Assembly: GCA_964586255.1 (NCBI GenBank)
Contig: CAZPGE010000003.1
Span: forward strand, 2,537 to 66,536
DNA length: 64,000 nucleotides
Direction: 5' to 3'
From: an uncultured Candidatus Saccharibacteria bacterium
GTDB taxonomy: Bacteria > Patescibacteriota > Minisyncoccia > Phycocordibacterales > UBA2100
In this document: in pieces, positions 1 through 64,000 of the stretch
Layout of the letters: the number at the start of each line of letters is the position of its first letter
Position numbering within the stretch: the first letter of the stretch is position 1
Program-made: the position numbers and the translations under genes
The notes under the pieces: model-generated
What the model was told of the DNA's origin: nothing
What the model saw: only the letters and a program-made list of their open reading frames with translations
The model's database searches: none

Positions 1-1
1 C

Positions 2-1501
2 TCGGTCTCTGGCAATGCGTACTTTGCAGGATCTGGAATCTGGAATTCGAGCGGGAGTGTAGGTGTCGGTACGACATCGCCGTACGCAAAGCTTGCGGTG
101 CAGGCGACGGCGGGGCAGACAAATCCTCTTTTTGATATTGCGAGCTCGAGCGTAGGCACGTCGTTCTTCACGATTACGTCATCCGGGAGTGTTGGTGTGG
201 GTACATCGAGTCCTTCTGCAAGATTGGAAGTTGTTCATACCTCCAGCGGTGCGACTGCGGAACAGCTTTATCTCACTAACTTTGCATCGGCTACGTCGAC
301 CGCTTCGAGGATGACCTTCCGCGCCGCAGACGTGTCGGGCAGTGCGACATCGACAGCTGCGATTACATCGATATTGCAGCAAAATTATACGACCGGCAAA
401 GGTGACCTTGCATTCTCGACGCTTCAGAGTGGCACACTCACAGAAGTTTTCCGCGCGACAAGTCTTGGTAATGTTGGCGTTGGTACCACCACCCCGCTTC
501 GTCGTTTTGCGGTGGAGCAAGCAGCGTCCGCCGCGCAATTCTCCGTGGCATACGACACGACGCGTGTCACAGAAATACAAACCGATTCTTCAGGCGATGC
601 AATCATTAATCCGTCGGGCGATGATATCCGCGTCAACGATGACAATCTCTGGGTCTGTAGTGGCGGTTCGTGTCCCTCGGGCACTCCGAGTGGCACCGGT
701 AACTTGCTTGTTGAAACGGCATTGGGTGTGGGCACATCGACGCCTGTGTGGCCCCTCACTGCCTCTCATACGACGCTCCCGCAACTCTCCCTCACTGACG
801 GCTCAGCGACAAGTAACGCATGGACATTCCGCAGCGTCACGAATACCCTTTACATTGCGACATCCACTGCGTCGGCGACATCGACGGTCGCTGCAGTCAC
901 TATTACGCCGAATGGGCGTTTCGGAGTAGGCACCTCCACACCGACCACCCTGCTCTCTGTGGGCGGTCTCTTGAGCGTGGGAGCGAGCTCGACCGGCCAA
1001 CTGGCCACGATGGGAACGGCCACCTCCACGTTTAACGGTGACATCAAGATTACGGGCAAGCTCGACGTGGGCACCATCGACCCGGTATACACCATAGCCG
1101 GCATAAAATACGCAACATACGGTCATTCGACAGTGGGTATCAAGGAAGAAACGGTGCAAACTATTCATCTCGAAAAAGCAGACGACGGGTCGTATGCATA
1201 CACAATCGATTTCGACCATCTCCAGAAAGGAAGTGATCTCTGGCTGTTCTACCAGATTACCGATTTTGGAAAGAATTGGAGTGCGCTTGTAGTCTCACTT
1301 ACGCCTTCATTTGAGGGCACGGTGTACTACAAAAAGAATGTCGCTGAAAATACACTCACCATCAAGAGCAATAAGAAGGGCGAGGTCTCGATGCGACTCG
1401 TGGGCAATCGCTTCGACTTCTCCAAGTGGCCGAATCTTCGCACCGACCAAGATGGAGACACGTCAGGGTCGCACGTGATACCGGTGAAATCCAGACAATA
1501 G
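2..1501 (+). CDS. Giant repetitive 'tail-fibre-like' surface protein, 5'-truncated by the window edge (paralogue of the next gene)
   Basis: The reading frame is open from base 2 with no stop, so the ORF-track start at 98 is not the real start. It has 'GNVGVGTTTP'-type repeats. One block (PLRRFAVEQAASAAQFSVAYDTTRVTEIQTDSSGD...DDNLWVCSGGSCPSGTP) and the ~130-aa C-terminal domain (KITGKLDVGTIDPVYTIAGIKYATYGHSTVGIKEE...NRFDFSKWPNLRTDQDGD) are near-identical to those of 1503..4874. Confidence 0.7.
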   Translation, partial: SVSGNAYFAGSGIWNSSGSVGVGTTSPYAKLAVQATAGQTNPLFDIASSSVGTSFFTITSSGSVGVGTSSPSARLEVVHTSSGATAEQLYLTNFASATSTASRMTFRAADVSGSATSTAAITSILQQNYTTGKGDLAFSTLQSGTLTEVFRATSLGNVGVGTTTPLRRFAVEQAASAAQFSVAYDTTRVTEIQTDSSGDAIINPSGDDIRVNDDNLWVCSGGSCPSGTPSGTGNLLVETALGVGTSTPVWPLTASHTTLPQLSLTDGSATSNAWTFRSVTNTLYIATSTASATSTVAAVTITPNGRFGVGTSTPTTLLSVGGLLSVGASSTGQLATMGTATSTFNGDIKITGKLDVGTIDPVYTIAGIKYATYGHSTVGIKEETVQTIHLEKADDGSYAYTIDFDHLQKGSDLWLFYQITDFGKNWSALVVSLTPSFEGTVYYKKNVAENTLTIKSNKKGEVSMRLVGNRFDFSKWPNLRTDQDGDTSGSHVIPVKSRQ

Positions 1502-1502
1502 T

Positions 1503-4500
1503 ATGGCAGATCGAATACAGCTCGACGGAAAGACATTCATCCCCCTTATTGAGGCTGCCGGTATGACGGCCATATCGGAGAAACAGGTCATGGCGCTTGC
1601 ACAGTCCGGTCAGGTTTTCCTCAGGGCGATAGGGAAGAAAGTGTATGTCGATATTGATGGGCTGCGAAATGCTGTACGTACGCAACAATCGGCTCCCGTC
1701 GTGGAGGCGACTGTCGCGCCACTCCCTGTCGCTCCGCTGGTGAAGGCACGGGCGCTGTCTGCTCCGCCCGCCGCCCCAATCTCTGCGTCTGTGGATGTGC
1801 CAATGACTCCGCAGTCGCCGACAGTCCTGGTATGGCCGGCGCCGAAAGTATTGGAAACACTGCGCGTCGCGACGCCTCCGCTGCCTACGCCACATATTCC
1901 GGTGCAATCATCAATGACGGAGCAAGCGCCAATGCGTCCCGCATCGCTCGTTGCTGCCCCGCTCGCGTCTACGCAAGTGCGACCGGAAAACATATCACCG
2001 CACCATCTAAGCTCTGCCGAGTTGTCCGCCCTCGCACCTATAGAGATTTCTGCGCCAGCAGTACGGAGTACGGAATCGCTGCCATTGCAAGCCCCGTCGC
2101 GATCGAACTCTCTCCCGCGCATGGTACTTCCTCCCAAACAGCTTGCTGGAGGGACCGGCCGTTCTTTCGCGACGTCGGCCTCAACGCTTGTCGCTCTCGT
2201 ATTCGTAATAGGCGGAGGTGTTGCAGTGTATGAAAACAAGCCCGCACTCGCTCGTTTTGTTGGTCATGTCGGTGAGCAGGTCGCAGCCGCCGTGAGTTTC
2301 GGTAATACGGCGACATACCAGGCACAGCCCGGTACGCTAGGCAACTCACCGCTGGAAAATAGTCCGAGCGAACTGCAGGCGAGCACGCAGGCCGGTACGA
2401 TACCGGTCGCAGTGGCCTCGTCATCGCAACCCATTTACTACGTATATAACTACCCGGTGATTGAGCGCATCCGTACAGAGGTCCAGTATATTGACGCTGA
2501 GAGTCCACAGGATTTTGCTCAGCAGCTCGACGCGCTCTACCAGCGCATCCAAGCGCAGATACAGAGTCTGAATATCAGCACCAATACGAATTTCGCGCAG
2601 CAATACCAAGTCATCGCTCAGACCAACAATATCGATAAGCTCGGAAGCGTAACCATCGACAATAACTCAACATTCTCGGGCGGCACCGTGACAGGCTCGA
2701 CGCTCACCGATATCGCGTCACTTGCAGTATCGGGAGGTACGACGCTCGGAGGGCTCACGGTGGGCGACATCACCGCTTCGGGCGGTGGCACATTCTCGGG
2801 AGCAGGCATCTTTTCGTACCTAACGGCTTCGTCGACGAGCGCGACTTCCACATTCAATGGGGCATTGCTCGCTACGAGGGCGCCGACAATTCCGCACACG
2901 TTCTCATCATGGACTACGGGGGCCGCAAACTCTGGTGCGTTTGATGCTGCCTTGGTTATCAATCCGTCCAGTGCCGTAGCGGATAGCAACCTCTTCTCAG
3001 CGATGGTGAACGGGTCGGTGAAATTCCTTGTTGATGTGGAAGGTGATGTCTTCGTAAACAACCTGACCTCTGTCGGCTCAGTGACGCTCTCGACCACGTC
3101 GGCGTCGACATTCACCGTCGAGGGCAATACGACGCTTGGCGATTCAATCACTGATACGACGACGATTAACGGAGCGCTCGTCGTCTCAGGCACGACGACA
3201 GTCTCGACCGTCTCGGGTAAGTTTGGTGTGGGCACTACGACTCCGTGGGCCAAACTCGCAGTTCAAGCGACTGCGGGTCAATCTCACCCCATCTTCGAAA
3301 TCGCGAGCTCTTCGAGTGGCACCTCGTATCTCACTGTTGCATCGTCGGGGAATGTAGGGATTGGTACCACATCGCCATCCGCGACACTCGCGGTGACCGG
3401 GACATTTACCACCACGGGTACCAACACGTTCGGTGGTGCGCTCAACATCGCGGGAGCAATCACCTCCACCGCATCGACCGCCAATACATTCCCGTATGCA
3501 TCATCTACCGCGCTCACTGTCTCAGGCACGGGCTACTTCGCGGCTGCCTCCACGACCAATCTCACGGTATCGGCGCTCACAAGCGGTCGCGTACCATTTA
3601 TCACGACGGCGGGGGCATTCACCGATTCGAGTGCATTTGCATTCGACAGCTCTCTCACGAGGCTCACTGTCACGAATGCATCAACAACAGCACTTACGGT
3701 AAATGGTTCAGCATATTTCAACGTAGCCTCGACATCGCAGCTCTCCGTCTTTAGTCGTGCATATTTTGGCGGCTCTGCTACAAGTACATTCGATTCTGCC
3801 GGAAACATATTTGCGGTCGGAACACTCGGTGTGGGTACGTCATCACCACTCCGGAAGTTCGCTGTTGAACAGGCTGCCTCAGCGGCACAGTTCTCGGTCG
3901 CATACGATACGACGCGTGTCACTGAAATACAGACCGACTCGTCGGGAGATGTCGTCATCAATCCTTCCGGTGACGATGCTCGTCTCAACGATGACAATCT
4001 CTGGGTCTGCGCAGGAGGTTCGTGTCCAAGCGGCACGCCAAGCGATACCGGCAATCTCATCGTGGAGACCAAGATCGGTATCGGCTCTTCGACGCCGATG
4101 GACCTGCTGTCGATCAGTGGCACGCCGAATCCGCGTGTTCGATTCAACGATTCGGGAGGTTCCGCGTTCCAACTTCTCTTCGATAACTCCGACGCGTATT
4201 TGGATAATGCAAAAGTGGGTAAAAACTTTGTCTTTAGAACCTCGAACTCAAGTGCCTTAGACACGACGGCTATAACTATTCTATCGAGTGGAAAGACTGG
4301 TATCGGTACCACGACACCGACCGACATGCTCTCTGTGCACGGACTTCTGCGCGTGGGGGCGAATAGTGTCGCACCCGTAACACTAGGTACTGCCACTTCC
4401 ACATTCAACGGCGACATCAAGATATTGGGCAAGCTCGACGTGGGCACCATCGACCCGGCGTACACCATAGGAGGTACCAAATATGCGACATATGGGCACT

Positions 4501-4874
4501 CAACAGTCGGGATCAAGGAAGAGACGGTGTTGAAGATCAGTATGCAGCAGTGGGATCCGGAGAGTGGACTGTATCGATACATTATCGACTTTGACGAGCT
4601 CGAGAGAGGAATCGACCTTTGGCTCTTCTATCAGATCACGGACTTTGGAAAAGACTGGAAGAATCTTATTGTATCGCTTACGCCCGCATTCAACGGATTC
4701 GCATTCTATGAAGAAGATATCGAAAAGAACGCGATCATAATCTACTCATCTCAAGAGGGGCAAGTTTCCGCACGACTTATTGCAAATCGCTTCGACTTCT
4801 CGAAATGGACAAACCTACGACCAGATCAAGATGGTGACTCCAAGGGCACGCATGTCATCGAGGAGAAACGGTAG
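1503..4874 (+). CDS. Giant repetitive 'tail-fibre-like' cell-surface protein with an N-terminal cytoplasmic domain and one TM helix (type II anchor)
   Basis: It is 1123 aa. ATG sits 1 nt after the upstream stop. A Pro-rich linker is followed by a TM helix (LVALVFVIGGGVAVY), then long Gly/Thr/Ser-rich repeats (SSGNVGIGTTSPSATLAV). The C-terminal domain is shared with 2..1501. Confidence 0.8.
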   Translation: MADRIQLDGKTFIPLIEAAGMTAISEKQVMALAQSGQVFLRAIGKKVYVDIDGLRNAVRTQQSAPVVEATVAPLPVAPLVKARALSAPPAAPISASVDVPMTPQSPTVLVWPAPKVLETLRVATPPLPTPHIPVQSSMTEQAPMRPASLVAAPLASTQVRPENISPHHLSSAELSALAPIEISAPAVRSTESLPLQAPSRSNSLPRMVLPPKQLAGGTGRSFATSASTLVALVFVIGGGVAVYENKPALARFVGHVGEQVAAAVSFGNTATYQAQPGTLGNSPLENSPSELQASTQAGTIPVAVASSSQPIYYVYNYPVIERIRTEVQYIDAESPQDFAQQLDALYQRIQAQIQSLNISTNTNFAQQYQVIAQTNNIDKLGSVTIDNNSTFSGGTVTGSTLTDIASLAVSGGTTLGGLTVGDITASGGGTFSGAGIFSYLTASSTSATSTFNGALLATRAPTIPHTFSSWTTGAANSGAFDAALVINPSSAVADSNLFSAMVNGSVKFLVDVEGDVFVNNLTSVGSVTLSTTSASTFTVEGNTTLGDSITDTTTINGALVVSGTTTVSTVSGKFGVGTTTPWAKLAVQATAGQSHPIFEIASSSSGTSYLTVASSGNVGIGTTSPSATLAVTGTFTTTGTNTFGGALNIAGAITSTASTANTFPYASSTALTVSGTGYFAAASTTNLTVSALTSGRVPFITTAGAFTDSSAFAFDSSLTRLTVTNASTTALTVNGSAYFNVASTSQLSVFSRAYFGGSATSTFDSAGNIFAVGTLGVGTSSPLRKFAVEQAASAAQFSVAYDTTRVTEIQTDSSGDVVINPSGDDARLNDDNLWVCAGGSCPSGTPSDTGNLIVETKIGIGSSTPMDLLSISGTPNPRVRFNDSGGSAFQLLFDNSDAYLDNAKVGKNFVFRTSNSSALDTTAITILSSGKTGIGTTTPTDMLSVHGLLRVGANSVAPVTLGTATSTFNGDIKILGKLDVGTIDPAYTIGGTKYATYGHSTVGIKEETVLKISMQQWDPESGLYRYIIDFDELERGIDLWLFYQITDFGKDWKNLIVSLTPAFNGFAFYEEDIEKNAIIIYSSQEGQVSARLIANRFDFSKWTNLRPDQDGDSKGTHVIEEKR

Positions 4875-4916
4875 GAGAGCGATGGATTACACTACGACAC
4901 CTGGTGCTATATAATA

Positions 4917-5510
4917 ATGCACACACATATGCAGAAACGAACTCGGAAGATGATGGTTGCGGCAGTGATGGCGGCTTTAATTGGAGTTCCTTTGTTCGTG
5001 GGCGCGGTTGTTATCACGGAGACCAGTAGCGTGACCGGCCTCGCGAGCGTGCTCGGTGCCCTCTCAAAGGGCTCGGGCACATTCGTCATCGACCACCCAC
5101 TCGACCCCAAAAACAAGCTTCTCTATCACTCATTCGTCGAGTCGCCCGATGTAAAAAATCTCTACGATGGGATTGTACAGCTTGATGCGTATGGGGAAGC
5201 CGTCATAGAATTACCTGCGTATTTCCTCGCGCTCAACAAAGACTTCCGATACCTCGGTACTCCGGTAGGTGGGCCCATGCCAGAGCTTTACCTATCTAAA
5301 GAAGTTCATAAGCGTTATTTCAACGTGCTAGGTGCAATCTCGATACGCATATCGGGCGGTACTCCCAGCGGACGTGTATCTTGGCAGGTTACGGGTATTC
5401 GCCACGACAGATTCATCGAAGCGTACCCCATAGTCCCAGAAGTTGAAAAGGGGCCCGATGAGCTGGCAGATAAGGGCGAATACGTGTGTGAAGAATGCTA
5501 TGTGCAATAA
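4917..5510 (+). CDS. Small N-terminally anchored protein carrying the conserved 'IDHPLDP...SWQVTGIRHD' domain (paralogue 1 of 3)
   Basis: N-terminal hydrophobic segment. The domain reads SKGSGTFVIDHPLDPKNKLLYHSFVESPDVKNLYDGIVQLD...GGRVSWQVTGIRHD...EVEKGP and is shared with the next two genes. Confidence 0.65.
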   Translation: MHTHMQKRTRKMMVAAVMAALIGVPLFVGAVVITETSSVTGLASVLGALSKGSGTFVIDHPLDPKNKLLYHSFVESPDVKNLYDGIVQLDAYGEAVIELPAYFLALNKDFRYLGTPVGGPMPELYLSKEVHKRYFNVLGAISIRISGGTPSGRVSWQVTGIRHDRFIEAYPIVPEVEKGPDELADKGEYVCEECYVQ

Positions 5511-5513
5511 CAT

Positions 5514-6059
5514 ATGAGGATCTCTTCAGTCAGGCTGCTCATAATTCTTGCTGTCATACTCGTCCCGGGCGTAGTCGTGGCGGTAAAACTTACCGGCAAT
5601 GTACAATTTAGAGGCAGCCTTGCGATTTCGGGTGCCCTCTCAAAGGGCTCGGGCACATTCGTCATCGACCACCCACTCGACCCCAAAAACAAGCTTCTCT
5701 ATCACTCATTCGTCGAGTCGCCCGATGTAAAAAATCTCTACGATGGGATTGTACAGCTTGATGCCAACGGAGAGGCAGAAATAGAGTTACCGGAGTATTT
5801 TGACGCGCTCAATAAGGCGCCGCGGTATCAGTACTTTCCCCTCGACGAGGCGATGCCTGGCCTCTATGTTAAAGATGAGGAGAAAGAAAATGGATTCGTG
5901 ATTGCAGGAGGAGCGCCCGGGGGACGGGTGTCATGGCAGATTACCGGTATACGTCATGACCCGTATATACTGAGAAATCCAGTCCGCAATGAAGTGTGGA
6001 AAGGTCCAAACGAAGAAGTAGGCAGAGGCGAGTGTCTCTATGAACCCCTATGCGAATAA
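5514..6059 (+). CDS. Small N-terminally anchored protein with the same conserved domain (paralogue 2 of 3)
   Basis: Shares a 48-aa identical stretch (LSKGSGTFVIDHPLDPKNKLLYHSFVESPDVKNLYDGIVQLDA) with 4917..5510, and the C-terminal SWQITGIRHDPYILRNP...KGP motif. Confidence 0.65.
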   Translation: MRISSVRLLIILAVILVPGVVVAVKLTGNVQFRGSLAISGALSKGSGTFVIDHPLDPKNKLLYHSFVESPDVKNLYDGIVQLDANGEAEIELPEYFDALNKAPRYQYFPLDEAMPGLYVKDEEKENGFVIAGGAPGGRVSWQITGIRHDPYILRNPVRNEVWKGPNEEVGRGECLYEPLCE

Positions 6060-6811
6060 TTACACGGGCTACATGTTTCCTCTTGTTGCTGACGCCAATG
6101 AGCGCGCATGCATATTTCCAGGGTTATTATGAAGCCGCCTACTACTCGCAAGCAACCTACTATTCTCAGGCTACTTACTACTCGCAAGCAACCTACTATT
6201 CTCAGGCTACTTACTACTCGCAAGCAACCTACTATTCTCAGGCTACTTACTACTCGCAAGCCAGCTATCAGACGACGTTCACAAGAAATGCGTCTATCGT
6301 AGGAGGCCTCAGTGTGGCGGGGCACATCTCAAAGGGCTCAGGTACATTTGTCATCGATCACCCGCTCGACCCTTTCAATAAACTCCTCTTCCATTCGTTC
6401 CTCGAGTCGCCCGACGCAAAGAATCTCTACGACGGCATAGCGAAGCTCGACAAGGACGGCAGCGCGCGAGTCACGTTGCCGAAATACTTCGAAGCGCTTA
6501 ATACGGATTTTCGCTATCAGTTGAAGCCCGTTGGTGCGCCGATGCCACTACTTCATGTCCTGAGCGAGGTGTCGGACAATAGTTTCGCAATTGGCGGAGG
6601 CGTCGCTGGTGGAAAAGTCTCCTGGCAAGTCACGGGTACGCGCAAAGACCAGTACATTCTCGACAATCCCATAATTCCCGAAGTCGAGAAGGGTCCGGAG
6701 CAATTGGTTGAGAAAGGCCAGTATCTTTTTGCGGCGGGGTACGACAACGGCGGCATCCGATCAATTTTCTCCGGAATAGTAGACCTTTTGAACTCCCTGA
6801 TCGCCCGCTGA
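6050..6811 (+). CDS. Secreted protein with the same conserved domain plus an inserted (YYSQAT)n tandem repeat (paralogue 3 of 3)
   Basis: Signal-peptide-like N-terminus (LLLLTPMSAHA). Contains ISKGSGTFVIDHPLDPFNKLLFHSFLESPDAKNLYDG...KVSWQVTGTRKDQYILDNPIIPEVEKGP. Overlaps the previous gene by 10 nt. Confidence 0.65.
   Translation: MRIITRATCFLLLLTPMSAHAYFQGYYEAAYYSQATYYSQATYYSQATYYSQATYYSQATYYSQATYYSQASYQTTFTRNASIVGGLSVAGHISKGSGTFVIDHPLDPFNKLLFHSFLESPDAKNLYDGIAKLDKDGSARVTLPKYFEALNTDFRYQLKPVGAPMPLLHVLSEVSDNSFAIGGGVAGGKVSWQVTGTRKDQYILDNPIIPEVEKGPEQLVEKGQYLFAAGYDNGGIRSIFSGIVDLLNSLIAR
6131..6266 (+). repeat. In-frame tandem repeat, 36-nt unit x ~3.5 (encodes the YYSQAT hexapeptide about 7 times)
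   Basis: Unit 'tactcgcaagcaacctactattctcaggctacttac' repeats perfectly. It lies inside CDS 6050..6811. Confidence 0.85.
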
Positions 6812-6836
6812 AGTGTATTCCTATACAATACCAGTC

Positions 6837-8036
6837 ATGGGAAAGTTTGCCGTGAAATATACGATAATCCCCTTCTTCATTGCGCTTGTGTTCGGAGTCG
6901 GCTATTTCATCTTCGGTGCTAAGCCGTACGCTGAAGCATCCTCCATCGCCCGCGGCGTGGAGGACTTCAAGGAACTATCTCAGCGCTTCGTCGCTCTTTC
7001 AGAAAAGAAGAGTGCAGAGTATGCGTTTGAGATACTCCGACGCGCGGAGTTACCCCCGAATACGGATTTGCATCTGTTGGGGCACGTCGTGGGAGATGAA
7101 TTGTACAAACAGCAGGGGATAGACGGTATCGTCTTATGTACGCAGGATTTCCGCAACGCATGTTCGCATTCCATAGTCATAGGAGCACTCAATGAATTTG
7201 GCGGAGAACCCGCCCTTGCACGCATCCGCGACGCGTGCCGAAGAGCGCCAGGAGGTTCCGGTGCATATACCATGTGTTACCACGGGTTGGGCCATGGCAT
7301 TCTCGCCTTTTATGGGTACGATCTGGAGCCTACAATTGCGCTTTGCAAACAAGCCGGCACTTTGGAATATCGTGAGCGCGAATATATAGAGTGTGTGGGG
7401 GGAGCCGTAATGGAGCTCATGGGCGGTGGTGGTCATGACAGAAAGTTGTGGCTCGCGAGTAGGTCACGATACTTGAGTGGGGATACGCCTCTTGCGCCAT
7501 GCACGAGCGACGTCATTCCAAGTGAAATAAAACCGCTGTGCCTTGTCTACCTCACGCCACGACTCTGGGAATTGGCCGGCATCGACTTAGGACGTCCGGA
7601 CCCGTCACTTTTCTCGAAGGCATTTGCGATGTGCGACACGCTCTCTCGCTCACGGCAAGAATTACGTGCCGCATGTTTCGGAGGCTTCGGAAAAGAATTC
7701 ATTCCACTCGCAGGTGCGCGAGACATTCGAGGCGTGGACCGGTTTTCTGATGATGCGTATGCTCAAGCGATTGAGTGGTGTGGGTATGCACCTGCAGAAG
7801 ATGGTCGCACGGCATGTATTTCAGAGGCTTTGGCATCGATCTTCTGGGGCGGAGAGAATGACCCAGAGGCGAGTTTCCGGTTTTGCGCTCTTGTTTCTGA
7901 GTCTGGAATGCAAAGCGCATGCTACGGAAGCCTCGCGCGTAATATTCAGGACTACACGGAAGGTTCCGTGCGAAACGCGCTGTGCGCACGTATACCAGAA
8001 AAGGAGCGTATAGAGTGCACAATCTCAGGTATATGA
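6837..8036 (+). CDS. N-terminally anchored Cys/His-rich repeat protein (family member 1 of 5)
   Basis: The ORF-track start at 6813 is GTG; the ATG at 6837 precedes a TM helix (IIPFFIALVFGVGYFIFG). Recurrent C...C...GYxHGxGHG motifs (MCYHGLGHGILAFYGYD). About 20 Cys, mostly in pairs. Confidence 0.7.
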   Translation: MGKFAVKYTIIPFFIALVFGVGYFIFGAKPYAEASSIARGVEDFKELSQRFVALSEKKSAEYAFEILRRAELPPNTDLHLLGHVVGDELYKQQGIDGIVLCTQDFRNACSHSIVIGALNEFGGEPALARIRDACRRAPGGSGAYTMCYHGLGHGILAFYGYDLEPTIALCKQAGTLEYREREYIECVGGAVMELMGGGGHDRKLWLASRSRYLSGDTPLAPCTSDVIPSEIKPLCLVYLTPRLWELAGIDLGRPDPSLFSKAFAMCDTLSRSRQELRAACFGGFGKEFIPLAGARDIRGVDRFSDDAYAQAIEWCGYAPAEDGRTACISEALASIFWGGENDPEASFRFCALVSESGMQSACYGSLARNIQDYTEGSVRNALCARIPEKERIECTISGI

Positions 8037-9088
8037 CACGACGTACCCTTATAGCGATTGCACTCTGCGTTGTATTTGGGGCTGGTGGCATCGCAGTACG
8101 CCAGTATGCGACCGAGACCCAGAGCTCGTTGGCGAACAGGCAGCCGACTGAGAGCGAGAGAATATGGACGGAAAAAATACGTGCGCTTGGTGGCAAAGCG
8201 GCATACGCTTCGCTTGCAAAAGAGATAGAGGGTATGGCGCCGGAGGTTCAGCACACGAGCGCGCATGCATTTGGCGCAGCCCTCTTTGCTGTCGAAGATA
8301 ATGCTGGACTATCTGTGTGCGACGCGCGCTTCTCGTATGGGTGCTTCCACGAGTTCATGGGTAATTCGATCGCGTCGCACGGGCTCTCTGTCGTCAACGA
8401 ACTCAACGAGGGGTGTATCCGGGTACTAGTCAAAAGCCCGCTCTCTTGCCAGCACGGCATAGGACATGGAATATTAGCCTCTCTCGGATACGACGAGGAG
8501 TCCCTCATTACGTCACTCGGGGAATGCGCCAAACTTCCATACAGTGACCGTATAGGGGGATGCTATGGCGGTGTGTTCATGGAATACAATATGCAAACGA
8601 TGCTCGGTAAACAAGGGCACTTACGGTCGGCAGATTCCGAGGAGGGTTTGTACAAGCCGTGTGTCGGCTTGGAATCGAAGTACCATGCCTCGTGTGTATT
8701 TTGGCAGCCGCAATGGTGGCACATTGCAGTGCTGCATGCTGAAAGCAGCGAAGAATCGTTTGCGCAGCTTGGTACCTACTGCAGAGGAATGACACATACG
8801 AAAGAGTTACGTCGCGAGTGCTTCCAGGGTATTGGCAATATTACGAATCCGGCCACCGATTTCGATGTAGTGCGCTCGCGAGAACTATGCGATGCCACTT
8901 CTTCAGACCACCTTGAACGACTCTACTGTAGGGCGTATGCCGCCAACTCCCTCTTAAATGGGGGCGGAGGAAAAATCGGTGATGGGGATGCGTTGTGCGA
9001 CGGCTTACCCGAAAGTGAGCGAGAGTTCTGTCTTGCGTATGCGCGCAATGAGGCAAATTCAGCGAATGTGTTGGAATCTCCTCTATGA
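8033..9088 (+). CDS. N-terminally anchored Cys/His-rich repeat protein (family member 2)
   Basis: Start ATG overlaps the upstream stop (ATGA). TM helix (LIAIALCVVFGAGGIAV). Motifs include SCQHGIGHGILASLGYDEE and CDARFSYGCFHEF. Confidence 0.7.
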   Translation: MTRRTLIAIALCVVFGAGGIAVRQYATETQSSLANRQPTESERIWTEKIRALGGKAAYASLAKEIEGMAPEVQHTSAHAFGAALFAVEDNAGLSVCDARFSYGCFHEFMGNSIASHGLSVVNELNEGCIRVLVKSPLSCQHGIGHGILASLGYDEESLITSLGECAKLPYSDRIGGCYGGVFMEYNMQTMLGKQGHLRSADSEEGLYKPCVGLESKYHASCVFWQPQWWHIAVLHAESSEESFAQLGTYCRGMTHTKELRRECFQGIGNITNPATDFDVVRSRELCDATSSDHLERLYCRAYAANSLLNGGGGKIGDGDALCDGLPESEREFCLAYARNEANSANVLESPL

Positions 9089-10248
9089 AGCCAGTCTTCA
9101 CGGTGAGCGGCTTTCTCATAATCGCCGCATGTGCTTTTGCGCTTATATTTTTTGCTGATGTTCGCTCTGCGCATAGTGAAGCCCAGCGCATCGTGGAGAT
9201 TTGCTCAGGAGAATCAGCACATGCCGAGTGTTACGAACGGGAGGTTCCGAGATTGCTTCCCGACTATTCACTCACGCAGGCCTTCGACGTCATACGTCAG
9301 ATTCGGTTAATCGACCCTGCGTACCAATTTTGTCACGTGCTTGCGCATAAACTCGGAGAGAGAGTCGTCGCTGAAGACCCCGACAAATGGATAGATGCCA
9401 TCCCGCTCAATCCGACGGATGGCCTGTGTTCAAATGGATATATTCACGGGGTGTTGGGTGGCCGATTTCGAGCAGAGGTTCTTGAACCGGCGGCTCTCAG
9501 AAAACTCATACCAGACTTCACGAGAGCATGCGCGTCGAGGAAAGAGTGGCGCTCCAGCGAACTGGACCGCGCCATATGCAGCCACGGCATGGGGCATCTC
9601 TATATGTTTATCACCGATGCGGACATTCCGCTTTCCCTTTCGCTTTGTGAAGACACGATGCCTGAGCAGCTGAGGCGCGTATGCCGCGAGGGTGTATACA
9701 TGCAAATTTATCAGCCGCTCGAACCGGATGACTATCTACTCATTGAGCGCATGCCCATAAAGCCGACGAAAGAAACACTCCGTTCCTTCTGTGCACGATA
9801 CACGAAAGATGAGTATGAGGGCGCATGTCTGCGAGAGGGCTGGCCATTTTTCCGAGAAGAGCTAAAGACTGGCGAAGGCATAACGAAATTTTGCTCAGGC
9901 CAGCCAAATGACCGAGAAGAGATAGCGTGCTTCGAATCCACGCTCGCACTCTCGGGCAGATTCAATCTAGGGAATCAGGCCAAGGCGCTCTCGCTGTGCA
10001 ACGAGGTTGCGGATAAATGGAAGGCGATGTGTTATTCGAGTGCGGCACGCGCGATACTTGAAGAGGACAGGGCAGAAGGGAAAAAGGCTGTCGCATTTTG
10101 TAAGAGCGCGGCAAACGATCAGCAAGACGAGTGTCTCGGGCAGCTTGCAGACACTGCCAGCTTCGTTTTCGGCAACTCCTCCGAACAGAAAAGGTTTTGT
10201 TCTCTCCTCCCAGTCCAGCTTAAGGAGCGTTGCCTGGGACAGCCATAG
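9085..10248 (+). CDS. N-terminally anchored Cys/His-rich repeat protein (family member 3)
   Basis: ATGA overlap with the upstream gene. TM helix (FLIIAACAFALIFFA). Motifs include QFCHVLAHKLGE, CSNGYIHGVLGG and ICSHGMGHLYMF. Confidence 0.7.
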   Translation: MKPVFTVSGFLIIAACAFALIFFADVRSAHSEAQRIVEICSGESAHAECYEREVPRLLPDYSLTQAFDVIRQIRLIDPAYQFCHVLAHKLGERVVAEDPDKWIDAIPLNPTDGLCSNGYIHGVLGGRFRAEVLEPAALRKLIPDFTRACASRKEWRSSELDRAICSHGMGHLYMFITDADIPLSLSLCEDTMPEQLRRVCREGVYMQIYQPLEPDDYLLIERMPIKPTKETLRSFCARYTKDEYEGACLREGWPFFREELKTGEGITKFCSGQPNDREEIACFESTLALSGRFNLGNQAKALSLCNEVADKWKAMCYSSAARAILEEDRAEGKKAVAFCKSAANDQQDECLGQLADTASFVFGNSSEQKRFCSLLPVQLKERCLGQP

Positions 10249-10260
10249 ACGACGTCGATC

Positions 10261-11943
10261 CTAGAATTTCGCTCCTTCGTGAACTAGGAACTCACGCAGG
10301 TCGTGGGCGATGCGATCGCGGTGTTCGTCAAAGCGTATGTCCGAGTACGTGACAAGGGCGGGGAGAGTACCGTTACTTGTAGAGCGCGCCTTAGGTGTGA
10401 TGTACAGCATTTCTCTCGAAGTATCTGAGGCGAGAAGAAGTGTTGGGAATGCAGCGTGTGTGAGAAATAGCGTTTGCGCACTGAGGTCATGAGGTGCTCC
10501 CTCCGCATACGTATCAAGATTGTTTTGTGTAATACGTACGATATTGGCAACAATTAAATCGAGTCCCGCAGACCCACTGCTCCATAGAAGCACAATTTCC
10601 TCAAGCTCACGGAGTTCTCCTGGAGAATTCGCTTGCGTCAGCACTTCGATAAGTGCTTCGCGTGTGTACACATATGCGTCTGACTCGTACCATACGTCAC
10701 CGGTAGAAAGGAGCGCTGAGCGATACGTGCGTGCAATTTCAGGGTGACGCTCCGCGAACTTTGCGCTAGCGCGCACCGCCTTTGCTCTCGTAAGATCCGT
10801 GCCGACATCGGGGCACAGATAGAACATCGTGGGGTTAATACGACTGAAACGCATGTCGTACTTTTTAGCGAGATATTGCAGCATTGGCGCCTTCGTATTT
10901 TCTGTGGGAGAAAAGATCACATCACCCACATACCACAGCGGAGCGATACCTAGGGGCTCCTCATTTCCTACAATGACGACATGGGGGTGGGGTAGTTCGC
11001 GAAGGCACACACTTTGCGTGAGGACAATGGGAGTCGAATTAGTAAATATGGGGGACGCCCTTTTTGTGAAGGTCTCGGCGTACAGCGTTCTCACCGAATC
11101 TATTAGAGTCCGGGACGCAGTGGATACACGCGGCGTCTTTGCGGCCGAAAGTGGAAATGCACGGCCAAGTATGAGCGAATCGGGATAACAATTCTCGATG
11201 CGGCCTTTCAGGCATGCATCGAGTTCCTGCGACTGACTTCCGAGTCTCTCAAACTCGCTCTCTATGCTGCGCGAAGTATCCAGCATGCTTTGGACTGAAA
11301 TGCTGCCACCGAATCCCTGGAATTGAGCCTTCTTTCCTGCCGTTATGAGCTCGTATGTCTTACGGAAATACGTACTGTCTTGGCGGCCAGCGGCGAGCGC
11401 GCGTCTTAGAGACGCATGATACAAGTCTCCATCTGTATCCGTACCGGATGCAATAAATGTACGCCGCGCTTTCTCAAGCTCAGCAAGCGACAATAAAAAG
11501 TGAATCGGATAGAGGCTGCGTATGGCAGATGTTTCCTGTGCGGTCATTTGTACACCCGCCAACTCATCCATGACTTCAGCGAGTTGGTGTGTAGAATCTT
11601 CAAGAAGTTGCGGGTCGCTTCCGGCAGCACTTAAAAGCGGTGCGCGACTCGCAAGCGTACGCGCGTAAGCAAGACGAAGAGCATTTCGGGCCGCAGTCGT
11701 AGATGTTCTCATGCCGTCCTCAGCTTCGACAAGACCGCCATGAATTCTGAACGATTTCCCTCGATACACGACGACCTCCTCTGTGCTCATCGTTTGAAGC
11801 ACAGAAGAGAAAAATGTGTCTGCGGCAGCCTGTTCATGTCGGTATCGGACGGCCGAAGAGATGGCACTCGCGGCTGCGAGGCCGAGAATAGCGTAGGCGA
11901 TATACGTGCGAATCCGGGTACTCATGGCACTGTAAGCATACAT
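10261..11943 (-). CDS. Large N-terminally anchored hypothetical protein (paralogue A)
   Basis: 560 aa. N-terminal TM helix. Shares length, architecture and motifs (ALRLAYA...; HFLLSLAELEKARRTF versus DFLEELANLEVARRQF) with 11977..13650. Confidence 0.6.
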   Translation of the reverse strand: MYAYSAMSTRIRTYIAYAILGLAAASAISSAVRYRHEQAAADTFFSSVLQTMSTEEVVVYRGKSFRIHGGLVEAEDGMRTSTTAARNALRLAYARTLASRAPLLSAAGSDPQLLEDSTHQLAEVMDELAGVQMTAQETSAIRSLYPIHFLLSLAELEKARRTFIASGTDTDGDLYHASLRRALAAGRQDSTYFRKTYELITAGKKAQFQGFGGSISVQSMLDTSRSIESEFERLGSQSQELDACLKGRIENCYPDSLILGRAFPLSAAKTPRVSTASRTLIDSVRTLYAETFTKRASPIFTNSTPIVLTQSVCLRELPHPHVVIVGNEEPLGIAPLWYVGDVIFSPTENTKAPMLQYLAKKYDMRFSRINPTMFYLCPDVGTDLTRAKAVRASAKFAERHPEIARTYRSALLSTGDVWYESDAYVYTREALIEVLTQANSPGELRELEEIVLLWSSGSAGLDLIVANIVRITQNNLDTYAEGAPHDLSAQTLFLTHAAFPTLLLASDTSREMLYITPKARSTSNGTLPALVTYSDIRFDEHRDRIAHDLREFLVHEGAKF

Positions 11944-11976
11944 TTTTTCCCGTCTTCGGGCACTTTTCCCCTAAGG

Positions 11977-13650
11977 TCAGTTTGTATCGAGATCGAATGA
12001 GCGAAAGAACCGCATGTATGAAATAGCGTCGGTCGTGGACAGAGTCTCATTCGAGAGTTCGGAGAGCAGCGCATATGGTTGCACGTCGGCAGACAAGGTA
12101 TTTGCTGGGAAGATTTGGTCGGTACCGTGTAAGGTGATGTTGAGAGAATTCGGCACGAGAGATAAGAAACCGCTTCGCGCAAAAAATAAATATGTCGCAT
12201 CAAAATCAATCGCTGCTTCGGGGGGGAAATGCAAATGCTTGGTCTCGTATGTATTGATGTCGCGCACCACACCCAGGATTCCGTCGCTCTTTGTGCGCAT
12301 GCGGAGCCACAACGAGCGAACATCATGCGAAATGGACTCCGGGAAGTCTGGGCTTTCCGAAAGTGTCCGCGCGTAGGTGAGATATGTCTCGACGTCGGCT
12401 GTTGTGATTATGTAAGCGGAGGCAAACGTGTTCTCAAGGCGCTCGAGCTCGGTGGCAAGGTTTCCTGAAGCCCTCATACTCAAGGTCTGGCGCAATGCAA
12501 AGTCCTTCACGGCATACGCTGCCATTACAGTCCCGAGGTCTGCTTGGGCCCCCACACATTCATAGTACGAGAGCGAGCTCATGTACACATACGGAATATG
12601 ATGAGCCGCAAAATATCCTATATACGGCAGTCCCGCGTATGGAGCACTTTCTACAAAGAGAATGTCTCCCACAAAAAGAGGTGAGGGTAGGGTTCCGCTG
12701 CCATTGTCTCGCATAGAAAAGAGTGGAGCCGTGCTGGAGTTCAGTGGCGTACATGCACTGTCGGGGAGTAGAAGTAGTTGCGAAGAGGTAAATCGGTAGC
12801 CGGAGCGCTCAAATATGTCGAGTGCACGTCCGGCGAATGTACGTGCCTCCGGATGCACAGGAGCAGCGAAGGTCGTCTGAAATTCTGGTAGGAGAATTTC
12901 AGTAGACGTGCATGCGCGGACGTGGCCTCGGAAGCATGTGAAGCGATTGCGCATGGAATTCGCTACATTGCCAGCATCTTTCTCGAGCTGGTCGAGTGCG
13001 TCAATAAAGTCGTCTCTACTCACGATTGATTGCGGGGTCGCAAAGCTTGGCGCGTCCAGAGGGACGGCCTTCTTAAACGCACGCTCAAATGCCGCGCGGT
13101 CTCTTTGAAAGGCATGAACCGTAGATAAGAGCTGAATTCGATAGCGCCTTGCGCTCTCGTCGTCGCCCACATTGAGGAATTGTCTTCTGGCCACTTCGAG
13201 ATTTGCAAGCTCTTCGAGAAAGTCGATGGGATACAAAAAGTGTTGTACAGAAAAAGTCTGATTGGAGCGTGTTTGTCGCACGGCCAGTTGTGATGCGGTA
13301 GAGCGGAGATTGGTTACGGAAGCTCGAAAGAAATCGATATCGATGTCGGGCAGCGCGAGTAGTGGATTGTTGCGCGCAGCGGATTTTTCGTACGCGAGTC
13401 GGAGTGCGGTGCGCTCTACTGCTCCCGCGACAGGCCCCGCTTCGTTCGCAACGGCGCCGAGCGATACGCGATAGGATACTCCGCGTATAGATACGGTCTC
13501 TTCGATGTGAGCATCTCGAAGAGCATTTGAAAAAAATGCCACCTCCGTGCGTTTTGCAGAGATTACTGAAACGAGGAGAACAAATCCGAAAAGTGCAAAG
13601 AAAAAAAGAGGGGCACGCACGAAGCGTTTCGACGCGAGACAAGCACGCAT
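11977..13650 (-). CDS. Large N-terminally anchored hypothetical protein (paralogue B)
   Basis: 557 aa. N-terminal TM helix (LFFFALFGFVLLVSVI). Tandem paralogue of 10261..11943. Confidence 0.6.
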   Translation of the reverse strand: MRACLASKRFVRAPLFFFALFGFVLLVSVISAKRTEVAFFSNALRDAHIEETVSIRGVSYRVSLGAVANEAGPVAGAVERTALRLAYEKSAARNNPLLALPDIDIDFFRASVTNLRSTASQLAVRQTRSNQTFSVQHFLYPIDFLEELANLEVARRQFLNVGDDESARRYRIQLLSTVHAFQRDRAAFERAFKKAVPLDAPSFATPQSIVSRDDFIDALDQLEKDAGNVANSMRNRFTCFRGHVRACTSTEILLPEFQTTFAAPVHPEARTFAGRALDIFERSGYRFTSSQLLLLPDSACTPLNSSTAPLFSMRDNGSGTLPSPLFVGDILFVESAPYAGLPYIGYFAAHHIPYVYMSSLSYYECVGAQADLGTVMAAYAVKDFALRQTLSMRASGNLATELERLENTFASAYIITTADVETYLTYARTLSESPDFPESISHDVRSLWLRMRTKSDGILGVVRDINTYETKHLHFPPEAAIDFDATYLFFARSGFLSLVPNSLNITLHGTDQIFPANTLSADVQPYALLSELSNETLSTTDAISYMRFFRSFDLDTN

Positions 13651-13654
13651 TTCG

Positions 13655-13867
13655 TCAGTATATGCCCCCGCAGCTTATGAAGAAAATCTCGTCTTCGTAT
13701 GCGTCGGGAACGCATCGTGCCGCCGCTAAAGTGTTCCTGTCCGTATTACCCTCGGAGTGAGTAAACCAGCCATGCGTCGACGAGGTATCCCCATATACGA
13801 GTATCCCGATGATGCCAACGAAGCACCCGAAAAGGAATAATTTCAGTGTCCTCATGTGTACGACCAT
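13655..13867 (-). CDS. Small TM peptide ending ...EDEIFFISCGGIY (candidate precursor or substrate peptide)
   Basis: 70 aa with an N-terminal TM helix (LKLFLFGCFVGIIGILVY). Its C-terminus resembles that of 23586..23816 (...KMLFISCGGFLD). Lies immediately downstream of the PaaK-like gene 13931..15196. Confidence 0.45.
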   Translation of the reverse strand: MVVHMRTLKLFLFGCFVGIIGILVYGDTSSTHGWFTHSEGNTDRNTLAAARCVPDAYEDEIFFISCGGIY

Positions 13868-13930
13868 AGTTCTCTGTCAGTATATCGTCCGCGAGAAGAT
13901 TCGCTAGAAGAGAAGGTGCTCACGGAGTGC

Positions 13931-15196
13931 TCAATGCCGTACAATTCTTCGAATCTTTGTGCCCGGTACGAGTGTAAGGTGTTCACATGTAAGTGGCAGG
14001 TAACGCGCAGAGGCGACCCCCTCCGCGTACGACATGAAAGGCCCGACGCGTATGAGCGACGAAATATCGGCGGCAAACACATCAAGTTTTACATCGGCAC
14101 GCAATTCGATATGGAGGGCGAACTTTAACTGTGGGCCAGACGGAGTTTCAACCTCGGAATAGTGGAGCTCAAACACATCTGAAACCTGCGAGGGGAATAG
14201 TCTGAGCACGCGCGCTATTTCGTCTGCACGCAACAAGCCACCGGGGATTTTAATGAAATCCATATCAGTGCGGCCAAGTACCGTAAATGACCACATCCCA
14301 TGTTCGTGACAGGGCGCCTCCATGATGCGTATCGTGTCACCGATGCGGAAACGAATAAGTGGAAAGGATGCCGGCTCTCCGGGGTATGTCGTAACTAAGA
14401 GATCACCTTCCGCGCCCACGCTCGGCTCGATGATGTTGCCGCTCTCGGCGTCGAGCAGTTCCAAGTAGTGTGTCTCTTTCGGGTGGTAATGGGCGATTGG
14501 TTCAAGAAGTGTAAGTGGTCGACATGGCATGCCCATATGCGCATCCTCGATTTCGCTTGAATTGTACGATTGTACGATAGTGGCATTGGGGAATGTATCG
14601 TGCATGTACTGTATTTGTGCACGGCTGCACACCTCCCCGGTCACTTCAATAAATCGAATTTCCGTATTGTTACCGAGCGCCTTCATTTCTTCTCCGATAT
14701 CGCGCACGTGGTATACAAATGCCGAAAATGCGTCTGCACCCGCCGCTTGCGCGAGTCTCGCCGACGCGCGCGGCTCTCTCGGGTCGAGGCATAGTACGTG
14801 CGGGGAACCGCCGTGCTCCTTTTGAAACGTTTCGTGCCAATGGGGCATCAAGGGTACGGTGAATGCCAGGAATGGTCTCTTGAAGTCATGGAAACGGAGT
14901 CGGTAGTCCATGCCTCGCACGTGCGTGCGAGGGGAAAAGAGTGGAATTTTGCCGCTTGTGCCGGACGATGCGCGCACGTGGTCAAGATTGGAAAGTGGAA
15001 TGAAGGATCGTTCCGCGAGTGCTTTGCGGGCAAGTGCGTCCTTTGTGAGAATCGGAAGCGCGCGCCAGCCGTCCATATCTTGGAGGTCGAGCGCAGGGGC
15101 ATCATGCGATAGACCATACAACTCGCGATAGAACGTGTTGTTGCCTGACCGTGTCGCGCGAGCAGCCAGGGCGTACAGGTCTTTTTGGGAAAGCAT
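13931..15196 (-). CDS. Adenylate-forming enzyme of the PaaK / coenzyme-F390-synthetase-like (ANL) family
   Basis: P-loop SSGTSGKIPLF, A7-like LIRFRIGDT, hinge-region GRTDMDFIKIPGG. 421 aa. Confidence 0.7.
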   Translation of the reverse strand: MLSQKDLYALAARATRSGNNTFYRELYGLSHDAPALDLQDMDGWRALPILTKDALARKALAERSFIPLSNLDHVRASSGTSGKIPLFSPRTHVRGMDYRLRFHDFKRPFLAFTVPLMPHWHETFQKEHGGSPHVLCLDPREPRASARLAQAAGADAFSAFVYHVRDIGEEMKALGNNTEIRFIEVTGEVCSRAQIQYMHDTFPNATIVQSYNSSEIEDAHMGMPCRPLTLLEPIAHYHPKETHYLELLDAESGNIIEPSVGAEGDLLVTTYPGEPASFPLIRFRIGDTIRIMEAPCHEHGMWSFTVLGRTDMDFIKIPGGLLRADEIARVLRLFPSQVSDVFELHYSEVETPSGPQLKFALHIELRADVKLDVFAADISSLIRVGPFMSYAEGVASARYLPLTCEHLTLVPGTKIRRIVRH

Positions 15197-15249
15197 ACTT
15201 GAAAACTATCGCACGCTCTCCCTGCTACCACAATTGCGGATGACCCTCT

Positions 15250-16302
15250 GTGTTCTATAATCACGTTATGCAAATGAACTGGATACGGGCAATCGTAGCC
15301 GTCGTGGTGATTGGGCTAGCCGCGTACGCCATATTCTTCCACAAAGCGACAGGAAGTGATGCGTCAGGTGCGTCGCGCACGGTGACGTGGCTTCTCTCAC
15401 ATCAGCCTACTGACGTCTTTGCCCGCGCAGCCGATGTGTTCGACGAGACTCTCCAAAGAGAGAGCGGAGGGAGTCTTTCTCTCGTACTCATGAAGCCCGA
15501 AGATATTGGAGTTGAAAAAGGCGACGTACCGCATGCAAAAGTGCTTGAGCAACTGAGTTTGGGCACTGCCGATATTGCCTCGGTCTATACCATACCGCTG
15601 GGGAATGAGTACCAGGATTTTCAGATGCTCAACCTGCCGTTCCTCTTCGGCTCATATGAAGAGGCGAATGCCTCGCTCGACGGAGCTGCATTATCGATTC
15701 TTGATACGCGCATGGACAACGTGAGGGGGCTCGCGTTCACTATGAGCGGAGGGCTACGCATCATTGCGTCGAGGAATACGGATATCCGAAAGATGAGCGA
15801 CCTGAAAGGTAAGCGCATTGCGACATCAGGCGGCGCTGTCGCGGAAGCGACCCTTGTGGCGCTTGGCGCCATTCCCGTGCCTCTTGATCTCGAGAATGAT
15901 GGTTCACGCGATTTTTCTTCCATCGATGGCGTAGAGACTACATATGCTCGCCTCTCGACGGCGCTTGGCTCAAACACTGCATTTACTTCACATATAAACG
16001 AGACAAATCACAGTGTGTTTCTCACGGCGATTATCGCGAGCGATACATTCTTCGATTCACTGACGCCCGTCGAGCAAGCGGCGCTCATCTCTGCGGCTCG
16101 TGCCGCGGCGAAAGTCGAACGGCAGGACTCTATCGCACTCAACGCCACGGTAAAAGAGGCGCTTCGTGCGAAAGGGAGCACTGTGAACGAAATATCTCCC
16201 GTGTCTCATCAGGAATTCGTGAACGCAACGAAGGCCGTATACCGGGAGTTTATGTCCCGCTTTTCACCGGATGTCTATGATGCGGTAGTGGGGGAGCGCT
16301 GA
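15250..16302 (+). CDS. Membrane-anchored TRAP-type (DctP-family-like) solute-binding protein, orphan (no DctQ/DctM nearby)
   Basis: N-terminal TM helix. Segments NLPFLFGSYEEANASLDG, DLKGKRIATSGG and ALGAIPVPLDLEN match the DctP fold consensus as I recall it. Confidence 0.55.
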   Translation: MFYNHVMQMNWIRAIVAVVVIGLAAYAIFFHKATGSDASGASRTVTWLLSHQPTDVFARAADVFDETLQRESGGSLSLVLMKPEDIGVEKGDVPHAKVLEQLSLGTADIASVYTIPLGNEYQDFQMLNLPFLFGSYEEANASLDGAALSILDTRMDNVRGLAFTMSGGLRIIASRNTDIRKMSDLKGKRIATSGGAVAEATLVALGAIPVPLDLENDGSRDFSSIDGVETTYARLSTALGSNTAFTSHINETNHSVFLTAIIASDTFFDSLTPVEQAALISAARAAAKVERQDSIALNATVKEALRAKGSTVNEISPVSHQEFVNATKAVYREFMSRFSPDVYDAVVGER

Positions 16303-17099
16303 GCGTTCTGCGCCCGGACAATTGTTTTCCCACAGACGCAGAGCCCCACTTCATCTGTGGTCAGACTGGTTTCGTAACGTATGAGGGGCAGTGGATCATC
16401 AATGTGGCCCGTGACGAGTGCATTGGTCCCGTGTTCCCAGGTGTACCCTGCGCCGACATGAAAGGAGAATTCTTTTCCTGCGATGTGTGCACACTGTTCG
16501 AGAACGGGCACCCCGGGTATTAGATGAATCTCTTGTACGAGTGTACGAGCCGAGTTCGTCAGTGCGGGTACGAGTGGCACCATGGAATCGCTTTTCTGTA
16601 CGATGTGCCATGTATCAGGAAATGAGAGACCGTTCACCATAAGAAATGTTGCGAACTCATTTGCGTCTGCAGCGTCTGTGACCACGACCGCAACTGATGA
16701 GCGAAGTATCGCCATCGCCCCGAGGGGCATGTTCCCCTTGTCGTTAACAAAAATAAAAAGACCTTGCTTGTTACACGCTGAAAAAAGCGGGATTTCGACT
16801 TGCCAAAAAAGCGGCAGGCGGACCATCAGCCCACGGCCCTCGTGATCGGCCAGCGTCCTCTCTATCGAGTCCCATCGCCATGATTCTGCGCGAGGGAATA
16901 TGGTGAGCGATGAGTCGCTGGGTGAAAACGAGCTCGGAACGTAGCGTCCTCGTAGGGATTGTGTATGCGTCAAAACTTTCTTTAATGAAATCGCAAGCGT
17001 CTCTGGCGTCATCTGTCGCTCCTCAATCTCTACGCCAGCACGTGCCCATTTCGCGCGCTCCGCAGCCGCTGCCTGTGAAATTCCTACGTCGTCCTGCAT
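16275..17099 (-). CDS. P-loop-less PaaK-like paralogue (degenerate adenylate-forming-enzyme homologue)
   Basis: Ends with a PaaK A7-like region (PLPLIRYETSLTTDEVGLCVCGK) but has no SxGTTG P-loop and no C-terminal subdomain. Same architecture as 24968..25750. Confidence 0.5.
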   Translation of the reverse strand: MQDDVGISQAAAAERAKWARAGVEIEERQMTPETLAISLKKVLTHTQSLRGRYVPSSFSPSDSSLTIFPRAESWRWDSIERTLADHEGRGLMVRLPLFWQVEIPLFSACNKQGLFIFVNDKGNMPLGAMAILRSSVAVVVTDAADANEFATFLMVNGLSFPDTWHIVQKSDSMVPLVPALTNSARTLVQEIHLIPGVPVLEQCAHIAGKEFSFHVGAGYTWEHGTNALVTGHIDDPLPLIRYETSLTTDEVGLCVCGKTIVRAQNAQRSPTTAS

Positions 17100-17167
17100 A
17101 GCGCGAATCCTAGCATAGTGGTACTACGCAGCTCTGTGACACGGATGCACCGTGATTGTGGCGTCTG

Positions 17168-17635
17168 TTACATCGCTCCACCAAACAAGATCACGTCCGC
17201 ATTCGCGCGCTCCGCGCGCCACTTACGAGAAAGATCAACAGCAATAAGCATGCCAGGAGAAAGATCGGCGAGTGAGCCTGAGGCGGTCTCGGAGAAGCCC
17301 ACATACACTCCGTCGGAGGATATGAGACTTTGTCTGATAAAGAGGGTAACCTCGCTCACATCGATGGTGAGAGTCACATTTTCTTGTCCAGCTAAAATCT
17401 GATTTCTAAGAATTATGGTGAGTTGGTTTTTCGGAACATCGACACCGACGACTTCGGCGTGCCAAAGTGTCGAGCGTTGTGATAGAAGACTGCGCTCGGT
17501 CTCGTATTGAGCTACGAGCTTAGCGTATGTGCTTTGAAGGGTGTCATATGCATAACGATAGCTGAATGTTGCAAAAGCAAGTCCAGAGAGGCTCGCTGCA
17601 ATCACGACCACACCGGCAATATTCAGGATTTTCAT
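17168..17635 (-). CDS. Small N-terminally anchored hypothetical protein
   Basis: 155 aa. TM helix (IAGVVVIAASLSGLAFATF). Weak similarity to the adjacent 17632..18111 gene (VVGVDVPKNQLTIIL versus IVESVDLTQREITILV). Confidence 0.4.
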   Translation of the reverse strand: MKILNIAGVVVIAASLSGLAFATFSYRYAYDTLQSTYAKLVAQYETERSLLSQRSTLWHAEVVGVDVPKNQLTIILRNQILAGQENVTLTIDVSEVTLFIRQSLISSDGVYVGFSETASGSLADLSPGMLIAVDLSRKWRAERANADVILFGGAM

Positions 17636-18111
17636 AGATTCTCGGGGAGCGGTTTATTGACGACGAGTGAGAGCACTCTGAACGGGCCAGGATCTCGTTG
17701 GAGTCGAATCAAAGCGAGCAGTCCTCCTTGTGTTTTGCTGATATCGTATCGGGGAGTCTGGGCACGATCCAGGGTACTGGTGCTTTCCGCGATGCTGACA
17801 TTTGCAAAATTGTTTACGGCGTCGAAAGAAATCCTAAATGGCGCCCTCGCCTCCGGAAATCCGGGATACGCGACAAGAATGGTAATCTCTCTTTGAGTGA
17901 GGTCAACGCTCTCCACGATGCCGCGAATGCTAATGATTGACGTGGCGCTCTTTGGAGGTAATCCTCCCACCGTCCCCATCGATTCTATGAAGGGCGACAT
18001 CATAAAGTATGTGCTCAGTAGTCCGATGGCGCATCCACAAGTGATGCTCAGAATCGTGGTGCTTTGCATACACTCAAGTATATCGCGGTTGCGGATAAGG
18101 TAGGAAATCAT
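17632..18111 (-). CDS. Small N-terminally anchored hypothetical protein (possible paralogue of the previous gene)
   Basis: 159 aa. TM helix. Overlaps its neighbour by 4 nt. Confidence 0.4.
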   Translation of the reverse strand: MISYLIRNRDILECMQSTTILSITCGCAIGLLSTYFMMSPFIESMGTVGGLPPKSATSIISIRGIVESVDLTQREITILVAYPGFPEARAPFRISFDAVNNFANVSIAESTSTLDRAQTPRYDISKTQGGLLALIRLQRDPGPFRVLSLVVNKPLPENL

Positions 18112-19987
18112 GTCACAGATTGCACAGTGCTACACTTGGGGTACAGGTATGTGGCGCATGTCACTTTCTACAGCAGTTGTCATGTACGGCGGCGCACTTA
18201 TGGCGCTGCCGCTCATTGTCGCTCTTCTCAATACGGTAGGGATGGGTCTCGTCGGGGGATGGATACCCCTCCTTGCGCTCGGCGCAGCTTCAGCTGTTGC
18301 AGCGCTCGCGCTCCTCACAAGAAAGACGACGATAGCGCTCCCGCGAAATATTCATATTTTGGCCGGACTCCCCATTCTCGTTGTGTCGGTGGCATCGCTC
18401 GTAGGTCGACCATCGCTTGAAACCATGGTATTCGGAGTCTCGCTTGAGACAGGCACCGTAGGCTCGTTTTTTTTGTTTGCGAGCGCTATAGTATGCGGCT
18501 CTCTCATGGCACGCGCAAACATGTTGCGCCTCCTCGATATTTTTTTGGGTGCCTCTGCGGCAGGTTCCGTTATAACGTTTACCCGCATAGCTTTCTTGGG
18601 ATGGGAGCATGTTGAACTCATGAACAATGTATCGCTCATTATATGTGCGGCCCTGATTGTCGCAGTCTTACGAGCTGAAGGAGCACGCGGGAGAGCACGT
18701 CTTGTATATGGTGCATGCGCGTTCTTGTTTAGCGCCCTTCTCTTCTTCACATCTAGTGGGAGCACCAACTTGCTTTCGGTAATTACCTTGCTCGCTATAA
18801 GTGCGTTCGTGGTTTGGCGTAGCAACATCGAGCATATTCCGTGGACCGCGGTAATCTCCACTCTTTTTATCGGAGTCTTATTGCTTGTTGGTCACGTGGG
18901 GAAATTCATACCGACATCACCTGATGTGAGACCCTCCTTGTCGGTGACTTCGCGTTTAGCCGGTGCGCTGTATTTCCAAGACATACAAGGCGCCTTGTTG
19001 GGAATTGGCCCAAATGGATTTCACTATGCGTGGGAGAAGCATCGTGTACCTGAGCTCAATGCTTCGCCGCTTTGGCAACTTTCTCCTCACCACGGTTATT
19101 CGACAGCCGCGACGTTCGCTGTGACGATGGGAATGCTCGGATTCCTCGCATTTTTTCTTATGACACTTTCATTCGTCGTGTTTACCGTACATCGACTTGT
19201 GTGTTTATTCAAAGACGGCGATGCTGAGATGCTCACGCACGCACTCCCGGCTGTAGCGCTTGCACTTTTTGCCCTCGCAGCGATGTTCACGGAGGTCCTC
19301 GAGTCCCCGTTATTTCTCATCGGTGGGGTAGCAGTCGGTATGTCTGTACGCGCGCTAGAATCGGAAGTGCGCATCATACCTATCGACTTTTCATTTGGTG
19401 GGTCGCGTCTTGTTGCAGGACTTATTGCGATAGTGGCACTCGCCATGTCTGCACTATTGCTACAGGCTTCGATGCGCCCGGTGATTGCCGAGAGATTTCA
19501 TGCCCGGGCAGTTGCCCATGCCTCCGTGGGGGACGCCATAGCACCAGAATTGTTTGAACGTGCGGCGCGCATCTGGAAAACACCTCGCTATAGTCTTGAT
19601 GCATCTCGGGCTTTTGTGGAGCGTGCTCGCGTAGCCGGAGAGGGGGGCGATACATATGGTCTACGCGTCTCAGTCGAGAAGGCCATTTCGTATGCGGGAG
19701 GCGCTACTGATTCTGATCCGAATAATTATGAAGTATGGCTGTATCGAGGTTCACTTTTTATGGCACTTATCTCGAGTGGATATCCCCAAGCGGCAGAAAA
19801 TGCGTACGCTGACATTCAGGAGGCAAAAATGCGAGCTCCTGCGCGTCCAGATGTGCACTACCAAGAGGCGCTGCTTGAGACGGCGCGTGGTAGAAAAGTG
19901 AATGCCCGCATTGCTCTGGAAAGAGCGATAGAGCTCAAGCCCGATTACGCCGAGGCGCTTTCTCTTTTCAAATCATTGTCTGAATAA
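18110..19987 (+). CDS. Polytopic membrane protein with a C-terminal TPR-like domain (O-antigen-ligase/Wzy-like architecture)
   Basis: At least 10 predicted TM helices, followed by ~170 aa of helical repeats (EVWLYRGSLFMALISSGYPQAAENAYADIQEA...KPDYAEALSLFKSL). Confidence 0.45.
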   Translation: MSQIAQCYTWGTGMWRMSLSTAVVMYGGALMALPLIVALLNTVGMGLVGGWIPLLALGAASAVAALALLTRKTTIALPRNIHILAGLPILVVSVASLVGRPSLETMVFGVSLETGTVGSFFLFASAIVCGSLMARANMLRLLDIFLGASAAGSVITFTRIAFLGWEHVELMNNVSLIICAALIVAVLRAEGARGRARLVYGACAFLFSALLFFTSSGSTNLLSVITLLAISAFVVWRSNIEHIPWTAVISTLFIGVLLLVGHVGKFIPTSPDVRPSLSVTSRLAGALYFQDIQGALLGIGPNGFHYAWEKHRVPELNASPLWQLSPHHGYSTAATFAVTMGMLGFLAFFLMTLSFVVFTVHRLVCLFKDGDAEMLTHALPAVALALFALAAMFTEVLESPLFLIGGVAVGMSVRALESEVRIIPIDFSFGGSRLVAGLIAIVALAMSALLLQASMRPVIAERFHARAVAHASVGDAIAPELFERAARIWKTPRYSLDASRAFVERARVAGEGGDTYGLRVSVEKAISYAGGATDSDPNNYEVWLYRGSLFMALISSGYPQAAENAYADIQEAKMRAPARPDVHYQEALLETARGRKVNARIALERAIELKPDYAEALSLFKSLSE

Positions 19988-19991
19988 CGGT

Positions 19992-21344
19992 ATGCTCATG
20001 CAATCTCGAAATATCGGCTTCGGAGTGGGCGTGACCGTACTCACGTGCGTACTCGCAGCGTATGCGGTAGTTTCGAGTCTTTCTCCGAAAGTCTTTACGA
20101 TTACGCTCACCGAGTCAGGATTTGTGCCCTCAAGATTGCTCATAGATAAGGGAGATACCGTCGTCTTTATATCTGAGGTCGAGGACGCATTCTGGCCGGC
20201 ATCGGACTCGCATCCCACCCACGGTCGCTATCCTGAATTTGACCCAGGTCGCGCGCTCGTTCCGGGAGAGTCATGGGAATTCACGTTTGAGAAAGCCGGT
20301 GTGTGGACATTCCATGATCACCTGAGGACGGGTCTGAGAGGCAAGATATTGGTCATGGGCGCAAAAGGTGAAAGCAGCAGGAATTGTCTAAAGGTACAAA
20401 CCGGGACCATACAGCCTGAGTGCTGGGAAGCCGAAGTTGTATCTGTCGTGCGCACAAGAGGTACGGAAGCGGCATTCGACTCGATACGAACATGGTATGA
20501 AGAGAGCAGTGACTTCCGGAGAAATTGTCATGATGTTATGCATATTGTGGGCGTTGCGGCATATGCCGAATATGCCGGGAAAGGACTCGTTACGATACGA
20601 GACGAGACGTCGTATTGCGGGCATGGCTTTTATCACGGATTTGTTGAAAAGATGCTTTTGGAACGCGGGGCAGGCCAGTACGCGGAGGCCGATGCGTATT
20701 GCACGGATCTCAAGGTCATGAAGCCCGAGGCGGCCGGATCGTGTTATCACGGTATCGGTCACGCGGTATTCGATTCAATCGATGGTTCTTTGTGGGGTAA
20801 TGACGTCGGCATGGTCGACTTCGCGCTTGGCGTATGCCAAGCGGCACTGTCAGGCGAGTGGGAGCGCGTGCGTTGTGGTTCCGGCATCTTTAATGCGCTG
20901 GCGAATGCGTATAGTGCAAGAACCTATGACCTCACGTATCTCGATAATAAGCCGCCCTCTCTTTGCGACAATGTGCCGAAAGCGTATCAAGACTTTTGCA
21001 ATATGGAACTTGGCAATGGATATATCCGAGATAAACATTGGGGGCAGGCACAGGAAATCGATTTCATTCGACGTATCGAAAATCAGGAAGTTCGCGCTGC
21101 GATCATCGTGGGATATATGGACACTGAGGTCAAACGTTCTATAGATGCTGTTGACGTAGGGGCATTCGCGAAGTTGTGCCGCTCCTTCTCAATAGAGCAA
21201 GATATTCATGCGTGCGTTGTAGGAGTTCATTCGGGTTTGCGGGGGATCGGCGAGCCCGAAAACGAGGATGGGCTCGTGGAATCGTTTTGCAGGCTTTTGG
21301 ATGGTCCATACCGCATGACGTGTACCGAGAGTACTCGCCCATAG
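19992..21344 (+). CDS. Anchored fusion protein: cupredoxin-like domain plus Cys/His-rich repeat domain (family member 4)
   Basis: TM helix, then a cupredoxin-fold signature (GDTVVFISEVEDAFWPASDSHPTHGRYPEFDP...WEFTFEKAGVWTFHDHLRTGLRGKILV), then YCGHGFYHGF and SCYHGIGHAVFD motifs. Confidence 0.7.
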   Translation: MLMQSRNIGFGVGVTVLTCVLAAYAVVSSLSPKVFTITLTESGFVPSRLLIDKGDTVVFISEVEDAFWPASDSHPTHGRYPEFDPGRALVPGESWEFTFEKAGVWTFHDHLRTGLRGKILVMGAKGESSRNCLKVQTGTIQPECWEAEVVSVVRTRGTEAAFDSIRTWYEESSDFRRNCHDVMHIVGVAAYAEYAGKGLVTIRDETSYCGHGFYHGFVEKMLLERGAGQYAEADAYCTDLKVMKPEAAGSCYHGIGHAVFDSIDGSLWGNDVGMVDFALGVCQAALSGEWERVRCGSGIFNALANAYSARTYDLTYLDNKPPSLCDNVPKAYQDFCNMELGNGYIRDKHWGQAQEIDFIRRIENQEVRAAIIVGYMDTEVKRSIDAVDVGAFAKLCRSFSIEQDIHACVVGVHSGLRGIGEPENEDGLVESFCRLLDGPYRMTCTESTRP

Positions 21345-21364
21345 TGTGCAATAATGGCCTCGAT

Positions 21365-21751
21365 ATGCGCGCGGTATTCAGTATCTTGATAGTGCTTGCA
21401 GTCGTCGCGCTCGTAGGTGCCCTCGTGTATACGAGCACCCCATCCAAAGTAAAGATAGTCGACTTTCAGGGACAAGAAAGAGTCGATATCGTGCTGAAAG
21501 AAGACGGTTTCGAACCGCGCGATATCCGCGTGACTCGGGGCACCGTGGTGACCTTTACTACAACGCGTCCAAACAAATTCTGGCCGGCTTCCAACGCGCA
21601 TCCATCGCATGATGTGTACCCGCAGTTTGACCCGCAGAAGGTGCTGAGCCCAGAGGAATCATGGTCGTTCACATTTGACGTGGTGGGTGTGTGGGGTTAC
21701 CACGATCACGTGCGTTCGTATTTTACCGGGGTCATATATGTGGATGAATAA
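21365..21751 (+). CDS. Small anchored cupredoxin-like protein (stand-alone paralogue of the N-terminal domain of 19992..21344)
   Basis: Starts at Met 64 of ORF 21176..21751 (MRAVFSILIVLAVVALVGALVY). Contains RGTVVTFTTTRPNKFWPASNAHPSHDVYPQFDP...WSFTFDVVGVWGYHDHVRSYFTGVIYV. Confidence 0.65.
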   Translation: MRAVFSILIVLAVVALVGALVYTSTPSKVKIVDFQGQERVDIVLKEDGFEPRDIRVTRGTVVTFTTTRPNKFWPASNAHPSHDVYPQFDPQKVLSPEESWSFTFDVVGVWGYHDHVRSYFTGVIYVDE

Positions 21752-22946
21752 AAAGATATTGGTACGCGTGGGGGCAGGTGCGGTGCTCTGTATTGCGCTG
21801 GCCGCTCTGCTTTTTTCATACAGAGACAATTCGAAATCGACGCTCGCGCCATGCCGCAAGGAAACAGTCGATACACAGCAAATAGAATGCATTTTCCGCT
21901 CGATTGAGCGTGAGATTCTTGACGACGGGATGTCAGCGGGTATGGTGCTTTTCTCGCGTGCATACGCTGACTTCCCTTCATTCGTAGCTCAAGGATGTCA
22001 CAAGCAAGCTCACAGAGTCGGAGATATCGTGTATGCGCGTCTTTACACGTCCGAAGGGGGAATGGACGCACTCGATTTTCCGCAAGAGACAACCGCGTGC
22101 GGATACGGATTTTTCCACGGGTTTCTCGAACACTTGATACAAGACAGACCCGACCCCAAGTTTGTCGACTCGATATGTACAAACTTGAGCACGCGTCTCA
22201 GTGGGACGATGGGTTCCATAAAGAGCATATGTTTTCATGGGAGCGGACATGGATTTGCGCTCGCTCATGCAGAGACATTGCCCCGCTCTGCGTGGGGAAA
22301 TGTGCGGGAATTCACGGTGGATGCTGCCGCGATGTGTGACAAGCTTACTGAGGCCGATGAACGTTCGGTTGAGGAATGTAAGGAGGGCGTGTTCAATGTG
22401 TTGGTAGAGTGGATGTCCCTGAAGCAGTACGGCTTTTCCTACGATCAGGCGCGGCCATTTGTTCCATGCGACGCGGGGCCGAGAAGCTTACAGAGTGCGT
22501 GTTACTACGAGATGGCGCAGAAATTGGATGGACTCGCGGAGCGCGACCCTGTCAAGCTTGCACGTATTGTCGCCGATATTCCCGATGAACGATTGAGACT
22601 CATGTCATTCAAAGTCGGTATTGCGGGCATCGTCCAAAATACGATACAAGACAAAGGTGCTTCGGAGAGGATACTTTCTGCATGTGCCACATTGGATAGG
22701 CGATTTCTCAATCTGTGCCTGGAGAATTTCGTACATGGATTATTTGAACATGGTGCACCGCAGGAAGAATATATCCGTGCACTCGGCATGTGCAGGCTCG
22801 ACGCTGTTGTTGAGAATGATCTTGCATCGAAATGCTATGTTGCTGTCATGGAGCGTTTGCCCCGCTTCTACTCTCAAGACCAGCAGAGAAGTATTTGCAC
22901 TGAGTTTCCGCCAGAATTCCGCTCGGATTGCACGCGAAGCTTATAA
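21744..22946 (+). CDS. N-terminally anchored Cys/His-rich repeat protein (family member 5)
   Basis: Start ATGAATAA overlaps the upstream stop (alternative ATG at 21738). TM helix (GAGAVLCIALAALLF). Motifs include ACGYGFFHGFLEHL and CFHGSGHGFALAH. Confidence 0.7.
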   Translation: MNKKILVRVGAGAVLCIALAALLFSYRDNSKSTLAPCRKETVDTQQIECIFRSIEREILDDGMSAGMVLFSRAYADFPSFVAQGCHKQAHRVGDIVYARLYTSEGGMDALDFPQETTACGYGFFHGFLEHLIQDRPDPKFVDSICTNLSTRLSGTMGSIKSICFHGSGHGFALAHAETLPRSAWGNVREFTVDAAAMCDKLTEADERSVEECKEGVFNVLVEWMSLKQYGFSYDQARPFVPCDAGPRSLQSACYYEMAQKLDGLAERDPVKLARIVADIPDERLRLMSFKVGIAGIVQNTIQDKGASERILSACATLDRRFLNLCLENFVHGLFEHGAPQEEYIRALGMCRLDAVVENDLASKCYVAVMERLPRFYSQDQQRSICTEFPPEFRSDCTRSL

Positions 22947-22978
22947 ATCGGCCTGAGTCCCATGATAGCCTGCACAGT

Positions 22979-23539
22979 ATGAGTACAAAGGCGACACCGT
23001 ATATCTATTTTTCGGGTGTTTTGCTCGGCACCCTTCTTAGTGTTGGAAGTGCTTCCGTTTTGGCTCCTCAGCATGTGCTCGCCCATTCACTTGGCGCATC
23101 TTTCGAAGCGACCTCCTCGCCGTACCGCGTCGACGTGGGGTATGACCCTGTCGACTTTTTGGCCGGAGACGCAAGTCGATTTGACTTCGACTTGCGCGAA
23201 GAGTCCGGCCCTATCACTGACTACGATTACGTGTGGGTCAGAATAACGAAAGAAAAAAAGACGCTTTTTGCCACGGGCATCGAGCGGCAGACGCTCGGAC
23301 CCACGACACTTGTCTATACATTTGATACACCCGGTGATTACGTGCTGCATGTAAGTTACCGACAAGGCGCAGACGTGATGGCGGAAGCCTCGTTTCCATT
23401 CACGGTTCTCTTAAGCGACTCCGGTCCCGCGATTCCTGCGGATGCCCTCATGGGGTTTGGAATTGGTGCCGTCCTCTCCATTGCTGCAGCATCTCTCTGG
23501 CTCAGACTCCGCCGCGTACCAATGCGAAACGTGCTCTAG
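22979..23539 (+). CDS. Hypothetical secreted protein with a C-terminal TM anchor
   Basis: Internal ATG precedes a signal-like segment (YFSGVLLGTLLSVGSASVLA). C-terminal helix (GFGIGAVLSIAAASLWL) followed by a basic tail. Confidence 0.45.
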   Translation: MSTKATPYIYFSGVLLGTLLSVGSASVLAPQHVLAHSLGASFEATSSPYRVDVGYDPVDFLAGDASRFDFDLREESGPITDYDYVWVRITKEKKTLFATGIERQTLGPTTLVYTFDTPGDYVLHVSYRQGADVMAEASFPFTVLLSDSGPAIPADALMGFGIGAVLSIAAASLWLRLRRVPMRNVL

Positions 23540-23585
23540 GCTCTCGTATTGTACATAGCCTTAGTATCGATGTTATTATATTTAC

Positions 23586-23816
23586 ATGAAAAGTCTCCGA
23601 GAAAGAACCTCCGGTATCTTTTTTGGCCTGGCGGCTCTCGGCTTAACCATCGGAGCCACAATGGCCTTGTGGTCTGCTCGTTTCGGGACCTCCGTGTTTG
23701 GGCACAAGTCCTCACTCTCAGTTTCCAACACATGTCTTCCGGGACAGGCCTCGGTGCTTAAAAAAGAAAACCCAAACAAGATGCTCTTCATCTCATGCGG
23801 TGGATTTTTGGATTAA
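23586..23816 (+). CDS. Small TM peptide ending ...NKMLFISCGGFLD (candidate precursor or substrate peptide)
   Basis: 76 aa with an N-terminal TM helix (IFFGLAALGLTIGATMALW). Its C-terminus is shared with 13655..13867. Immediately upstream of the PaaK-like gene. Confidence 0.45.
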   Translation: MKSLRERTSGIFFGLAALGLTIGATMALWSARFGTSVFGHKSSLSVSNTCLPGQASVLKKENPNKMLFISCGGFLD

Positions 23817-23862
23817 TGACGACGTGTCATACCGTCGGCAGTGGAATAAGCGGTAATCGCAC

Positions 23863-24966
23863 ATGATGGAAAGAAGTGACATTGCCGCACTCTACAACGA
23901 GATTCTCGATGAGTTTGTTGCACACCCACCCGAAAAGCCGCAGGAGTACTGGATACGCATGACCTCGGGTACGACGACCGGTAGGCCTTTCCTCACGATG
24001 TGGCACAAGAAAAGCGCCGCTGATTGGCCTCATGCAGAGAGCATGCGTCGTTTTATTGTTGCATACGGATTGCTTGCGACTCGCATGAGCAACGTGCTTT
24101 CTTTTCGCATCAATACTGAAAACGAAGGTGCGCTCGTCCTTCCGTTCGATGCCGGTGCGCTCGAACCGTGGGTCGAGCGCCTCCTCTATGATTTTGCACC
24201 CGACAGTTTTTACGCAATCCCGTCTTTTGCTGTCCGCATCTCCGAGCATATGAGCGAAGAATCCCGGAGCAACGTACACACGCTCGGTTTTTCGGGTGAA
24301 CCAATGTCAAAGACGCTTAGAGATTTGTTTATGTCACGATTCCCAAAGGCGAGGCAGGTTATTACATTCGCCACGTCCGAGACCGGAGTCATCACAGGAT
24401 TCCCGTGCGATTATCTTTCTCCGAATCGATATCATCCGCGCGAGGGAGTCGTGATTGAAGTCGAGGAGCCCGACGAGCGGGGTATCGGATACCTACTTAT
24501 CAGTAAAGACCTTCTCTTCGGGAAGCGCATGGAGCGCTACAAGATTGGTGATATGGCCCGCATCGTGCCGGAAGCATGTCCGTGCGGGCAAGCGCTCACA
24601 TTTGAAGTTTTTGGCCGCGCCGGATACGATTTTATAAAAGTAGCTGGAGCAATTTTGCAGCGAGAGGAATTTGATCGTGTCGCGAGCGAATGCGCGGCAC
24701 TCTTCGACGACTACTATGCGGAGGCGGAAGCCGTCGTCGCCGACGGAAAGTTGAAGGGTAAAATAGTTCTCACCGTGTATCGGTCGAATGGCGCGCCGGC
24801 TGTTGAAGAAATTGCACGGGAATTTTCGGCGCGAATATATCTCAGTGTCTCGCAAACGCTGGAGCAGTTTGTTGCACAAGGATTGTTTCTCCCGCTCACC
24901 GTTTTAGTGAGCACAACACCCTTGGTGCGGGACGGGAAGGCGAAGAAGCTTTCGTTGCGTACATAA
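23863..24966 (+). CDS. Adenylate-forming enzyme of the PaaK / coenzyme-F390-synthetase-like (ANL) family
   Basis: P-loop TSGTTTGRPF, A7-like RYKIGDMARIVPEACPCGQ, hinge GRAGYDFIKVAGAIL. Confidence 0.7.
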   Translation: MMERSDIAALYNEILDEFVAHPPEKPQEYWIRMTSGTTTGRPFLTMWHKKSAADWPHAESMRRFIVAYGLLATRMSNVLSFRINTENEGALVLPFDAGALEPWVERLLYDFAPDSFYAIPSFAVRISEHMSEESRSNVHTLGFSGEPMSKTLRDLFMSRFPKARQVITFATSETGVITGFPCDYLSPNRYHPREGVVIEVEEPDERGIGYLLISKDLLFGKRMERYKIGDMARIVPEACPCGQALTFEVFGRAGYDFIKVAGAILQREEFDRVASECAALFDDYYAEAEAVVADGKLKGKIVLTVYRSNGAPAVEEIAREFSARIYLSVSQTLEQFVAQGLFLPLTVLVSTTPLVRDGKAKKLSLRT

Positions 24967-24967
24967 C

Positions 24968-25750
24968 ATGCATATGAGTACACCGATTGAGAATAGCACC
25001 GAGCTTGAGCAACTAATCTCGTTTGTACGCGAAAGTTCGCTCAGTGATTTCTATAGAAATAAATGGGGGACCGCGCAGACATACGGCGGTCTTCCACATA
25101 CTTCGCGCGCTGACTTCATAGCGGCCCCACTTTCCAAGCGTCGCTATAAGAAAGAGAAAGGTATGGTGAAAATCGTAGGAACAGGCGAACAAGCTTTTTT
25201 GTCCGAATGGAGCTTTACGGACATTGGACGAGAACCGTATGCACCGCATAGCACACGCCCGTTTGTCTACATGACAGATTCATATGATGCGGTAGAGAAA
25301 TCTTTGTGGTGCTATGAGAATGGCATGACGCCGCTCGTCGGAGAGAAAGACTCGGACATGGCCATCTTTGCAGCTGAGCGATATCAAATCGACTCGCTAC
25401 TCGTCGACGAACAGTCTCTTGCGAAATTTGCACCGTTTTTTTCGACACTCGAGGCACCGCTTTCCTCTATTACGATTATTGCGTCTAGCTTTTCTCCAAG
25501 CGAGCTTATGTCGCTTGAACGGTACGCCTCATCTATACGCCTGGTCCTCGCGCTGCCCGAAACAGGTGCATTTGCCGAAGCACCACTCTCACGAAACCCG
25601 GAATTCGCCCCGCTCCCGCACTGTGTAATCGAGCATGAATCGGGGATTATTCTCACGAAATTCGCACGGTATCCGACGCCAATCATTCGCTACCGAACCG
25701 ACATACACACACTACCGATTCCCGGTAGCCAGAGCTTTACGTTGCTCTAG
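24968..25750 (+). CDS. P-loop-less PaaK-like paralogue (degenerate adenylate-forming-enzyme homologue)
   Basis: Starts 1 nt after the upstream stop. About 260 aa, ending in an A7-like YPTPIIRYRTDIH. No P-loop. Confidence 0.5.
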   Translation: MHMSTPIENSTELEQLISFVRESSLSDFYRNKWGTAQTYGGLPHTSRADFIAAPLSKRRYKKEKGMVKIVGTGEQAFLSEWSFTDIGREPYAPHSTRPFVYMTDSYDAVEKSLWCYENGMTPLVGEKDSDMAIFAAERYQIDSLLVDEQSLAKFAPFFSTLEAPLSSITIIASSFSPSELMSLERYASSIRLVLALPETGAFAEAPLSRNPEFAPLPHCVIEHESGIILTKFARYPTPIIRYRTDIHTLPIPGSQSFTLL

Positions 25751-25828
25751 AGGCACAGGAGGTTGCTCCTTGAAGCGTGTGGACAGGGAGATATGGTAGC
25801 TCCAAGGCGCAGCGTATAATACAGATAC

Positions 25829-26890
25829 ATGTCGATACTGCATTTCCTTAGCTATCACAACGCGGTGCCGATTGCGGTATCCGTCGTGCTCCTCGGCGCC
25901 GGAGCAAGCTTTGCAGCCACAAATCCAGAGACCATATATTCAGAATCACAAACGGTTTTGTCCATCGACAATACGTATCTCGTCAACAAAGACCTCGGTG
26001 CGTACAGTCCTCGGGCGCAAATAGTTACGGTCACGGAGGACGCGGATACGTACTACATAGAATACACTCTCTTCACAATCGATATCGAAGATGCTGTATG
26101 GAAAGACATCTCCCGGCAACAGATTATGAAAGTTTCTAAAGCGGCGCTCGGCCCCTATCGAGACCTCGGTGTGTATGTCACCGGTCAGCTCAGAGAAAAT
26201 ATAGAGCAAGAGATACGACGACTCACCGAGACACAGGAGATAGAAAAGAGAAATGTCTCACAGAAAATAGTTGCGACCGAATACGGAGGACTTGTCGGCA
26301 AAATGCTCGACACCACGACCGAGACACTGCCGGGCTATACACCTGTCGTGGTCCGTCCACCAGAGCCACAAGTCGCGGTAGTCGGCGAAGCGGTGGGGGG
26401 TGCGCCGGCGTCCGGAACGCCGTCGCAAGAGATTCCGTCTACGGCAGCTCCACAGAGCGATCCGGGTGCGCCCACGATTCAGGTCCTCGGCAACAATCCT
26501 GCGCGGATTCCTCTCGGAAGTACGTATGCTGACCTCGGTGCCGCGATTACCGGCCCCACGCCACAAGACCAAACCCTTGGTATCCATGTATTTGTCAATG
26601 GCAATGAGATGCAGACGCCTTCCATCGACACAGCTATCGCTGGGGAGACAATGATCCGCTACGAGGCCACGAATGCAGCGGGCCTGAAAGGAGTAGCGGA
26701 CAGAGTTGTCGTTGTCTATGACCCAAACGCGTCGAAGGAGCCGGCTGCGTCAGCCTCTGTTGCGGAAACAGTGTCTGCGACCTCTACGGCAGGACAGACT
26801 GGAGCAGTCGCGCCTTCATCAGGAAGCGAACCTGCATTGGACGCAGTATCGGCGCAGTCGGCATCTTCGACAGATGCGACGGCGCAATAA
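25829..26890 (+). CDS. Secreted hypothetical protein with an Ig-like (DUF5011-type) domain and a low-complexity Ala/Ser/Thr-rich C-terminus
   Basis: Signal peptide (AVSVVLLGAGASFAAT). The segment PTIQVLGNNPARIPLGSTYADLGAAITGP resembles the DUF5011 Ig-like motif as I recall it. Confidence 0.5.
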   Translation: MSILHFLSYHNAVPIAVSVVLLGAGASFAATNPETIYSESQTVLSIDNTYLVNKDLGAYSPRAQIVTVTEDADTYYIEYTLFTIDIEDAVWKDISRQQIMKVSKAALGPYRDLGVYVTGQLRENIEQEIRRLTETQEIEKRNVSQKIVATEYGGLVGKMLDTTTETLPGYTPVVVRPPEPQVAVVGEAVGGAPASGTPSQEIPSTAAPQSDPGAPTIQVLGNNPARIPLGSTYADLGAAITGPTPQDQTLGIHVFVNGNEMQTPSIDTAIAGETMIRYEATNAAGLKGVADRVVVVYDPNASKEPAASASVAETVSATSTAGQTGAVAPSSGSEPALDAVSAQSASSTDATAQ

Positions 26891-26953
26891 TGGGCGTTGG
26901 CCACATCCGAAAGGGATTTTCCTGGAAAGGCGGGTGATATACTGCTTCGTACT

Positions 26954-27958
26954 ATGGCAAAAATCGCAATCAACGGCTTCGGCCGCATCGGGAGAGGGTT
27001 TATGCGTGCAGCGCACGGGCAGGCAGATATTGAAGTTGTTGCAGTCAACGACCTCACTTCCCCAGCTAATCTCGCGTACCTCTTAACATACGATTCGGTC
27101 TATGGGAGAGCGCCGTTTAGCGTTTCGTCTACTGAAAAGACACTCACCGTCGACGGGAAAACGATTCCCGTACTCTCTGAGAGGGATCCGGGAGTGCTCC
27201 CGTGGCGCGATATGGGTATTGACATCGTTCTTGAGTCGACAGGATTTTTTACCGATGCAGAAAAAGCGCGTGCGCATATCACGGCAGGCGCTAAAAAAGT
27301 CGTCATAACCGCACCCGCAAAAGGGGCGGGAGCGGAAACGATTCTGATTGGCGCCAACGAGAGTAAGTTTGGCACGTGCGACATCACATCGAACGCATCC
27401 TGCACGACGAATGCCGCGAACCCCCTCATCGGTGTGCTGGACGAAGCTATCGGTATCGAGAGAGCGCTTCTCAATACGACGCACGCATACACGGCGACAC
27501 AGGCAATCGTCGATGCGCCGGCATCCGACGACTTCCGCCGTGGCCGAGCGGGTGCGCTCAATCTCTCGCCAAGCTCAACCGGAGCCGCAAAAGCGACATC
27601 TCTCGCATATCCGCAGCTTGCGGGCAAATTCGACGGTATTGCAGTACGCGTCCCCGTACCGTCAGGCTCCATCGTTGATATCACGTTCGTCCCCAAGCGC
27701 CCCACGACGGTAGAGGAAGTGAACAGCGCGCTCCGTGCGGCCGCAACAAGTGACCGGTGGAAGAGGGTGTTTGCCGTCACCGAAGAGCCGCTCGTTTCTT
27801 CAGATATTCTAGGACTTCCATATGGTGCGATTGCCGATTTGCAAATGACTCGTGTCGTTGATGGGACACTTGTAAAAGTACTCGCATGGTATGACAATGA
27901 AATGGGGTACGTACACACGCTCCTCGAACACGTAAAAGAGGTCGCAAAGAGAATGTAG
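26954..27958 (+). CDS. gap: Glyceraldehyde-3-phosphate dehydrogenase (type I)
   Basis: MAKIAINGFGRIGR Rossmann N-terminus. SNASCTTNA catalytic-Cys region. WYDNEMGY near the C-terminus. Confidence 0.9.
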   Translation: MAKIAINGFGRIGRGFMRAAHGQADIEVVAVNDLTSPANLAYLLTYDSVYGRAPFSVSSTEKTLTVDGKTIPVLSERDPGVLPWRDMGIDIVLESTGFFTDAEKARAHITAGAKKVVITAPAKGAGAETILIGANESKFGTCDITSNASCTTNAANPLIGVLDEAIGIERALLNTTHAYTATQAIVDAPASDDFRRGRAGALNLSPSSTGAAKATSLAYPQLAGKFDGIAVRVPVPSGSIVDITFVPKRPTTVEEVNSALRAAATSDRWKRVFAVTEEPLVSSDILGLPYGAIADLQMTRVVDGTLVKVLAWYDNEMGYVHTLLEHVKEVAKRM

Positions 27959-27959
27959 T

Positions 27960-28454
27960 ATGCGCGTGTATTTTGCATCTGACCACGCAGGATTCGAACT
28001 CAAAAATAAACTCGTAGAGTATGTCAGAGATTTCCTTGGAGTCGACGTGGAAGATTGCGGCGCGCTCGAGCTCGACGCCACCGACGATTACCCCCACATC
28101 ATCGCGTCGGCAGCGAAACGCCTTTCGACGGACGTATCGCAGGGAATAGAGAGCAGAGCGATTTTGCTCGGTGGCTCTGGCCAGGGAGAAGCGATGGTCG
28201 CCAATCGATTCAAAGGCGTCCGTGCTGCGCTCTACTATGGTGAGGCGAAGGCTCCACAGACAGATGCCACGGGAAAGCGATTGGACATAATCGCCTCCGT
28301 GCGAGAACACAATGATGCCAATGCGCTGTCGCTAGGAGCTCGGTTTGTCTCCCTAGAAGAGGCGCAGGACGCAGTCAAAAAGTGGCTCGAGACACCGTTT
28401 TCTGGAGATGAGCGCCATGCTCGGAGGGTTGCTGATATCGACACATTGTCCTAG
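27960..28454 (+). CDS. rpiB: Ribose-5-phosphate isomerase B
   Basis: MRVYFASDHAGFELK...ILLGGSGQGEAMVANRF is typical of the RpiB/LacAB family. Starts 1 nt after the gap stop. Confidence 0.85.
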   Translation: MRVYFASDHAGFELKNKLVEYVRDFLGVDVEDCGALELDATDDYPHIIASAAKRLSTDVSQGIESRAILLGGSGQGEAMVANRFKGVRAALYYGEAKAPQTDATGKRLDIIASVREHNDANALSLGARFVSLEEAQDAVKKWLETPFSGDERHARRVADIDTLS

Positions 28455-28509
28455 AAACACTATCCACAAAGGCTTTTCCTTAGCCGTCCTCTCACGTATA
28501 CTTCTCTCT

Positions 28510-28737
28510 ATGAGCGACTTACGATTCGACACAGGAGATACTGAATTTGCGAGTTCGCGCGAGACTTCGGCGGGCCTTGACCTTGCAGGCAAGCTCGTAG
28601 CGTGGGGGCTCGTATCAGACAGACAGCAGGCCACCTATGTGCTTATAGGCGCCGGTGTGCTCGCACTCATTATCGCGTTTTTCTTATTTAGGTCGAGCGG
28701 CAGCGATCTGCCGCCGCCGCCGCCCGTAGGTGTATAG
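28510..28737 (+). CDS. Small tail-anchored hypothetical protein
   Basis: Internal ATG of ORF 28408..28737. C-terminal TM helix (YVLIGAGVLALIIAFFLF) and a PPPPP tail. Confidence 0.3.
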   Translation: MSDLRFDTGDTEFASSRETSAGLDLAGKLVAWGLVSDRQQATYVLIGAGVLALIIAFFLFRSSGSDLPPPPPVGV

Positions 28738-28742
28738 ATTGC

Positions 28743-29180
28743 ATGAAGACCAATTCAACTAAGCGAGGCTTCACACTCATCGAACTACTCGTGGTGATAG
28801 CGATTATTGGCATGCTTTCCTCAGTCGTCCTTTCATCTTTGAACAGCGCGAGGAAAAAGGCGCGTGACGCTCGACGTCTTGCCGATTTCAAACAGCTCCA
28901 GACTGCGCTCGAGCTGTACTATTCCGACAACACGGCATATCCAGCGTCGGTTACCCAAGCGAATATTTCGACGGCGCTCTCAGGTCTTGCGCCGGCGTAC
29001 ATGGCAGCGATACCGGAAGACCCGCTCGGCGGCAGCTATCATTATGTGTACAAGACAACGTCAGGTGGCACATTCTATTGTCTCGGGACTGCATATGAAG
29101 GCACAGCTCCTGCCTCGACGTGCAACACTACGAGCCTTGGGAGCTCTCTCACTGGGGTAGGGTATTCTGTCGGTCCGTAA
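28743..29180 (+). CDS. Type IV pilin / pseudopilin with a prepilin N-terminal cleavage-methylation domain
   Basis: MKTNSTKRGFTLIELLVVIAIIGMLSSVV is the class III signal: G|FTLIE plus a hydrophobic helix. Confidence 0.85.
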   Translation: MKTNSTKRGFTLIELLVVIAIIGMLSSVVLSSLNSARKKARDARRLADFKQLQTALELYYSDNTAYPASVTQANISTALSGLAPAYMAAIPEDPLGGSYHYVYKTTSGGTFYCLGTAYEGTAPASTCNTTSLGSSLTGVGYSVGP

Positions 29181-29203
29181 TTCTGCACACGCTTCCATCG
29201 AAG

Positions 29204-29941
29204 ATGAAGTATCTCTGCAACCCCCGCATACTGCCGACGAACACGTGTCCGCCGGATTTGTCAGAGCTCTCTCGGCGCGCCGAAGAGTTTTCGCGATTCG
29301 CAACTGAAATCCAATTGGATATTGCCGATGGCGTGTTTGCCCCCGTCGTATCGTGGCCATATCAATCGGGCCAATGGGAGGAACTAGAACGGCTCGCGCA
29401 AGGTGAAAAGTTACCTTTCTCAGACGCGGTTGCGTATGAAGCGCACCTCATGGTGCAAGAGCCGCTCGACGTTGGAGTTTTGCTTGCTAAAGCGGGGTGC
29501 CAGCGTCTCATCTTTCATATCGAAACGGTCGCTGTGGCGGAAAGGAGAGCAATGATTGATGCATGGAAGGATGCCGGCGCGAAAGAGGTTGGCGTGTCGC
29601 TCCTCGTGGAAACACCGCTCGAGGCTATCGATGATGTCATCGGTGCTGTTGATGTCGTACAGCTCATGTCGATACCCAAAATCGGCGCTCAAGGACAGCC
29701 GTTTGATGAGCGCACACTTTCACGGGTAGAAGAGCTTCACGCAAAGTATCCGAACATGATGGTCGCTGTCGATGGAGGCATTTCAGAGTCCAATATTGAG
29801 CTCCTCGTTCGTGCGGGGGCGAATCGATTGTGCGTCGGCTCCGCGATATCAAATGCGATGAATAAAGAAGTCGCGTTCGTCACACTTCTCGAGCGGGCGA
29901 TGCGTGGATGTGCACCACAGAGCGCGTCCCCGGTACTCTAA
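29204..29941 (+). CDS. rpe: Ribulose-phosphate 3-epimerase
   Basis: Starts at Met 29 of ORF 29120..29941. Contains LDIADGVFAP, HLMVQEP, VDVVQLMSIPKIGAQGQPF and VAVDGGISESNIELLVRAGANRLCVGSAI, which match the Rpe barrel consensus. Confidence 0.8.
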   Translation: MKYLCNPRILPTNTCPPDLSELSRRAEEFSRFATEIQLDIADGVFAPVVSWPYQSGQWEELERLAQGEKLPFSDAVAYEAHLMVQEPLDVGVLLAKAGCQRLIFHIETVAVAERRAMIDAWKDAGAKEVGVSLLVETPLEAIDDVIGAVDVVQLMSIPKIGAQGQPFDERTLSRVEELHAKYPNMMVAVDGGISESNIELLVRAGANRLCVGSAISNAMNKEVAFVTLLERAMRGCAPQSASPVL

Positions 29942-29959
29942 GAAAAAGAGCTCACAGTA

Positions 29960-30868
29960 GTGTGGAAGAAGAAGCCTGTAGGCGACTCGACGCGGTATAC
30001 TACTCTCATGGAAGCTCTTGGCGACGCAGAAGTTAAGCGGCTTGAAACTAAAGCCAGTGCGATCAGGCAGACGATCATAGAAATGTTAGTGGCTGCGGGG
30101 AGCGGCCACACCGCCGGACCACTCGGGATGGCGGATATTTTCACGGCGCTCTATTTTCATGTTCTCAAGCATGACCCGCAAAATCCTGCATGGGAAGAGC
30201 GTGACCGACTCATGCTCTCCAATGGTCACATTGCTCCCGTGCGCTATGCAGCGATGGCTCACGCCAGGTACTTTGCGGTAGAAGAGTGCCTGACGCTGAG
30301 GAAATTTGGCTCGCGACTCCAGGGGCATCCGGAACGCGATAAGCTCCCCGGCGTTGAGACGACCTCAGGGCCGCTCGGGAGCGGTCTCTCACAAGCATCG
30401 GGGTACGCGTATGCGGCTCGTATGGACGGGAAGACATTTCGTGTCTTTTGCGCTATGTCGGATGGCGAGCAACAGGAGGGGAATACGTGGGAGGGCGCGA
30501 TGTTTGCGGGTAAGTATCGTCTCTCAAATCTCACTGCAATCATGGATCGCAACAATATACAGATAGACGGTATGACAGAAGACATCATGCCGCTTGAGCC
30601 TCTGAGAGATAAATACGAAGCTTTCGGCTGGCACGTCCTTGAGGTGGATGGGCACAATATCCCGCAATTCATCCAGGCGTGCGATGAAGCCAGCGCCATC
30701 GCAGAGAGGCCTACGCTCATTCTCGCGCACACAATTCCGGGGAAGGGCATACGCGCAATCGAGCGTGATTATCGCTGGCACGGCAAACCGCCGAGCAAAG
30801 AAGAGGCCGCGCTTTTCTTGAACGAGCTCAGGACCATGGAGGGAAAAGTGGCGAGTGAGCACCAGTAA
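29960..30868 (+). CDS. Transketolase, N-terminal subunit (split form)
   Basis: AAGSGHTAGPLGMADIF (TPP-binding region), GHP, GPLGSGLSQASG and MSDGEQQEGNTWE. A possible alternative start at 30008 (MEALGD) is not excluded. Confidence 0.85.
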   Translation: MWKKKPVGDSTRYTTLMEALGDAEVKRLETKASAIRQTIIEMLVAAGSGHTAGPLGMADIFTALYFHVLKHDPQNPAWEERDRLMLSNGHIAPVRYAAMAHARYFAVEECLTLRKFGSRLQGHPERDKLPGVETTSGPLGSGLSQASGYAYAARMDGKTFRVFCAMSDGEQQEGNTWEGAMFAGKYRLSNLTAIMDRNNIQIDGMTEDIMPLEPLRDKYEAFGWHVLEVDGHNIPQFIQACDEASAIAERPTLILAHTIPGKGIRAIERDYRWHGKPPSKEEAALFLNELRTMEGKVASEHQ

Positions 30869-30870
30869 TT

Positions 30871-31857
30871 ATGCTGAATCAAGACATAAAACTCGCAGCC
30901 AACATATTCGACACTCCTGCGCAGGCGGCGACGCGTGATGGATTTGGCAAGGGACTCGTCGAGGCGGGAGATGCCGATGCGCGTATCGTCGCGCTCTCTG
31001 CCGACTTGACCGAAAGTACCCGTGTCGAGGAGTTCAAGAAAAAATATCCTGAGCGCTTCGTCGAGGTGGGAGTGGCCGAGCAAAACATGGCGACCGTCGC
31101 AGCGGGCATGGCTAATTACGGCAAGATACCGTTTATCACTTCGTACGCAGCATTTTCTCCGGGTCGCAACTGGGAGCAGATACGCACCACTATCGCGCTC
31201 AACGATGTACCGGTGATTGTCTGTGGCATGCACGCAGGGGTTTCTGTCGGGCCCGATGGTGCCACACATCAAATGCTGGAAGACCTGGCGCTCATGCGCG
31301 CGATGCCCAACATGATAGTGATTTCTGCCTGCGATAGTGAAGAGGGCAGAAAGGCGACACTCGCAGCGGCGAAGCTCGGTAAGCCTGTGTATATGCGATT
31401 TGGTAGGGAGAAGACTCCCGTCATGACGACAACGGATACGCCATTTGAAATCGGAAAGGCCAATGTGCTGTACGAAGGTGACACCTCCGCGTGCGCGATA
31501 TTCGCGACCGGAGCGCTCGTCTACAATGCGCTTCTCGCCGCGAAGCAGTTAGAGAGTGAAGGAGTGGCGGTGAGCGTGACCAATATTCATACAATAAAAC
31601 CTCTTGATAGGGAGACGGTCGTGCGCGAAGCGAAGCGCGCAGGCGCGGCGGTCACCGTAGAGGAACATCAAATCGCTGGCGGGCTTGGGAGCGCGATTGC
31701 AGAGGTGCTTTCACAAGAGGCGCCGGTACCCATGGAATATATTGGCGTGCATGATTCATACGGCCAGTCGGGGGAGCCCAAAGAACTTATCGAACACTAT
31801 GGCATGGGGGTCTCGCATATCATTGCTGCGGTAAGAAAAGTCACGGCACGGAAATAA
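30871..31857 (+). CDS. Transketolase, C-terminal subunit (split form)
   Basis: RDGFGKGLVEAG, EVGVAEQNMATVAAGMA and the C-terminal GVHDSYGQSGE motif. Starts 2 nt after the N-terminal subunit. Confidence 0.85.
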   Translation: MLNQDIKLAANIFDTPAQAATRDGFGKGLVEAGDADARIVALSADLTESTRVEEFKKKYPERFVEVGVAEQNMATVAAGMANYGKIPFITSYAAFSPGRNWEQIRTTIALNDVPVIVCGMHAGVSVGPDGATHQMLEDLALMRAMPNMIVISACDSEEGRKATLAAAKLGKPVYMRFGREKTPVMTTTDTPFEIGKANVLYEGDTSACAIFATGALVYNALLAAKQLESEGVAVSVTNIHTIKPLDRETVVREAKRAGAAVTVEEHQIAGGLGSAIAEVLSQEAPVPMEYIGVHDSYGQSGEPKELIEHYGMGVSHIIAAVRKVTARK

Positions 31858-31903
31858 AAAGAATCGAGCCTGCGCGGGGCGCAGGCTCGAGGTAGTGGAA
31901 GAA

Positions 31904-32479
31904 CTAAGCAGTCGGTAGGGGGTATTTGCACCCTCTTTTTTCCTGGAACGCCGTGTGGGAGCCGAAGCGACCCACCGGCAGGAGTTTCGAATCGAAGTAC
32001 TTTGCAGACTTCTTCGAGACCCCCTTTCCGTCGGTTCGTTTGTAGAACCGCGCACATTCCCAACCGCTCGGAAGACGATACGTAGTCCAGGCATTTCGCA
32101 GAAGATCGCGCGCGATATATTGCGCCTCCTCCCACTTGGCCTGCTCGCTACGACTCGTGGCAAGCTTGTGCTCAAGAACCCAGCTGAACTGGCGCTCCTG
32201 TGCGACTGCGCCGCAGATGGTCTTTGGCCACTGCGGATCAGGATCTGCCACGCGTGCGAGCGTGAGCATCCCCAGCTTGTGTTTCTCGTCGCGGGACTCA
32301 CCGCGAGCCTCGTGGTACAGATTCTCCGCGAGACACATGGCTGCCTTTTCGTTTTTCACGTACACCGAGAGGGAATACCCCCCATAGGTGATGGCGAGAA
32401 CGGCAAGGCAAGCAAACGAGAAGTAGGGGGCGAACCGAAAGAGCGTTGCTTCGATTCGCCACAGATTCTTGATACGCAT
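31904..32479 (-). CDS. Cell-wall hydrolase, SleB/CwlJ-like
   Basis: AAMCLAENLYHEARGE is the hallmark of SleB-family hydrolases. N-terminal TM/signal segment. Confidence 0.6.
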   Translation of the reverse strand: MRIKNLWRIEATLFRFAPYFSFACLAVLAITYGGYSLSVYVKNEKAAMCLAENLYHEARGESRDEKHKLGMLTLARVADPDPQWPKTICGAVAQERQFSWVLEHKLATSRSEQAKWEEAQYIARDLLRNAWTTYRLPSGWECARFYKRTDGKGVSKKSAKYFDSKLLPVGRFGSHTAFQEKRGCKYPLPTA

Positions 32480-32659
32480 ACTCAGACTCCACAAGGTTGA
32501 TGTTGGGGGTCCGAGTGTTCCTGTCCTCTGTGCGCCCGGGGAGATTGGGCACTATTGCAATTATAACATCATGCAGCTTGAAAGTCAACTATCTGTAATG
32601 GCTCTACAGAGCGGTCGTTTGTGTGCGGGGGCCGCACGGATTCAGAGTCTGTTGAAGTG

Positions 32660-34024
32660 TTAGAAAAGTCCCTCAGCGTGGAGCATCTCTTTGAATTGCT
32701 TGACGAGCGGCGCATGGGTCCTCGCGGTAGTCGTCGCAAGCAAACTCTTCTTTTCGGCTGGATCCGACGATAGGTCAAACATGAAACTCTTACTCGGCAC
32801 TCGCACCGCCCGCATATAGACGAGATTACTCCATCGCGCACCTTCCGAGCTTTTCTCTATGACGGGCAAGTTCGTGTCCCAGGCACCGACAGCAGCAAGA
32901 GAAGATGGTGGGACGATGTCAGGCGTGATTGTGTGAAGGGAAAAAGGATAGCCGTTCTCGTACCGCAAGAGTCGCTTGCCCAGGCTTCCTCCTGTCAGCA
33001 GTGGCGAGATGTCGTCTCCGACAAATGTCTCCGGGCTTGAAATACCCATGACCGAAAGGACGGTCGGCCCGAGGTCGAGGAGAGAAATGGGTTCAGTCAC
33101 ACGGAGCACGTCTGTGCCTGGTGCGCGGACCATAAACGGCACATGCATCTCTTCTTTGTGAAGTGAAAGGCCATGCCAGAAATGGCCGTGTTCCCAGAAT
33201 GCTTCGCCGTGATCGGACATGAGGATGACGACCGTATCGTCGAGCGCGGATTCCGGTATAGACTCTAGAAATTTTCCCAGCTTGTCGTCGAGACGGAGGA
33301 GTTGCTGATCGTACCGCAGAGTGTAGTCGTGCAGTGTCTCCATGGTCGGTGTGGCTGCTTGATTCGCGCGGAGTATGTCCTGCATCGTCACGGTTTTGTT
33401 GCGCTCGCTTGTCCCGAATGCGCTGTCATAGGGAGGCAGAGGGCTGTAGGGGTCATGCGCATCAAAAGTGTGCACCATAAGTAGGAACTGGTTGTCGGTA
33501 CGCTTTGACTGCTCCAAAAGTCTTCGCACCGCACCCTCGGCCTTTGAAAAAGTATCAGTGCCCCCATACTCGATTTCCTCCTCCATGAACGGACTGTTGA
33601 CTGCATCCGTGACGAATACGGTATTAGGGAGCAGGACTCCATATATCGTGCTCCCCGCGTCTCGGGCAGCGCTTACAAAGGACGGTTTTCCATTGCGTGC
33701 GAGATCCTTGAACGTGACTTGGGATGGGACATTCGAAAAGTATAGTGATGCGAACGACGGTAGTGTCCACGGAGCTCCCGAATACGCGTTCTCGAAAATT
33801 GTCCCACTCGAGAAAAATTGTTCTGTCCGCGGCATTGTGTCGCGATCGTAGCCGTATGTGCGCAGGTGTCCCGCTGCGAGGGTGTCCACGACGATAATAA
33901 TCACATTGCACCCTTCTGTGCATCGAATCGATTCTGGCCCGCGGTTGTCTGTAGTGTGGAAGAGTACACCCGCAAGCAAAGCAAGGATAATCAAAAAGAA
34001 GGCGACTTTACCGCGCAATTTCAC
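32660..34024 (-). CDS. Membrane-anchored sulfatase-family hydrolase/transferase (alkaline-phosphatase superfamily)
   Basis: NVIIIVVDTLAAGHLRTYGYDRDTMP...NAYSGAPWTLPSFASL is the sulfatase-fold N-terminal signature. It has DTL where classical arylsulfatases have C/S-x-P-x-R. Confidence 0.7.
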   Translation of the reverse strand: MKLRGKVAFFLIILALLAGVLFHTTDNRGPESIRCTEGCNVIIIVVDTLAAGHLRTYGYDRDTMPRTEQFFSSGTIFENAYSGAPWTLPSFASLYFSNVPSQVTFKDLARNGKPSFVSAARDAGSTIYGVLLPNTVFVTDAVNSPFMEEEIEYGGTDTFSKAEGAVRRLLEQSKRTDNQFLLMVHTFDAHDPYSPLPPYDSAFGTSERNKTVTMQDILRANQAATPTMETLHDYTLRYDQQLLRLDDKLGKFLESIPESALDDTVVILMSDHGEAFWEHGHFWHGLSLHKEEMHVPFMVRAPGTDVLRVTEPISLLDLGPTVLSVMGISSPETFVGDDISPLLTGGSLGKRLLRYENGYPFSLHTITPDIVPPSSLAAVGAWDTNLPVIEKSSEGARWSNLVYMRAVRVPSKSFMFDLSSDPAEKKSLLATTTARTHAPLVKQFKEMLHAEGLF

Positions 34025-34096
34025 TTCGGCATTTTATCACGGGAGCAATGTACAGAGAGGATTCCTGCTCGGTCCGGGTCGTGGCCCAGTCGCTGT

Positions 34097-35089
34097 CTAT
34101 AATGAAGTTGCTCTGAAATCTGCAGGGCGTTTTACGTACCATTCCTCAATCTTTTCTGCGCTCAGAAGGCCTCGTTGTGCACCAATTTCTTGTACGACGT
34201 ATGCAGAGTTTATGTGGCCGCGCAAAAGTGCTTCCTGGAGCGAGAGGCCTTTGATTAGATATGCCACTGTCGTAGATGCTGTCGCGTCGCCCGCGCCCGT
34301 GCGCTCCAGCGGGGGCTTCGGGTCTGGATACATCGGTGCGTGCCAAGCAGCTCCACTCTCGTCCATTGCATACGAGCCACCTCTGCCGTCGGTGATGACC
34401 GCGTTTTTCGAGCCCAGACCGCGCATACCCTCGAGGAGAAGCTTGAAGTCGGTATCCTGCGTCTTGAGTATCATCTGTGCTTCCTGTTTATTGCAGAAAA
34501 CTATCTCCGCATTTTCATACAGAGGCTTGAGCGCATCAGCGCCCTGTTTGATCTGAAATGTGCCCGGCTGAAATGCGAGTTTTACAGAGGGGTTCTTTGC
34601 GACGTATTCGCCTATCGCCATCTGGTACGGAATCGTACCCTCGCCGAGAGAAGAAAGGTAAATCCACTTCGGTGGCTCTGGAAGTACCGGCATCTCGTAC
34701 GCGTACGCCTCATGCTTAATAAGTATGGTGCGCTCGCTCTCGTACCAGAGCACAAAGTGGTAGTTGGTCTTTTTGCCCTTTTCCGTCACGATAAGCGACG
34801 TATCGACCCCTTCTTTCTTAAATGTTTCGATGCACAGACGGCCATTGTCATCATCGCCGACATGGACGCGGAGTGACGCGTTCAGTCCGAGCCGCGCGCA
34901 CGCTACTGCAGCGTTGGCGGAATTGCCGACAGCCGGGATTTTTTCAGAAAACTCAAACGGCACCTTGTCGCCGAAGCGAACGCTGAGCATGCAGTGCTCG
35001 TCGTTGATGTCGCAATTGACGCGGGCGTCCTTGAGGCGAATAAATTCGTCGATGACGGTGTCACCAATAGCAAGAAAATCAATACTCAT
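34097..35089 (-). CDS. PfkB-family (ribokinase-like) sugar or sugar-phosphate kinase
   Basis: GDDDNG near the N-terminus and the C-terminal TGAGDATAS (GAGD anion-hole motif). An alternative upstream start at 35137 is possible. Confidence 0.75.
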   Translation of the reverse strand: MSIDFLAIGDTVIDEFIRLKDARVNCDINDEHCMLSVRFGDKVPFEFSEKIPAVGNSANAAVACARLGLNASLRVHVGDDDNGRLCIETFKKEGVDTSLIVTEKGKKTNYHFVLWYESERTILIKHEAYAYEMPVLPEPPKWIYLSSLGEGTIPYQMAIGEYVAKNPSVKLAFQPGTFQIKQGADALKPLYENAEIVFCNKQEAQMILKTQDTDFKLLLEGMRGLGSKNAVITDGRGGSYAMDESGAAWHAPMYPDPKPPLERTGAGDATASTTVAYLIKGLSLQEALLRGHINSAYVVQEIGAQRGLLSAEKIEEWYVKRPADFRATSL

Positions 35090-35131
35090 GCCAGCAATTT
35101 TATCATGCGAGACAGGTGGTATTATGTTGGC

Positions 35132-35986
35132 ATGCAAACGTTACGCGAAGCGATTGAAGAGGCGCGCGATGCTCATATTGGCATCGGGCATTTCAATGTT
35201 TCGGATTCCAACCAGCTGAATGCGGTAGTGGACGCATCTAAAAACACTTCGCTTCCGGTCATTATTGGGGCCTCCGAGGGTGAAAGAAAGTTCTTCGGCG
35301 TGCGAGCGCTCGCTGCCGTTGTCTCGTCTATACAAGCCCAGGCGGGTCGCATATATCTCAACGCCGATCACACGTACTCAATCGAGCTCGTAAAGGAGGC
35401 CATTGATGCGGGTTTTGATGCCGTTATTTTCGACGGGAGCCACCTTCCACTTGAAGAGAATATTGCGCAGACGCGCGCCGCGGTTTCGTATGCGCGCGCG
35501 AGTGGTCGCGACGTGCTGATAGAAGGTGAGATTGGGCGGATTGGTACGTCGAGCAAGTTGCTCGACAAGGCACCCGAAGATATCGATACCGAGCTCACGA
35601 CACCCGATGACGCGGCACGATTTGTCCGCGAGACCGGGGTCGACTTGCTTGCGCCCGCGGTCGGTACGATGCACGGGAGACTCAAGAGCGGTCCCATGCC
35701 GCGCATCAATGCACAGCGCATAGAAGAGATTCGAGAGGCAGCCGGCGTGCCGCTCGTTCTCCACGGCGGTTCGGGCTCGACTGACGAGGATTTCGTGGCG
35801 GCAGTGAAGGCGGGTATCTCAATCGTCCATATCAATACTGATATTCGTATAGCGTACAGAAAGGGTATAGAAGCGGGCCTTTCAAAGGATGCCGACGAAA
35901 TCGCTCCCTACCGATTCTTGCAGCCTGGTGTCGATGGGGTGCGGGCAGAGACGGAGCGATACCTCAAGCTTTTTGCTCTCAAGTAG
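35132..35986 (+). CDS. fba: Class II fructose/tagatose-bisphosphate aldolase
   Basis: HFNVSD, LNADHT and LVLHGGSGS are class II FBA metal-site motifs. Starts at Met 47 of ORF 34994..35986. Confidence 0.8.
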   Translation: MQTLREAIEEARDAHIGIGHFNVSDSNQLNAVVDASKNTSLPVIIGASEGERKFFGVRALAAVVSSIQAQAGRIYLNADHTYSIELVKEAIDAGFDAVIFDGSHLPLEENIAQTRAAVSYARASGRDVLIEGEIGRIGTSSKLLDKAPEDIDTELTTPDDAARFVRETGVDLLAPAVGTMHGRLKSGPMPRINAQRIEEIREAAGVPLVLHGGSGSTDEDFVAAVKAGISIVHINTDIRIAYRKGIEAGLSKDADEIAPYRFLQPGVDGVRAETERYLKLFALK

Positions 35987-36095
35987 GGAAAGGGTTTGCA
36001 AAAAAGCCCTACATACATATACCCCGTGAGATAGGAATTCTCGCGCGGGACAGATGGCCTTGATTTTTTTATCTCACGGGGTAGACTGCTGAGCC

Positions 36096-36737
36096 ATGAT
36101 AGTGAAGTTGGAAGTCAGTCCTCGCGATTCGAAAGAATCGACAGAAACGCTCCGCCAGCGCGGCGCGGTCCCGGCTGTTTTCTATGGCCCGAAGGAAGAA
36201 TCGACCGCCATCTCGATAGATGCACGAAAGCTCGCATCGGTATGGAAAGATGCCGGCGAGACCACCATCATCACGCTCTCTGGAGCCGGTGAAGACAAGG
36301 ATACACTCATCCGCGATGTGCAATTCCATCCCGTCACAAGCGCGCTTCTCCATGCAGACTTTTACGTTCTCGAAAAAGGTAAGAAAATCACCATCAACAT
36401 CCCGCTCGAATTCGAGGGCCAGGCTCCTGCTGAAAAAGCCGGACACGTCATCTCGAAGGCGCTCCATGAAATCGAAATCGAGGTTGCTCCCGCAGAGCTT
36501 CCGCAGCATCTCGCTGTCGACCTTGCCCTGCTTGCAAATGTCGGCGATCACATCACCGCATCCCAGATCAAGCTCCCTCCGAGTGCGACACTTCTCACGG
36601 GCCCCGAAGAGATTGTTGCGTCGGTCACCGAGCACATGGAAGAGAAAGAACCGGCCCCTGCTGCTGAAGGTGCGGCTCCTGCTGAGGGTGCGGCTCCAGA
36701 GGGTGAGGCGGCTTCTGAAGGTGAGGCAAAGGAGTAA
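36096..36737 (+). CDS. rplY: 50S ribosomal protein L25 / general stress protein Ctc, with a low-complexity Ala/Glu/Pro C-terminal tail
   Basis: L25 fold (SRDSKESTETLRQRGAVPAVFYGPKEE...HADFY) plus the C-terminal beta-barrel domain. Tail EPAPAAEGAAPAEGAAPEGEAASEGE. Confidence 0.85.
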   Translation: MIVKLEVSPRDSKESTETLRQRGAVPAVFYGPKEESTAISIDARKLASVWKDAGETTIITLSGAGEDKDTLIRDVQFHPVTSALLHADFYVLEKGKKITINIPLEFEGQAPAEKAGHVISKALHEIEIEVAPAELPQHLAVDLALLANVGDHITASQIKLPPSATLLTGPEEIVASVTEHMEEKEPAPAAEGAAPAEGAAPEGEAASEGEAKE

Positions 36738-36741
36738 CGTT

Positions 36742-36844
36742 CAGTCCCCTTGTGTTTTGGAGTACGAAATTCCTCTGCTGAGGAATTTCTCGGCTTTCGC
36801 ACCGTCGTGCTCAAGAGCCTCCAAAACACAAGGGGACGTTCACT
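36742..36844 (+). promoter_or_regulatory. Nested multi-hairpin RNA structure (~100 nt) directly after the L25 stop, with no U-tract
   Basis: A perfect 18-bp stem (tccccttgtgttttggag / ctccaaaacacaagggga) encloses an inner 10-bp hairpin (gaaattcctc / gaggaatttc). Confidence 0.4.
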
Positions 36845-36931
36845 GATGTTGGAAATGGAATAATGAAACCCGGCGCTCGAGCGCCGATTTTTTGTCACAA
36901 GAGCTTGGTATAATCGTCATACCTTCTGAAT

Positions 36932-38272
36932 ATGAAACAATCGTTCGTTCTTTTCGCATGCGCCGTGGTTTTCCTTGGCGCGCTCTCATTCCCCACCGCG
37001 TCTTTCGCGGTAACGAGTGCTGAGGAGCGTGCTGCGCTACAGGCGCAGCTCGATCAGATAGAGCGCGACATAGCCAACAACAAAGGCACGCTCTCGGAGC
37101 TCCAAAAACAGCGTACGACGCTTGAGCGAGATATCGCGATTCTCGACAATAAGATTAAAACAGCGCAAAAGCAGATACGGCAGACCGACCTCACGCTCAA
37201 ACAGATACAGACGGATATCACTGATAAGCAGCAGGCAATCCGTCTGGTCGACATAAAAGTCGTGAAAGGCCAAGATTCGCTCGCTCAAATACTGCGCCGC
37301 ACCCGCGAGATTGACGATCTCTCGATAGCGACACTTGCACTCGCGACCGGCTCTATTTCGGATGTGTTTCAGCAAATAGACAGCTACGAGGCGATTCAAA
37401 AGGCGCTTGGCGAATCTTTTGAAGAGATGGCGCTGTATAAAGAAGAGCTTTCCAACAGGAAAAGGTCTCTCGAAGAAAAAGAAGACGAGGCACAGAAGGT
37501 GCGCACGGCGCAGCTGATAGCGAAGCAGGCGATTCTCGAGGATGAGAAAGAGAAGCAGACGATACTGAATGCCACAAAGGGGCAGGAAAAGACGTATCAA
37601 CAAATCATCGCCGATAAACAAAAGCAGGCTTCTGCAATCCGTGCAGCGCTCTTCGGTCTGCGCGATAGCGGTGCGATACCGTTTGGCACCGCGTACGATT
37701 ATGCGAAGCAGGCCTCGCAGGGTACGGGCGTGCCAGCCGCCTTGATTCTCGCGATTCTCACCCAGGAGACAAATCTCGGAGAGAACCAAGGTTCGTGCTT
37801 CGTGAAGGACCTTGCGACAGGCAATGGCGTGGGCAAGAACACGGGACGCGCGTTCAATAAAGTGATGGCCGCGCCGCGAGACACGACGCCGTTCCAGACG
37901 ATTACCGAATCGCTCGGACGGGATTGGTCGAACACACCGGTGTCCTGCCCTCAGTCAGTGGGCTATGGCGGGGCCATGGGTCCTTCGCAATTCATCCCAT
38001 CGACATGGATGCTCTATAAGACGCGTCTCGCAAACCTGACGGGCGAGGCCTTCCCTGACCCGTGGAATGCGCGAACGGCAATATTCGCGACCGCGCTCCT
38101 CATGGAGGACAATGGCGGTGACGGCGGCACGCGCGAGAGTTGGCGCAAAGCGGCTCTACGCTATTTTGCGGGAGGCAATTGGAGCAAACCAGCCAACGCA
38201 CCATATGGCGATGGCGTGTTGCGACATATGGACAAAATCCAGGCGGAAATCAACATCCTGGAAGGCAAATAG
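36932..38272 (+). CDS. Secreted coiled-coil protein with a C-terminal lytic-transglycosylase (MltB/SLT_2-like) domain
   Basis: Signal peptide, ~250 aa of heptad-rich coiled coil, then GTGVPAALILAILTQETNLG and GAMGPSQFIPSTW, which I recall as the SLT_2 catalytic-region signature. Confidence 0.6.
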   Translation: MKQSFVLFACAVVFLGALSFPTASFAVTSAEERAALQAQLDQIERDIANNKGTLSELQKQRTTLERDIAILDNKIKTAQKQIRQTDLTLKQIQTDITDKQQAIRLVDIKVVKGQDSLAQILRRTREIDDLSIATLALATGSISDVFQQIDSYEAIQKALGESFEEMALYKEELSNRKRSLEEKEDEAQKVRTAQLIAKQAILEDEKEKQTILNATKGQEKTYQQIIADKQKQASAIRAALFGLRDSGAIPFGTAYDYAKQASQGTGVPAALILAILTQETNLGENQGSCFVKDLATGNGVGKNTGRAFNKVMAAPRDTTPFQTITESLGRDWSNTPVSCPQSVGYGGAMGPSQFIPSTWMLYKTRLANLTGEAFPDPWNARTAIFATALLMEDNGGDGGTRESWRKAALRYFAGGNWSKPANAPYGDGVLRHMDKIQAEINILEGK

Positions 38273-38318
38273 CGCCACCATTTGTCTTTTTCAAAGAATT
38301 TGGGTATAGTACCGCGAC

Positions 38319-38585
38319 ATGAAAAAGGATATTCATCCGGAGAACTATCGCAGCGTTATCTTCGAGGACGTAACCTCGGGGAAGCGTTTTCTGATTGGTT
38401 CGACCATCGCGACCGAAAAGACCGACAAATGGGAGGATGGAAAGGAATACCCCGTCTACCAGATTGAAATCTCAAGCGCGTCTCACCCCTTCTACACCGG
38501 CCAGTCCAAGACCATCGACACCGCAGGTCGCGTAGAGAAGTTCAAGACTCGCGCCGCTGCCAAGAAGACCAAGACCTCCAAATAA
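38319..38585 (+). CDS. rpmE2: 50S ribosomal protein L31 (type B, no zinc ribbon)
   Basis: [29 protein letters not shown]...HPFYTGQ. The CxxC pairs are absent. Confidence 0.85.
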
Positions 38586-38598
38586 AAAGACGCTCGGC

Positions 38599-38631
38599 AT
38601 CCGTTCTCGTTCGCACGGATATTTTTCTGTT
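38599..38631 (+). terminator. Putative intrinsic terminator after rpmE2
   Basis: Stem atccgt / acggat with a 10-nt loop, then atttttctgtt. Confidence 0.5.
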
Positions 38632-38738
38632 GAAAAATTCCTCGTGCGAGATGTCCTGGGTCGGCAGACGACGCGCTCGCAAGGCTCACTTGAACCGATG
38701 CACTCGCTAAAAGCCGGAAATGCCAATATACTCGCGGT

Positions 38739-39743
38739 ATGAATGAGACAAAGCACATAAATCCGGAAGAGTTCGCTGACGACCAGCGAGTGGCATATCT
38801 CATACCTGAATGGAAACGACTTACGCAAGCGGAGAAAGATGCCGCCGAGCTTCTGGAAGTGGACCCTGCGATGAAAGAGCTTGCCGAGAAAGAACTCGAA
38901 GAGATAAGTTTGCAGAAAGACGCACTTTTGGCACAGATGGAGAATATCGTCGGCAAAGTGGGCGAGCGCGAATGGCCCAACGAGATTGTGCTCGAAGTCC
39001 GGGCAGGAGTCGGTGGCGATGAAGCGTCGTTGTTTGCAGAAGACTTAGCTCGCATGTATTTGCGTTATGCGGAGTCCAAGGGCTGGAAGACACGTTCTCT
39101 CGACGAATCACGCGCAAGTATCGGCGGCTATAAAGAAGCGCAATTTGAGATTCGCGGTGAAAACGCTTATCGCGAGTTGCAATTTGAGACAGGTGTACAT
39201 CGCGTGCAGCGCGTACCTGCCACTGAGAAGGCAGGGCGCACACACACTTCGACCGCATCGGTCGCGATAATGCCGATATACAAGCGCACGACTATCGTCA
39301 TCAATCCTTCCGACCTCGAGATAGAAACATCTCGCTCGGGAGGTGCGGGCGGACAAAACGTCAACAAGGTGGAGACGGCAGTGCGCATCATCCACAAACC
39401 GACCGGTATGGATGTGCGCTGTACATCGGAGAGAAGTCAGGTCCAAAACAGAGAGAAGGCAATGATGCTCCTCACGAGCAGGTTGCAGCAGGCGCAAGAC
39501 GAGCGCGAGGCCAGGGAGCGGGCCGCAGACCGCAAGCAGCAGGTGGGTACTGGCGATCGCTCGGAGAAGATTCGCACGTACAATTTCCCGCAGGACAGAG
39601 TCACCGACCACCGCATCAAACAATCATGGTCGAATATTGAGGGCATTATGCAGGGTCGTATAGGGCCTATCTTGGAGGCTCTTGAGAAGGCAGAGGGGGG
39701 AGACCTATCCGAGGGGGAGGGCGCCTCCGGTGAAGACGAGTAA
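38739..39743 (+). CDS. prfA: Peptide chain release factor 1
   Basis: [18 protein letters not shown] (GGQ motif). [14 protein letters not shown] (P-A-T tripeptide, RF1-type). Acidic C-terminal extension ([16 protein letters not shown]). Confidence 0.85.
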
Positions 39744-39820
39744 TCCGCCCTGCCCTTGCAGGGGCGGCTTCGCTTTGGTACTATCCCAGTGCTCCGCCGC
39801 CTGGCGGATTCAACATATTC

Positions 39821-40534
39821 ATGGCAACAGAAAGCGATATCAAGACACTCTTCGAAGCGGGCGCGCACTTCGGTTTTTCTCGCGCACGCAGACACCCCAC
39901 TGCAGCTCCCTTTCTTTTCGGTACCAAAGATCGCACTGATATTTTTGACCTTGAGGAGACTGAGCGCCGTCTTGCCGCCGCAGCAGAGTTTGTCGCTTCA
40001 ATCGCCCAGTCAGGCAAGCAAGTACTTTTTGTCGGCGGTAAGCATGAAGCGGTCGCGACGGTGAAAAGTCTCGCTGAGCAGATAGGGGCGCCGTACGTCG
40101 CAGGACGCTGGATTGGCGGCACGCTCACCAATTTCAAAAACATCCGCAAGCGCATCGACCTCCTCCTCAAGCTCTCTGAAGAGCGTGAGACGGGAGCACT
40201 TGAGAAGTACACTAAAAAGGAGCGCCTCCTCATCGACCGTCAAATAGAAGAGCTCATCGCCCGCTTCGGCGGACTTGTAAGCATGACGGATCTTCCTGGT
40301 GCACTGTTCGTCGTCGACTCAAGGCACGAGAATACTGCAGTCCAAGAAGCAAACCAGCTCAGCATACCGGTTGTCGGACTCGCATCCTCGGATTGCGACT
40401 TCGCGCTCGTGCAGTATCCAATACCGGCCAACGACACTTCAGTGCGTAGCATCCGCCTCGTCGCGGAAGCTATCGCAGAAGCGTACCAGGGTGCGAAGCG
40501 TGCTCCCGCTCCCAAGGCGGCAGTACAGCGCTAA
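39821..40534 (+). CDS. rpsB: 30S ribosomal protein S2
   Basis: LFEAGAHFGFSRARRHPTAAPFLFGTKDRTDIFDLEET...VLFVGGK matches bS2 along its whole length. Confidence 0.9.
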   Translation: MATESDIKTLFEAGAHFGFSRARRHPTAAPFLFGTKDRTDIFDLEETERRLAAAAEFVASIAQSGKQVLFVGGKHEAVATVKSLAEQIGAPYVAGRWIGGTLTNFKNIRKRIDLLLKLSEERETGALEKYTKKERLLIDRQIEELIARFGGLVSMTDLPGALFVVDSRHENTAVQEANQLSIPVVGLASSDCDFALVQYPIPANDTSVRSIRLVAEAIAEAYQGAKRAPAPKAAVQR

Positions 40535-40579
40535 GTGTTATAATCGATAAATAGGCCGCCTGCGGTCACTTGTTCTACT

Positions 40580-41161
40580 ATGGCTACAACTGAAGAAATA
40601 AAGGCATTGCGTGATGAGACAGGCGTTTCGATAATGCAGTGCAAGAGGGCACTCGAAGAGGCTGCGGGTGACGTGGAGAAGGCCAAGGTCTTGCTTCGCA
40701 AGGCATCGGCAGCCATTGCTACAAAGAAATCTGACCGTGAACTCGGCGCGGGCGTCGCTGCTGCGTATGTGCACGCAGGAGGCTCTGTAGTAGGCGCTGT
40801 GGTGCTTGCCTGTGAGACTGACTTCGTATCGAAGAACGAAGAGTTTTCGAAGCTCGCGTACGACATAGCCATGCACGTAGCAGCTATGAAGCCGCAATTT
40901 AAAACGAAAGACGACGTGAAAGACACGGATGTACGCGCCGCCAAAGAGGTTTTCACTGAGGAAGCGGCGAATGTGCCGGCGGAAAAACGCGACATGGTCG
41001 TACAGGGGAAACTCGATGCGTATCTCAAAGAGCGCGTGCTTCTCGAACAGCCATTTGTGAAAAACGGAGATATCACGATTCGCGAGCTCATCGACACGCA
41101 CATGCAGAAGTTCGGCGAGAAGATTGAAATAACGCGCTTCGAACGACTCTCGGTAAAATAG
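40580..41161 (+). CDS. tsf: Elongation factor Ts (short form)
   Basis: MATTEEIKALRDETGVSIMQCKRALEEAAGDVEKAKVLLRK (UBA-like N-terminus) and VVLACETDFVSKNEEF (dimerisation core). Confidence 0.9.
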   Translation: MATTEEIKALRDETGVSIMQCKRALEEAAGDVEKAKVLLRKASAAIATKKSDRELGAGVAAAYVHAGGSVVGAVVLACETDFVSKNEEFSKLAYDIAMHVAAMKPQFKTKDDVKDTDVRAAKEVFTEEAANVPAEKRDMVVQGKLDAYLKERVLLEQPFVKNGDITIRELIDTHMQKFGEKIEITRFERLSVK

Positions 41162-41163
41162 TC

Positions 41164-41556
41164 ATGATTGCAGCGGCATCAGTATTTTTCGTATCGCTCA
41201 CTGGACTCTCCCTGCTCTTCGGACTCAAGGCGATTGAATCAAAGCGAGGAAATATATTCCTGCCTCGTGTGCGCTCCGCAGCGGACGATGCAGCACTCTC
41301 TCTCAAATCGCTTCTCTCGGATCTCCGCGCCATGATCTCCAAACTGCCGCCTGCATGCGTGTACCTGAGCCGAGTCGCACTCCATAAGCTTGCGCTTGGT
41401 TCTGCTCAGCTTGCGCGCCTCGCCGAGGCGCAGTCGCATAAAGTGGCGGACCTCGTATCGCATAAGCGAAACTTTGAGAAGCGCGAGCCACGCTCTGACT
41501 TCCTCAGGCAAGTGGGAGAGAGGAATGATATCGATTCAGGTCTTGATACGAAGTAA
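41164..41556 (+). CDS. Small N-terminally anchored hypothetical protein
   Basis: TM helix (IAAASVFFVSLTGLSLLFGL) and a helical remainder. Starts 2 nt after the tsf stop. Confidence 0.35.
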   Translation: MIAAASVFFVSLTGLSLLFGLKAIESKRGNIFLPRVRSAADDAALSLKSLLSDLRAMISKLPPACVYLSRVALHKLALGSAQLARLAEAQSHKVADLVSHKRNFEKREPRSDFLRQVGERNDIDSGLDTK

Positions 41557-41693
41557 GAGAGAGGGCACAATAGCCCCACGCCGCCTTAGCTCCCTGCTTC
41601 GCACAAGCAATGCATGAGCTTCGCAGGGCAAGCAGTAGTACTTTCCACTACGACTTGCACTTCGAAGCTCCGGCGTAGCCGGAGCGTAGTAGT

Positions 41694-41766
41694 GCCGCCT
41701 TAGCTCAGTTGGTAGAGCAACGCTTTTGTAAAGCGAAGGTCCCCGGTTCGAGTCCGGGAGGCGGCT
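41694..41766 (+). tRNA. tRNA-Thr (anticodon UGU)
   Basis: Folded by hand. Acceptor stem gccgcct / aggcggc (7 bp). D-arm gctc-agttggta-gagc. Anticodon loop tt-TGT-aa. T-arm cccgg-ttcgagt-ccggg (GTTCGAGTC consensus). Discriminator t. CCA is not encoded. Confidence 0.8.
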
Positions 41767-41853
41767 CAAACGAAGTGCAGAGACGCGTCCCGGACTGGAT
41801 AGGGACGGGAAAACCGGGGGTTTCCCAGCCGCCTGCGAGGCGGTTCAAAGAAA

Positions 41854-42567
41854 TTACCTATCCGTTGATGTAGCAGTCGTGCTTGCAGCTTCTTCGAGGG
41901 TAGAGAGTTCAGGGAGAATCTCGGCGATATCATCCATCGTCTTGAAGCCATAGTAGGCCTGACCGTTTATTACGAGCGCTGGCAGCGCATTTCGGACATC
42001 GTTGATGTCGATGAGCGTCTGGAGCGCTGCGAGGTCGAGATTGTAGTCGAAAGAGTAGATGCGAAGCTGTGGATATTTTTCATTAAGACCCGTGAGCACG
42101 TACCCCTGCTGCTCGCAGTCTTCACAGTCGCCCTTGTTGGAGTAGAAGTAGAGAATGAAGACGGGGTCAATGTTGCGGCATTTTTGTGTAACCTCCTGCA
42201 TGAGCATGAGGTCCTTTATCTGAAGAAGCGAATAGTAGCGTTTGAGACGGTCGAGCTCGTTTTCGTCGACTCCCGGTTGCAGCTCGAGGTAGGAGAGCCT
42301 GCTTGCCAGTGGTCGTATTTCACTGGAGAGCACGGAGTTTTCCGTGATGTCGCGGCAAGCGTGTTCGGCAAGAAGTTCAAACTGCGTCTCTAGGGAGAGT
42401 ATATCTATAGAGATATTGTCCTGCGTCGCCTGTATATCAGCGATACGGCGGTTGTTGAAATAGTTGGATACGTAGAGCGCGGTCGCAAAGATGAGCGCCG
42501 TGATGACGAATGCCACTATATAGCTGCTCCAGCGAGCAGAGCGCGTTTCGACTACCGGTTCTTCCAT
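41854..42567 (-). CDS. Membrane-anchored thioredoxin-fold protein with a CxxC motif (putative extracytoplasmic thiol-disulfide oxidoreductase)
   Basis: N-terminal TM helix (YIVAFVITALIFATALYV). Contains FYSNKGDCEDCEQQGYVL and a later ALPALVING, a cis-Pro-like region. Confidence 0.5.
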   Translation of the reverse strand: MEEPVVETRSARWSSYIVAFVITALIFATALYVSNYFNNRRIADIQATQDNISIDILSLETQFELLAEHACRDITENSVLSSEIRPLASRLSYLELQPGVDENELDRLKRYYSLLQIKDLMLMQEVTQKCRNIDPVFILYFYSNKGDCEDCEQQGYVLTGLNEKYPQLRIYSFDYNLDLAALQTLIDINDVRNALPALVINGQAYYGFKTMDDIAEILPELSTLEEAASTTATSTDR

Positions 42568-42571
42568 AGAG

Positions 42572-43819
42572 TTATCGCCACCTTACACCAGTCTTGAAGA
42601 CTGCGCGAACCACGGCGGCGGAGAGCCAGAGCGGCGCGAGGAAGCTATAAAAGAGGAGGAAAAGTGGTGTCGCGGCGGGTGGCCTGCGTGAACCGGTCCC
42701 AATGAACGAGCCTGCCGAGATGAGGACAAGAATAAGCCCCACGCTGACAAACACGAGAAATATCATCGCGCTCGTATTTACATAGAAAAGTTCAAACGAA
42801 CCTGGCGACACATAGAGGCCCGAGAAGTATACGCGGGCGAGTTCATCGCGGAGCATCAATGCTCCCTCGGCGAGAATGCGGAGGAAGAAATAGATACCCG
42901 CTCCGATTGAGAGAATGGCAGAGGGGAGCACAATGAGACCGAGGTTCCCGTACTTCTTATTGCCGAGCATGAAGCGGTAGTCGACCGCGTTGCGCAACCA
43001 GCCATACGTCCATCGTACTCGCTGACGGAAGAGTGCGGGGAGGGTACGTGGGGTCGACGTGTGCACTATAGCTTTGGGTGCATTTGCGATGAGATGGCCA
43101 GCGACCTGCATGCGGAGCGCCATTTCCATGTCCTCGGTGGAGTGAGCGTATCGCCATCCGCCGAGCTCGCGTATGACAGATGCTCGGAAGAACGAAAATG
43201 GGCCCGGTGTGATAAACGCTGAGCCAAGCGCGGCGAGGATGAAGCGGTTGAAAATCGAGAGGCGATATTCCACGTGCTGCATGTGCTGCAGGATCGTCTG
43301 TGGGTCGCGTACGTGAATGCCCGGCGTCACCGCAGCAATCTTTTCGTTGTCGAAGACAGGTACGATTCGCAGAAGTGCCTCTTTTGCTACCACGGAATCG
43401 GCATCGAGACAGCCGATGAGCTCGGCGTGAGTTCGCTCAATCGCATGATTCATCGCGGTGTGTTTGCCGCCGTTGGCTTTCGTGAAGACGCGGACGCGTG
43501 GGTCCGCTTCAAACGTACGGAGCACCTCGAGCGTGTTATCTACCGAGCCGTCGTCGACCGCAATGATTTCGAGTCGGTCAGCGGGGTAGTCGAGCGCGAG
43601 AAGCGAGCGCATCGTACTCTCTACCGTGCGGCCTTCGTTGTAGCAGGGGACCACAATGGCGACCGAAGGAAAGTGAGTAGGCACTCGAACCGCGGCGGGG
43701 AGCGTCTTTTGAAAACGACGGCGCACAAATGCAAGCAGCAAGAACACCTCGAAGTAGAGGGACGTAAAAAGAAGCACGTATGTAGCCAAAGCTGCGGCGT
43801 TCATAAATTGTGGGTGCAT
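42572..43819 (-). CDS. Family-2 glycosyltransferase, processive type (PgaC / cellulose-synthase-like), integral membrane
   Basis: VAIVVPCYNEG, IIAVDDGS, GCLDADS and the QxxRW-type motif FRQRVRWTYG, with N- and C-terminal TM helices. Starts at Met 76 of ORF 42572..44044; the upstream 75 codons look non-coding. Confidence 0.75.
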   Translation of the reverse strand: MHPQFMNAAALATYVLLFTSLYFEVFLLLAFVRRRFQKTLPAAVRVPTHFPSVAIVVPCYNEGRTVESTMRSLLALDYPADRLEIIAVDDGSVDNTLEVLRTFEADPRVRVFTKANGGKHTAMNHAIERTHAELIGCLDADSVVAKEALLRIVPVFDNEKIAAVTPGIHVRDPQTILQHMQHVEYRLSIFNRFILAALGSAFITPGPFSFFRASVIRELGGWRYAHSTEDMEMALRMQVAGHLIANAPKAIVHTSTPRTLPALFRQRVRWTYGWLRNAVDYRFMLGNKKYGNLGLIVLPSAILSIGAGIYFFLRILAEGALMLRDELARVYFSGLYVSPGSFELFYVNTSAMIFLVFVSVGLILVLISAGSFIGTGSRRPPAATPLFLLFYSFLAPLWLSAAVVRAVFKTGVRWR

Positions 43820-43979
43820 TATAGCAAAAAGGGGTGCTCGGCGGCAGTGTTCGTGGGAAACACGCGTTTCCGCCTGCTGGCGGAACGGCTCCTCTCGCTC
43901 CCGTCGGGGCTGCGAGGGGTTTCCCACGAACACTGCCGCGCTCGCGCTTGTTCGAGGATGCGGTACTCGCTTTAAGCCT

Positions 43980-44738
43980 TTGGGAGAGGCTATACTGTCT
44001 CGCATGCCAGAAACGGGACACGTGCACCCTATCTCATACCTCATTCGCGAGGCGAATCGTATTTTTCACGGCATGGGCTTTACGTTTGCCTCGGGGCCAC
44101 TCCTTGAGAGCGAGTGGTACAACTTCGACGCGCTCAACGTGCCCAAAGATCATCCGGCTCGCGACATGCAAGATACGTTTTTCATAAAGGACGAGCCCGG
44201 ATACGTGCTTCGTACACACACGTCGCCTGTGCAGGTGCGCTATATGGAAGCGCAGATGAAAAAAGGCATCGAGCCGCCGTATCGAGTGATTGTGCCGGGC
44301 AAGGTCTTTCGCAATGAGGCGACCGATATGACGCACGAAGCAGAATTCTTTCAGATAGAAGGACTCGCCGTTGGCGAAGACGTGACGCTCGCACACCTCA
44401 AAGGTACGCTTGAGAAATTTTTCAAAGAACTTTTCGCTGGCGCGAATGTGGAAATCCGATTTCGCCCGAGCTTTTTCCCTTTTACAGAGCCCAGCGTCGA
44501 AGTCGATATGCGCCTTGTGGGCGATGCGGCACCGGAGAAGCTCCGCGACCGTTGGATAGAGATGATGGGCGCCGGCATGGTACATCCGAGCGTGTTGCGC
44601 AACGCAGGGCTCGACCCGGAAAGATATCGTGGCTTCGCCTTCGGCATGGGGCTCGACCGTCTCGCTATGCTTCGGTGGGGCATCGACGATGTGCGCCACA
44701 TGCACTCAGCGGACCTGCGTTTCATCAATCAGTTTTAA
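43980..44738 (+). CDS. pheS: Phenylalanine--tRNA ligase alpha subunit (catalytic core only, short form)
   Basis: HPARDMQDTFF (motif 1), FRNEATDMTHEAEFFQIEG (motif 2) and GFAFGMGLDRLAML (motif 3). About 250 aa, with no long N-terminal domain. An alternative start at 44004 (MPETGH) is possible. Confidence 0.85.
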   Translation: MGEAILSRMPETGHVHPISYLIREANRIFHGMGFTFASGPLLESEWYNFDALNVPKDHPARDMQDTFFIKDEPGYVLRTHTSPVQVRYMEAQMKKGIEPPYRVIVPGKVFRNEATDMTHEAEFFQIEGLAVGEDVTLAHLKGTLEKFFKELFAGANVEIRFRPSFFPFTEPSVEVDMRLVGDAAPEKLRDRWIEMMGAGMVHPSVLRNAGLDPERYRGFAFGMGLDRLAMLRWGIDDVRHMHSADLRFINQF

Positions 44739-44739
44739 T

Positions 44740-46557
44740 ATGAAAATCTCACGCAATTGGCTCCAGACGTTTTTCGATTCACCACTCCCTGAGAGCGATG
44801 TTCTCTCTGAAGCGCTTACATTTCATGCATTTGAAATTGAGAGCATTGAAAATGACGTGCTCGATATAAAAGTGACTGCCAATCGTGGTCATGATTGCCT
44901 TTCCCATCGCGGTATCGCGAAAGAACTTTCTGCCATACTCGAGAAACCGCTTCGTGCCGATCCTCTGCGTCAGCAGCCTGACCTCTCACAAAGGACCGAC
45001 AGGGTGGAAGTCACCATCGAAGAGCCGAGTCTCTGCAAGCGCTACATCGCAGGCTACATTCGTGGCGTGCAGGTGGGTCCATCGCCCGAGTGGCTTCAAA
45101 AGGCGCTTGAGTCGGTGGGGCAGCGCAGTATCAACAACGTAGTCGATGCGACGAACTACGTGATGTTTAACCTAGGACAGCCCTTGCACGCTTTTGATGC
45201 GGGGCAGCTCATCGAGAAAGATGGCGTGTATTCGATAAAGGTACGCAAAGCGAAAAGCGGTGAGCGCATGGTCGCGCTTGACGAAAAAGAGTACACGCTC
45301 TCGGATTCCATGCTGGTCATTGCCGATGCGCGGGCAGATTCTGCGATAGGTATCGCCGGCGTAAAGGGCGGCGCACCTGCGGGTATCACACAAGAGACGT
45401 CGGACATCATCATCGAATCCGCAAATTTCGAAGGTGTCTCGGTTCGAAAAACTGCCGCAGCACTCAAGCTCCGCACCGACGCATCGTCGCGCTTTGAACA
45501 GGTCATCTCGCCAGAACTCACTGCGTACGGTATGCGTGCGGCTGCCGATCTCATACTCGAACTCGCGGGTGGAGAGCTCGTCGGCTTTGTCGACGAATAT
45601 CCCGTGACGCAGGAAAAGATGACTGCGAGTGTCTCCGTGCCTCATATCAACAAGACGCTCGGTACCTCATTTAGCGCGGAGGAGGTGGTGCGAATCTTCG
45701 GTAGACTCGATTTGGCGCATTCACAGACAGGAGATGCCTTCGAAGTGCATGCCCCCTTCGAGCGACTCGACCTCTCTATTCCGGAAGATTTGGTGGAAGA
45801 GGTCGCGCGTATCGCAGGATATGAGCATGTGCCCACTGTTGAGCTGTCGCCGCTTTCGACCCCGGTAGAAGTCAACGCGGAATTTGCACGGTCCGAACGC
45901 GTCCGCGCGTTCCTTTGCAGCCTAGGCTTTAGTGAAGTGTTCACATCGGTATTCACCACAAAAGGTGACCGCGTGGTGCTCAACAAGGTCGACGGTGTGA
46001 AGCCGCACCTGCGCAGAAGCATTGCCGAGTCGCTTCAGGAAGCCCTTGAGCGCAATATCCGCAATAAAGACGTGCTCGGTCTCGCGCAGGTGAAGATTTT
46101 TGAGATAGGCACGGTATGGAAGGGCGGCAAGGAAGAAGTGGAAGTGGAAATCGCGGTGGAAAAAGTAAAAGGACAGAAGAATACGGAAGAATACAAGAAA
46201 CTCCTTGAAGAGCATCTCTCCGAGTACGGCGAGGGGGACTCGTACGAAGACCTGCCGTTTACAGGAGCGTTGCGATACGAGCCATTTTCAAAATATCCTT
46301 TCATTGTTCGCGATATTGCGCTCTGGGTGCCAGACGGGACACAGGCGGACGAGGTGCTGAGTGTCATCCGCGATGCGTCGGGTTCACTTTTGGTGCGCAG
46401 TGCACTTTTTGATGAGTTCACAAAAGAGGGTCGTACTTCGTACGCATTTCGGCTTGTGTTCCAATCGTTTGATAGGACGCTCACCGACCAAGACGCGAAC
46501 GAGCGAATGGAAAGCGTGCAAACCGCCGTTGCGTCAAATGGCTGGCAGGTCCGCTAA
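44740..46557 (+). CDS. pheT: Phenylalanine--tRNA ligase beta subunit (short form, ~605 aa)
   Basis: MKISRNWLQTFF (B1 domain), the B3/B4 region (INNVVDATNYVMFNLGQPLHAFD), B5 (FEGVSVRKTAAALKLRTDASSRFE) and the C-terminal FDX-like domain. Starts 1-2 nt after pheS. Confidence 0.85.
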   Translation: MKISRNWLQTFFDSPLPESDVLSEALTFHAFEIESIENDVLDIKVTANRGHDCLSHRGIAKELSAILEKPLRADPLRQQPDLSQRTDRVEVTIEEPSLCKRYIAGYIRGVQVGPSPEWLQKALESVGQRSINNVVDATNYVMFNLGQPLHAFDAGQLIEKDGVYSIKVRKAKSGERMVALDEKEYTLSDSMLVIADARADSAIGIAGVKGGAPAGITQETSDIIIESANFEGVSVRKTAAALKLRTDASSRFEQVISPELTAYGMRAAADLILELAGGELVGFVDEYPVTQEKMTASVSVPHINKTLGTSFSAEEVVRIFGRLDLAHSQTGDAFEVHAPFERLDLSIPEDLVEEVARIAGYEHVPTVELSPLSTPVEVNAEFARSERVRAFLCSLGFSEVFTSVFTTKGDRVVLNKVDGVKPHLRRSIAESLQEALERNIRNKDVLGLAQVKIFEIGTVWKGGKEEVEVEIAVEKVKGQKNTEEYKKLLEEHLSEYGEGDSYEDLPFTGALRYEPFSKYPFIVRDIALWVPDGTQADEVLSVIRDASGSLLVRSALFDEFTKEGRTSYAFRLVFQSFDRTLTDQDANERMESVQTAVASNGWQVR

Positions 46558-46628
46558 ATACTCACGCGAGGTGGGGGATTTCGACTAGGCAAGGAGGTCA
46601 TTTTTTGCTATACTTCGGGCATAAAACT

Positions 46629-48692
46629 ATGGCTGTAAGTAAGGGAAAATCCGCCGATTCCGCCGCCCCAAAAAAGGGCGGAAGTTCGTATGGGGCAGCC
46701 GACATCACCGTCCTTGAGGGGCTCGAGGCAGTACGTCGCAGGCCGGGTATGTACATCGGCACCACCGGTGTCTCTGGTCTGCATCATCTCGTATGGGAAA
46801 TCTTCGACAACTCGCGCGACGAGGCCATGGGCGATTTTGCCGATGACATCGAAATAGCGCTTCTCCCTGGCAATCGCGTACGCGTCGCCGACAACGGTCG
46901 CGGCATCCCGGTCGACATCCACCCGAAGACAAAGGTCTCAGCACTCGAGACGATTATGACTACTCTGCATGCCGGCGGTAAGTTCGGAGGCGAAGGATAC
47001 AAAGTATCCGGCGGACTTCATGGTGTTGGTGCATCGGTCGTGAACGCGCTTTCGACAAAGGTGCGAGCGATTGTACACCGCGATGGCGGCGAGCACGTAC
47101 AAGAATACAAAGACGGCGGCAAGGCAGTCAGCAAGGTCAAGAAGCTCGCCGCGTCGAAGCTTCACGGCACTATCATCACATTTCAACCCGACCCGTCGAT
47201 TTTCCCCGACACTGCTTTCAACTGGGACACTATCGTGTCGCACATGCGCCAGCAGGCGTACCTGGTGAAAGGTATGCGTATTTCGATACTCGATTTGCGC
47301 AATGTCGAAAAAGTGCGTGACGAAGATGTCTTCTATATCCGCGAACTCGGTCTTGATGCGCCGTCGGTGACCTTTTACTTTGAGGGTGGCTTGCGTAGCC
47401 TCGTGTCCTTCCAGAATCACCATCTCGACCCGATTCACAAAACCGTTTTCTATATAGAAAAAGAACAAGATGACGTGCACGTAGAAGTCGCACTTCAGTA
47501 TGTCGACGACATTACCTCGCGTATTTCAGCATTTGCCAACAACATCTACACCGCAGAGGGCGGCACGCATGTGACCGGCTTCAAGACTGCGCTTACGCGC
47601 TCGATCAACGCAAAGAGTGGTGCCGCAGAGAGCTTCACCGGCGACGATGTACTCGAAGGTCTCACGGCGGTGGTCTCGGTCAAGCTTCGTGAAATTCAGT
47701 TTGAGGGCCAAACAAAAGGAAAGCTCGGCTCTGTAGAGGCACGCGGTGCCACAGAGGCCATCTTTGGTGAGGCGTTCAATACGTTCCTCGAAGAAAATCC
47801 GGACGAGGCGCGCGCTATCATCGGCAAAATCACCCTTGCGATGAAGGCACGTAAAGCCGCCAAGGCCGCCAAGGATTCGATACTCCGCAAAGGTGCGCTC
47901 GATGGCATGACCCTGCCGGGCAAGCTCGCCGACTGTCAGACGAAATCAGCAGAGGAGGCCGAGCTCTTTATCGTGGAGGGAGATTCGGCAGGAGGCACGG
48001 CAAAAATGGGCCGCGACCGTCGCATACAGGCTATCCTTCCGCTCCGCGGCAAGATTCTCAACATCGAACGTGCTCGTCTCGACAAGATGCTTGCGAGCGA
48101 GCAGATAAAGAATCTCGTGGTCGCACTCGGTACCGCGATAGGTGACATCTTCAATATCGAGAAGCTCCGCTACCACAAGATAATCATCGCCACCGATGCC
48201 GATGTGGACGGTGCACACATTCGCACGCTCTTGCTCACACTCATGTTCCGTCATTTCCGACCGATAATCGACGGCGGCTTCCTCTACATCGCACAGCCAC
48301 CGCTCTTTAAGGTGAAGAAGGGCAAGGAAGTTTTCTATGCGTACTCTGACGAGCAGCGTGTTGCGCTCGTCGGCAAGGATCTGCCGCTCGAAGTTGAGGG
48401 CGGTGATGAGTCTGGGGAGAGCGAACAAGAAGAAGCAGCCGAAGAAGTGGAAGATAAGAAGGCAAAGAAGACTCCGAAAATATCTGTTCAGCGCTACAAG
48501 GGCCTCGGAGAAATGAACTCGGAGGAGCTATGGGAGACAACCATGGACCCTGAGCGTCGCATACTCAAGCAAGTCACTATCGTCGACGCCCAGGAAGCCG
48601 ATATGATATTCGATATGCTCATGGGCACCGACGTCCCCGCCCGTAAATCATTCATCCAGTCGCACGCAAAAGAAGCGACCATCGACATATAA
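46629..48692 (+). CDS. gyrB: DNA gyrase subunit B
   Basis: GLEAVRRRPGMYIGTT, the ATP lid (HAGGKFGG...GLHGVGASVVNALS), Toprim (FIVEGDSAGGTAKMGRDR...PLRGKILN) and the C-terminal RYKGLGEMN. Confidence 0.9.
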   Translation: MAVSKGKSADSAAPKKGGSSYGAADITVLEGLEAVRRRPGMYIGTTGVSGLHHLVWEIFDNSRDEAMGDFADDIEIALLPGNRVRVADNGRGIPVDIHPKTKVSALETIMTTLHAGGKFGGEGYKVSGGLHGVGASVVNALSTKVRAIVHRDGGEHVQEYKDGGKAVSKVKKLAASKLHGTIITFQPDPSIFPDTAFNWDTIVSHMRQQAYLVKGMRISILDLRNVEKVRDEDVFYIRELGLDAPSVTFYFEGGLRSLVSFQNHHLDPIHKTVFYIEKEQDDVHVEVALQYVDDITSRISAFANNIYTAEGGTHVTGFKTALTRSINAKSGAAESFTGDDVLEGLTAVVSVKLREIQFEGQTKGKLGSVEARGATEAIFGEAFNTFLEENPDEARAIIGKITLAMKARKAAKAAKDSILRKGALDGMTLPGKLADCQTKSAEEAELFIVEGDSAGGTAKMGRDRRIQAILPLRGKILNIERARLDKMLASEQIKNLVVALGTAIGDIFNIEKLRYHKIIIATDADVDGAHIRTLLLTLMFRHFRPIIDGGFLYIAQPPLFKVKKGKEVFYAYSDEQRVALVGKDLPLEVEGGDESGESEQEEAAEEVEDKKAKKTPKISVQRYKGLGEMNSEELWETTMDPERRILKQVTIVDAQEADMIFDMLMGTDVPARKSFIQSHAKEATIDI

Positions 48693-48743
48693 ACTAAACC
48701 CCAATCAAATGGACGCCTTTCGGCGTCCTTAGATGATGAAGGC

Positions 48744-48780
48744 ATGACGGAGTTCGTAACTCCGTCATATTGTTTTAGTA
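48744..48780 (+). terminator. Hairpin plus T-run after gyrB (the region also holds a second hairpin at 48711-48728 on the convergent gene's side)
   Basis: atgacggagt-tcgta-actccgtcat followed by attgtttta. Confidence 0.45.
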
Positions 48781-49749
48781 GATTGGGTACTGATACGGAG
48801 CGTTGTAGTTGTACGGATAGCTTCCGCTTATGTACTGAGAGTCGGTGTTGTTGACCTCATTGCTCTCAGCTGCAGTATTCGATGGGTCGACAATCACATA
48901 TACCTGACCAGGGATTGCTTGCGTGAATCGCAGCGTGTTGACGATGTACGAGCCAGGAGCGAGCGAAGACTGTAGCGGTGACATGTAGGTGTATGGCTGC
49001 GCTGTCGGAATCTGTGCAGTGAAGTAGTAGCTGCCGCTGTTTCCCGTGCCGATGTTGGAGATGTTAAACGTCACTGTACCGTTGCCGTACTGGTCTATCG
49101 AGACCGATGTGATGGTGACGGCGAGATCACCGAGGCCATACGCGGCAGGTTTCGCAGGTGTCGGTGTTGGCGTCGCGGGCGTGATTGGTTTCTTTGGCTC
49201 CGTGACGACAGGAGTCGTCGGCGTACTCGGCGCGGGGGTGCCGGAAGATGCGAGGACCGTCATCGTGACCGAACCTTCTGCTGGGGTGGACGATGTAGCG
49301 CTTGGGATGAAGAGCACAGAGAGGGGAGTCTTTACCGATGAGGTGCCGGTGAGCATCGGGAGGATGGTCGCGCTCGTCGTCGCTGTGCCGAGCGTATATG
49401 CGGTGCCGCACGGGATAGTCGTAAATGTCTGCACAGCCGAAGGTGTCGAGAAACGGAGTCCCTCAGTGCATGGATAGATAAGTGCGTATGAGCCAGCTTC
49501 ACTCGTCTTATGTTTCCACGAAATACGCGCGCTCTGACCGGAGTTTACAGAAGCGGGAGCGGTGACAGATATCGATGTGTCGCCCTTTCCGTCAAAGAGT
49601 GAAGAGAAAAAGCCGCCTGAAATCGAGAGGAGATGTATAAGACCCCAAATAATTATCACCACAAGGATAATCGAACCTATGATGGCGAGGATATTCGCAA
49701 GCATCATCGTGCCGGCGCCCTTTTGGTTTGTGTCTGACATGGCCGGCAT
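48775..49749 (-). CDS. N-terminally anchored, Thr/Pro-rich surface protein with a C-terminal CARDB-like domain
   Basis: TM helix (LANILAIIGSIILVVIIIWGLI), a TP-rich linker (PAPSTPTTPVVTEPKKPITPATPTPTP), then a C-terminal region (VIVDPSNTAAESNEVNNT) that resembles the CARDB motif. Start chosen at MPAMSD. Confidence 0.55.
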   Translation of the reverse strand: MPAMSDTNQKGAGTMMLANILAIIGSIILVVIIIWGLIHLLSISGGFFSSLFDGKGDTSISVTAPASVNSGQSARISWKHKTSEAGSYALIYPCTEGLRFSTPSAVQTFTTIPCGTAYTLGTATTSATILPMLTGTSSVKTPLSVLFIPSATSSTPAEGSVTMTVLASSGTPAPSTPTTPVVTEPKKPITPATPTPTPAKPAAYGLGDLAVTITSVSIDQYGNGTVTFNISNIGTGNSGSYYFTAQIPTAQPYTYMSPLQSSLAPGSYIVNTLRFTQAIPGQVYVIVDPSNTAAESNEVNNTDSQYISGSYPYNYNAPYQYPIY

Positions 49750-49815
49750 CTTTACATGAATATATGCGTTTGTCAAGTGCTCTGGGAGGGGCCTATTGAC
49801 AAAGAGGCACATAAG

Positions 49816-50520
49816 ATGTATGATTCACCTATGAATCCTACCCACGGCACAACAAAGCCACAAAAAACCGCTCCCAAGAGCGTCTTTCTTGCTGCGACGC
49901 TCGTGGTCTTCTTTCTCTCGCTCTCAGCGGCAGATTCTGTCGGCTTTGTTCCCGATTACATCGATGGGACGAATACAGAGTACGAGACCGTCGCAGAGAC
50001 ACTCTCTGAAGAGACGGTAGCTCTCTCGAGTCTTCCTGAGCTTGGTCCAAGTACGCCTGTTGTCGAAGAAATCGCCGTAAAGCCGGAGCGCCTCATCATC
50101 TCTGCTATCGACCTCGACCTCTCCATACAGAATCCAGGGACGCGCGACATCGGCGAGCTCGATGCGCTTCTTAAAAATGGTCCTGCGAGGTACGTCGACT
50201 CTGCGATGCTCGGCGAGAACGGCGGCAACATGATTATCTTCGCACATTCGTCGAATCTTCCTGTAGTGCGCAATCAGATGTACAAAGCGTTCAACAAAGT
50301 ACCGACACTGGTCGCGGGGGATACCATCACCATCCAGGCTGATGGAAAGAGTTACTTGTACATGGTCACGTCGGTAAAAAAGGCAGATGCGTCGGACACT
50401 CGAATCGACATGTCGCGCACGCTTGGTACGCGTCTCACCCTCGTGACGTGCGATACCCTCACTTCAAAAGATGCACGCTTTGTGCTGGAGGCCTCATTTG
50501 TTGGCTCGTACGACATATAA
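49816..50520 (+). CDS. Sortase-family transpeptidase
   Basis: N-terminal TM anchor. Candidate catalytic His (NMIIFAHSS), Cys (TRLTLVTCDT) and a downstream Arg (KDARFVLEA). Confidence 0.65.
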   Translation: MYDSPMNPTHGTTKPQKTAPKSVFLAATLVVFFLSLSAADSVGFVPDYIDGTNTEYETVAETLSEETVALSSLPELGPSTPVVEEIAVKPERLIISAIDLDLSIQNPGTRDIGELDALLKNGPARYVDSAMLGENGGNMIIFAHSSNLPVVRNQMYKAFNKVPTLVAGDTITIQADGKSYLYMVTSVKKADASDTRIDMSRTLGTRLTLVTCDTLTSKDARFVLEASFVGSYDI

Positions 50521-50524
50521 ATCT

Positions 50525-51100
50525 ATGAACACCATGAAAACACTCATCATCCCTCTCGCGTGTGCCGCCATCCTCCTTGGTGCAAACACGGCATCTGCCG
50601 CATCCAACTGCGGATGCGATGAAATCGTAGTTTCGCGCAGCACGATAGTCGCACAGCCTGTCACCATTGCGGGTCCCGTCACTGTAGGACGACCGGCTAC
50701 AGTCGGCCGTCCAGCGACAGTCGGTCGCCCCGTAAACGTAGGGCGCCCTGTGAGTGTGGGCTATCCCGTCATAATCGGCCGACCCATCAGTCTTGGGTAT
50801 CCGGTTGAAATCGGCTACGCGGTAGACGTCGCACACGCTGTCGAAATCGCGCATGCGGTAGACATCGCACGCGCCGTCGATATCGGTAAGGTGGTCGACA
50901 TTGCGCACGCAGTCACGATTGGTTCTGTTGCAAACATCGGCTCCGTCGTCTCGATTGGTCATGCTGTGGAAATCGCGCGTGCGGTAGATGTAGGACGCCC
51001 CGTCGAGATTGCACATGCGATAGATATTCATCGCCAGACGAAGCCCGACAATTCCGTCGAATCAAATCTCGAGCAGATGCGTCGCATCTTAGCGAATTAG
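50525..51100 (+). CDS. Secreted protein built almost entirely of ~20 hexapeptide repeats ([VIL]-[GA]-x-[PA]-V-x; left-handed-beta-helix-like periodicity)
   Basis: Signal peptide (LIIPLACAAILLGANTASA), then VGRPATVGRPATVGRPVNVGRPVSVGYPVIIGRPISLGYPVEIGYAVDVAHAVEIAHAVDIARAVDIGKVVDIAHAVTIGSVANIG... Starts 5 nt after the sortase stop. Confidence 0.55.
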   Translation: MNTMKTLIIPLACAAILLGANTASAASNCGCDEIVVSRSTIVAQPVTIAGPVTVGRPATVGRPATVGRPVNVGRPVSVGYPVIIGRPISLGYPVEIGYAVDVAHAVEIAHAVDIARAVDIGKVVDIAHAVTIGSVANIGSVVSIGHAVEIARAVDVGRPVEIAHAIDIHRQTKPDNSVESNLEQMRRILAN

Positions 51101-51179
51101 GGTATTCATTGACATTTGTCTTCTGCGTGGCACAATAGCCACGGCAAACGCGGCATAGAGTCGCAGAGAGGAGTCTGGA

Positions 51180-51617
51180 ATGCCCATCCATCATACGAAA
51201 ATGCCTGCGAGCATTTGGGTCGTTTTCTACATCGGCGTGCTCGCAAGCATCGTCTACTCCGCCGCAATCTTCTTCCTCACGATTTTCCCGCACTGGTTCG
51301 GTGCAACAAGTCGTGGCCATATCACAGAGTGGTGGGGAATTGCGGGCGGCGTATTCATCTGCCTGCAGATCATCCCGGTCGTCTCGAGGCCCGTGCACAA
51401 GGATGCGTGGGAGATTGCGGACCACCTCACGTCCTGGATCCCTATTGTGATCTTGCTCGGTGCATTTCCGGCGATCTGGTTTACAAGGGGCATCATGCCC
51501 GATCGTTGGACCTGGCAGGTCTACGGAACTGGCCTTGCGCTGAGTATCGCGGACGTGCTTCTGACGTTCGTGTCGCTGAAGATTTCGCGCTTTGCTCAGC
51601 GGATTACCTCGGCGTAG
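51180..51617 (+). CDS. Small 4-TM membrane protein
   Basis: 145 aa with four hydrophobic helices. Confidence 0.5.
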   Translation: MPIHHTKMPASIWVVFYIGVLASIVYSAAIFFLTIFPHWFGATSRGHITEWWGIAGGVFICLQIIPVVSRPVHKDAWEIADHLTSWIPIVILLGAFPAIWFTRGIMPDRWTWQVYGTGLALSIADVLLTFVSLKISRFAQRITSA

Positions 51618-51646
51618 ATCTGCTGTTTGAGCGGGGATAGTTCTCA

Positions 51647-51702
51647 AATTGAGCGGGGCTGCAAGGCCCCGCTCTTGACTTTTTGATATATTAGTGTACA
51701 AT
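51647..51702 (+). promoter_or_regulatory. Terminator-promoter module A: GC-rich hairpin fused to TTGACT (-35), 16-nt spacer, TACAAT (-10)
   Basis: Hairpin gagcggggc-tggcaag-gccccgctc, then cTTGACTtttt...gtgTACAATt. The next gene begins about 38 nt downstream with a GGGAGA Shine-Dalgarno. Confidence 0.55.
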
Positions 51703-51739
51703 TTCAGGAGCGCAACCTTGTTTTTAACGGGAGAGACCC

Positions 51740-52225
51740 ATGAATGGAATGCAGCGATTCGTGTTCGTCGGTTCGGGGGTCGTTGCCCTCGTCTATGCGG
51801 CCTTCATCGCCACGGTGCTGTCGGCCAACTTCACGCCTGTCTACAGCCTCAGCGTGGACGAAGCAATCACCTCGACCGCCAACGTCATTGGATGGACGGC
51901 AATTCTCGCGTTCGTCCATGTCATCTTCCAGATCGCCCTCGACCGTGTCGAGCTGCAGGAGGAGACCGTCGGCGAGAAGGCGTGGGATATGCTCACGACG
52001 TTCATGCCGATTGTCGTATTCGTCCTCGTTTCCTTCTATATGGCGGGCAAGACGCCGAAAGTGGCGTGGTGGTCGACGCTGTATAGCTGGGTGTGGTGGA
52101 TCGTTCTCGCCTCGCTCATCGTCGACCTGTACAACGCCTGGAAGAGGGGGAGGGTCTGGCTGAGCTCGGCCGCGGCGCATGCGCCGGCGGCTCATCCTCC
52201 GGCAGGAGGTGCAGGAAACCCGTAA
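51740..52225 (+). CDS. Small 4-TM membrane protein (possible analogue of 51180..51617) with a Pro/Ala/His-rich tail
   Basis: 161 aa with four hydrophobic helices. Tail SSAAAHAPAAHPPAGGAGNP. Confidence 0.5.
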   Translation: MNGMQRFVFVGSGVVALVYAAFIATVLSANFTPVYSLSVDEAITSTANVIGWTAILAFVHVIFQIALDRVELQEETVGEKAWDMLTTFMPIVVFVLVSFYMAGKTPKVAWWSTLYSWVWWIVLASLIVDLYNAWKRGRVWLSSAAAHAPAAHPPAGGAGNP

Positions 52226-52245
52226 TACGGGGTGCAAGCTCTATC

Positions 52246-52305
52246 GGGGCGCGTCGGGATTCACTCCCGCCGCGCCCTTGACTTTTGTATACTATTTGCT
52301 ATAAT
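52246..52305 (+). promoter_or_regulatory. Terminator-promoter module B: GC-rich hairpin fused to TTGACT, 16-nt spacer, extended -10 TGcTATAAT
   Basis: ggggcgcg...cgcgccc hairpin, then cTTGACTtttgtatactattTGcTATAATaaaa. Confidence 0.6.
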
Positions 52306-52356
52306 AAAAACCGAATAAAACTATCGGTTTTGGCCCTAACATTGAGAGGAAATGCC

Positions 52357-52656
52357 ATGTCAGCTGGCGGTCATGATACCCACGGAAGTGGTGCGCTCGG
52401 GAAAGTTGCTGGCTGGGTGGCAGTTGCCACCTTCGCCGTCATTGTCGTCAACGGAGCCTTCAACAGGCTCGATGGCAAGAACTTCTTCGACGGGATCTTC
52501 AGCGGAGGTTCGCGCTCGCCGACAAGCTTCCAGGGTGTGAACAATCCGGGACGGCGTGTCGGCTATGTCGCCGGCGCTCCGACAACTGCACGGGAATGTG
52601 CCGCGCGTGGGGGCTCTGTCGTCAACGGCGGCATGTCCTGCAGCGGCTACCAATAG
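52357..52656 (+). CDS. Small N-terminally anchored protein with the conserved C-terminal two-Cys domain (family member P1)
   Basis: The start follows the promoter and a GAGAGGA Shine-Dalgarno. TM helix (VAGWVAVATFAVIVV). C-terminus RVGYVAGAPTTARECAARGGSVVNGGMSCSGYQ. Confidence 0.55.
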   Translation: MSAGGHDTHGSGALGKVAGWVAVATFAVIVVNGAFNRLDGKNFFDGIFSGGSRSPTSFQGVNNPGRRVGYVAGAPTTARECAARGGSVVNGGMSCSGYQ

Positions 52657-52668
52657 AGAGGAGATGTC

Positions 52669-52953
52669 ATGTCGAACGATACGCCGAAACATGAGTCCGG
52701 CTTCGAAAAGGGTATGGGCATTGGCTTCGGAATAGTGTGGGCCATTGCGCTCGTTGTTGCCGGCACCTTGCTCTTGATCATGATCTTCGAGCGATTCGGT
52801 CCGCCGAGCGCTTCGTACCGATCTCGTCAGGCTGCGGTCATCGGCACTCCCGGCAGCGGTTACGTCGCAGGAGCGCCCGTCAATGCGACGGAATGCATCG
52901 CGCGCGCTGGCCATGTCGTCTACGGCGGCAAGGGATGTCGTGACTACCGGTAA
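52669..52953 (+). CDS. Small N-terminally anchored protein with the conserved C-terminal two-Cys domain (P2)
   Basis: GAGGAG Shine-Dalgarno. TM helix (GIGFGIVWAIALVVAGTLLLIMIF). C-terminus GSGYVAGAPVNATECIARAGHVVYGGKGCRDYR. Confidence 0.55.
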   Translation: MSNDTPKHESGFEKGMGIGFGIVWAIALVVAGTLLLIMIFERFGPPSASYRSRQAAVIGTPGSGYVAGAPVNATECIARAGHVVYGGKGCRDYR

Positions 52954-52971
52954 CCATGGTCTTTACAACAA

Positions 52972-53020
52972 GGGAAGCGGCCTCGCCTCAGGCTTGGCCG
53001 CTCCCCGCTACTTTCTGAAA
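52972..53020 (+). terminator. GC-rich hairpin after P2 (a near-duplicate of the hairpin after P3)
   Basis: gggaagcggcc-tcgcctcaggctt-ggccgctcccc. Confidence 0.4.
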
Positions 53021-53104
53021 ATCCGATACGGTTTGATACATCGAACTGTGCCGGACTTTCACGAAAGGCGTGAGAGCACGAGTTCTTTGAAGGAGAGAAT
53101 ACAG

Positions 53105-53515
53105 ATGACCAAGATTGTCAGGTTGTTCTTCGGGTTGGCGATGCTCGCTATCTCGCAGATGGCTATGTCGAATGAGGCATCGGCTCAGCGCCGATGCGGC
53201 GATTTTATCCAGAACGGCACCATCTACGTCGCGAGTCGCGCGAGGGATTGTGACCGCGGCACTTCCTGGCAAAGGGATCGGCGCGGAAACCGCATCTGGG
53301 GCATGTCGCGTGCTTCATCGCATCGGGCCTACTATCACGGTCGTCATGCCGCGGCTCGACAGTACGGGCGTACGCGTTCGTACGCGTATCGTCCTGCAGC
53401 GGTTGCGGCGGTCACGACCAATTACATCCCCGGTGCGCCGCGAAATGTCGCGGAGTGCTATGCTCGCGGTGGCACGCTCGCCAACGGCGGACGCGGATGT
53501 GCCGGTTATCGCTGA
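53105..53515 (+). CDS. Secreted protein with the conserved C-terminal two-Cys domain (P3)
   Basis: AAGGAGAG Shine-Dalgarno. Signal peptide (LFFGLAMLAISQMAMSNEASA). C-terminus TNYIPGAPRNVAECYARGGTLANGGRGCAGYR. Confidence 0.55.
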   Translation: MTKIVRLFFGLAMLAISQMAMSNEASAQRRCGDFIQNGTIYVASRARDCDRGTSWQRDRRGNRIWGMSRASSHRAYYHGRHAAARQYGRTRSYAYRPAAVAAVTTNYIPGAPRNVAECYARGGTLANGGRGCAGYR

Positions 53516-53525
53516 AGTTCTTCCC

Positions 53526-53570
53526 GGAAGCGGCCTCGCCTGAGGCCTGGCCGCTTCCCAAGATTTTTCT
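53526..53570 (+). terminator. Intrinsic terminator after P3
   Basis: Perfect 10-bp stem ggaagcggcc / ggccgcttcc, then caagatttttctccc. Confidence 0.6.
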
Positions 53571-53709
53571 CCCACACTTGCGAATATCATTTCAGAGGTA
53601 TATGCCTCTGGATAGTCTTCGGAAGAAGATATTATGTTGAGCCGCTCGGACCGAAAGGGAAGAGCATCCTGTTCTACGACAATGCCCATGATGGGCGATG
53701 GAGAAGACC

Positions 53710-54369
53710 ATGAAGATGAGAATCGGTTTGGCAGCGCTTGCGCTGCTCGCGTTCATCCCCGCGGCGAATGCCAACGGGGCTGACAATAAGGCCTGCGAAC
53801 CCGACTGCTACAAGACGGTCACGAAGTCGAAGATCGTCGGATACAAGTGGGCGCGCGTGCCCGTTCGCAAGAAGTACGAGGTCAAGGAAAAGGTCACTTG
53901 CAAGGACGACTGCTCGCCTGTGAAGGTGAACGCCGGTCCCGGTGTCGACATTCCCTCGCCACCACCCGCGGTCGTCATTCAGAACCAGAAGGTCCTGGTG
54001 ATCACCCGCCCGGTCGTCGAATATGCCCCGGTTCCGCCGGTCCGCATTCTCCCGGCACCGGAGGTGGTCTACGACCAGCCGACCCTCGTACGCGCTCCGC
54101 CTCCGCCGATGGTGCAGGTGGTTCGCGCTCCGACGCAGTGCCGGCCGATCGTGCGTGCGACCTGCAATGGTTGCCAGCCCGTGCGGACCGCGTGCGTGCC
54201 TCCGGGTCATCATGGTCCGGCGAACGCTCATGGTGCCCCGCAGCAGACTGCAGCGGTCGGCTCGCCCGGCGGCGGTTATATCGCCGGCGCACCGACGAAT
54301 GCGCAGGAGTGCATCGCGCGCGGTGGCCAGCTCGCCAACGAAGGCCGCGGTTGCGCCGGCTACCGCTGA
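53710..54369 (+). CDS. Secreted Cys/Pro-rich protein with the conserved C-terminal two-Cys domain (P4)
   Basis: Signal peptide (MKMRIGLAALALLAFIPAANANG). Pro-rich middle region with 8 further Cys. C-terminus GGGYIAGAPTNAQECIARGGQLANEGRGCAGYR. Confidence 0.55.
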   Translation: MKMRIGLAALALLAFIPAANANGADNKACEPDCYKTVTKSKIVGYKWARVPVRKKYEVKEKVTCKDDCSPVKVNAGPGVDIPSPPPAVVIQNQKVLVITRPVVEYAPVPPVRILPAPEVVYDQPTLVRAPPPPMVQVVRAPTQCRPIVRATCNGCQPVRTACVPPGHHGPANAHGAPQQTAAVGSPGGGYIAGAPTNAQECIARGGQLANEGRGCAGYR

Positions 54370-54429
54370 TGCTCCAAGTTCTATCCTAGGCGACTCATTC
54401 GCCCAGGCAGCCCATTATCTCGGGCATCC

Positions 54430-54498
54430 GAGAGGCTCCATCGCAAGATGGGGCCTCTTTCTTTTTATACTTGACAAACCAATAGTATCTGCTATAAT
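54430..54498 (+). promoter_or_regulatory. Terminator-promoter module C: hairpin plus T-run, TTGACA, 16-nt spacer, extended -10 TGcTATAAT
   Basis: agaggc...gcctct hairpin plus ttcttttta, then cTTGACAaaccaatagtatcTGcTATAATag. Confidence 0.6.
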
Positions 54499-54581
54499 AG
54501 ATAGAGTACTGCAAACCCGCTTCGCGAAAGCGAAGCATCGTTCTCAAAGCGCCCAATTCGGGCATCATAGAGGAGACTTCC

Positions 54582-55145
54582 ATGAACAAATTGTTCACGC
54601 TGACCGCCGCTGTTCTCGCTTTGACCGCTTCCGTCGCATCTGCGCAGGATGTCGGCAGGTCGAAGGACATCGTCGAGTCCGCGCCCGCCGCTGCCGCTCC
54701 GGCACCCGTTCCGGGCCCGGTATCGACGTTCCCGACGGCCACTGCGCCGTCGTGCACGCTGATGCAGGTCCGCGTCGAAGTCCTGAAGAAGCCGGCGCGA
54801 TTCGTTGTCGCTGCCTTCGATCAGGCGTTCAACGAGACCGGCTCGGATGCGGACAAGGCCAAGTTCGTCGACGAGATGAAGACGTGCAACGGCGATGTCA
54901 TCGCCGTGCGCCCGAACTCGAAGTACGTCTCGGTCGACATTCACGTCGTGTCCGATACGCAGGGCTGGGCTACGATCAAGGTGCCCGCTTCGCGCAAGGC
55001 CAAGATGGTCGCGACGTTCCACTCGTCGGTTCCTGAGCTGAAGGCGACCCCGTTCTGGGCGTCTGCACAGTTCGCCGACCTGACGCAGGTGGATCTGAAG
55101 ACGGTGAATCCGGGCACGGTCGCGCAGAAGCACGACAAGCGCTGA
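54582..55145 (+). CDS. Secreted hypothetical protein
   Basis: Signal peptide (LTAAVLALTASVASAQD). 187 aa with a GC-rich codon bias like the rest of the cassette array. Confidence 0.5.
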   Translation: MNKLFTLTAAVLALTASVASAQDVGRSKDIVESAPAAAAPAPVPGPVSTFPTATAPSCTLMQVRVEVLKKPARFVVAAFDQAFNETGSDADKAKFVDEMKTCNGDVIAVRPNSKYVSVDIHVVSDTQGWATIKVPASRKAKMVATFHSSVPELKATPFWASAQFADLTQVDLKTVNPGTVAQKHDKR

Positions 55146-55398
55146 TATTCATCGGCAAGTTCTCCTTCGAGCGACGACGCAAGGCCTCTCAGCCTTGTGT
55201 CGTCGCCGAAACTTTTCGCAAACATCTGTCTTTCGAGATGAAAGACGACAGACAGATTTTTACGAACCCTTTTAGGTCAAAAAGGGAAGTAGGAATCGGC
55301 TGTGTACGAAAGGCGCACGACCTTGACAAGGGCCGATACGCGTGATAGTACGCTCACATTAGTAGGGTAGGAATTACTAAATAGAAACGATTAATTAT

Positions 55399-56829
55399 AT
55401 GAACATCAATAAAATAGTCGCAGTTGGTCTCTGCGCAGTAGTGTTCGGCATCATGCCGACCGTCGCGAACGCACAGTACGATTTCTCAGATTCGTATGTC
55501 GATTACGGTGGTTTTTCGGATTACTCAGGCGGCTACGACTTCTCGGACTCGTACGTCGACTACGGTGGTTTTAGTGACTACACCGGCACTGGCGGCTACG
55601 ACTTCTCGGACTCATACGTCGACTACAGTGGCTTTGGTGACTACACCGGCACTGGTGGCTACGACTTCTCGGATTCGTATGTCAACTATGACGGATTCAA
55701 CAACTACTCAGATTTCCCGAACACGTACTCGGATTTCCCAACGGATTGCGGTGGCGTATCCTGCACGTACTCGGATTTCCCGACCACGTACTCGGACTTC
55801 CCGACGTACAGCGATTTCCCAACGACGTACTCGGACTTCCCGACGTACAGCGACTTCCCATCAGACTGCGGCTCAAGCTGTGGCCAGGTGACGTACAACG
55901 AGTCGTGCGGCTGCTACGAGACTCGCGGCGGTAGCTACGGCGGCGGATTCGGTGGTGGCTTTGGCGGCGGCTTCAAGATGCCTTCCTTCGGTGGCATGTC
56001 GATTGTTCCTCCGAGCTATCCGACTCCTCCTCGTCCTACCCCGACCCCGCACTACCCTCAGCCGACTCCTCCTCGTCCTACCCCGACGACTCCGTCGACT
56101 CCAATCAACATCAACAACGTGAACACGAACACGAATACCAACACCAACGTGAACACGAATGTGACGACCGTCACGCCAGTAACCCCGGGCCCCGTCGTGC
56201 AGTATGTCTACCCGTACTCTCCGCAGTATCCGACATACCCGACCCAGGCACCGTTCTGTGTCATCACAGCAAGCAATCAGTACAACTATGGCAACGGCAT
56301 GATAACGCTCACGTGGAGCTCAAGTGGAGCCACGAGTGCCTACATCACACCGGGCCTCGGTCAGGTCGCTCCCAACGGTTCGACGACGCTCTATGGGTAC
56401 AACAACACTGTGTACACCATGACAGTCTCCGGACAGGGTGGTTCGTACACGTGCCACACACAGTCGTACGTCAATCCGATAACTCCGGTGAGCCCGTACG
56501 TATCGCTTACGCAGATACCGTACACAGGTCTTGCACTTGGTCCTATCGGCAACGCGCTCTACTGGATGGGTCTCATCTCAGTAGCGGTAGCCGGTGCGTA
56601 CCTCTTGGTCTACTACAGGGGCGGCATGCTTGCCCTCGCAGGCCAGACTCTCTCAGCTTCGATTGCACGTCGTTCGCAGGAAGAGGATGTATCTCCGGTG
56701 GCAGCTCCTCATCAGGAAAAGGTAGCGGCTCTCGCTCACCTTCCGGTACAGGAAACGACGACTCGTGACGCGATGAAGATTGTCCGCTCGGAAGACGGAA
56801 CTCCTCGCCTCGTCATCTCTCGCGCCTAA
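55399..56829 (+). CDS. Large low-complexity secreted protein with a C-terminal IPYTG motif, hydrophobic helix and charged tail (candidate sortase substrate or surface-layer protein)
   Basis: Signal peptide. Repeats (YDFSDSYVDYGGFSDYTGTGG x4; TYSDFPT x7; GGGFGGGFGGGF; PTPPRPTPT; NTNTNTNVNTN). Then SLTQIPYTGLALGPIGNALYWMGLISVAVAGAYLLVYYRGG. Confidence 0.6.
   Translation: MNINKIVAVGLCAVVFGIMPTVANAQYDFSDSYVDYGGFSDYSGGYDFSDSYVDYGGFSDYTGTGGYDFSDSYVDYSGFGDYTGTGGYDFSDSYVNYDGFNNYSDFPNTYSDFPTDCGGVSCTYSDFPTTYSDFPTYSDFPTTYSDFPTYSDFPSDCGSSCGQVTYNESCGCYETRGGSYGGGFGGGFGGGFKMPSFGGMSIVPPSYPTPPRPTPTPHYPQPTPPRPTPTTPSTPININNVNTNTNTNTNVNTNVTTVTPVTPGPVVQYVYPYSPQYPTYPTQAPFCVITASNQYNYGNGMITLTWSSSGATSAYITPGLGQVAPNGSTTLYGYNNTVYTMTVSGQGGSYTCHTQSYVNPITPVSPYVSLTQIPYTGLALGPIGNALYWMGLISVAVAGAYLLVYYRGGMLALAGQTLSASIARRSQEEDVSPVAAPHQEKVAALAHLPVQETTTRDAMKIVRSEDGTPRLVISRA
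55477..55870 (+). repeat. Coding tandem-repeat region (63-nt and 21-nt units) inside 55399..56829
   Basis: Repeated tacgacttctcggactcgtacgtcgactacggtggttt... and gtactcggacttcccgac... units. Confidence 0.7.
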
Positions 56830-56925
56830 CTGCCGCCGCCTGTCCTGCGAAGCCTTTCGCGAAGCAGGACCCAGCTCCAGCCTTCTTTCGTGAAAGCGAA
56901 AGACAGGTACAAAAGTGAACGCAAA

Positions 56926-56950
56926 CCGCCCCGAAAGGGGCGGTTTTGTG
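56926..56950. terminator. Bidirectional intrinsic terminator between convergent genes (55399..56829 on + and thrS on -)
   Basis: ccgcccc-gaaa-ggggcgg followed by ttttgtg; T-rich on the opposite strand too. Confidence 0.6.
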
Positions 56951-56964
56951 CATGTACAACCGTC

Positions 56965-58197
56965 TTACGAGCGGGACGTTATTTCTTGCTTTAGTTTTGC
57001 GACGAGGTCGGGGATAGCGAGCACATCTTTCCCGCCATCGCGGCCTTCGAGTGTCGCGGTCGATGCATTCACTTCTTTGTCGCCGAGCACGAGTGTGTAG
57101 GGGACTTTCTCCAGCTTGCTCTGTCGTATGCGCTTACCGAGGCTGTCGTCGGCATCAATTTCGGCGCGAATCCCCGCTTCGCGGAGTTGCGTGAGGACTT
57201 CCGATGCGTACGCGGCATGCTTCTCCGAGACCGGAAGTATCTTCGCTTGCACCGGCGCGAGCCAGAGAGGGAAGGCGCCACCGTAGTGCTCGATGAGGAA
57301 TGCGACGATGCGCTCTATTGCGCCTATGGAGGAGCGGTGCACGACAAACGCGCGCTTCTGCGTGCCGTCTGCGGCGGTGTAGGTGAGGTCGAATCGGCTC
57401 GGCATACAGAAATCGTACTGCACCGTAAACGCGGTATCTTCCTTGCCGTTTACATTTTTCATCTGGATATCAATCTTGGGACCATAGAATGCTGCCTCGT
57501 CTCTGGCTTCTTCAAATTTCTCGCCGCGTGCTTTGAGGACTTCGCGCAAAAGGTGTTCGCCCTTCTCCCATGCGGCATCGTCTTGGAAATATTTCTCAGT
57601 ATTTGAGCGGTCACCGAGCGAGAGTCGGAAGTGGTAGTTCTCACCCATCTTGAGACCAAAGACCTTTGCGATGTCGACGATAAGGTCGAGCGCCTTGGCG
57701 ACCTCCTCCGCTGCCTGCTCCTCCGTGGCACAGATGATGTGTGCATCGGCAAGGCAAAACGAGCGCACACGCTGCAGGCCCATGAGCTCGCCGGATTGCT
57801 CGTAGCGGTAGAGCTTAGCGAGCTCCGCGATACGCATGGGGAGTTCGCGGTAGCTGTGCGGCTTTGCAAGGTAGAGCTCGAAGTGATGGGGGCATGTCAT
57901 GGGGCGGAGCATGAACTCTTCGTCGTCGACCTGGATAGGTGCGTACATCGAGTCCTTGTAGTGCGGGTAGTGCCCGCTCTTGCGATAGAGATCGAGCTTG
58001 GCGATATCGGGCGTGTAGACGTGGAGATAGCCGCGCTTGATTTCCTCATCGACGATAAACCGCTCAAGCTCACGGCGTATCACCGAGCCCTTGGGTGTCC
58101 AGAGGGGGAGGCCCTTGCCGACGGCATCGGAAAATGTAAAAAGGTCGAGCTCCTTCCCGAGCTTCTTGTGGTCTCTCTCGTGTGCGTCGTGTTCCAT
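56965..58197 (-). CDS. thrS: Threonine--tRNA ligase, catalytic plus anticodon-binding domains only (no N-terminal TGS/editing domains)
   Basis: It begins directly with the catalytic-domain N-terminus (RDHKKLGKELDLF). Class II motifs (FRNE-like MLRPMTCPHH; RVRSFCLADAHI...). C-terminal anticodon-binding domain (VQAKILPVSE...). 410 aa. Confidence 0.85.
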   Translation of the reverse strand: MEHDAHERDHKKLGKELDLFTFSDAVGKGLPLWTPKGSVIRRELERFIVDEEIKRGYLHVYTPDIAKLDLYRKSGHYPHYKDSMYAPIQVDDEEFMLRPMTCPHHFELYLAKPHSYRELPMRIAELAKLYRYEQSGELMGLQRVRSFCLADAHIICATEEQAAEEVAKALDLIVDIAKVFGLKMGENYHFRLSLGDRSNTEKYFQDDAAWEKGEHLLREVLKARGEKFEEARDEAAFYGPKIDIQMKNVNGKEDTAFTVQYDFCMPSRFDLTYTAADGTQKRAFVVHRSSIGAIERIVAFLIEHYGGAFPLWLAPVQAKILPVSEKHAAYASEVLTQLREAGIRAEIDADDSLGKRIRQSKLEKVPYTLVLGDKEVNASTATLEGRDGGKDVLAIPDLVAKLKQEITSRS

Positions 58198-58298
58198 AGT
58201 TTTTGATGTTTGACCAATGATAGCAGTATTCTAGGCCTCTACGCAAAAAGATGACCCCGGGCGCGTGCCCGGGGTCGTTCGTAGTTCGTTCTCAAGCG

Positions 58299-58652
58299 CT
58301 AGGCCGGGTTGGCCATGTTGAGAAGGAATGTACCGATGCGCTCGCGTCGGTGCGACTCAGCTTTCGCTGGCCTTTTCGTGGCGCCGAATGCCTCGGCTAG
58401 GAAATTACGCAATCTGGTGTCGTCCTTTCCAAAGCTCGAGTGGACGGACGCCGCTGCGGCTCGCAGTCGCGCCTGCACAGTTTCGTCGAGAAGAAGAAAG
58501 CCTTCTTCCGTCCGAACCTTCTTCAGCACGTCTGCAACCTGGCCGCAGGGTGTGAGGTCTGGAGCTTCGCCATCGTTGAGTTTCTTGAGAGCCTCGCCCG
58601 CCTTCGCGAACGCGTCCTCGTCAATAATGGGTGGCACCTCATCAGCCTTCAT
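58299..58652 (-). CDS. Small hypothetical protein
   Basis: 117 aa, helical, no recognisable motif. Confidence 0.35.
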   Translation of the reverse strand: MKADEVPPIIDEDAFAKAGEALKKLNDGEAPDLTPCGQVADVLKKVRTEEGFLLLDETVQARLRAAAASVHSSFGKDDTRLRNFLAEAFGATKRPAKAESHRRERIGTFLLNMANPA

Positions 58653-58756
58653 TCCACATTGCTCCCTTTTTTCTCGCGTCGTCTTCGGCGCGTGCGCGTA
58701 CGATAAACCCTCACGCGCTCATGTCAATACTTTTTCGAGCTTATCTGTATAAAAAC

Positions 58757-58790
58757 AAAAGGGGCGGCCGCTTTCGCAACCGCCCCTCCG
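58757..58790 (-). terminator. Intrinsic terminator, read on the minus strand, after 58814..59662
   Basis: The minus strand reads ggggcgg-ttgcgaaagcgg-ccgcccc followed by ttttgttttta. Confidence 0.6.
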
Positions 58791-58813
58791 CCATTCTTGA
58801 TGAACTTCTCGCG

Positions 58814-59662
58814 CTAGATCGCGAGCGCCGCGTCGGAGACCTCCTTCGCTTTCGCCTTCGCATCGTCCACCGCATTGACGAGGACGGGCACCAGTTTTCC
58901 GAGCTGACCGACGAGCGAATCGACAGCGTCGGCCCTCGGGCGCTTCGCAAAGGTGCGGAGATCTTCCGCAAGGATGCCGAGGTTGACCGCGTAGGGCTCG
59001 AGATACTTCGCGAGATTGTCGAAGCGAACCGGGTCCTTCGCCTGCAAGTCGCCGATCAGCTTGGCGAACGAGTCGGCGGCAATCGCAGCTTTCCCGGGCT
59101 CCTTCTGCCAGCGGCCGTACTTCGTCAGCGCCACGGCGGTGATCGCCGAGGTGAGCATGATGGTAGCAGTCGGCGAACCCTCGTTCTTCGGCGTGTCGCG
59201 CGGCTCGTCGTTCAAGGACTGCTTCATGCTCTGCATGAAATCGCCGAGGGGCGACTGCGGTTGTTCGGCGCGACCGGGTTTGCCGGGGCCGAAGTCTGCG
59301 AACGCACTGCGGCCGCCGTGGCGGTCGGAGTAGCGCATCGCGTTCATGAGCGCACCGAGATCGAGGCCGTCGCCGAGCTTCGTCTCGACGACCGAGCCGG
59401 AGATGATGTGGCTGCCGTCGGGCATTTCGTGCAGTTCGGGATTGACCATTCCGGCCATAGTCGCCTTGATCTCATCCAGCGCCCGCTGGGGGAGCTTGGA
59501 ACCCTTCTTCGTGCCGACTTCGTCGAGCGCCGTGATGATGGCGTCGACACCGGTGGCGATGACCTTGCCGCCCTTGAGTTCGGCGTTGCCGAGAATCGAG
59601 GCCATTGACGCCGCAAAACTGGCGCCGCTTCTTGAGGAATTGCGTTCGGGATCGTGACGCAT
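58814..59662 (-). CDS. Hypothetical protein, GC-rich gene, start uncertain
   Basis: The long minus-strand ORF is 58814..59839, but dnaE ends at 59761, so an internal Met was chosen (M60 at 59662, or M38 at 59728). The plus-strand ORF 58631..59608 is its GC-driven antisense shadow. Confidence 0.4.
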   Translation of the reverse strand: MRHDPERNSSRSGASFAASMASILGNAELKGGKVIATGVDAIITALDEVGTKKGSKLPQRALDEIKATMAGMVNPELHEMPDGSHIISGSVVETKLGDGLDLGALMNAMRYSDRHGGRSAFADFGPGKPGRAEQPQSPLGDFMQSMKQSLNDEPRDTPKNEGSPTATIMLTSAITAVALTKYGRWQKEPGKAAIAADSFAKLIGDLQAKDPVRFDNLAKYLEPYAVNLGILAEDLRTFAKRPRADAVDSLVGQLGKLVPVLVNAVDDAKAKAKEVSDAALAI

Positions 59663-59760
59663 CTGCGTGTCTTTCTCTATTGAGGGTGTTGGTGAATGGC
59701 ACTGACCAAGTACCCGTGCCGATGGCATAAAAACACATAATAGGCGGATGCGCAAGGGGT

Positions 59761-62700
59761 CTAGAGCGCCTTCGCTTTTTCGGCGACGAAGCTCGGGGTG
59801 CCGTTTCTTTCCGATATTTTGCCCCTGAGCATGATGCATTGGCCGGGGGCGAGGATGGCCTCGTACTCTTTAAGGACGCGCGGGAATGCCACGACCTCGA
59901 TGTTGTCGGAGAGGTCGGCGACTTTGAGAAACATCATGCGTTCACCGTTTTTGGTCAAGATAGATTGCACCGTCTCCACGAATCCGGCGATGACCGTCTC
60001 GACACCCTTGAGGTGTTCTTTCGCATGCCTGATGCTGTTCTTCGCGTTTTGGAGCTTTGCGGCGTGCTTGTCGAGCGGGTGCCCAGATATGTAGAGCCCA
60101 AGAAGCTCTTTCTCCCACGTGAGCTTCTCATCGAGATGCATAGGGGGCGCATCATCTAATTTGATTTTCGAAGCAGGGGAGACTGACGCGCCGAAAAGCG
60201 AGCCCTGGTCGACAGGGGCTTTCATGTGTTCTTTGTGGAAGATAAGAAGGCGTTCGGCGTTGGCGAGAAGTGCGCCGCGCTCTCCGAATTCATCCATGGC
60301 GCCACTCTGGATAAGTGACTCGAGCGATTTTTTGTTGAGATTTTTATCCGGATTGCGAGAAATAAAATCGGACACGTCGGTGAACCTACCTCCCTTTTCG
60401 CGCGCCGCGATGATGGAGTTTGCGACACCTTCGCCAAAATTCTTTATCGAGTAGAGACCGAAGCGTATGGTCTTGTCATCTATCACCGTGAATGTGCCCA
60501 TGCTCTCGTTGACCGATGGCGGTAGTATCGAGATATTCATGTGTTTGCACTCCGCGACGATTTCCGCGATTTTCTCCACATCGCCAGCATCAGCGGTGAG
60601 CACTGCCGCCATGTAATCGACAGGGAAGTTGGCTTTCATGTACGCGGTCTTGTAGGCGAGGTTGCCGTATGAGGCGGCGTGCGCTTTGTTGAAGCCATAC
60701 GCGGCAAACGTCTCTATCTGCTCCCAAAGCTTGGTGACCGATGCAGGCTTCATGCCGTGCTCGATGCAGCCTTTTGTGAAGTGCTCTTTTTGTGCGGCCA
60801 TCTCGGACTGGATTTTCTTACCCATCGCTTTGCGGAATTTGTCAGCTTCTCCCCATGAGTATCCTGCGAGTTGCACCGCTATCATCATCACGTCGTCTTG
60901 ATAGATAAGGACGCCATACGTGGGTTTGAGGATTTGCTCCATGCGCGGGTCGAGGTAGGTGACGCGCGCAGGGTTGCGTTTGCGCTGGATGTATTCAGGA
61001 ATAAACGCCATCGGGCCGGGGCGATAGAGTGCGACCATCGCGTTAAGGTCGTGAATCACCGTGGGCTTCAGATCCTTGAGGTATGCCGTCATGCCGCTGC
61101 CTGCCATCTGAAAGACACCGAGGGTTTCCCCGCGCGTGAGCATTTCATAGACCTTGCTGTCGTCGAGCGGGATTTTGTTGAGATCGACATCGATTCCGTG
61201 GCGTACTTTTACGCGCGCCACCGAATCGGCGAGGACCGAGAGGTTGGTAAGTCCGAGAAAGTCGAACTTGAGGAGACCCACGCCGCCGTATTCGTCGGCG
61301 ATTGAGTACATATCGTACTGTGTAATCGTCTTGCCGCCTTTCGGGTCGAGCTGGATGGGTGCGTACTCGGTCACCGATTTTGGCGCAATCACGACACCGG
61401 CTGCATGCACACCGACGTGTCGCGCGTTGCCCTCTATCTTCTGTGCGAGGTCGAGAATCTCTCGTGCATCTGCGTCGCGTTTGTAGAGCTCGAGGAGCTC
61501 TGGGGTTTCTTCAAGCGCGCCCTGGATGGTGACGGGGAATCCTTGCTTACCAAAAGGGATGAGCTTCGCCACGGTGTCGCCGAGCGCGTAGCTATGCCCG
61601 AGTGCGCGAGCCACATCGCGGACCGCAGCGCGAGCCATCATCGTGCCAAATGTACCTATCTGTATGACATGGTCGGTGCCGTATTGTTTGCGCGCGTACT
61701 CGATGAGCTCATCGCGGCGGTTGTCAGCGATGTCCATATCGATATCGGGTGCCGAAGGGCGCTCAGGATTGAGGAATCGTTCAAACGGCATGTTGAACTT
61801 AATCGGGTCGACGGTCGTGATACCGCAGAGGTACGAGACGAGTGAGCCTGCAGCAGAGCCCCTCGTGTTGGTGAAGATACCGACTTCTGCTGCATGGCGA
61901 AGCAAATCCGCGACGATAAGAAAGTAGGATGCATATCCCTTGTTGGCGATAATCTCGAGCTCGTAGTTGATGCGTTCTCTCAGCGCAGGGGTATCCTCGA
62001 GACCTCGCTCTGTGATACCGAGCTCCGCGCGCTTGCGTAGTTCCTCGTTGTCAGTCGTACCAGGCGGGATGGGGAAGGAGGGGAAGATAGCTTTTCCGAG
62101 CGTGAGTTCGAGGTTGCAGGCTTCGGCGATCTTTACCGTATTATCGACCGCTTCGGGAAATCGCTTAAAGAGTTCTGCGGCTCTCTCTCGATTGAAAAAT
62201 GAAAAGTCGGGGAGGTTGTCAATGATGTCGCGATTGAGGGTGCTTGCGGTGCGTATTTTGTTGACGAGCTCGCGCGCGACCGCGTCGTCTTGTTTGAGAT
62301 AGTACGAGTCGGCTGCAGCGACGAGGGGAATCTCTGCCTCGTTCGCGAGCTCGATCACCCTCTTCATGCGCTCCTCAAAACCGTCGACATCAGGATGATG
62401 CGTAATCTCTGCGTAACATCCGCCAGCCGGCGGAGCGCCATACAGCTTCTTAAACCACCGAAGCGATTCGCGGGCTTTTTCCTCCTGGCCGTCTTTCACT
62501 GCTCGTGCGTGCTCACCGGAAAAAGATGGGAGTATCGCGATGAGTCCTGCACTGTGTTTCTCGAGTAGTTCGCGGTCCACGCGCGGACGATAGTAAAAAC
62601 CCTCCAGGTAGGACGCCGACACGAGTTGAATCAAATTTCGGTAGCCCTCCTCATTTTTCGCCAAGAGGACCAGGCGCGTCGTCTGGTCGTCGATGCGATG

Positions 62701-62940
62701 TTCTTTGTCGTGCCTGGTACGGGGTGCTACAAAGAAATCGACACCGAGAATCGGTTTTATGCCGTGCGTCTTGCATTCTTTATAAAAATCGATAGCACCG
62801 TACATGTTGCCGTTGTCGGTAAGCGCAAGTGCAGTCTGACCATCGCTTTTTGCAGCCGCCACGAGGTCTTCGGCCTTCGGGAGTGCTTCGAGGAGGGAAT
62901 AGTGAGAATGCGTGTGAAGATGCACGAAATCGCGAGCCAT
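59761..62940 (-). CDS. dnaE: DNA polymerase III alpha subunit (DnaE type)
   Basis: PHP domain N-terminus (FVHLHTHSHYSLLEALPKAEDLV), the polymerase core (GLLKFDFLGLTNL) and an OB-fold C-terminus. About 1060 aa. Confidence 0.9.
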   Translation of the reverse strand: MARDFVHLHTHSHYSLLEALPKAEDLVAAAKSDGQTALALTDNGNMYGAIDFYKECKTHGIKPILGVDFFVAPRTRHDKEHRIDDQTTRLVLLAKNEEGYRNLIQLVSASYLEGFYYRPRVDRELLEKHSAGLIAILPSFSGEHARAVKDGQEEKARESLRWFKKLYGAPPAGGCYAEITHHPDVDGFEERMKRVIELANEAEIPLVAAADSYYLKQDDAVARELVNKIRTASTLNRDIIDNLPDFSFFNRERAAELFKRFPEAVDNTVKIAEACNLELTLGKAIFPSFPIPPGTTDNEELRKRAELGITERGLEDTPALRERINYELEIIANKGYASYFLIVADLLRHAAEVGIFTNTRGSAAGSLVSYLCGITTVDPIKFNMPFERFLNPERPSAPDIDMDIADNRRDELIEYARKQYGTDHVIQIGTFGTMMARAAVRDVARALGHSYALGDTVAKLIPFGKQGFPVTIQGALEETPELLELYKRDADAREILDLAQKIEGNARHVGVHAAGVVIAPKSVTEYAPIQLDPKGGKTITQYDMYSIADEYGGVGLLKFDFLGLTNLSVLADSVARVKVRHGIDVDLNKIPLDDSKVYEMLTRGETLGVFQMAGSGMTAYLKDLKPTVIHDLNAMVALYRPGPMAFIPEYIQRKRNPARVTYLDPRMEQILKPTYGVLIYQDDVMMIAVQLAGYSWGEADKFRKAMGKKIQSEMAAQKEHFTKGCIEHGMKPASVTKLWEQIETFAAYGFNKAHAASYGNLAYKTAYMKANFPVDYMAAVLTADAGDVEKIAEIVAECKHMNISILPPSVNESMGTFTVIDDKTIRFGLYSIKNFGEGVANSIIAAREKGGRFTDVSDFISRNPDKNLNKKSLESLIQSGAMDEFGERGALLANAERLLIFHKEHMKAPVDQGSLFGASVSPASKIKLDDAPPMHLDEKLTWEKELLGLYISGHPLDKHAAKLQNAKNSIRHAKEHLKGVETVIAGFVETVQSILTKNGERMMFLKVADLSDNIEVVAFPRVLKEYEAILAPGQCIMLRGKISERNGTPSFVAEKAKAL

Positions 62941-63042
62941 GTAGCTAGTATACACGCACCACTTTTCGGCTTAGCGACGCCTCTTTTCTTATAGAATACT
63001 TCGTGGCATAGTACCGCGCAGTCGCAGCCAGGAGTTGATTCC

Positions 63043-63216
63043 ATGAAAAAGCGAGGGAAGAAGACGAAACCTGCAAAGAGCAGCCGAAAGGTCACCACGC
63101 AAAGCATCGGCGCCCAGAAGCCAGCGTTCCGGCCTCCGGAAAGGCGTGCCGTCACCGGAAACCCGCTCGCACTTGTTCGGCTCAATCACGAGCTCGCCCG
63201 AGGGGAGCACAAGTAG
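63043..63216 (+). CDS. Possible small, highly basic protein (57 aa)
   Basis: GGAG Shine-Dalgarno 8 nt upstream. MKKRGKKTKPAKSSRKVTTQSIGAQKPAFRPPERRAVTGNPLALVRLNHELARGEHK. It is below the ORF-track length cutoff and competes with the minus-strand ORF 62989..63210. Confidence 0.3.
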   Translation: MKKRGKKTKPAKSSRKVTTQSIGAQKPAFRPPERRAVTGNPLALVRLNHELARGEHK

Positions 63217-63293
63217 TTCTAGACCCTGGCAGGGTCTTCCAAGGGGCCGCCATACGCGGCCTTTTTGATTACCGTATATATAATAGACACATA

Positions 63294-63896
63294 ATGAAGT
63301 ACCTCATCGGTATCGACGAAGCTGGACGAGGGCCGCTTGCAGGGCCAGTGTCGGTTGGTGCCGTGATGGTTTTGAAAGGAAAAGAGACCTCGCTTCTCAA
63401 GCTCATGCGCGACTCGAAGCAGCTCTCAGAAACGGCACGAGAAGAACTTTTTACAGACCTGACGCGTCTCAGAGAACAAGGCGTACTCAATTTTTCACAT
63501 TCATTTTCGTCCGCGACCGTTATCGACCGTCGCGGCATCGTGCCTGCTATTCGGGGAGCACTCTCACGATGTCTCTTGAAGCTTGAAGCAGACTCGAGGA
63601 AGTGTGAGATCTTGCTCGATGGGAGCCTCTATGCGCCGGAAGAGTTTATCGCTCAAAAGACCATCGTTCGCGGGGACGCGAGTGAGCCCATCATTTCTGC
63701 CGCGTCTATCGTGGCAAAAGTCATGAGAGACAGATATATGGTGCGTATTGCCAGCGAGTACCCTGCATACGGGTTCGAGGTACACAAGGGGTATGGGACC
63801 CTCAAGCATCGAGAGGCCATCCGTCGTCTGGGACTCTCAGGGCTCCACAGAGCCTCCTTTTGCAGAAGTTTGCACCCCGCCAGAAATACGGTATAG
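63294..63896 (+). CDS. rnhB: Ribonuclease HII
   Basis: MKYLIGIDEAGRGPLAGPVSVGAVMV (DEAGRG active site) and the C-terminal HKGYGTLKH. Confidence 0.85.
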   Translation: MKYLIGIDEAGRGPLAGPVSVGAVMVLKGKETSLLKLMRDSKQLSETAREELFTDLTRLREQGVLNFSHSFSSATVIDRRGIVPAIRGALSRCLLKLEADSRKCEILLDGSLYAPEEFIAQKTIVRGDASEPIISAASIVAKVMRDRYMVRIASEYPAYGFEVHKGYGTLKHREAIRRLGLSGLHRASFCRSLHPARNTV

Positions 63897-63906
63897 TATC
63901 GCGACT

Positions 63907-64000
63907 ATGGTAGTACGAATGCGGGTCAACCGCTCGAAAACCGGTAAGCGCCGTTCACATCACGGGCTTTCAACCGCGCGCATCACCAAAGACGCAGCAG
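63907..64000 (+). CDS. rpmF: 50S ribosomal protein L32, 3'-truncated by the window edge
   Basis: MVVRMRVNRSKTGKRRSHHGLS matches the bL32 N-terminal pattern (R-x-SK-x-x-KRRSH-x-x-L). Confidence 0.45.
   Translation, partial: MVVRMRVNRSKTGKRRSHHGLSTARITKDAA

What the first reader, a model, noticed from the sequence alone, without database searches (positions are those of the whole stretch)
2..4874. Tandem pair of giant tail-fibre-like surface proteins; a ~80-aa block is identical at protein level but diverged at synonymous sites
The two genes are separated by 1 nt. Both carry GNVG[IV]GTT(S/T)P-type repeats and the same C-terminal ~130-aa domain. One internal block (PLR[RK]FAVEQAASAAQFSVAYDTTRVTEIQTDSSGD..INPSGDD.R.NDDNLWVC.GGSCPSGTPS.TGNL.VET) is almost identical in amino acids. 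In the nucleotide sequence the same block differs at many third positions; compare 470-720 with 3840-4090. That points to an old duplication held under strong purifying selection rather than recent gene conversion. The conserved Cys pair (WVCxGGSCP) and the C-terminal domain are candidates for the functional tip, for adhesion to a host or partner cell. This is typical of episymbiotic CPR bacteria but not characterised mechanistically.
Basis: seen in the sequence. Interest (0 to 1): 0.6.

Follow-up and report, generated by a model that had tools for sequence, protein, structure and literature searches.

The report
Tandem tail-fibre-like CPR surface fibres
Two neighbouring giant genes of an ultra-small (CPR) bacterium encode phage-tail-fibre-like cell-surface fibres; they share a strongly conserved "neck" module that has been kept alike in both copies by old gene conversion and is where the outer parts of the fibres are swapped.

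Summary
Gene A (2-1501, cut by the window; at least 1373 codons in a longer contig) and gene B (1503-4874) are 1 nt apart. They share G-x-V-G-x-G-T-x-x-P units, a 73-aa block (88% aa identity, 72% nt identity) and a ~160-aa C-terminal domain (67%). Synonymous sites in the block are saturated (pS 0.82, pN 0.10).

The organism is a Parcubacteria/Minisyncoccota (CPR) bacterium. B has an HTH_17-like N-terminus, one membrane helix, a beta-rich stalk with weak phage tail-fibre similarity, and a beta-sandwich head.

Across genomes the block groups by genome (bootstrap 99-100%), while the heads group by paralogue type (82%). The block was therefore homogenised between the paralogues; in this lineage that happened long ago, and purifying selection has held it since (omega about 0.02-0.08).

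Mosaic junctions between related genomes fall in or at the end of the block. The block sits just before the C-terminal head in more than 100 protein clusters, with at least two head types. It works as a conserved neck and crossover site for exchanging distal cassettes. Adhesion is inferred, not shown.

Three small head-only paralogues lie downstream, an arrangement seen in about half of the related CPR loci. The head domain also occurs in DPANN archaea.

The parts
2..1501 (+). Gene A, 3' part only (500 codons including the stop). A giant fibre gene that runs off the left end of the window.
   Evidence: Open frame. The same sequence in L001 continues for at least 1373 codons without a stop, up to the contig end. 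The L003 orthologue has at least 2045 aa. PHROG tail-fibre families match at E = 6.5e-18 and 7.4e-12.
1503..4874 (+). Gene B, complete, 1123 aa. It starts 1 nt after the stop of gene A.
   Evidence: An exact protein match is P0001. The closest named relative is annotated 'beta strand repeat-containing protein [Minisyncoccota bacterium]' at 69% identity.
1503..1680 (+). N-terminal HTH_17-like domain of B (aa 1-59), predicted to be cytoplasmic.
   Evidence: B alone scores weakly (E = 0.077, 13.7 bits against a cut-off of 27). Of 14 homologous N-termini, 8 hit PF12728, best E = 4.3e-7. Full-length relatives P0013 (1e-8) and P0006 also hit it.
2166..2231 (+). Single predicted membrane helix of B (aa 222-243). 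It follows a Pro/Ala/Ser-rich linker.
   Evidence: Hydropathy scan. The same layout of an HTH followed by one hydrophobic segment is seen in 9 of 11 CPR relatives examined; none was found in L027 or L028.
491..709 (+). Conserved block ('neck' module) in A, aa 164-236 of the window frame. The extended repeat spans 476-744.
3843..4061 (+). Conserved block ('neck' module) in B, aa 781-853. The extended repeat spans 3828-4096.
   Evidence: The block is found in 380 cluster representatives at E <= 1e-3. The median distance from the block end to the protein C-terminus is 179 aa.
656..673 (+). Cys pair of A (C-S-G-G-S-C).
   Evidence: Both Cys are invariant in a 20-sequence block alignment. They are the only cysteines in the window part of A.
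4008..4025 (+). Cys pair of B (C836-A-G-G-S-C841), the only two cysteines in the whole protein.
   Evidence: A disulfide bond is inferred, not shown.
725..1006 (+). Variable unit of A, between the block and the head.
   Evidence: 36-48% aa identity to B, with indels.
4077..4379 (+). Variable unit of B, between the block and the head.
   Evidence: In Athens0416_74 the gene at the B position carries an A-like unit here.
1007..1498 (+). C-terminal head domain of A (A-type).
   Evidence: 67% identical to B. 90-91% identical to the A orthologues. The A-type clade has 82% bootstrap support.
4380..4871 (+). C-terminal head domain of B (B-type). Predicted as a beta-sandwich with short helices.
   Evidence: AlphaFold2 gives pLDDT 92-98 for B987-1102. 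No PDB fold match reaches E < 0.07; the best domain-level match is the Pam1 tailspike receptor-binding domain. No PDB sequence match was found.
1013..1156 (+). Less diverged A/B tract, copy in A. It covers the start of the head (GTATSTFNGDIKI..KYATYGHSTVGIKEETV).
   Evidence: 83% nt identity to 4386-4529. 27 of 44 same codons (P = 3e-4). The longest exact A/B match, 32 nt, lies at 1054 and 4427.
4386..4529 (+). Less diverged A/B tract, copy in B.
3528..4043 (+). Tract of B (aa 676-847) that is 91-98% nt-identical to the B orthologue of another genome (L003). The core 3903-4043 is also 98% identical to Athens0416_74. The tract ends just after the Cys pair.
   Evidence: Third-position identity is 0.73-0.97 here, against a background of 0.50-0.59 in flanking orthologous genes. 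No RNA structure signal was found (z = -1.31).
4917..6811 (+). Three small tandem paralogues (4917-5510, 5514-6059, 6050-6811). Each has an N-terminal hydrophobic anchor or signal and a ~150-aa beta-sandwich domain.
   Evidence: At least 1596 homologues and no Pfam family. AlphaFold2 pLDDT is 86.7. The best PDB fold matches are C-terminal domains of phage tailspikes and the R2 pyocin fibre (E about 0.02, probability 0.99-1.0). hhalign against the fibre head gives E = 5e-4 over 107 columns. Such genes lie downstream of the fibre gene in 33 of 67 non-DPANN loci, and 29 of those have at least three copies.

Best explanation
A and B are two anciently duplicated genes for giant cell-surface fibres of a Parcubacteria/Minisyncoccota (CPR) bacterium.

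Architecture, shown for B and inferred for A:
- a small HTH_17-like domain in the cytoplasm;
- a Pro-rich linker and one membrane helix that anchors the N-terminus;
- a long Thr/Ser/Gly-rich beta stalk built of units that each begin with G-x-V-G-I/V-G-T-x-x-P, as in phage tail fibres;
- a ~75-aa 'neck' module (the block) carrying the only two cysteines of the protein, probably a small disulfide loop;
- one variable unit;
- a ~150-aa beta-sandwich head at the far C-terminal end.

The block is the family's universal subterminal module and is under strong purifying selection. It is nearly identical in A and B because it was homogenised between the paralogues by gene conversion. It did not simply stay unchanged since the duplication. 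In this lineage the conversion predates the split from the L003 and Athens0416_74 genomes, so synonymous sites have since saturated.

Because the block is conserved while its flanks vary, it also serves as the homology patch where crossovers exchange the distal cassette (variable unit plus head) between paralogues and between strains.

What is shown: the anatomy, the selection, the discordant phylogenies and the mosaic junctions.

What is inferred: trimeric assembly, the disulfide, outward orientation, and a role in contacting or adhering to a host or partner cell.
For: Anatomy:
- Searches give the gene layout, HTH, membrane helix, repeat motifs and cysteines.
- Tail-fibre likeness: PHROG tail-fibre families at E = 6.5e-18. 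23 BFVD hits at E <= 1e-3 to phage tail-fibre and tail proteins. Relatives carry Peptidase_S74, Gp34_trimer or collagen repeats in place of or next to these modules.
- Head: predicted with pLDDT 92-98.

Selection on the block:
- A against B in the window: pN 0.10, pS 0.82.
- A_win against its Athens orthologue: pS 0.55, pN 0.04.
- L007 pair: pS 0.60, pN 0.02. L008 pair: pS 0.45, pN 0.05.
- These give omega of about 0.02-0.08.

Concerted evolution:
- Block identity within a genome is 0.88, 0.96 and 0.93, against 0.53-0.69 between lineages.
- Among 57 block-bearing ORFs, the nearest neighbour of each L007 and L008 paralogue is its own tandem partner.
- NJ bootstrap: within-genome pairs 100%, 100% and 99% for the block, but 0-0.7% for the head. 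The A-type/B-type split has 82% support for the head and 0% for the block.

Crossover role:
- B_win against B_L003: nt identity 91-98% over B676-847, then a drop to background, and a head only 47-73% identical in 30-codon windows (70% over the whole domain).
- B_win against Athens: 98% nt identity over B801-847, followed by a switch to an A-like unit.
- A_win against A_L003: the junction lies inside the block.

Subterminal position:
- In 114 cluster representatives the median distance from block to C-terminus is 179 aa.
- 36 of them carry the A/B-type head, and more than 20 carry a different ~118-aa head.

Cellular, not phage: the locus lies in a chromosome with pheT and dnaE, no virion genes were detected, and synteny is conserved in many CPR genomes.
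Against: - In the window, and nearly so in L007, the block is as diverged at synonymous sites as the heads. The conversion is therefore inferred only from protein-level phylogeny, not seen in the DNA.
- Only three or four independent lineages with both paralogues were available. The metagenome scan added none.
- Trimer formation, the disulfide, surface exposure and adhesion are untested.
- The monomer model of the stalk and block is only moderately confident (pLDDT 55-84).
- PDB fold matches are all weak.
- The head framework is conserved across CPR and DPANN. This fits a folding or trimerisation role as well as it fits a binding role.
- The N-terminus of A has not been seen.
Confidence: 0.6

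Rival explanations
1. The block has simply been retained unchanged in both copies since an old duplication, by purifying selection alone and with no gene conversion.
For: Synonymous sites are saturated in the window: pS 0.82, and 24 same-codon sites against 21.7 expected. pN is low. A-type and B-type blocks of the window clade are each closer at synonymous sites to their own orthologues (pS 0.55 and 0.25) than to each other.
Against: The block differs by 31-47% between lineages, yet is 88-96% identical between the two paralogues inside each lineage. The heads show that the duplication predates those lineages. Without homogenisation, A/B divergence in the block should be at least as large as the between-lineage divergence (pN 0.21-0.32). 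The observed values are 0.02-0.10.
Confidence: 0.1
2. Protein-level co-evolution without DNA exchange. A and B must carry matching necks, for example because they co-assemble or dock to the same partner. The same substitutions were then fixed in parallel in both genes.
For: In the window and in L007 the block is near saturation at synonymous sites although it is almost identical in protein. A conserved partner candidate, the trio of small paralogues, is encoded next door.
Against: This would need some 25-35 parallel replacements per lineage. In L008 the block does show lower synonymous divergence than the head (pS 0.45 against 0.70), as conversion predicts. Clear recombination tracts exist in this very region between genomes. 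Stalk lengths and sequences on either side of the block differ between A and B, which argues against in-register hetero-oligomers.
Confidence: 0.1
3. The genes are prophage or tailocin tail-fibre genes rather than cellular surface proteins.
For: PHROG tail-fibre families match. Fold hits are to phage tail fibres and tailspikes.
Against: No other virion gene was detected around them. B has an N-terminal HTH and a membrane helix. The locus, with the trio and the Cys-rich genes, is syntenic in many CPR chromosomes. Proteins of this family reach 2000-4200 aa.
Confidence: 0.04
4. The C-terminal domain is not the adhesive tip. It is a folding or trimerisation nucleus, like the foldon, fibre knobs or the S74 chaperone. 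Specificity would then lie in the variable unit between the block and the head.
For: The head family is very large: 975 proteins at E <= 1e-3 among the 8000 candidates scored. It is conserved across CPR classes and DPANN archaea. In relatives the equivalent position holds Peptidase_S74 or Gp34_trimer domains. The unit between block and head is the least conserved A/B segment.
Against: The centre of B's head is the fastest-diverging part between close relatives, at 47-73% aa. The best fold matches are receptor-binding or C-terminal domains of tailspikes and fibres. The two roles are not mutually exclusive.
Confidence: 0.3

Closest known systems
Phage long tail fibres and the T-even distal tail-fibre (adhesin) locus
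   Same: Both have a beta-rich, Thr/Ser/Gly-rich fibrous stalk built of repeated units. The window proteins match PHROG tail-fibre families and give BFVD fold hits to tail fibres. The head resembles C-terminal domains of tailspikes and fibres. Both have a mosaic architecture in which conserved motifs flank variable distal parts and act as recombination sites; for T-even phages this is from my own knowledge (Tetart, Desplats & Krisch, J Mol Biol 1998) and was not checked here.
   Different: These are chromosomal genes of a cell, with no virion genes nearby. The proteins are anchored by an N-terminal membrane helix preceded by a cytoplasmic HTH-like domain. The block and the head have no Pfam, NCBIfam or PDB relative.
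'Tail fiber domain-containing' / 'beta strand repeat-containing' giant proteins of Patescibacteria that end in Peptidase_S74 plus Ig-like domains (for example P0013, P0019, P0021)
   Same: They share the HTH-like N-terminus and the same stalk units; homology is detectable over the N-terminal and stalk regions.
   Different: A and B lack the S74 intramolecular chaperone and the Ig-like domains. They end instead in the block, one variable unit and the KYATYG...LWLFYQ head.
Trimeric autotransporter adhesins (YadA, BadA type)
   Same: They are long fibrous surface adhesins with a head-stalk plan. One source (JGI) names a homologue of the small downstream proteins 'trimeric autotransporter adhesin'. 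Upstream of the window, gene A has ten 17-residue N-N-A-x-G repeats that look like adhesin-head beta-roll repeats; this is a resemblance only.
   Different: There is no YadA_anchor beta-barrel and no YadA head or stalk Pfam hit. The anchor is an N-terminal membrane helix. CPR cells have no outer membrane (established knowledge; see PMC8080830 for a single-membrane CPR envelope).
Concerted evolution and gene-conversion systems of surface-protein paralogues (for example Neisseria pilE/pilS, Mycoplasma MgPa repeats)
   Same: A conserved segment adjoining variable segments is kept alike among paralogues and provides homology for exchanging the variable parts. Discordant trees for the conserved tract and its flank support this here.
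   Different: No silent, promoterless cassettes were seen. Only the two full genes carry the modules in this 64-kb window. Conversion in this genome is ancient rather than ongoing. The longest exact A/B matches are only 25 nt in the block and 32 nt at the head start.
Giant membrane proteins of CPR bacteria proposed to form a fibrous surface (Vampirococcus lugosii, PMC8080830)
   Same: They are very large predicted membrane proteins of an epibiotic CPR lineage, thought to mediate recognition of and attachment to the host.
   Different: The Vampirococcus proteins are described with other domains (WD40, PKD, DUF11, integrin, fibronectin). The block, head and trio family is not described there, nor in the other papers found.

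Membership tests
Phage tail fibre proteins (PHROG phrog_18345, phrog_9942) | Significant match to tail-fibre family profiles. | tested here: met
   A matches at E = 6.5e-18 and 7.4e-12; B matches at E = 5e-5. The matches cover the repeated stalk units only.
Phage tail fibre proteins (PHROG phrog_18345, phrog_9942) | Fold similarity to solved or predicted tail fibres. | tested here: inconclusive
   BFVD gives 23 hits at E <= 1e-3, but with high rmsd because the chains are extended. In PDB the best is the Mu tail fibre at E = 0.07, and the Pam1 tailspike receptor-binding domain at probability 0.87.
Phage tail fibre proteins (PHROG phrog_18345, phrog_9942) | Encoded in a phage or prophage next to other virion genes. 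| tested here: not met
   No phage families were found in neighbouring genes. The context is chromosomal with pheT and dnaE, and the locus is syntenic across CPR genomes.
Peptidase_S74-type tail-fibre-domain proteins | A C-terminal intramolecular chaperone domain (PF13884). | tested here: not met
   A and B have no Pfam hit. The domain is present in relatives P0013 (2.8e-17) and P0019 (5e-9).
Trimeric autotransporter adhesins | A C-terminal YadA-type beta-barrel anchor and YadA head or stalk motifs. | tested here: not met
   No Pfam hits were found in A (1373 aa) or B. The C-terminus is a soluble beta-sandwich.
HTH_17 (PF12728) DNA-binding domain | A score above the Pfam gathering threshold. 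| tested here: inconclusive
   The B N-terminus scores 13.7 bits against a cut-off of 27 (E = 0.077). Of 14 homologous N-termini, 8 match, best E = 4.3e-7. A profile search against PDB found nothing.
ToxR-like membrane-bound one-component regulators (considered for the novel reading) | An N-terminal cytoplasmic DNA-binding domain, a single membrane helix and an extracytoplasmic C-terminal domain. | tested here: inconclusive
   The topology is predicted from hydropathy and from the weak, family-level HTH_17 match. DNA binding and signalling cannot be tested with these tools.
Concerted evolution (gene conversion) between paralogues | For the tract, paralogues within a genome are closer than orthologues, while the flanks keep the orthologous tree. 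| tested here: met
   Block: within-genome clades have 99-100% bootstrap support. Head: the A/B split has 82% support and within-genome pairs 0-0.7%. The identities are given.
Concerted evolution (gene conversion) between paralogues | Nucleotide-level identity of the tract, indicating recent or ongoing conversion in this genome. | tested here: not met
   The block has 72% nt identity, pS 0.82 and same-codon use at the chance level. Only the tract at 1013-1156 and 4386-4529 is less diverged, at 83% nt.
Cassette-type antigenic variation (pilE/pilS-like) | Silent partial donor copies in addition to the expressed gene. | tested here: not met
   A profile search of all ORFs in the 64-kb window finds the modules only in A and B. 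The rest of the genome was not available.

The most novel reading that the evidence does not exclude
The fibres may be more than passive adhesins. Each would be a single-chain link from a host-contacting tip, across the membrane, to a cytoplasmic HTH domain. This is the topology of ToxR-type membrane-bound regulators, here with an ~880-aa fibre as the sensor, so that contact with a partner cell is reported directly to the DNA.

The conserved neck would let the cell or population re-tool the sensing tip by cassette exchange. The fibre genes and the three head-only paralogues together would form a so far undescribed surface apparatus. This apparatus is widespread in Parcubacteria, and its head domain is shared with DPANN archaea.
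Probability: 0.12. Interest if true: 0.85.

Novelty: new variant of a known kind. Interest (0 to 1): 0.55.

Why it matters
How CPR bacteria find and hold on to partner cells is largely unknown outside type IV pili in Saccharibacteria.

This locus defines a large protein family that has no Pfam or PDB relative. The head has 975 relatives at E <= 1e-3 among the 8000 candidates scored, the block 380 cluster representatives, and the small paralogues at least 1596 relatives.

The family has a clear modular plan and a conserved gene neighbourhood. It shows recombination dynamics like those of phage adhesin loci: a conserved neck at which distal cassettes are exchanged.

This yields concrete, testable targets for structural and binding studies: the head, the neck disulfide, and the trio of small proteins. 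The locus also marks where strain-level variation in host range might be read out from metagenomes.

The presence of the head domain in DPANN archaea suggests exchange of surface modules between the two groups of ultra-small symbionts.

Tried and rejected
- Codon 'anti-correlation' (synonymous divergence beyond saturation, as if selected to avoid recombination). Some 25-codon windows have third-position identity of 0.16-0.32. A test over all identical residues gives 118 same codons against about 95-99 expected, and 24 against 21.7 in the block. There is no deficit, so the idea was rejected.
- Pfam and NCBIfam on A, B and the neighbouring genes: nothing. The precomputed families PF26209 and PF26696 seen on some relatives are absent from the local Pfam copy, so I could not learn what they are.
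- PDB sequence searches with A, B, and the block, head and N-terminal profiles: nothing meaningful.
- An RNA structure as the reason for the 98% nt-conserved tract 3903-4043: z = -1.31, rejected.
- The metagenome scan for more tandem pairs found none beyond those from the genome scan.
- Attempts to recover the N-terminus of gene A failed. Every contig carrying this locus that could be read ends inside gene A; the longest (95 kb) ends 4.1 kb upstream of B.
- The promoter and terminator scan gave counts at chance level. The only notable site is a 10/12 promoter-like match at 4886-4915, ahead of the first small gene.
- Literature searches found no description of this family.


Full report
OBSERVATION

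The frame of gene A is open from nt 2 to the TAG at 1499-1501. One T follows, and gene B starts at the ATG at 1503 and ends at 4874, giving 1123 aa. A local protein alignment pairs A17-496 with B571-1122 at 60% identity.

Both proteins carry G-x-[VLF]-G-[VI]-G-T/S-x-x-P motifs, four in each aligned part.

The block A164-236 (nt 491-709) against B781-853 (nt 3843-4061) is 88% identical in protein. It is only 72% identical in DNA, with 37% identity at third positions. pS is 0.82 and pN is 0.10. The repeat finder independently reports 476-744 against 3828-4096 at 71%.

At identical residues the two genes use the same codon 24 times, against 21.7 expected from their codon usage. Synonymous sites are therefore saturated, but not more than saturated. 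I had suspected selection against nucleotide identity from a few windows, and this test rejected it.

The shared C-terminal domain is about 160 aa at 67% identity. The WVCxGGSCP cysteines are the only two cysteines in all of protein B.

IS GENE A INTACT?

The exact protein B occurs on other contigs. On the longest one read (L001, 95 kb), the frame of A stays open for 1373 codons up to the contig end. Its orthologue in another genome (L003) has at least 2045 codons. In L008 the upstream-type gene is complete at 2155 aa, with its own HTH-like N-terminus and membrane helix. Nothing suggests a pseudogene, but A's own N-terminus remains unseen. All contigs that could be read break inside gene A.

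WHAT THE PROTEINS ARE

Named relatives come from Minisyncoccota, Parcubacteria, Kaiserbacteria and similar CPR groups. The window itself is chromosomal and carries pheT and dnaE.

A and B have no Pfam, NCBIfam or PDB sequence relative. PHROG tail-fibre families match the stalk units: A at E = 6.5e-18, B at E = 5e-5.

B begins with a ~55-aa domain that is HTH_17-like at family level. B itself scores 13.7 bits, below threshold, but 8 of 14 homologous N-termini hit PF12728, best E = 4.3e-7. After it come a Pro/Ala/Ser-rich linker, one hydrophobic helix (aa 222-243) and about 880 aa of Thr/Ser/Gly-rich sequence. The same HTH-plus-helix start is present in 9 of the 11 CPR relatives examined, including proteins of 2600-3100 aa.

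An AlphaFold2 model of B768-1123 gives a confident beta-sandwich head (B987-1102, pLDDT 92-98). The block is modelled as a small beta-sheet module with moderate confidence, about 80.

Foldseek finds nothing in PDB below E = 0.07. The best matches are the Mu tail fibre, the Pam1 tailspike receptor-binding domain and T4 gp34. Against predicted viral structures there are 23 hits at E <= 1e-3, to phage tail-fibre and tail proteins.

Relatives replace or accompany these modules with Peptidase_S74, Gp34_trimer or collagen repeats. This supports a trimeric fibre but does not prove it.

THE BLOCK IS A SUBTERMINAL NECK MODULE

A full scan of 1.84 billion cluster representatives with B774-865 finds 380 proteins at E <= 1e-3 and 218 at E <= 1e-10. 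Among 114 proteins with the complete block, the median distance from the block's end to the C-terminus is 179 aa (IQR 118-257), in proteins of up to 4245 aa.

Thirty-six of these carry the A/B-type head. More than 20 carry a different ~118-aa head. The block and the head also occur independently of each other.

Invariant positions include both Cys, and N-D-D-N-L-W is nearly invariant.

EVOLUTION: THE KEY RESULT

Tandem pairs also exist in L003, L007 and L008.

For the head, upstream-type and downstream-type genes form separate groups across genomes. Identities are 0.68-0.69 for up-up, 0.68-0.75 for down-down and 0.55-0.65 for up-down, and NJ bootstrap support for the split is 82%. Within-genome pairs are recovered in only 0-0.7% of replicates. 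The duplication is therefore older than these lineages.

For the block the picture is the opposite. The two paralogues of one genome share a lineage-specific sequence: 0.88 identity in the window, 0.96 in L007 and 0.93 in L008, against 0.53-0.69 between lineages. Bootstrap support is 99-100% for the within-genome groups and 0% for an A-type group. Among 57 block-bearing ORFs, the nearest neighbour of each L007 and L008 paralogue is its own tandem partner.

Such discordance requires homogenisation of the block after the duplication. Its age differs between lineages: pS between partners is 0.45 in L008, 0.60 in L007 and 0.82-0.84 in the window.

Within the window's clade, the A-blocks and B-blocks are each closer at synonymous sites to their own orthologues than to each other. 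A_win against its Athens orthologue has pS 0.55, and B_win against B_L003 has pS 0.25. The conversion here therefore predates that clade.

Where dS can be measured, omega in the block is about 0.02-0.08.

'Purifying selection rather than conversion' is not.

A second tract at the start of the head (1013-1156 and 4386-4529) is clearly less diverged between A and B. It has 83% nt identity, 27 of 44 same codons (P = 3e-4) and a 32-nt exact match. This suggests a later, smaller conversion.

MOSAIC JUNCTIONS AT THE BLOCK

Flanking orthologous genes of the window, L003 and Athens0416_74 genomes have third-position identity of 0.50-0.59. Three comparisons stand out against this background.

- B_win and B_L003 are 91-98% nt-identical over B676-847 (window 3528-4043). 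Just after the Cys pair they drop to background. Their heads are only 47-73% identical in protein (30-codon windows; 70% over the whole domain).
- B_win and the gene at the B position in Athens0416_74 are 98% identical over B801-847. The Athens gene then switches to an A-like variable unit and an L003-B-like head.
- A_win and A_L003 are orthologous from the middle of the block onward but unrelated before it.

RNA folding does not explain the conserved tract (z = -1.31).

The block thus behaves as the homology patch at which distal cassettes are exchanged. This parallels what I recall for T-even phage adhesin loci.

SURROUNDINGS

Three small paralogues follow B (4917-5510, 5514-6059, 6050-6811). 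Each has an N-terminal hydrophobic segment and a very conserved ~150-aa domain. At least 1596 homologues were found, and there is no Pfam family.

The domain is modelled confidently (pLDDT 86.7) as a beta-sandwich. Its best PDB matches are C-terminal domains of phage tailspikes and the R2 pyocin fibre, at E about 0.02 and probability 0.99-1.0.

A profile-profile comparison with the fibre head gives E = 5e-4 over 107 collinear columns, with probability 31%. The two are therefore probably remote homologues.

Such genes lie downstream of the fibre gene in 33 of 67 non-DPANN loci that have enough downstream sequence. In 29 of these there are at least three copies.

The head domain also occurs in contigs assigned to Pacearchaeota, Woesearchaeota and Nanoarchaeota. 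Those contigs carry 120-144-nt tRNA genes, which are intron-sized insertions (ARAGORN did not call them). The proteins there start with signal-peptide-like N-termini rather than an HTH plus helix. This fits a genuinely archaeal origin.

MECHANISM AND LIMITS

The anatomy, the selection, the discordant trees and the junctions are shown. The following are inferred by analogy with tail fibres and with giant CPR membrane proteins (PMC8080830):
- the fibres are trimeric;
- they point outward from an N-terminal anchor;
- the Cys pair forms a disulfide;
- the head or the variable unit binds a partner cell.

The wide conservation of the head framework also fits a folding or trimerisation role. The fast divergence of the centre of B's head fits recognition. 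The two roles may coexist.

VERDICT

This is a real, well-defined feature. It is a new variant of a known kind, namely tail-fibre-like surface fibres with recombining distal cassettes. It belongs to an uncharacterised family that is widespread in CPR and has a distinctive N-terminal HTH-plus-membrane-helix anchor.

Interest is moderate to good (0.55). It would be higher if the fibre proves to couple host contact to the cytoplasmic HTH domain.

Noticed in passing
window 4917-5510, 5514-6059, 6050-6811: A trio of small paralogues shares a highly conserved 'SKGSGTFVIDHPLDP..LYHSFVESPD..NLYDG' beta-sandwich domain. Its fold resembles tailspike C-terminal domains and it is probably a remote homologue of the fibre head. 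The trio is conserved downstream of fibre genes in many CPR genomes.
   Followed up: partly
window 6138-6261: A perfect 36-nt tandem repeat (3.4 copies; about 6.9 copies at period 18) encodes about seven copies of the six-residue unit YYSQAT, in the linker of the third small paralogue. The length of this linker probably varies between strains.
   Followed up: no
window 1503-2231: B starts with an HTH_17-like domain, a Pro-rich linker and one membrane helix. This N-terminus recurs on giant CPR surface proteins that have different C-terminal ends. The topology is that of ToxR-type membrane-bound regulators.
   Followed up: partly
L040, L042, L043, L046, L048, L049 (for example L043 2747-10762, L049 1886-10417): The fibre head domain is also found at the C-terminus of proteins of up to 2844 aa on DPANN archaeal contigs. 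These contigs carry intron-sized tRNA genes. The proteins have signal-peptide-like N-termini instead of an HTH plus helix.
   Followed up: partly
L003 6141-6854: In a related genome, a 237-aa gene with a weak Y1 (IS200/RAYT-like) transposase match sits exactly between the A and B orthologues. It is separated from each by 1 nt.
   Followed up: no
L001 about nt 700-1220 (gene A aa 235-405, upstream of the window): About ten 17-residue repeats of the form x-x-N-N-A-x-G-x-x-A-L-x-x-N-T-x-G lie in gene A. They are reminiscent of beta-roll repeats in adhesin heads, but there is no Pfam hit.
   Followed up: no
window 6813-8036, 7982-9088 (and probably 9085-10248): Paralogous Cys/His-rich membrane-anchored proteins with a C..HG.GHGILA motif lie here (25% identity, E = 1e-17). 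They have no Pfam family and are syntenic with the fibre locus in related genomes.
   Followed up: partly
window 4886-4915: This is the best sigma-70-like match of the region (ATTACA-18-TATAAT, 10 of 12). It lies in the 42-nt gap between B and the first small gene. There is no promoter-like or terminator-like site between A and B.
   Followed up: no
window 3533-4582, minus strand: A 349-aa ORF lies antisense to gene B. It was not tested. It may be only a by-product of B's codon composition.
   Followed up: no
L001, L002 (contig ends at 4.1 kb and 0.7 kb upstream of B): Both independent assemblies that could be read across this locus break inside gene A. This may reflect repeats or strain-level variation in the gene.
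   Followed up: no

Follow-up and report, generated by a model that had tools for sequence, protein, structure and literature searches.

Parcubacteria/Paceibacteria are abundant, uncultured, ultra-small bacteria whose presumed way of life is attachment to other cells, and to our knowledge the means by which they contact those cells are largely unknown. In the 64,000-nucleotide stretch of Patescibacteria DNA analyzed here (the window), three small tandem paralogs, referred to as p1, p2, and p3, lie immediately downstream of giant fiber genes, an arrangement already remarked upon in a preliminary description and borne out by the two fiber-like open reading frames that directly precede them (2-1501 and 1503-4874). 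This raises the question of what three small proteins built around one and the same domain contribute next to such fibers. The evidence discussed below leads us to favor, with some reservation, the answer that the trio encodes exported, stalk-less trimeric surface knobs with a structural or adhesive role, possibly in the form of a 1:1:1 heterotrimer, a chaperone function being less likely. The analysis defines a large domain family, a three-gene module built from this domain, and a multi-gene surface-fiber locus, which offer concrete starting points for structural studies and for research on how episymbionts attach; the module also offers a test case of three paralogs that exchange sequence by gene conversion and may assemble into a mixed trimer.

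Coordinates and alignment agree with the initial account of three small same-strand paralogs at 4917-6811 that share the motif SKGSGTFVIDHPLDP-x-NKLL-[YF]HSF[VL]ESPD-x-KNLYDG ... VSWQ[VI]TG ... KGP, and pairwise identity among them amounts to 48-58% (Table 1). Each protein has a hydrophobic segment at its N-terminus and a domain of ~125 aa predicted to form a beta-sandwich; the domain is C-terminal in all three, being preceded by the hydrophobic segment and a neck or, in p3, by a Tyr-rich arm. The anchor or signal that had been proposed for each N-terminus is recognizable in all three as a hydrophobic segment, with Kyte-Doolittle 19-mer maxima of 2.57, 2.92, and 1.29 for p1, p2, and p3, respectively, and AF2 places a helix at residues 5-21 of p2. 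The perfectly identical stretch reported for two members does exist, between p1 and p2, but its real length is 45 aa (GALSKG...VQLDA) and not 48, the match being 48/49 if one mismatch is allowed. It stems from a 134-nt gene-conversion tract, within which all third-codon positions of the two genes are identical, while outside it they mostly differ. The tandem repeat of p3 can alternatively be read as 3.4 perfect copies of a 36-nt period (6140-6261), and in three other assemblies that carry the same sequence the YYSQAT repeat region is 72 nt shorter. The promoter-like site ahead of p1 is a consensus match only, of a kind no more common in this region than expected by chance.

Table 1. Features of the fiber and knob-gene locus within the window (nucleotide positions unless marked aa)
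Feature	Position	Strand	Description
Giant fiber gene A, 3' part	2..1501	+	ORF open at window start
Fiber A C-terminal domain	926-1498
Giant fiber gene B	1503..4874	+	1123 aa; paralog of fiber A (repeats D3 + D4); layout: N-terminal segment, presumably cytoplasmic; helix; G/S/T/A-rich fiber region; C-terminal domain
Fiber B hydrophobic helix	2172-2228 (aa 224-242)
Fiber B C-terminal domain	4293..4871	+	predicted beta-sandwich
Promoter-like site	4886..4915	+	ATTACA-18-TATAAT, 10/12; in the 42-nt gap between fiber B and p1
p1	4917..5510	+	197 aa; true start perhaps 4950 or 4953
p1 hydrophobic segment	aa 15-33
p1 gene-conversion tract	5055..5188	+	134 nt, identical to 5631-5764
p1 domain core	5064-5456		carries 8-aa insertion
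p2	5514..6059	+	181 aa; minimal form
p2 hydrophobic segment	aa 8-26		followed by ~20-aa neck
p2 gene-conversion partner	5631..5764	+	identical to 5055-5188
p2 domain core	5640-6008
p2 C-terminal end			GECLYEPLCE, two Cys
p3	6050..6811	+	253 aa; 10-nt overlap with p2
p3 signal peptide			…SAHA/YF, then Tyr-rich YYSQAT repeat
p3 tandem repeat (YYSQAT units)	6138..6261	+	period 18 nt, 6.9 copies
p3 domain core	6329-6697
p3 C-tail	6737-6808 (aa ~230-253)		hydrophobic or amphipathic
Three Cys/His-rich paralogs	6813-8036, 7982-9088, 9085-10248	+	~370-410 aa, N-terminal hydrophobic segment
Conserved neighbors	10261-11943, 11977-13650 (paralogs), 13931-15196	-	kept in 14/48 loci

The matches of p1, p2, and p3 to the profile of the ~140-residue family module (E = 1e-82 to 1e-100), together with 1596 close homologs, place their membership in one family far beyond chance; the genes are not the lineage-specific orphans that had been considered as an alternative at the outset. 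A profile search retrieved 15,354 protein clusters (formed at 50% identity), 6818 of which are found at E <= 1e-30. Of the 150 best-scoring representatives among the 15,354 clusters, 133 exceed 260 aa in length, most of the 150 measuring 400-1300 aa, and the distance from the end of the domain to the C-terminus has a median of 23 residues. The earlier statement that the domain is the C-terminal module of long fiber-like proteins in Bacteroidota and other phyla was thus accurate, a 725-aa protein of Hymenobacter koreensis being a cultured Bacteroidota example; fiber-like exported proteins that carry it occur in Hymenobacter, Acidobacteriota, Verrucomicrobiota, and others, and both monoderm and diderm phyla are represented. 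In the relatives, the region that precedes the domain is G/A/T/S-rich, a hydrophobic N-terminus is found in 104 of the 131 with complete N-termini, and in one protein (P0231) the domain is preceded by 23 G-X-Y triplets of the collagen type. The domain also constitutes the C-terminal end of the P-SSM2 tail fiber, of the minor tail protein of Arthrobacter phages Sonali and Mufasa8, and of S-TIM5-like virion structural proteins. Two short homologs from outside Patescibacteria (P0346 and P0325) were considered as free-standing forms and set aside, their frames being the ends of longer or frameshifted fiber genes without export signals; P0420, P0411, P0383, and P0365 also have no hydrophobic N-terminus.

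The profile search and the survey of fusions that the preliminary description had proposed find the domain joined to long fiber-like proteins in many phyla, with no match in Pfam. The three ORFs gave no meaningful match in Pfam, NCBIfam, or PHROG, sequence searches of the PDB with a single protein or with the profile found nothing, and a literature search returned nothing on the domain, on DUF7483, or on a locus of this type. The domain family, with the signature IDHP...HSFVESP...VSWQVTG, is hence one without a model in the libraries searched, which comprises more than 15,000 clusters and is common to bacterial surface fibers and phage tail fibers.

The AF2 model of p2 (pLDDT 82.6, above 90 in the core) has 23 BFVD matches at E < 1e-3, which are tail-fiber, minor-tail, and collagen-repeat proteins, and Foldseek searches against the PDB gave non-significant matches (best E = 0.02) whose themes are the C-terminal domains of pyocin fibers and tailspikes. 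Across phyla, identity amounts to about 55-60% over 140 aa, and a series of polar residues is strongly conserved (D52, H53, H64, S65, E68, S69, N74, N100, R104, Y105, W141, Q142, R147, and D149); cyanophage homologs keep H53, H64, E68, and R147, but not D52. The conserved His, Asp, Ser, and Glu residues may form a metal site or serve at an interface. Identity at this level is unusual for a receptor-binding tip, a point against the favored reading, and could instead have to do with a metal site, with folding, or with a ligand that is itself conserved. Such strong conservation of many polar residues would also suit an envelope tether or cell-wall binder, whose polar surface would bind peptidoglycan or wall glycan and hold the small proteins and fiber ends in place, as would the short linker that places the domain of p1 and p2 beside the membrane and the Tyr-rich arm of p3. 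We regard this as quite improbable, given that the same domain ends phage tail fibers and N-terminally anchored or exported fibers, that its distribution spans monoderm and diderm envelopes alike, and that no Pfam similarity to known wall-binding domains was found.

Fiber A is at least 1373 aa long, as shown by the same contig elsewhere (locus L004), and both fibers match PHROG tail-fiber families (9e-15 and 4e-10 for fiber A, 5e-5 for fiber B). The C-terminal domain of fiber B is modeled by AF2 with pLDDT >90 for residues 80-165, its BFVD matches overlap those of the small-protein model, and hhalign aligns it to the small-protein domain over 114 collinear columns with E = 1.1e-3 and a probability of 20%. 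Direct BLASTP of p2 against fiber B shows no similarity, the relationship being suggested solely by the profile-profile comparison and the fold search; the C-terminal domain of the fibers is predicted to adopt the fold of the small-protein domain, of which it is probably a distant homolog. The domain had initially been described as detached from the neighboring fibers, a view that is not supported in this form, since these fibers bear a C-terminal domain of their own with the same predicted fold.

The shared fold and the probable distant homology make mixed assemblies of fibers and small proteins conceivable, and are among the points in favor of the trio being, as the preliminary description had proposed, a trans-acting partner of the giant fibers. 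In this role the small proteins would help fiber assembly outside the cytoplasm as chaperones, or serve as tip adaptors, by docking on the fiber C-terminal domain or folding together with it. The trio also lies directly downstream of the fiber genes on the same strand, and in 25 of 48 Patescibacteria loci a fiber with the same type of C-terminal domain is found upstream, often less than 100 nt away. However, four loci for which 5 kb of upstream sequence could be seen (L028, L033, L038, and L040) keep the trio next to Cys-rich or reverse-strand neighbors with no upstream fiber. In addition, the proteins have export signals, unlike the cytoplasmic phage proteins of the Tfa or gp38 type, and no Pfam or PHROG match to such families; in some genomes, the proteins at positions 1 and 2 are 400-500 aa long and carry LamG or Gly-rich domains, and are thus surface proteins themselves; and three specialized paralogs exceed the needs of a chaperone. 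The conservation of three position-specific ortholog groups likewise argues against a dedicated fiber-chaperone role, and a partner function of this kind appears doubtful.

These ortholog groups emerge from a comparison of the 48 loci, 35 of which have exactly three domain genes, a few having one, two, or four. The trio genes typically overlap by 10-35 nt, and for 74 of 84 best cross-genome matches the two genes occupy equivalent positions, so that, by sequence comparison, positions 1, 2, and 3 each have an ortholog group of their own. The position-3 protein invariably combines a signal peptide with Tyr-rich repeats and a hydrophobic C-tail. A Cys-rich family lies directly downstream of the trio in 32 of the 48 loci, and within a single bacterial class the gene order is preserved across dozens of species-level genomes. 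The window shows the full arrangement, and fiber(s), three knob genes, and Cys-rich paralogs together constitute a conserved Parcubacteria surface-fiber locus, defined here. In three of the 35 trios (L047, L051, and L052), p2 has lost an internal portion of the domain by deletion; such damage, and the loci with one, two, or four domain genes, speak against the knob reading.

The PHROG tail-fiber matches of the upstream genes, and the presence of the domain in phage tail fibers, could indicate that the locus is the remnant of a prophage or tailocin tail-fiber module. This is highly improbable: no capsid, tail, baseplate, or integrase gene was matched among the locus neighbors, no other phage-like gene lies in the neighborhood, the window contains housekeeping genes, and virion proteins are devoid of the signal or anchor segments found here. 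A prophage origin was rejected on the absence of phage genes nearby and on the conserved bacterial gene order.

The composition of the loci also bears on whether the three proteins act together. They might instead be three independent homo-oligomeric knobs with separate roles, their number reflecting an old duplication history and not a stoichiometry; in agreement with this, the domain works in single-gene contexts (phage fibers and the single long genes of other phyla), its core hardly differs between the three positions, and copy number and the integrity of p2 vary among some genomes. The constant gene order, the predominance of three genes, and the position-specific orthologs point in the opposite direction, as do the overlapping coding regions, which suggest coupled translation, and independent action is in our view possible without being probable.

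Under the favored reading of exported, stalk-less knobs, the trio is a conserved module, probably co-translated, and its exported products contain hardly anything beyond the knob that ends a surface fiber. In p1 and p2, a signal-anchor or signal peptide at the N-terminus is followed by a neck of ~20 residues, which resembles the last fiber repeat, and by the ~125-residue beta-sandwich. In p3, the signal peptide is of the cleavable type, a low-complexity arm rich in Tyr and Gln precedes the beta-sandwich, and the C-terminal tail is hydrophobic. This stalk-less version would have become fixed in Patescibacteria (Parcubacteria/Paceibacteria) as three specialized paralogs, with the knobs placed on the outer face of the membrane within a surface-fiber locus that also provides giant fibers with a same-fold tip and Cys-rich proteins, and a short knob of this type, possibly a 1:1:1 heterotrimer, would play a role in cell-surface contact. 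That the domain trimerizes and forms the distal knob of fibers is what we infer, by analogy, from its place at the end of thousands of fiber-like proteins from many phyla and of phage fibers, some of which have collagen-like, obligately trimeric segments. A surface location and an adhesive role of the proteins would be in line with this reading, and the three-gene set is probably part of the surface attachment apparatus of the cell. The heterotrimer is suggested by analogy and by the gene arrangement; a search for marks of an asymmetric interface identified only two strictly position-specific alignment columns among p1, p2, and p3, and thus little sequence sign of such interfaces.

Several known systems invite comparison. 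The C-terminal beta-sandwich domains of phage tail fibers, tailspikes, and R-type pyocin fibers, such as those of the R2 pyocin fiber (6cl6), the cyanophage Pam1 tailspike (7eea), the Sf6 tailspike (C-terminal domain), and AP22 gp53 (4mtm), resemble the predicted domain in being all-beta sandwiches at the C-terminal end of trimeric fibers, and provide the top Foldseek themes for the small-protein model; furthermore, phage tail fibers carry true sequence homologs of the domain at their C-terminus. The present domain differs from the solved ones in having no significant sequence or structure match to them (Foldseek E = 0.02; no HMM match), in being encoded nearly alone, with an export signal, in a cellular genome, and in being far more conserved than typical receptor-binding tips.

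Peptidase_S74 (PF13884), the intramolecular chaperone domain known from endosialidases and tail fibers, is likewise a highly conserved C-terminal module on diverse fiber or spike bodies of phages and bacteria, and the database name 'tail fiber domain-containing protein' presumably derives from it. The earlier designation of the relatives as 'tail-fibre-domain' proteins found no confirmation: the sources name them 'hypothetical' or 'LamG domain-containing', which offers no functional lead, and a PF13884 scan gave no match in 28 proteins, including the three ORFs (E <= 1) and 20 long relatives. The Peptidase_S74 domain is largely helical, whereas AF2 predicts a beta-sandwich here. The Peptidase_S74 domain is released by self-cleavage at a conserved Ser, with a Lys as the base, and exported proteins in which the module stands by itself are hard to reconcile with a domain that is shed in this way; an S-K pair is conserved before the domain (LSKGSG), and nothing ties it to cleavage. 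Phage tail-fiber assembly and tip proteins (Tfa/Caudo_TAP, T4 gp38) are encoded downstream of fiber genes and act on fibers. The trio resembles them as a set of small genes directly after long fiber genes, but its products possess N-terminal hydrophobic segments, have no Pfam or PHROG match, and are homologous to the fiber ends themselves, not to chaperones.

Finally, in human C1q, the tandem paralogous genes C1QA, C1QC, and C1QB encode chains whose C-terminal globular domains make up a heterotrimeric head. There is no sequence relationship between the two systems, the trio proteins have no rod, and a heterotrimer is putative here; the likeness, which is one of analogy, lies in three adjacent paralogs that each end in a compact predicted beta-sandwich, which in relatives follows a trimeric rod, and collagen-like rods occur in the fiber-end family as well. 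A bolder proposal, which we put forward tentatively and consider rather unlikely, is that p1, p2, and p3 are obligate partners in a 1:1:1 heterotrimeric surface knob that follows a C1q-like logic, in which two chains would provide membrane anchors and the third the Tyr-rich arm and hydrophobic tail, and which would be a core part of an undescribed Parcubacteria host-contact apparatus built with the giant fibers and the Cys-rich proteins.

Three small genes stand in tandem downstream of two giant fibre-like genes, and their products, aligned pairwise, are 48-58% identical and all carry the common motif that the preliminary description had quoted from them. ORF1 (position 1 of the trio) ends 3 nt short of ORF2 (position 2), the last 10 nt of ORF2 also begin ORF3, and a single nucleotide lies between the end of ORF3 and the start of the following gene. 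Each protein begins with a hydrophobic segment; in ORF2, AF2 places a predicted helix there (residues 5-21). Fibre B and ORF1 are parted by a short gap that holds the top sigma-70-like match within the first 16.5 kb (4886-4915, + strand, 10/12), a hint that the trio is possibly transcribed from a promoter of its own and that the true start of ORF1 may be 4950 or 4953.

Coordinates of the trio and of its neighbours in the window
Feature	Position	Strand	Length	Remarks
Fibre A	2-1501	+	≥1373 aa (whole gene)	end of gene; PHROG tail-fibre match
Fibre B	1503-4874	+	1123 aa	PHROG tail-fibre match
ORF1 (p1)	4917-5510	+	197 aa	
ORF2 (p2)	5514-6059	+	181 aa	
ORF3 (p3)	6050-6811	+	253 aa	
Cys/His-rich paralogue	6813-8036	+	~370-410 aa	N-terminal hydrophobic segment
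Cys/His-rich paralogue	7982-9088	+	~370-410 aa	N-terminal hydrophobic segment
Cys/His-rich paralogue	9085-10248	+	~370-410 aa	N-terminal hydrophobic segment
~560-aa paralogue	10261-11943	-	~560 aa	recurs near trio in 14/48 loci
~560-aa paralogue	11977-13650	-	~560 aa	recurs near trio in 14/48 loci
421-aa protein	13931-15196	-	421 aa	recurs near trio in 14/48 loci

None of the three proteins matched a Pfam, NCBIfam or useful PHROG model, and sequence searches detected no solved structure for their domain. An AF2 model, built from a 34-sequence alignment (mean pLDDT 82.6, core above 90), consists of an N-terminal helix, a flexible neck, an eight-stranded beta-sandwich (residues ~48-147) and a short C-terminal extension. 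Foldseek yielded no significant match in the PDB (best E = 0.02), the best non-significant themes being the R2 pyocin fibre and the tailspike C-terminal domains of Pam1, phi297, Sf6 and a Klebsiella phage depolymerase, while 23 predicted viral structures matched at E < 1e-3, all of them tail fibre, minor tail or collagen-repeat proteins.

The family is large. ORF2 as query retrieved 1596 close homologues, and a profile search of 1.84 billion cluster representatives gave 15,354 matches at E <= 1e-3, 6818 of them at E <= 1e-30. Among the best 150 of these 15,354 matches, only 17 proteins measure 260 aa or less and 111 exceed 400 aa; a median of 23 residues separates the end of the domain from the C-terminus, the sequence ahead of the domain is fibre-like and G/A/T/S-rich, and the N-terminus is hydrophobic in 104 of the 131 that are complete. 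Long relatives carry Laminin_G_3, SPRY, DUF7483 or Gly-rich regions in their N-terminal parts, and in one of them 23 collagen-like G-X-Y triplets follow one another. When one genome per species was scanned, the domain turned up in Patescibacteria, Acidobacteriota, Verrucomicrobiota, Chloroflexia, Zixibacteria, Ignavibacteriae and a cultured member of the Bacteroidota, Hymenobacter koreensis. The 725-aa protein of H. koreensis starts with a signal peptide, continues with a long G/S/A/T-rich region and the domain, and closes with a short tail rich in Pro and Ala. In phages, the domain ends the P-SSM2 tail fibre (1170 aa), virion structural proteins of S-TIM5-like cyanophages, and the protein following the minor tail proteins in Arthrobacter phages Sonali and Mufasa8. 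The architecture that had been suggested, a C-terminal module of long fibre-like proteins in Bacteroidota and other phyla, is thus borne out by the long relatives, by H. koreensis and by phage fibres; the tail-fibre-domain name found no confirmation, the database names being 'hypothetical' or 'LamG domain-containing'. Two Acidobacteriota loci (L068, 3958-11214; L080, 2-6513) carry three genes in a row for long proteins (700-890 aa) ending in the domain. What is defined here is a large domain family without a model in the libraries searched.

The neighbouring fibres bear on the origin of the small proteins. DNA repeats common to fibres A and B (476-744 with 3828-4096, 71% identity; 1013-1156 with 4386-4529, 83%) identify them as paralogues with similar C-terminal thirds. 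Fibre B opens (1503-2230, + strand) with a ~60-residue segment resembling a small helical domain and a Pro/Ala/Ser-rich stretch, and its only strongly hydrophobic helix spans residues 224-242; it may be a membrane-anchored external fibre with a cytoplasmic N-terminus. The last ~190 residues of both form a domain conserved among fibres upstream of related trios, modelled by AF2 with pLDDT above 90 at residues 80-165. Profile-profile comparison aligned it with the small-protein family over 114 collinear columns (E = 1.1e-3, probability 20%), including the 'G-x-[IL]-x-[IL]-x-G-x-L' neck ahead of the domain, and structure searches with the two models converged largely on one set of viral proteins (among them the Mufasa8 minor tail protein, A0A8S5NHN7, A0A1D3SNL1, A0A516LZD6 and A0A8S5PGA5). 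The two domains thus share a predicted fold and are probably distant homologues. Five proteins at the locus end in this predicted fold, and the proposal that the domain is detached from the adjacent fibres is not supported in that form, as both end in a domain of their own with this predicted fold; the small proteins are, to judge by alignments and models, stalk-less relatives of fibre ends rather than a piece removed from fibres A and B.

Comparison of 48 Patescibacteria loci (Kaiserbacteria, Adlerbacteria, Nomurabacteria, Paceibacterota and others) revealed exactly three consecutive domain genes in 35, usually overlapping by 10-35 nt; most of the remainder are truncated at a contig end or consist of a single LamG-domain form. 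Across 28 clean trios, 74 of the 84 best cross-genome matches fell at the corresponding position; the triplication is thus old, with separate orthologues at each position. Position 1 combines a hydrophobic segment with a domain that bears an insertion and changed residues around 106-128; position 2 is a minimal form, frequently ending in GECLxEPLC; position 3 opens with a clear signal peptide (…A-x-A|Y), which is followed by Tyr-rich repeats (YYQ, YYSQ, YYYGQG), the domain and a hydrophobic or amphipathic tail of ~25 residues. A Gly-rich or LamG region ahead of the domain brings p1 or p2 to 400-500 aa in some genomes. In three genomes, p2 is internally deleted to 131-164 aa, with part of the beta-sandwich gone (L047, 5632-6027; L051, 6518-7006; L052, 1789-2283), suggesting that this position is open to decay or remodelling. 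Some labels among L023, L048 and also L025, L029 and L049 are at odds with the gene content: contigs assigned to Ectothiorhodospiraceae or Acidimicrobiales look mis-binned, since they carry Patescibacteria-type genes of the trio plus a fibre or Cys-rich neighbours (all three trio genes in L023, two in L048, which is cut by the contig end), and contigs labelled Hyphomicrobiales hold a single LamG-plus-domain gene of Patescibacteria sequence type.

Paralogues within a genome are as similar (59-64%) as orthologues between genomes (60-64%), and paralogue pairs are joined by perfectly identical runs of at least 40 nt in 12, 6 and 13 of 35 other genomes; gene conversion inside the trio is thus recurrent. 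In the window, two members had been described as sharing 48 perfectly identical residues; the identity, between ORF1 and ORF2, stands, the perfect run being 45 aa (48/49 with one mismatch), and is due to 134 nt of perfectly identical DNA (5055-5188 and 5631-5764). All third-codon positions match within this tract and most differ outside it, which marks it as a product of recent gene conversion and not of purifying selection alone. ORF3 holds a tandem array encoding YYSQAT units (6138-6261; period 18 nt, 6.9 copies), which can be read as 3.4 perfect copies of 36 nt at 6140-6261. Eight YYSQA[TS] units are present in the window, versus four (72 nt fewer) in three assemblies from short reads whose sequence is otherwise identical (L004, 8672-9361; L005; L006), reflecting either true copy-number variation or collapse of the repeat in assembly.

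A same-strand upstream fibre with the same type of C-terminal domain is present in 25 of the 48 loci, and the Cys/His-rich family, found directly downstream in 32, is the most constant neighbour of the trio; a further family, encoded on the opposite strand, occurs in 14. Its members in the window have repeated C...HG.GH-like motifs and no Pfam or PHROG match; the ~560-aa paralogues and the 421-aa protein likewise matched no family, and homologues of the ~560-aa pair share the strand of the trio in at least one locus (L043). No phage-like genes were found near the trio, and the window includes housekeeping genes such as those for DNA polymerase III alpha and PheT.

It is firmly indicated by sequence that the small proteins are exported and made of the fibre-end module; equally firm are their membership of a very widespread family lacking a model in the libraries searched and, in Parcubacteria, the existence of a conserved three-gene unit within a conserved surface-fibre locus. 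Since the module ends collagen-like and phage fibres, it would be expected to trimerise, and the trio would stand as short knobs on the outer side of the membrane. A number fixed at three, a constant order, positional orthology and overlapping genes suggest a 1:1:1 complex of p1, p2 and p3, by analogy with C1q, whose head is the product of three genes. A strict heterotrimer has to contend with the near identity of the three domain cores, the genomes with deleted p2, and the single-gene contexts in which the domain functions elsewhere. The earlier suggestion of a chaperone, adaptor or wall-binding module is possible but has less support than surface knobs, given the export signals, the lectin-like domains of some orthologues, and the several loci that retain the trio with no adjacent fibre. 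Residues retained even in phage homologues include F49, H53, P54, L62, H64, E68, P70, Y76, G86 and R147, for which a place in an interface or a metal site is possible. Cross-phylum conservation of the domain is very strong, which is unusual for a receptor-binding tip and would better fit a metal site, a conserved ligand or a core that serves folding or oligomerisation.

No mechanistic surprise has emerged so far; the trio locus is of value for the specific candidates it offers for an attachment apparatus in a large uncultured group, and for the large family, which has no model in the libraries searched. Literature searches turned up no paper that describes the domain or the locus. In behaviour, the closest known system is Peptidase_S74, a conserved C-terminal chaperone domain, to which the domain did not prove to belong when tested. 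Phage fibre and tailspike C-terminal beta-sandwich domains are the closest in position and fold class, although no solved structure is matched significantly; what is rated as new with respect to these systems is that a domain of fibre ends has become fixed in free-standing form, as a conserved module of three genes.

Follow-up and report, generated by a model that had tools for sequence, protein, structure and literature searches.

A CPR-wide family of membrane-anchored helical-hairpin proteins with conserved cysteine pairs and a penta-His set, encoded in ordered arrays with cupredoxin-fold partners

What are the five paralogous, membrane-anchored proteins encoded in this DNA from a Candidatus Saccharibacteria bacterium, and what might they do outside the membrane? 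The sequence-only reading of the window (the whole stretch of 64,000 nucleotides analyzed here) had singled out five ORFs, and a family HMM run on all window ORFs matched exactly the same five, called A to E here (Table 1). Pairwise identity among them is 21-25%. Each has one strongly hydrophobic segment within its first ~30 residues, preceded by K/R, in agreement with the single N-terminal transmembrane helix that had been claimed. The claimed length of 370-450 aa fits A, C, D and E but not B. The coupling of the first three genes is also correct: the A/B (8033-8036) and B/C (9085-9088) junctions are ATGA overlaps. D starts 4 nt past the stop of a preceding multi-TM/TPR gene.

Table 1. Family members and neighboring features in the window (nucleotide positions of the window).
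Feature	Position	Strand	Description
Three tandem secreted paralogues with 'SKGSGTFVIDHPLDP' domain	4917..6811	+	Upstream of array in 24 of 79 loci
Member A, 399 aa	6837..8036	+	N-terminal anchor and eight Cys-pair helical hairpins
Family signature CxHGxGH in A (C147-Y-H149-G-L-G-H153)	7275..7295	+	Hairpin 2, second helix
Member B, 351 aa	8033..9088	+	Seven Cys pairs
Member C, 387 aa	9085..10248	+	C78/H115 subtype; nine Cys pairs
Two paralogous ~560-aa proteins	10261..13650	-	N-terminal anchor, without known domain; near array in 12 loci
Member D, 450 aa	19992..21344	+	Anchor, then cupredoxin-like domain, then helical Cys/His domain
Stand-alone membrane-anchored cupredoxin-like protein, 128 aa	21365..21751	+	0 Cys; PF13473 E=3.7e-5
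Member E, 400 aa	21744..22946	+	C78/H115 subtype; N at position 192
Ig-like neighbor	22979..23539	+	Signal peptide, Ig-like beta-sandwich, C-terminal TM anchor

The ectodomain is built from roughly eight two-helix units that are homologous to one another, and every unit has a co-varying Cys pair. The paired Cys that the sequence-only reading had noticed have the form C-x(7-15)-C and recur every ~35-45 aa, and the homology of the eight units is supported by hhalign, in which 13 of 28 unit pairs reached at least 85% probability compared with none of 56 reversed controls. The AF2 model of A (pLDDT 92.6, pTM 0.87) contains paired helices only. Cys makes up 3.3-4.9% of the five members, versus 1.8% of the remaining long ORFs in the window, and the ectodomain totals are all even (A, 16; B, 14; C, 18; D, 14; E, 16).

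The Cys pairs probably form structural disulfides, a view well supported by several indirect lines of evidence. We examined conservation in a set of 567 unique domains, among which paralogues are only ~20-25% identical. Cys 266 and 280 are both present in 453 of these domains, both absent from 102, and found singly in only 12; the pair 383/394 is missing from 111. C109 alternates between two mutually exclusive partners, C101 and C78. Direct coupling analysis (DCA) places C266-C280 at rank 9 among 74,309 pairs, and the pairs 315-327, 350-362 and 383-394 are likewise recovered. Together with the outward topology, the even Cys totals and the all-alpha model, these patterns favor the disulfide-stabilized scaffold that had been suggested. 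The cysteines could instead be redox-active in a thiol relay or bind Cu(I) as a thiolate store, as in the Csp copper-storage proteins. This would suit the 14-18 ectodomain Cys per protein, in evenly spaced pairs, and the slightly higher conservation of the helix-B Cys over its helix-A partner, but we consider it very improbable: CxxC motifs are absent from these proteins, the two Cys of a pair, 7-15 residues apart on two helices, are placed as is typical of structural staples, and the location is an oxidizing one, with an MdbA-like oxidoreductase and VKOR enriched in CPR genomes (preprint 10.1101/335083). Since the pairs come and go whole and some members do without particular pairs, stabilization fits better than an obligatory relay or metal cluster.

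The sequence-only reading had allowed that profile searches might place these repeats in a characterized family; none did. The helical domain has no match in Pfam-A or NCBIfam (E<=1) or in PHROGs, and hmmscan against Pfam-A (E<=1) found no Sel1 (PF08238), TPR or HEAT match in the five proteins. Among PDB sequences, profiles built from A1 and A2 found no relevant match (the top one was the ARM-like tail of aminopeptidase N, E=0.015), and a search for a specific fold match to the helical domain found none. The published lipocone superfamily was considered and is unrelated to the penta-His family. Our literature search found no description of the family.

The histidines are distributed differently from what had been claimed. 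His accounts for 1.5-3.4% of residues compared with a background of 2.6%, so there is no overall enrichment and the proteins are not His-rich. The His/Cys signatures are present, and their conservation across the 567 domains is far beyond chance, but they do not recur within a protein: C-x-H-G-x-G-H and G-x-x-H-G each occur once, in the same alignment column in all paralogues. The true repeating element is the Cys-pair hairpin and not the His motif. Across hundreds of orthologues and paralogues, the conserved His/Cys positions are 99% kept. In A, the set comprises H79, H83, H111, H149 and H153, plus M192. H79, H83, H149 and H153 are each conserved in 99% of the 567 domains, and the fifth His is at position 111 in 69% and at 115 in 31%. 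C109, C134, C147, C186, C235, C315 and C327 are conserved at 99-100% (C147 at 100%), G150, G152 and G189 at 90-100% (G152 at 100%), and M192 at 82%. In degenerate internal copies (P0121 and P0122), several of the His are lost jointly, leaving the pattern HRYH|RE|Y.

These histidines may cluster in space. DCA places helices B1, B2 and B3 in register (R106-M146, rank 16; L156-A190, rank 33; I115-L156, rank 64); its signal is convincing both for the Cys pairs and for this packing, whereas that for H79/H83 is ambiguous. DSSP assigns a single helix across residues 78-100 of the AF2 model and, if that helix is straight, H79 and H83 would be distant from H111. The G82-A108 coupling, an argument for proximity, mostly follows the split between A-type and B-type orthogroups.

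The presence of five divergent paralogues within 16 kb had been called notable for a reduced genome. It is not a local oddity but a conserved gene-cluster state found throughout the ultra-small CPR bacteria. At 50% identity, the family clusters into 6,366 representatives, and all of its named sources are Patescibacteria/CPR; a search with A-type orthologues alone as query gave 132 species, a minimum that covers a single paralogue. In 79 CPR loci, the family forms arrays of 3-8 paralogues with the core order A-B-C, of which A is the head gene; B follows A in 53 loci and C follows B in 39. A recent local expansion is ruled out because the five genes map to orthogroups whose order is kept across CPR. 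In other genomes, A and B are fused in a single polypeptide (P0001, P0004 and P0020), as are A and a C-like domain (P0025), and multi-domain relatives hold 2-7 family domains. Because the genes are coupled here and fused elsewhere, we suspect that the A, B, C and D/E types are made together.

A cupredoxin-fold domain is the recurrent partner of the family. It is present in 54 of the 79 CPR loci, and at least 17 of 150 representatives contain it as a fused domain, at the N-terminus, internally or at the C-terminus. In D, it occupies ~nt 20061-20357, followed by the helical Cys/His domain at ~nt 20352-21329 (Cupredoxin_1, E=0.002; cupredoxin HMM, E=9e-48; family HMM, E=3e-60). The final codons of the stand-alone cupredoxin gene overlap the start of E, and E with its own cupredoxin gene is the split-gene counterpart of the fused architecture of D. 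The cupredoxin domain of D and the gene at 21365-21751 had both been overlooked by the earlier reader.

Judged by sequence homology, the partner domain of D and of the stand-alone ORF belongs to the cupredoxin superfamily. A profile of 24 partner sequences matched the cupredoxin domain of NirK (E=9e-6), amicyanin (1e-5) and plastocyanin (1e-4). The copies in the window are below the Pfam cut-offs; a relative, P0188, is above them for both PF13473 and PF00127, and other databases annotate relatives as cupredoxin or plastocyanin. The invariant residues of the partner are H79, H82, D89, H113, D114 and H115 (partner numbering), in the motifs HPxH, FD and HDH. In a HMMER alignment with amicyanin, the four type-1 ligand positions are Ser, Asp, Arg and Phe, and in a MAFFT alignment with plastocyanin the Cys and Met are lost and the position of His87 is retained as H93. 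A role as a blue-copper electron carrier is ruled out by the absence of the type-1 ligands (His, Cys, His, Met). Because the partner lacks all of these ligands, copper is a guess from the fold and the His content; if the partner does bind copper, the site would probably be a type-2-like one of His and Asp, not a blue electron-transfer site.

One other fusion could point to a different function. A relative of 3,580 aa combines seven family domains with a GH3 glycosidase domain, and the family could act outside the membrane as an enzyme on glycans or peptidoglycan of its own cell or a host, with the polymer held in the groove and catalysis falling to the His cluster, whether or not this binds Zn. 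Solenoid grooves commonly bind polymers, and His clusters beside Gly are a common mark of active sites. We nevertheless find an enzyme of this kind rather improbable: the GH3 fusion is the sole case among the 150 representatives whereas the cupredoxin fusion recurs, apart from His, Cys, Gly and Met, the positions at 80% conservation or above offer no acid or nucleophile, and comparisons with hydrolase and lyase families found no likeness in sequence or fold.

The remaining neighbors are further secreted or anchored proteins. The Ig-like neighbor adjoins the family in 22 of the 79 CPR loci. Its signal peptide is closed by an invariant Ala-His, and the N-terminus of the mature protein would therefore be His. 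By structure, its best compact matches are CrdA and PmoD, both copper proteins; many non-metal Ig-like domains match with a Z that is as high or higher. Copper transporters, chaperones and copper enzymes were not found within the window. Neighbors such as these, and the FG-GAP-like and HEAT/LRV segments in giant multi-domain relatives, would also suit a non-catalytic envelope scaffold or adhesin, in which the solenoids bind host-cell or cell-wall polymers or anchor other proteins and the His and Gly matter only for helix packing or pH sensing. This we consider unlikely. Five His at 99% across paralogues of ~20% identity are atypical of mere packing, and the His are lost jointly in degenerate copies. 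Only one domain, the cupredoxin-fold one with its own invariant His/Asp set, recurs as a fusion partner, and orthologues are 45-78% identical rather than hypervariable, as adhesins often are.

We postulate that the family makes up a hetero-oligomeric metalloprotein module outside the membrane, with copper as the likeliest metal, although we would give this reading slightly less than an even chance. The metal binding (Cu or Zn) proposed by the sequence-only reading gains from the recurrent cupredoxin-fold fusion and from the predicted N-terminal His of the Ig-like neighbor, and loses from the lack of any type-1 copper ligand in the fused cupredoxin. In the metalloprotein model, the N-terminal hydrophobic segment would tether each protein to the outside of the cytoplasmic membrane, and the ectodomain would be an alpha-solenoid of about eight homologous hairpins, each stapled by one disulfide that joins a Cys where helix A ends to one a turn into helix B. 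Two and six positions after the helix-B Cys, the first three hairpins carry H111 (or H115), H149, H153 and M192, and these could form, with H79 and H83, a pocket for a transition-metal ion; we favor copper, with zinc and iron as alternatives. The A, B, C and D/E paralogues might assemble side by side with the Cys-free, four-His cupredoxin-fold module and the small Ig-like protein with its N-terminal His. The resulting CPR-specific complex at the cell surface could serve metal handling or redox chemistry. CPR bacteria mostly lack cytochromes and classical respiratory chains. As a more speculative extension, which strikes us as distinctly improbable, the penta-His solenoids and Cys-free cupredoxins could form a surface-exposed, heme-free, multi-center copper chain or oxidase, with up to seven domains in a polypeptide or 3-8 co-expressed paralogues, that exchanges electrons with oxygen, nitrite or a host. 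This would be extracytoplasmic redox machinery of a kind not known before.

The CPR/Patescibacteria are a large part of bacterial diversity, and most of the surface proteins specific to their lineages lack a functional assignment. The family described here is among the larger such blocks, with several copies per genome even though the genomes are smaller than 1 Mb, and because a reduced genome keeps it in a fixed gene order, we suspect that its role is important. That a disulfide-stapled solenoid holds a penta-His pocket and works with an atypical cupredoxin is a defined and testable hypothesis. If copper binding proves true, the family would provide a new metal-site scaffold and would indicate surface redox chemistry or metal handling in organisms held to be almost purely fermentative, a capacity that bears on interactions with hosts and on oxygen and nitrogen oxides. 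The family merits at least a Pfam/InterPro domain entry.

Several known systems resemble parts of this family. The Hcp proteins of Helicobacter (HcpA/B/C, Sel1-like) are also extracytoplasmic repeats of alpha/alpha-hairpins, and in their structures the two helices of each repeat are joined by a disulfide, as we predict for the Cys pairs here. The family described here differs in having no Sel1 profile match, units of 35-45 aa with C-x(7-15)-C, a membrane anchor, an invariant penta-His set, obligatory multi-paralogue arrays and cupredoxin fusions; we know of no Hcp protein with the anchor, the penta-His set, the arrays or the fusion. The likeness to LanC-like proteins is superficial: GxxHG, CxGG and C-x-HG motifs occur in both, on the inner helices of hairpin repeats. 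The zinc ligands of LanC are Cys, Cys and His. A LanC-like zinc enzyme is ruled out by profile and fold, since the family has neither a LANC_like profile match nor the seven-fold alpha/alpha toroid. Type-3 copper proteins (tyrosinase and hemocyanin) and hemerythrin-like di-iron proteins have centers of five or six ligands with His borne on helices, and an HxxxH with a single His on adjacent helices resembles the set found here, a likeness that we treat only as a lead. For the Ig-like neighbor only, the comparison is with periplasmic Ig-like copper proteins of the CrdA, PmoD and CopC/YcnI type; it may also belong with the histidine-brace or PCuAC-like proteins, which combine a mature N-terminal His with a beta-sandwich that binds copper. 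Lastly, the likeness to the type-1 cupredoxins amicyanin, plastocyanin and NirK is one of sequence homology and concerns the partner domain only; in contrast to those proteins, the partner has its ligands replaced, and the stand-alone copy in the window is free of Cys.

The five membrane-anchored Cys/His family genes (A-E) named by the sequence-only reading are all present in the window, and the ATGA stop/start overlaps that it described occur at the A/B and B/C junctions. Each product also has the claimed N-terminal transmembrane helix, a single strongly hydrophobic 19-residue segment in the first ~30 residues with Lys/Arg ahead of it, and thus the bulk of A-E should lie outside the cytoplasmic membrane. 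Of all window ORFs, exactly these five matched the family HMM; they are true but old paralogues (21-25% mutual identity).

Family members, cupredoxin-like partners and neighbouring genes
Feature	Position	Strand	Remark
Member A	6837-8036	+	399 aa
Member B	8033-9088	+	351 aa
Member C	9085-10248	+	387 aa
Member D	19992-21344	+	450 aa
Member E	21744-22946	+	400 aa
Cupredoxin-like domain of D	residues ~24-122	+	PF13473 E=0.002, sub-threshold
Stand-alone anchored cupredoxin-like protein, 128 aa	21365-21751	+	PF13473 E=3.7e-5, sub-threshold
Secreted 'SKGSGTFVIDHPLDP' paralogues, three in tandem	4917-5510, 5514-6059, 6050-6811	+	beside family in 24/79 CPR loci
Two ~560-aa paralogous N-terminally anchored proteins	10261-11943, 11977-13650	-	relatives adjoin array in 12 CPR loci
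625-aa protein, many predicted TM segments, TPR-like C-terminus	18110-19987	+	weak PPTA repeat match only

Profile searches left the helical domain outside any characterized family. No Pfam, NCBIfam or PHROG model matched it even at E<=1, PDB sequence profiles gave nothing relevant, and we found no published description of the family in the literature. A word-indexed protein search returned 869 matches, every one annotated 'hypothetical' and lacking a Pfam domain, and an exhaustive search of 50%-identity representatives returned 6,366 at E<=1e-3 (4,559 at E<=1e-10). All named sources are Patescibacteria/CPR (Kaiserbacteria, Nomurabacteria, Adlerbacteria, Paceibacteria, Minisyncoccia and some Microgenomates), and the A-type orthologue alone occurs in at least 132 species genomes. 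Among 79 CPR loci around an A-type gene, with members typed by closest window paralogue, only 5 have a single member; the others have 2-8, most commonly 3-6. The conserved core order is A-B-C, with B next after A in 53 loci and C next after B in 39, and D/E-type members often come after it. Some relatives have A and B fused into one polypeptide (P0001, P0004, P0020) or A fused with a C-like member (P0025), and tandem-domain relatives carry 2-7 family domains in up to 3,580 aa. Thus, the window array is not a local expansion. It is a standard CPR cluster in two blocks, with an insertion at 10261-19987 between them.

Two giant relatives end in other domains. P0121, a protein of 3,580 aa encoded on a contig of 831 kb, combines seven tandem family domains with a C-terminal GH3 glycosidase domain and HEAT/LRV repeats, and P0173 has three tandem family domains with FG-GAP-like propeller repeats at the end. 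A-E could be enzymes acting on glycan or peptidoglycan, a reading suggested by this single GH3 fusion; we consider this unlikely.

Cys makes up 3.3-4.9% of A-E compared with 1.8% of other long window ORFs. The proposed His richness is not seen (1.5-3.4% compared with 2.6%). The ectodomains of A, B, C, D and E contain 16, 14, 18, 14 and 16 Cys, not counting the one that B, C, D and E each have in their hydrophobic anchor, and these are paired as C-x(7-15)-C every ~35-45 residues. An AlphaFold2 model of A from a 43-sequence alignment (pLDDT 92.6, pTM 0.87) consists exclusively of paired helices, in which the first Cys of a pair ends one helix and the second lies 1-2 turns into the next. The eight hairpin units are homologous by profile-profile comparison: 13 of 28 unit pairs align in register at >=85% probability, versus 0 of 56 in a reversed-profile control (median 2.7%). 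Thus, the reported repeat exists as a unit of two helices and two Cys, but each protein has the CxHGxGH and GxxHG motifs only once, and all paralogues share their positions.

The Cys pairs are gained and lost unit-wise. In 567 unique near-full-length domains (database matches plus the 79 genomic loci) aligned to the family HMM, pair 266/280 (member A numbering) has both Cys in 453, neither in 102 and one in 12, and pair 383/394 has both in 426, neither in 111 and one in 30. C109 has mutually exclusive partners, C101 in A/B-type members (with H111) and C78 in C/D/E-type members (with H115). Mean-field DCA of this alignment ranks C266-C280 9th of 74,309 pairs and also recovers 315-327, 350-362 and 383-394. 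Pairwise gain and loss, DCA and the outward topology argue for one predicted disulfide per hairpin; that the paired Cys serve in thiol-based redox chemistry or bind Cu(I) as thiolates seems very improbable. MdbA-like oxidoreductases and VKOR are enriched in CPR genomes (preprint 10.1101/335083).

The main His and Cys positions are conserved among relatives (99-100% of the 567 domains). H79, H83, H149 and H153 are each 99% conserved, and a fifth His is at position 111 in 69% and one helical turn further, at 115, in 31%. C109, C134, C147, C186, C235, C315, C327, G152 and G189 reach 99-100%, and G86 and G150 ~90%. Position 192 is Met in 82%, nearly always so with H111 and about equally Met or Asn with H115 (e.g., D and E).

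We judged proximity of these residues from repeat register and DCA. On helix B, H111 of unit 1 and H149 of unit 2 occupy Cys+2, and Cys+6 is filled by H115 in unit 1, H153 in unit 2 and M192 in unit 3. DCA couplings (R106-M146, rank 16; L156-A190, rank 33; I115-L156, rank 64) support a model in which helix B of units 1-3 would be packed parallel, roughly in register. A predicted stripe of H111/H115, H149/H153 and M192 across units 1-3 is reasonably supported by this packing and the repeat register. A location of H79/H83 near H111 is less certain. It is suggested by the alternative pairing of C109 with C78 and by the DCA coupling of G82 to A108 at rank 8, which reflects a GA/AG size swap; however, the swap mostly tracks the A-type versus B-type split, and DSSP on the A model shows a single helix at 78-100. 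The rare domains missing one conserved His usually miss several. For example, one internal copy in each of the giants P0121 and P0122 lacks three of the five simultaneously, as expected if those His act together.

A cupredoxin-like domain is essentially the sole recurrent fusion partner of the helical domain in 150 representatives; its HMM detects fusion, N-terminal, internal or C-terminal, in at least 17. It is found at 54 of the 79 loci. In the window it occurs within D and as a stand-alone ORF whose last codons overlap the E start. The relative P0188 scores above the Pfam thresholds of both Cupredoxin_1 and Copper-bind, and a 24-sequence partner profile matches the NirK C-terminal cupredoxin domain (E=9e-6), amicyanin (E=1e-5) and plastocyanin (E=1e-4). 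In the alignment of this profile to amicyanin, the type-1 ligand positions are Ser, Asp, Arg and Phe; in a MAFFT alignment to plastocyanin, Cys and Met are likewise lost and the His87 position is kept. The stand-alone protein has no Cys. Invariant residues of the partner domain (own numbering) are H79, H82, D89, H113, D114 and H115, with motifs WPASxxHPxH, FD and HDH. The homology, the ligand loss and this separate His/Asp set indicate that the domain is a cupredoxin by fold and not a blue-copper protein, an identity ruled out by the replaced type-1 ligands. If copper is bound at all, it would be at the His/Asp site. In 18 CPR loci (L050:5325-5837 and equivalents), the gene immediately upstream of the A-type gene encodes another small cupredoxin-like protein, which does contain Cys (motif ...GYGCDASTGAVGM...); the window lacks it.

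Among the other neighbours, the 'SKGSGTFVIDHPLDP' proteins share a conserved 'SKGSGTFVIDHPLDPxNKLLxHSFxESPDxKNLYDG' domain and match nothing in Pfam, PHROG or PDB. The third contains a perfect tandem repeat (6138-6261, + strand; 36-nt x 3.4, or 18-nt x 6.9) coding for (YYSQAT)n, which also gives rise to a spurious antisense ORF (6038-6325); similar YY[AS]Q repeats precede a Hint/intein-like segment at another CPR locus (L042:295-1800). No known domain was found in the ~560-aa paralogues. The 625-aa ORF stops 4 nt before the D ATG, and this spacing suggests co-transcription with D. Within the insertion is a DctP-type TRAP solute-binding protein (15250-16302, +; PF03480 E=1e-34), with no DctQ/DctM membrane components adjacent. 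The cluster halves are flanked by ORF 13931-15196 (-, 421 aa, no match) and ORF 23863-24966 (+, 367 aa), which weakly resembles AMP-binding enzymes (E=1.5e-4, sub-threshold). Housekeeping genes (GAPDH, transketolase, aldolase, gyrB, pheT, dnaE, prfA) make up the rest of the window.

We tentatively propose, with slightly less than even confidence, that the family forms an extracytoplasmic metal-binding complex. The ectodomains would be alpha-solenoids stapled by disulfides, the first three hairpins could offer a conserved His (and Met) pocket to a transition metal, and the paralogues and the atypical cupredoxin module may act jointly. Such solenoids could instead be a non-catalytic scaffold or adhesin, which we regard as unlikely. 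For the metal-binding complex, we favour copper, less firmly than metal binding as a whole, because of the cupredoxin fold and a CrdA/PmoD-like neighbour (an Ig-like anchored protein, 22979-23539, with a predicted mature N-terminal His). The main weaknesses include the loss of the classical cupredoxin site and the lack of a copper transporter or copper enzyme near the cluster. There is a modest chance that these proteins form a redox system of a genuinely new type, heme-free and with multiple centres.

Both components have counterparts among known proteins. The Hcp/Sel1-like repeat proteins of Helicobacter are helical hairpins stapled by disulfides, and the architecture here is alike, with predicted disulfides; A-E do not match the Sel1 profile. 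Some motifs are reminiscent of LanC, yet fold and profile are both against that identity. The partner domain belongs to the cupredoxin superfamily but not to the type-1 copper proteins. We rate the system, a helical-repeat ectodomain plus a cupredoxin-fold partner, as a variation on known kinds of protein that falls within no described family.
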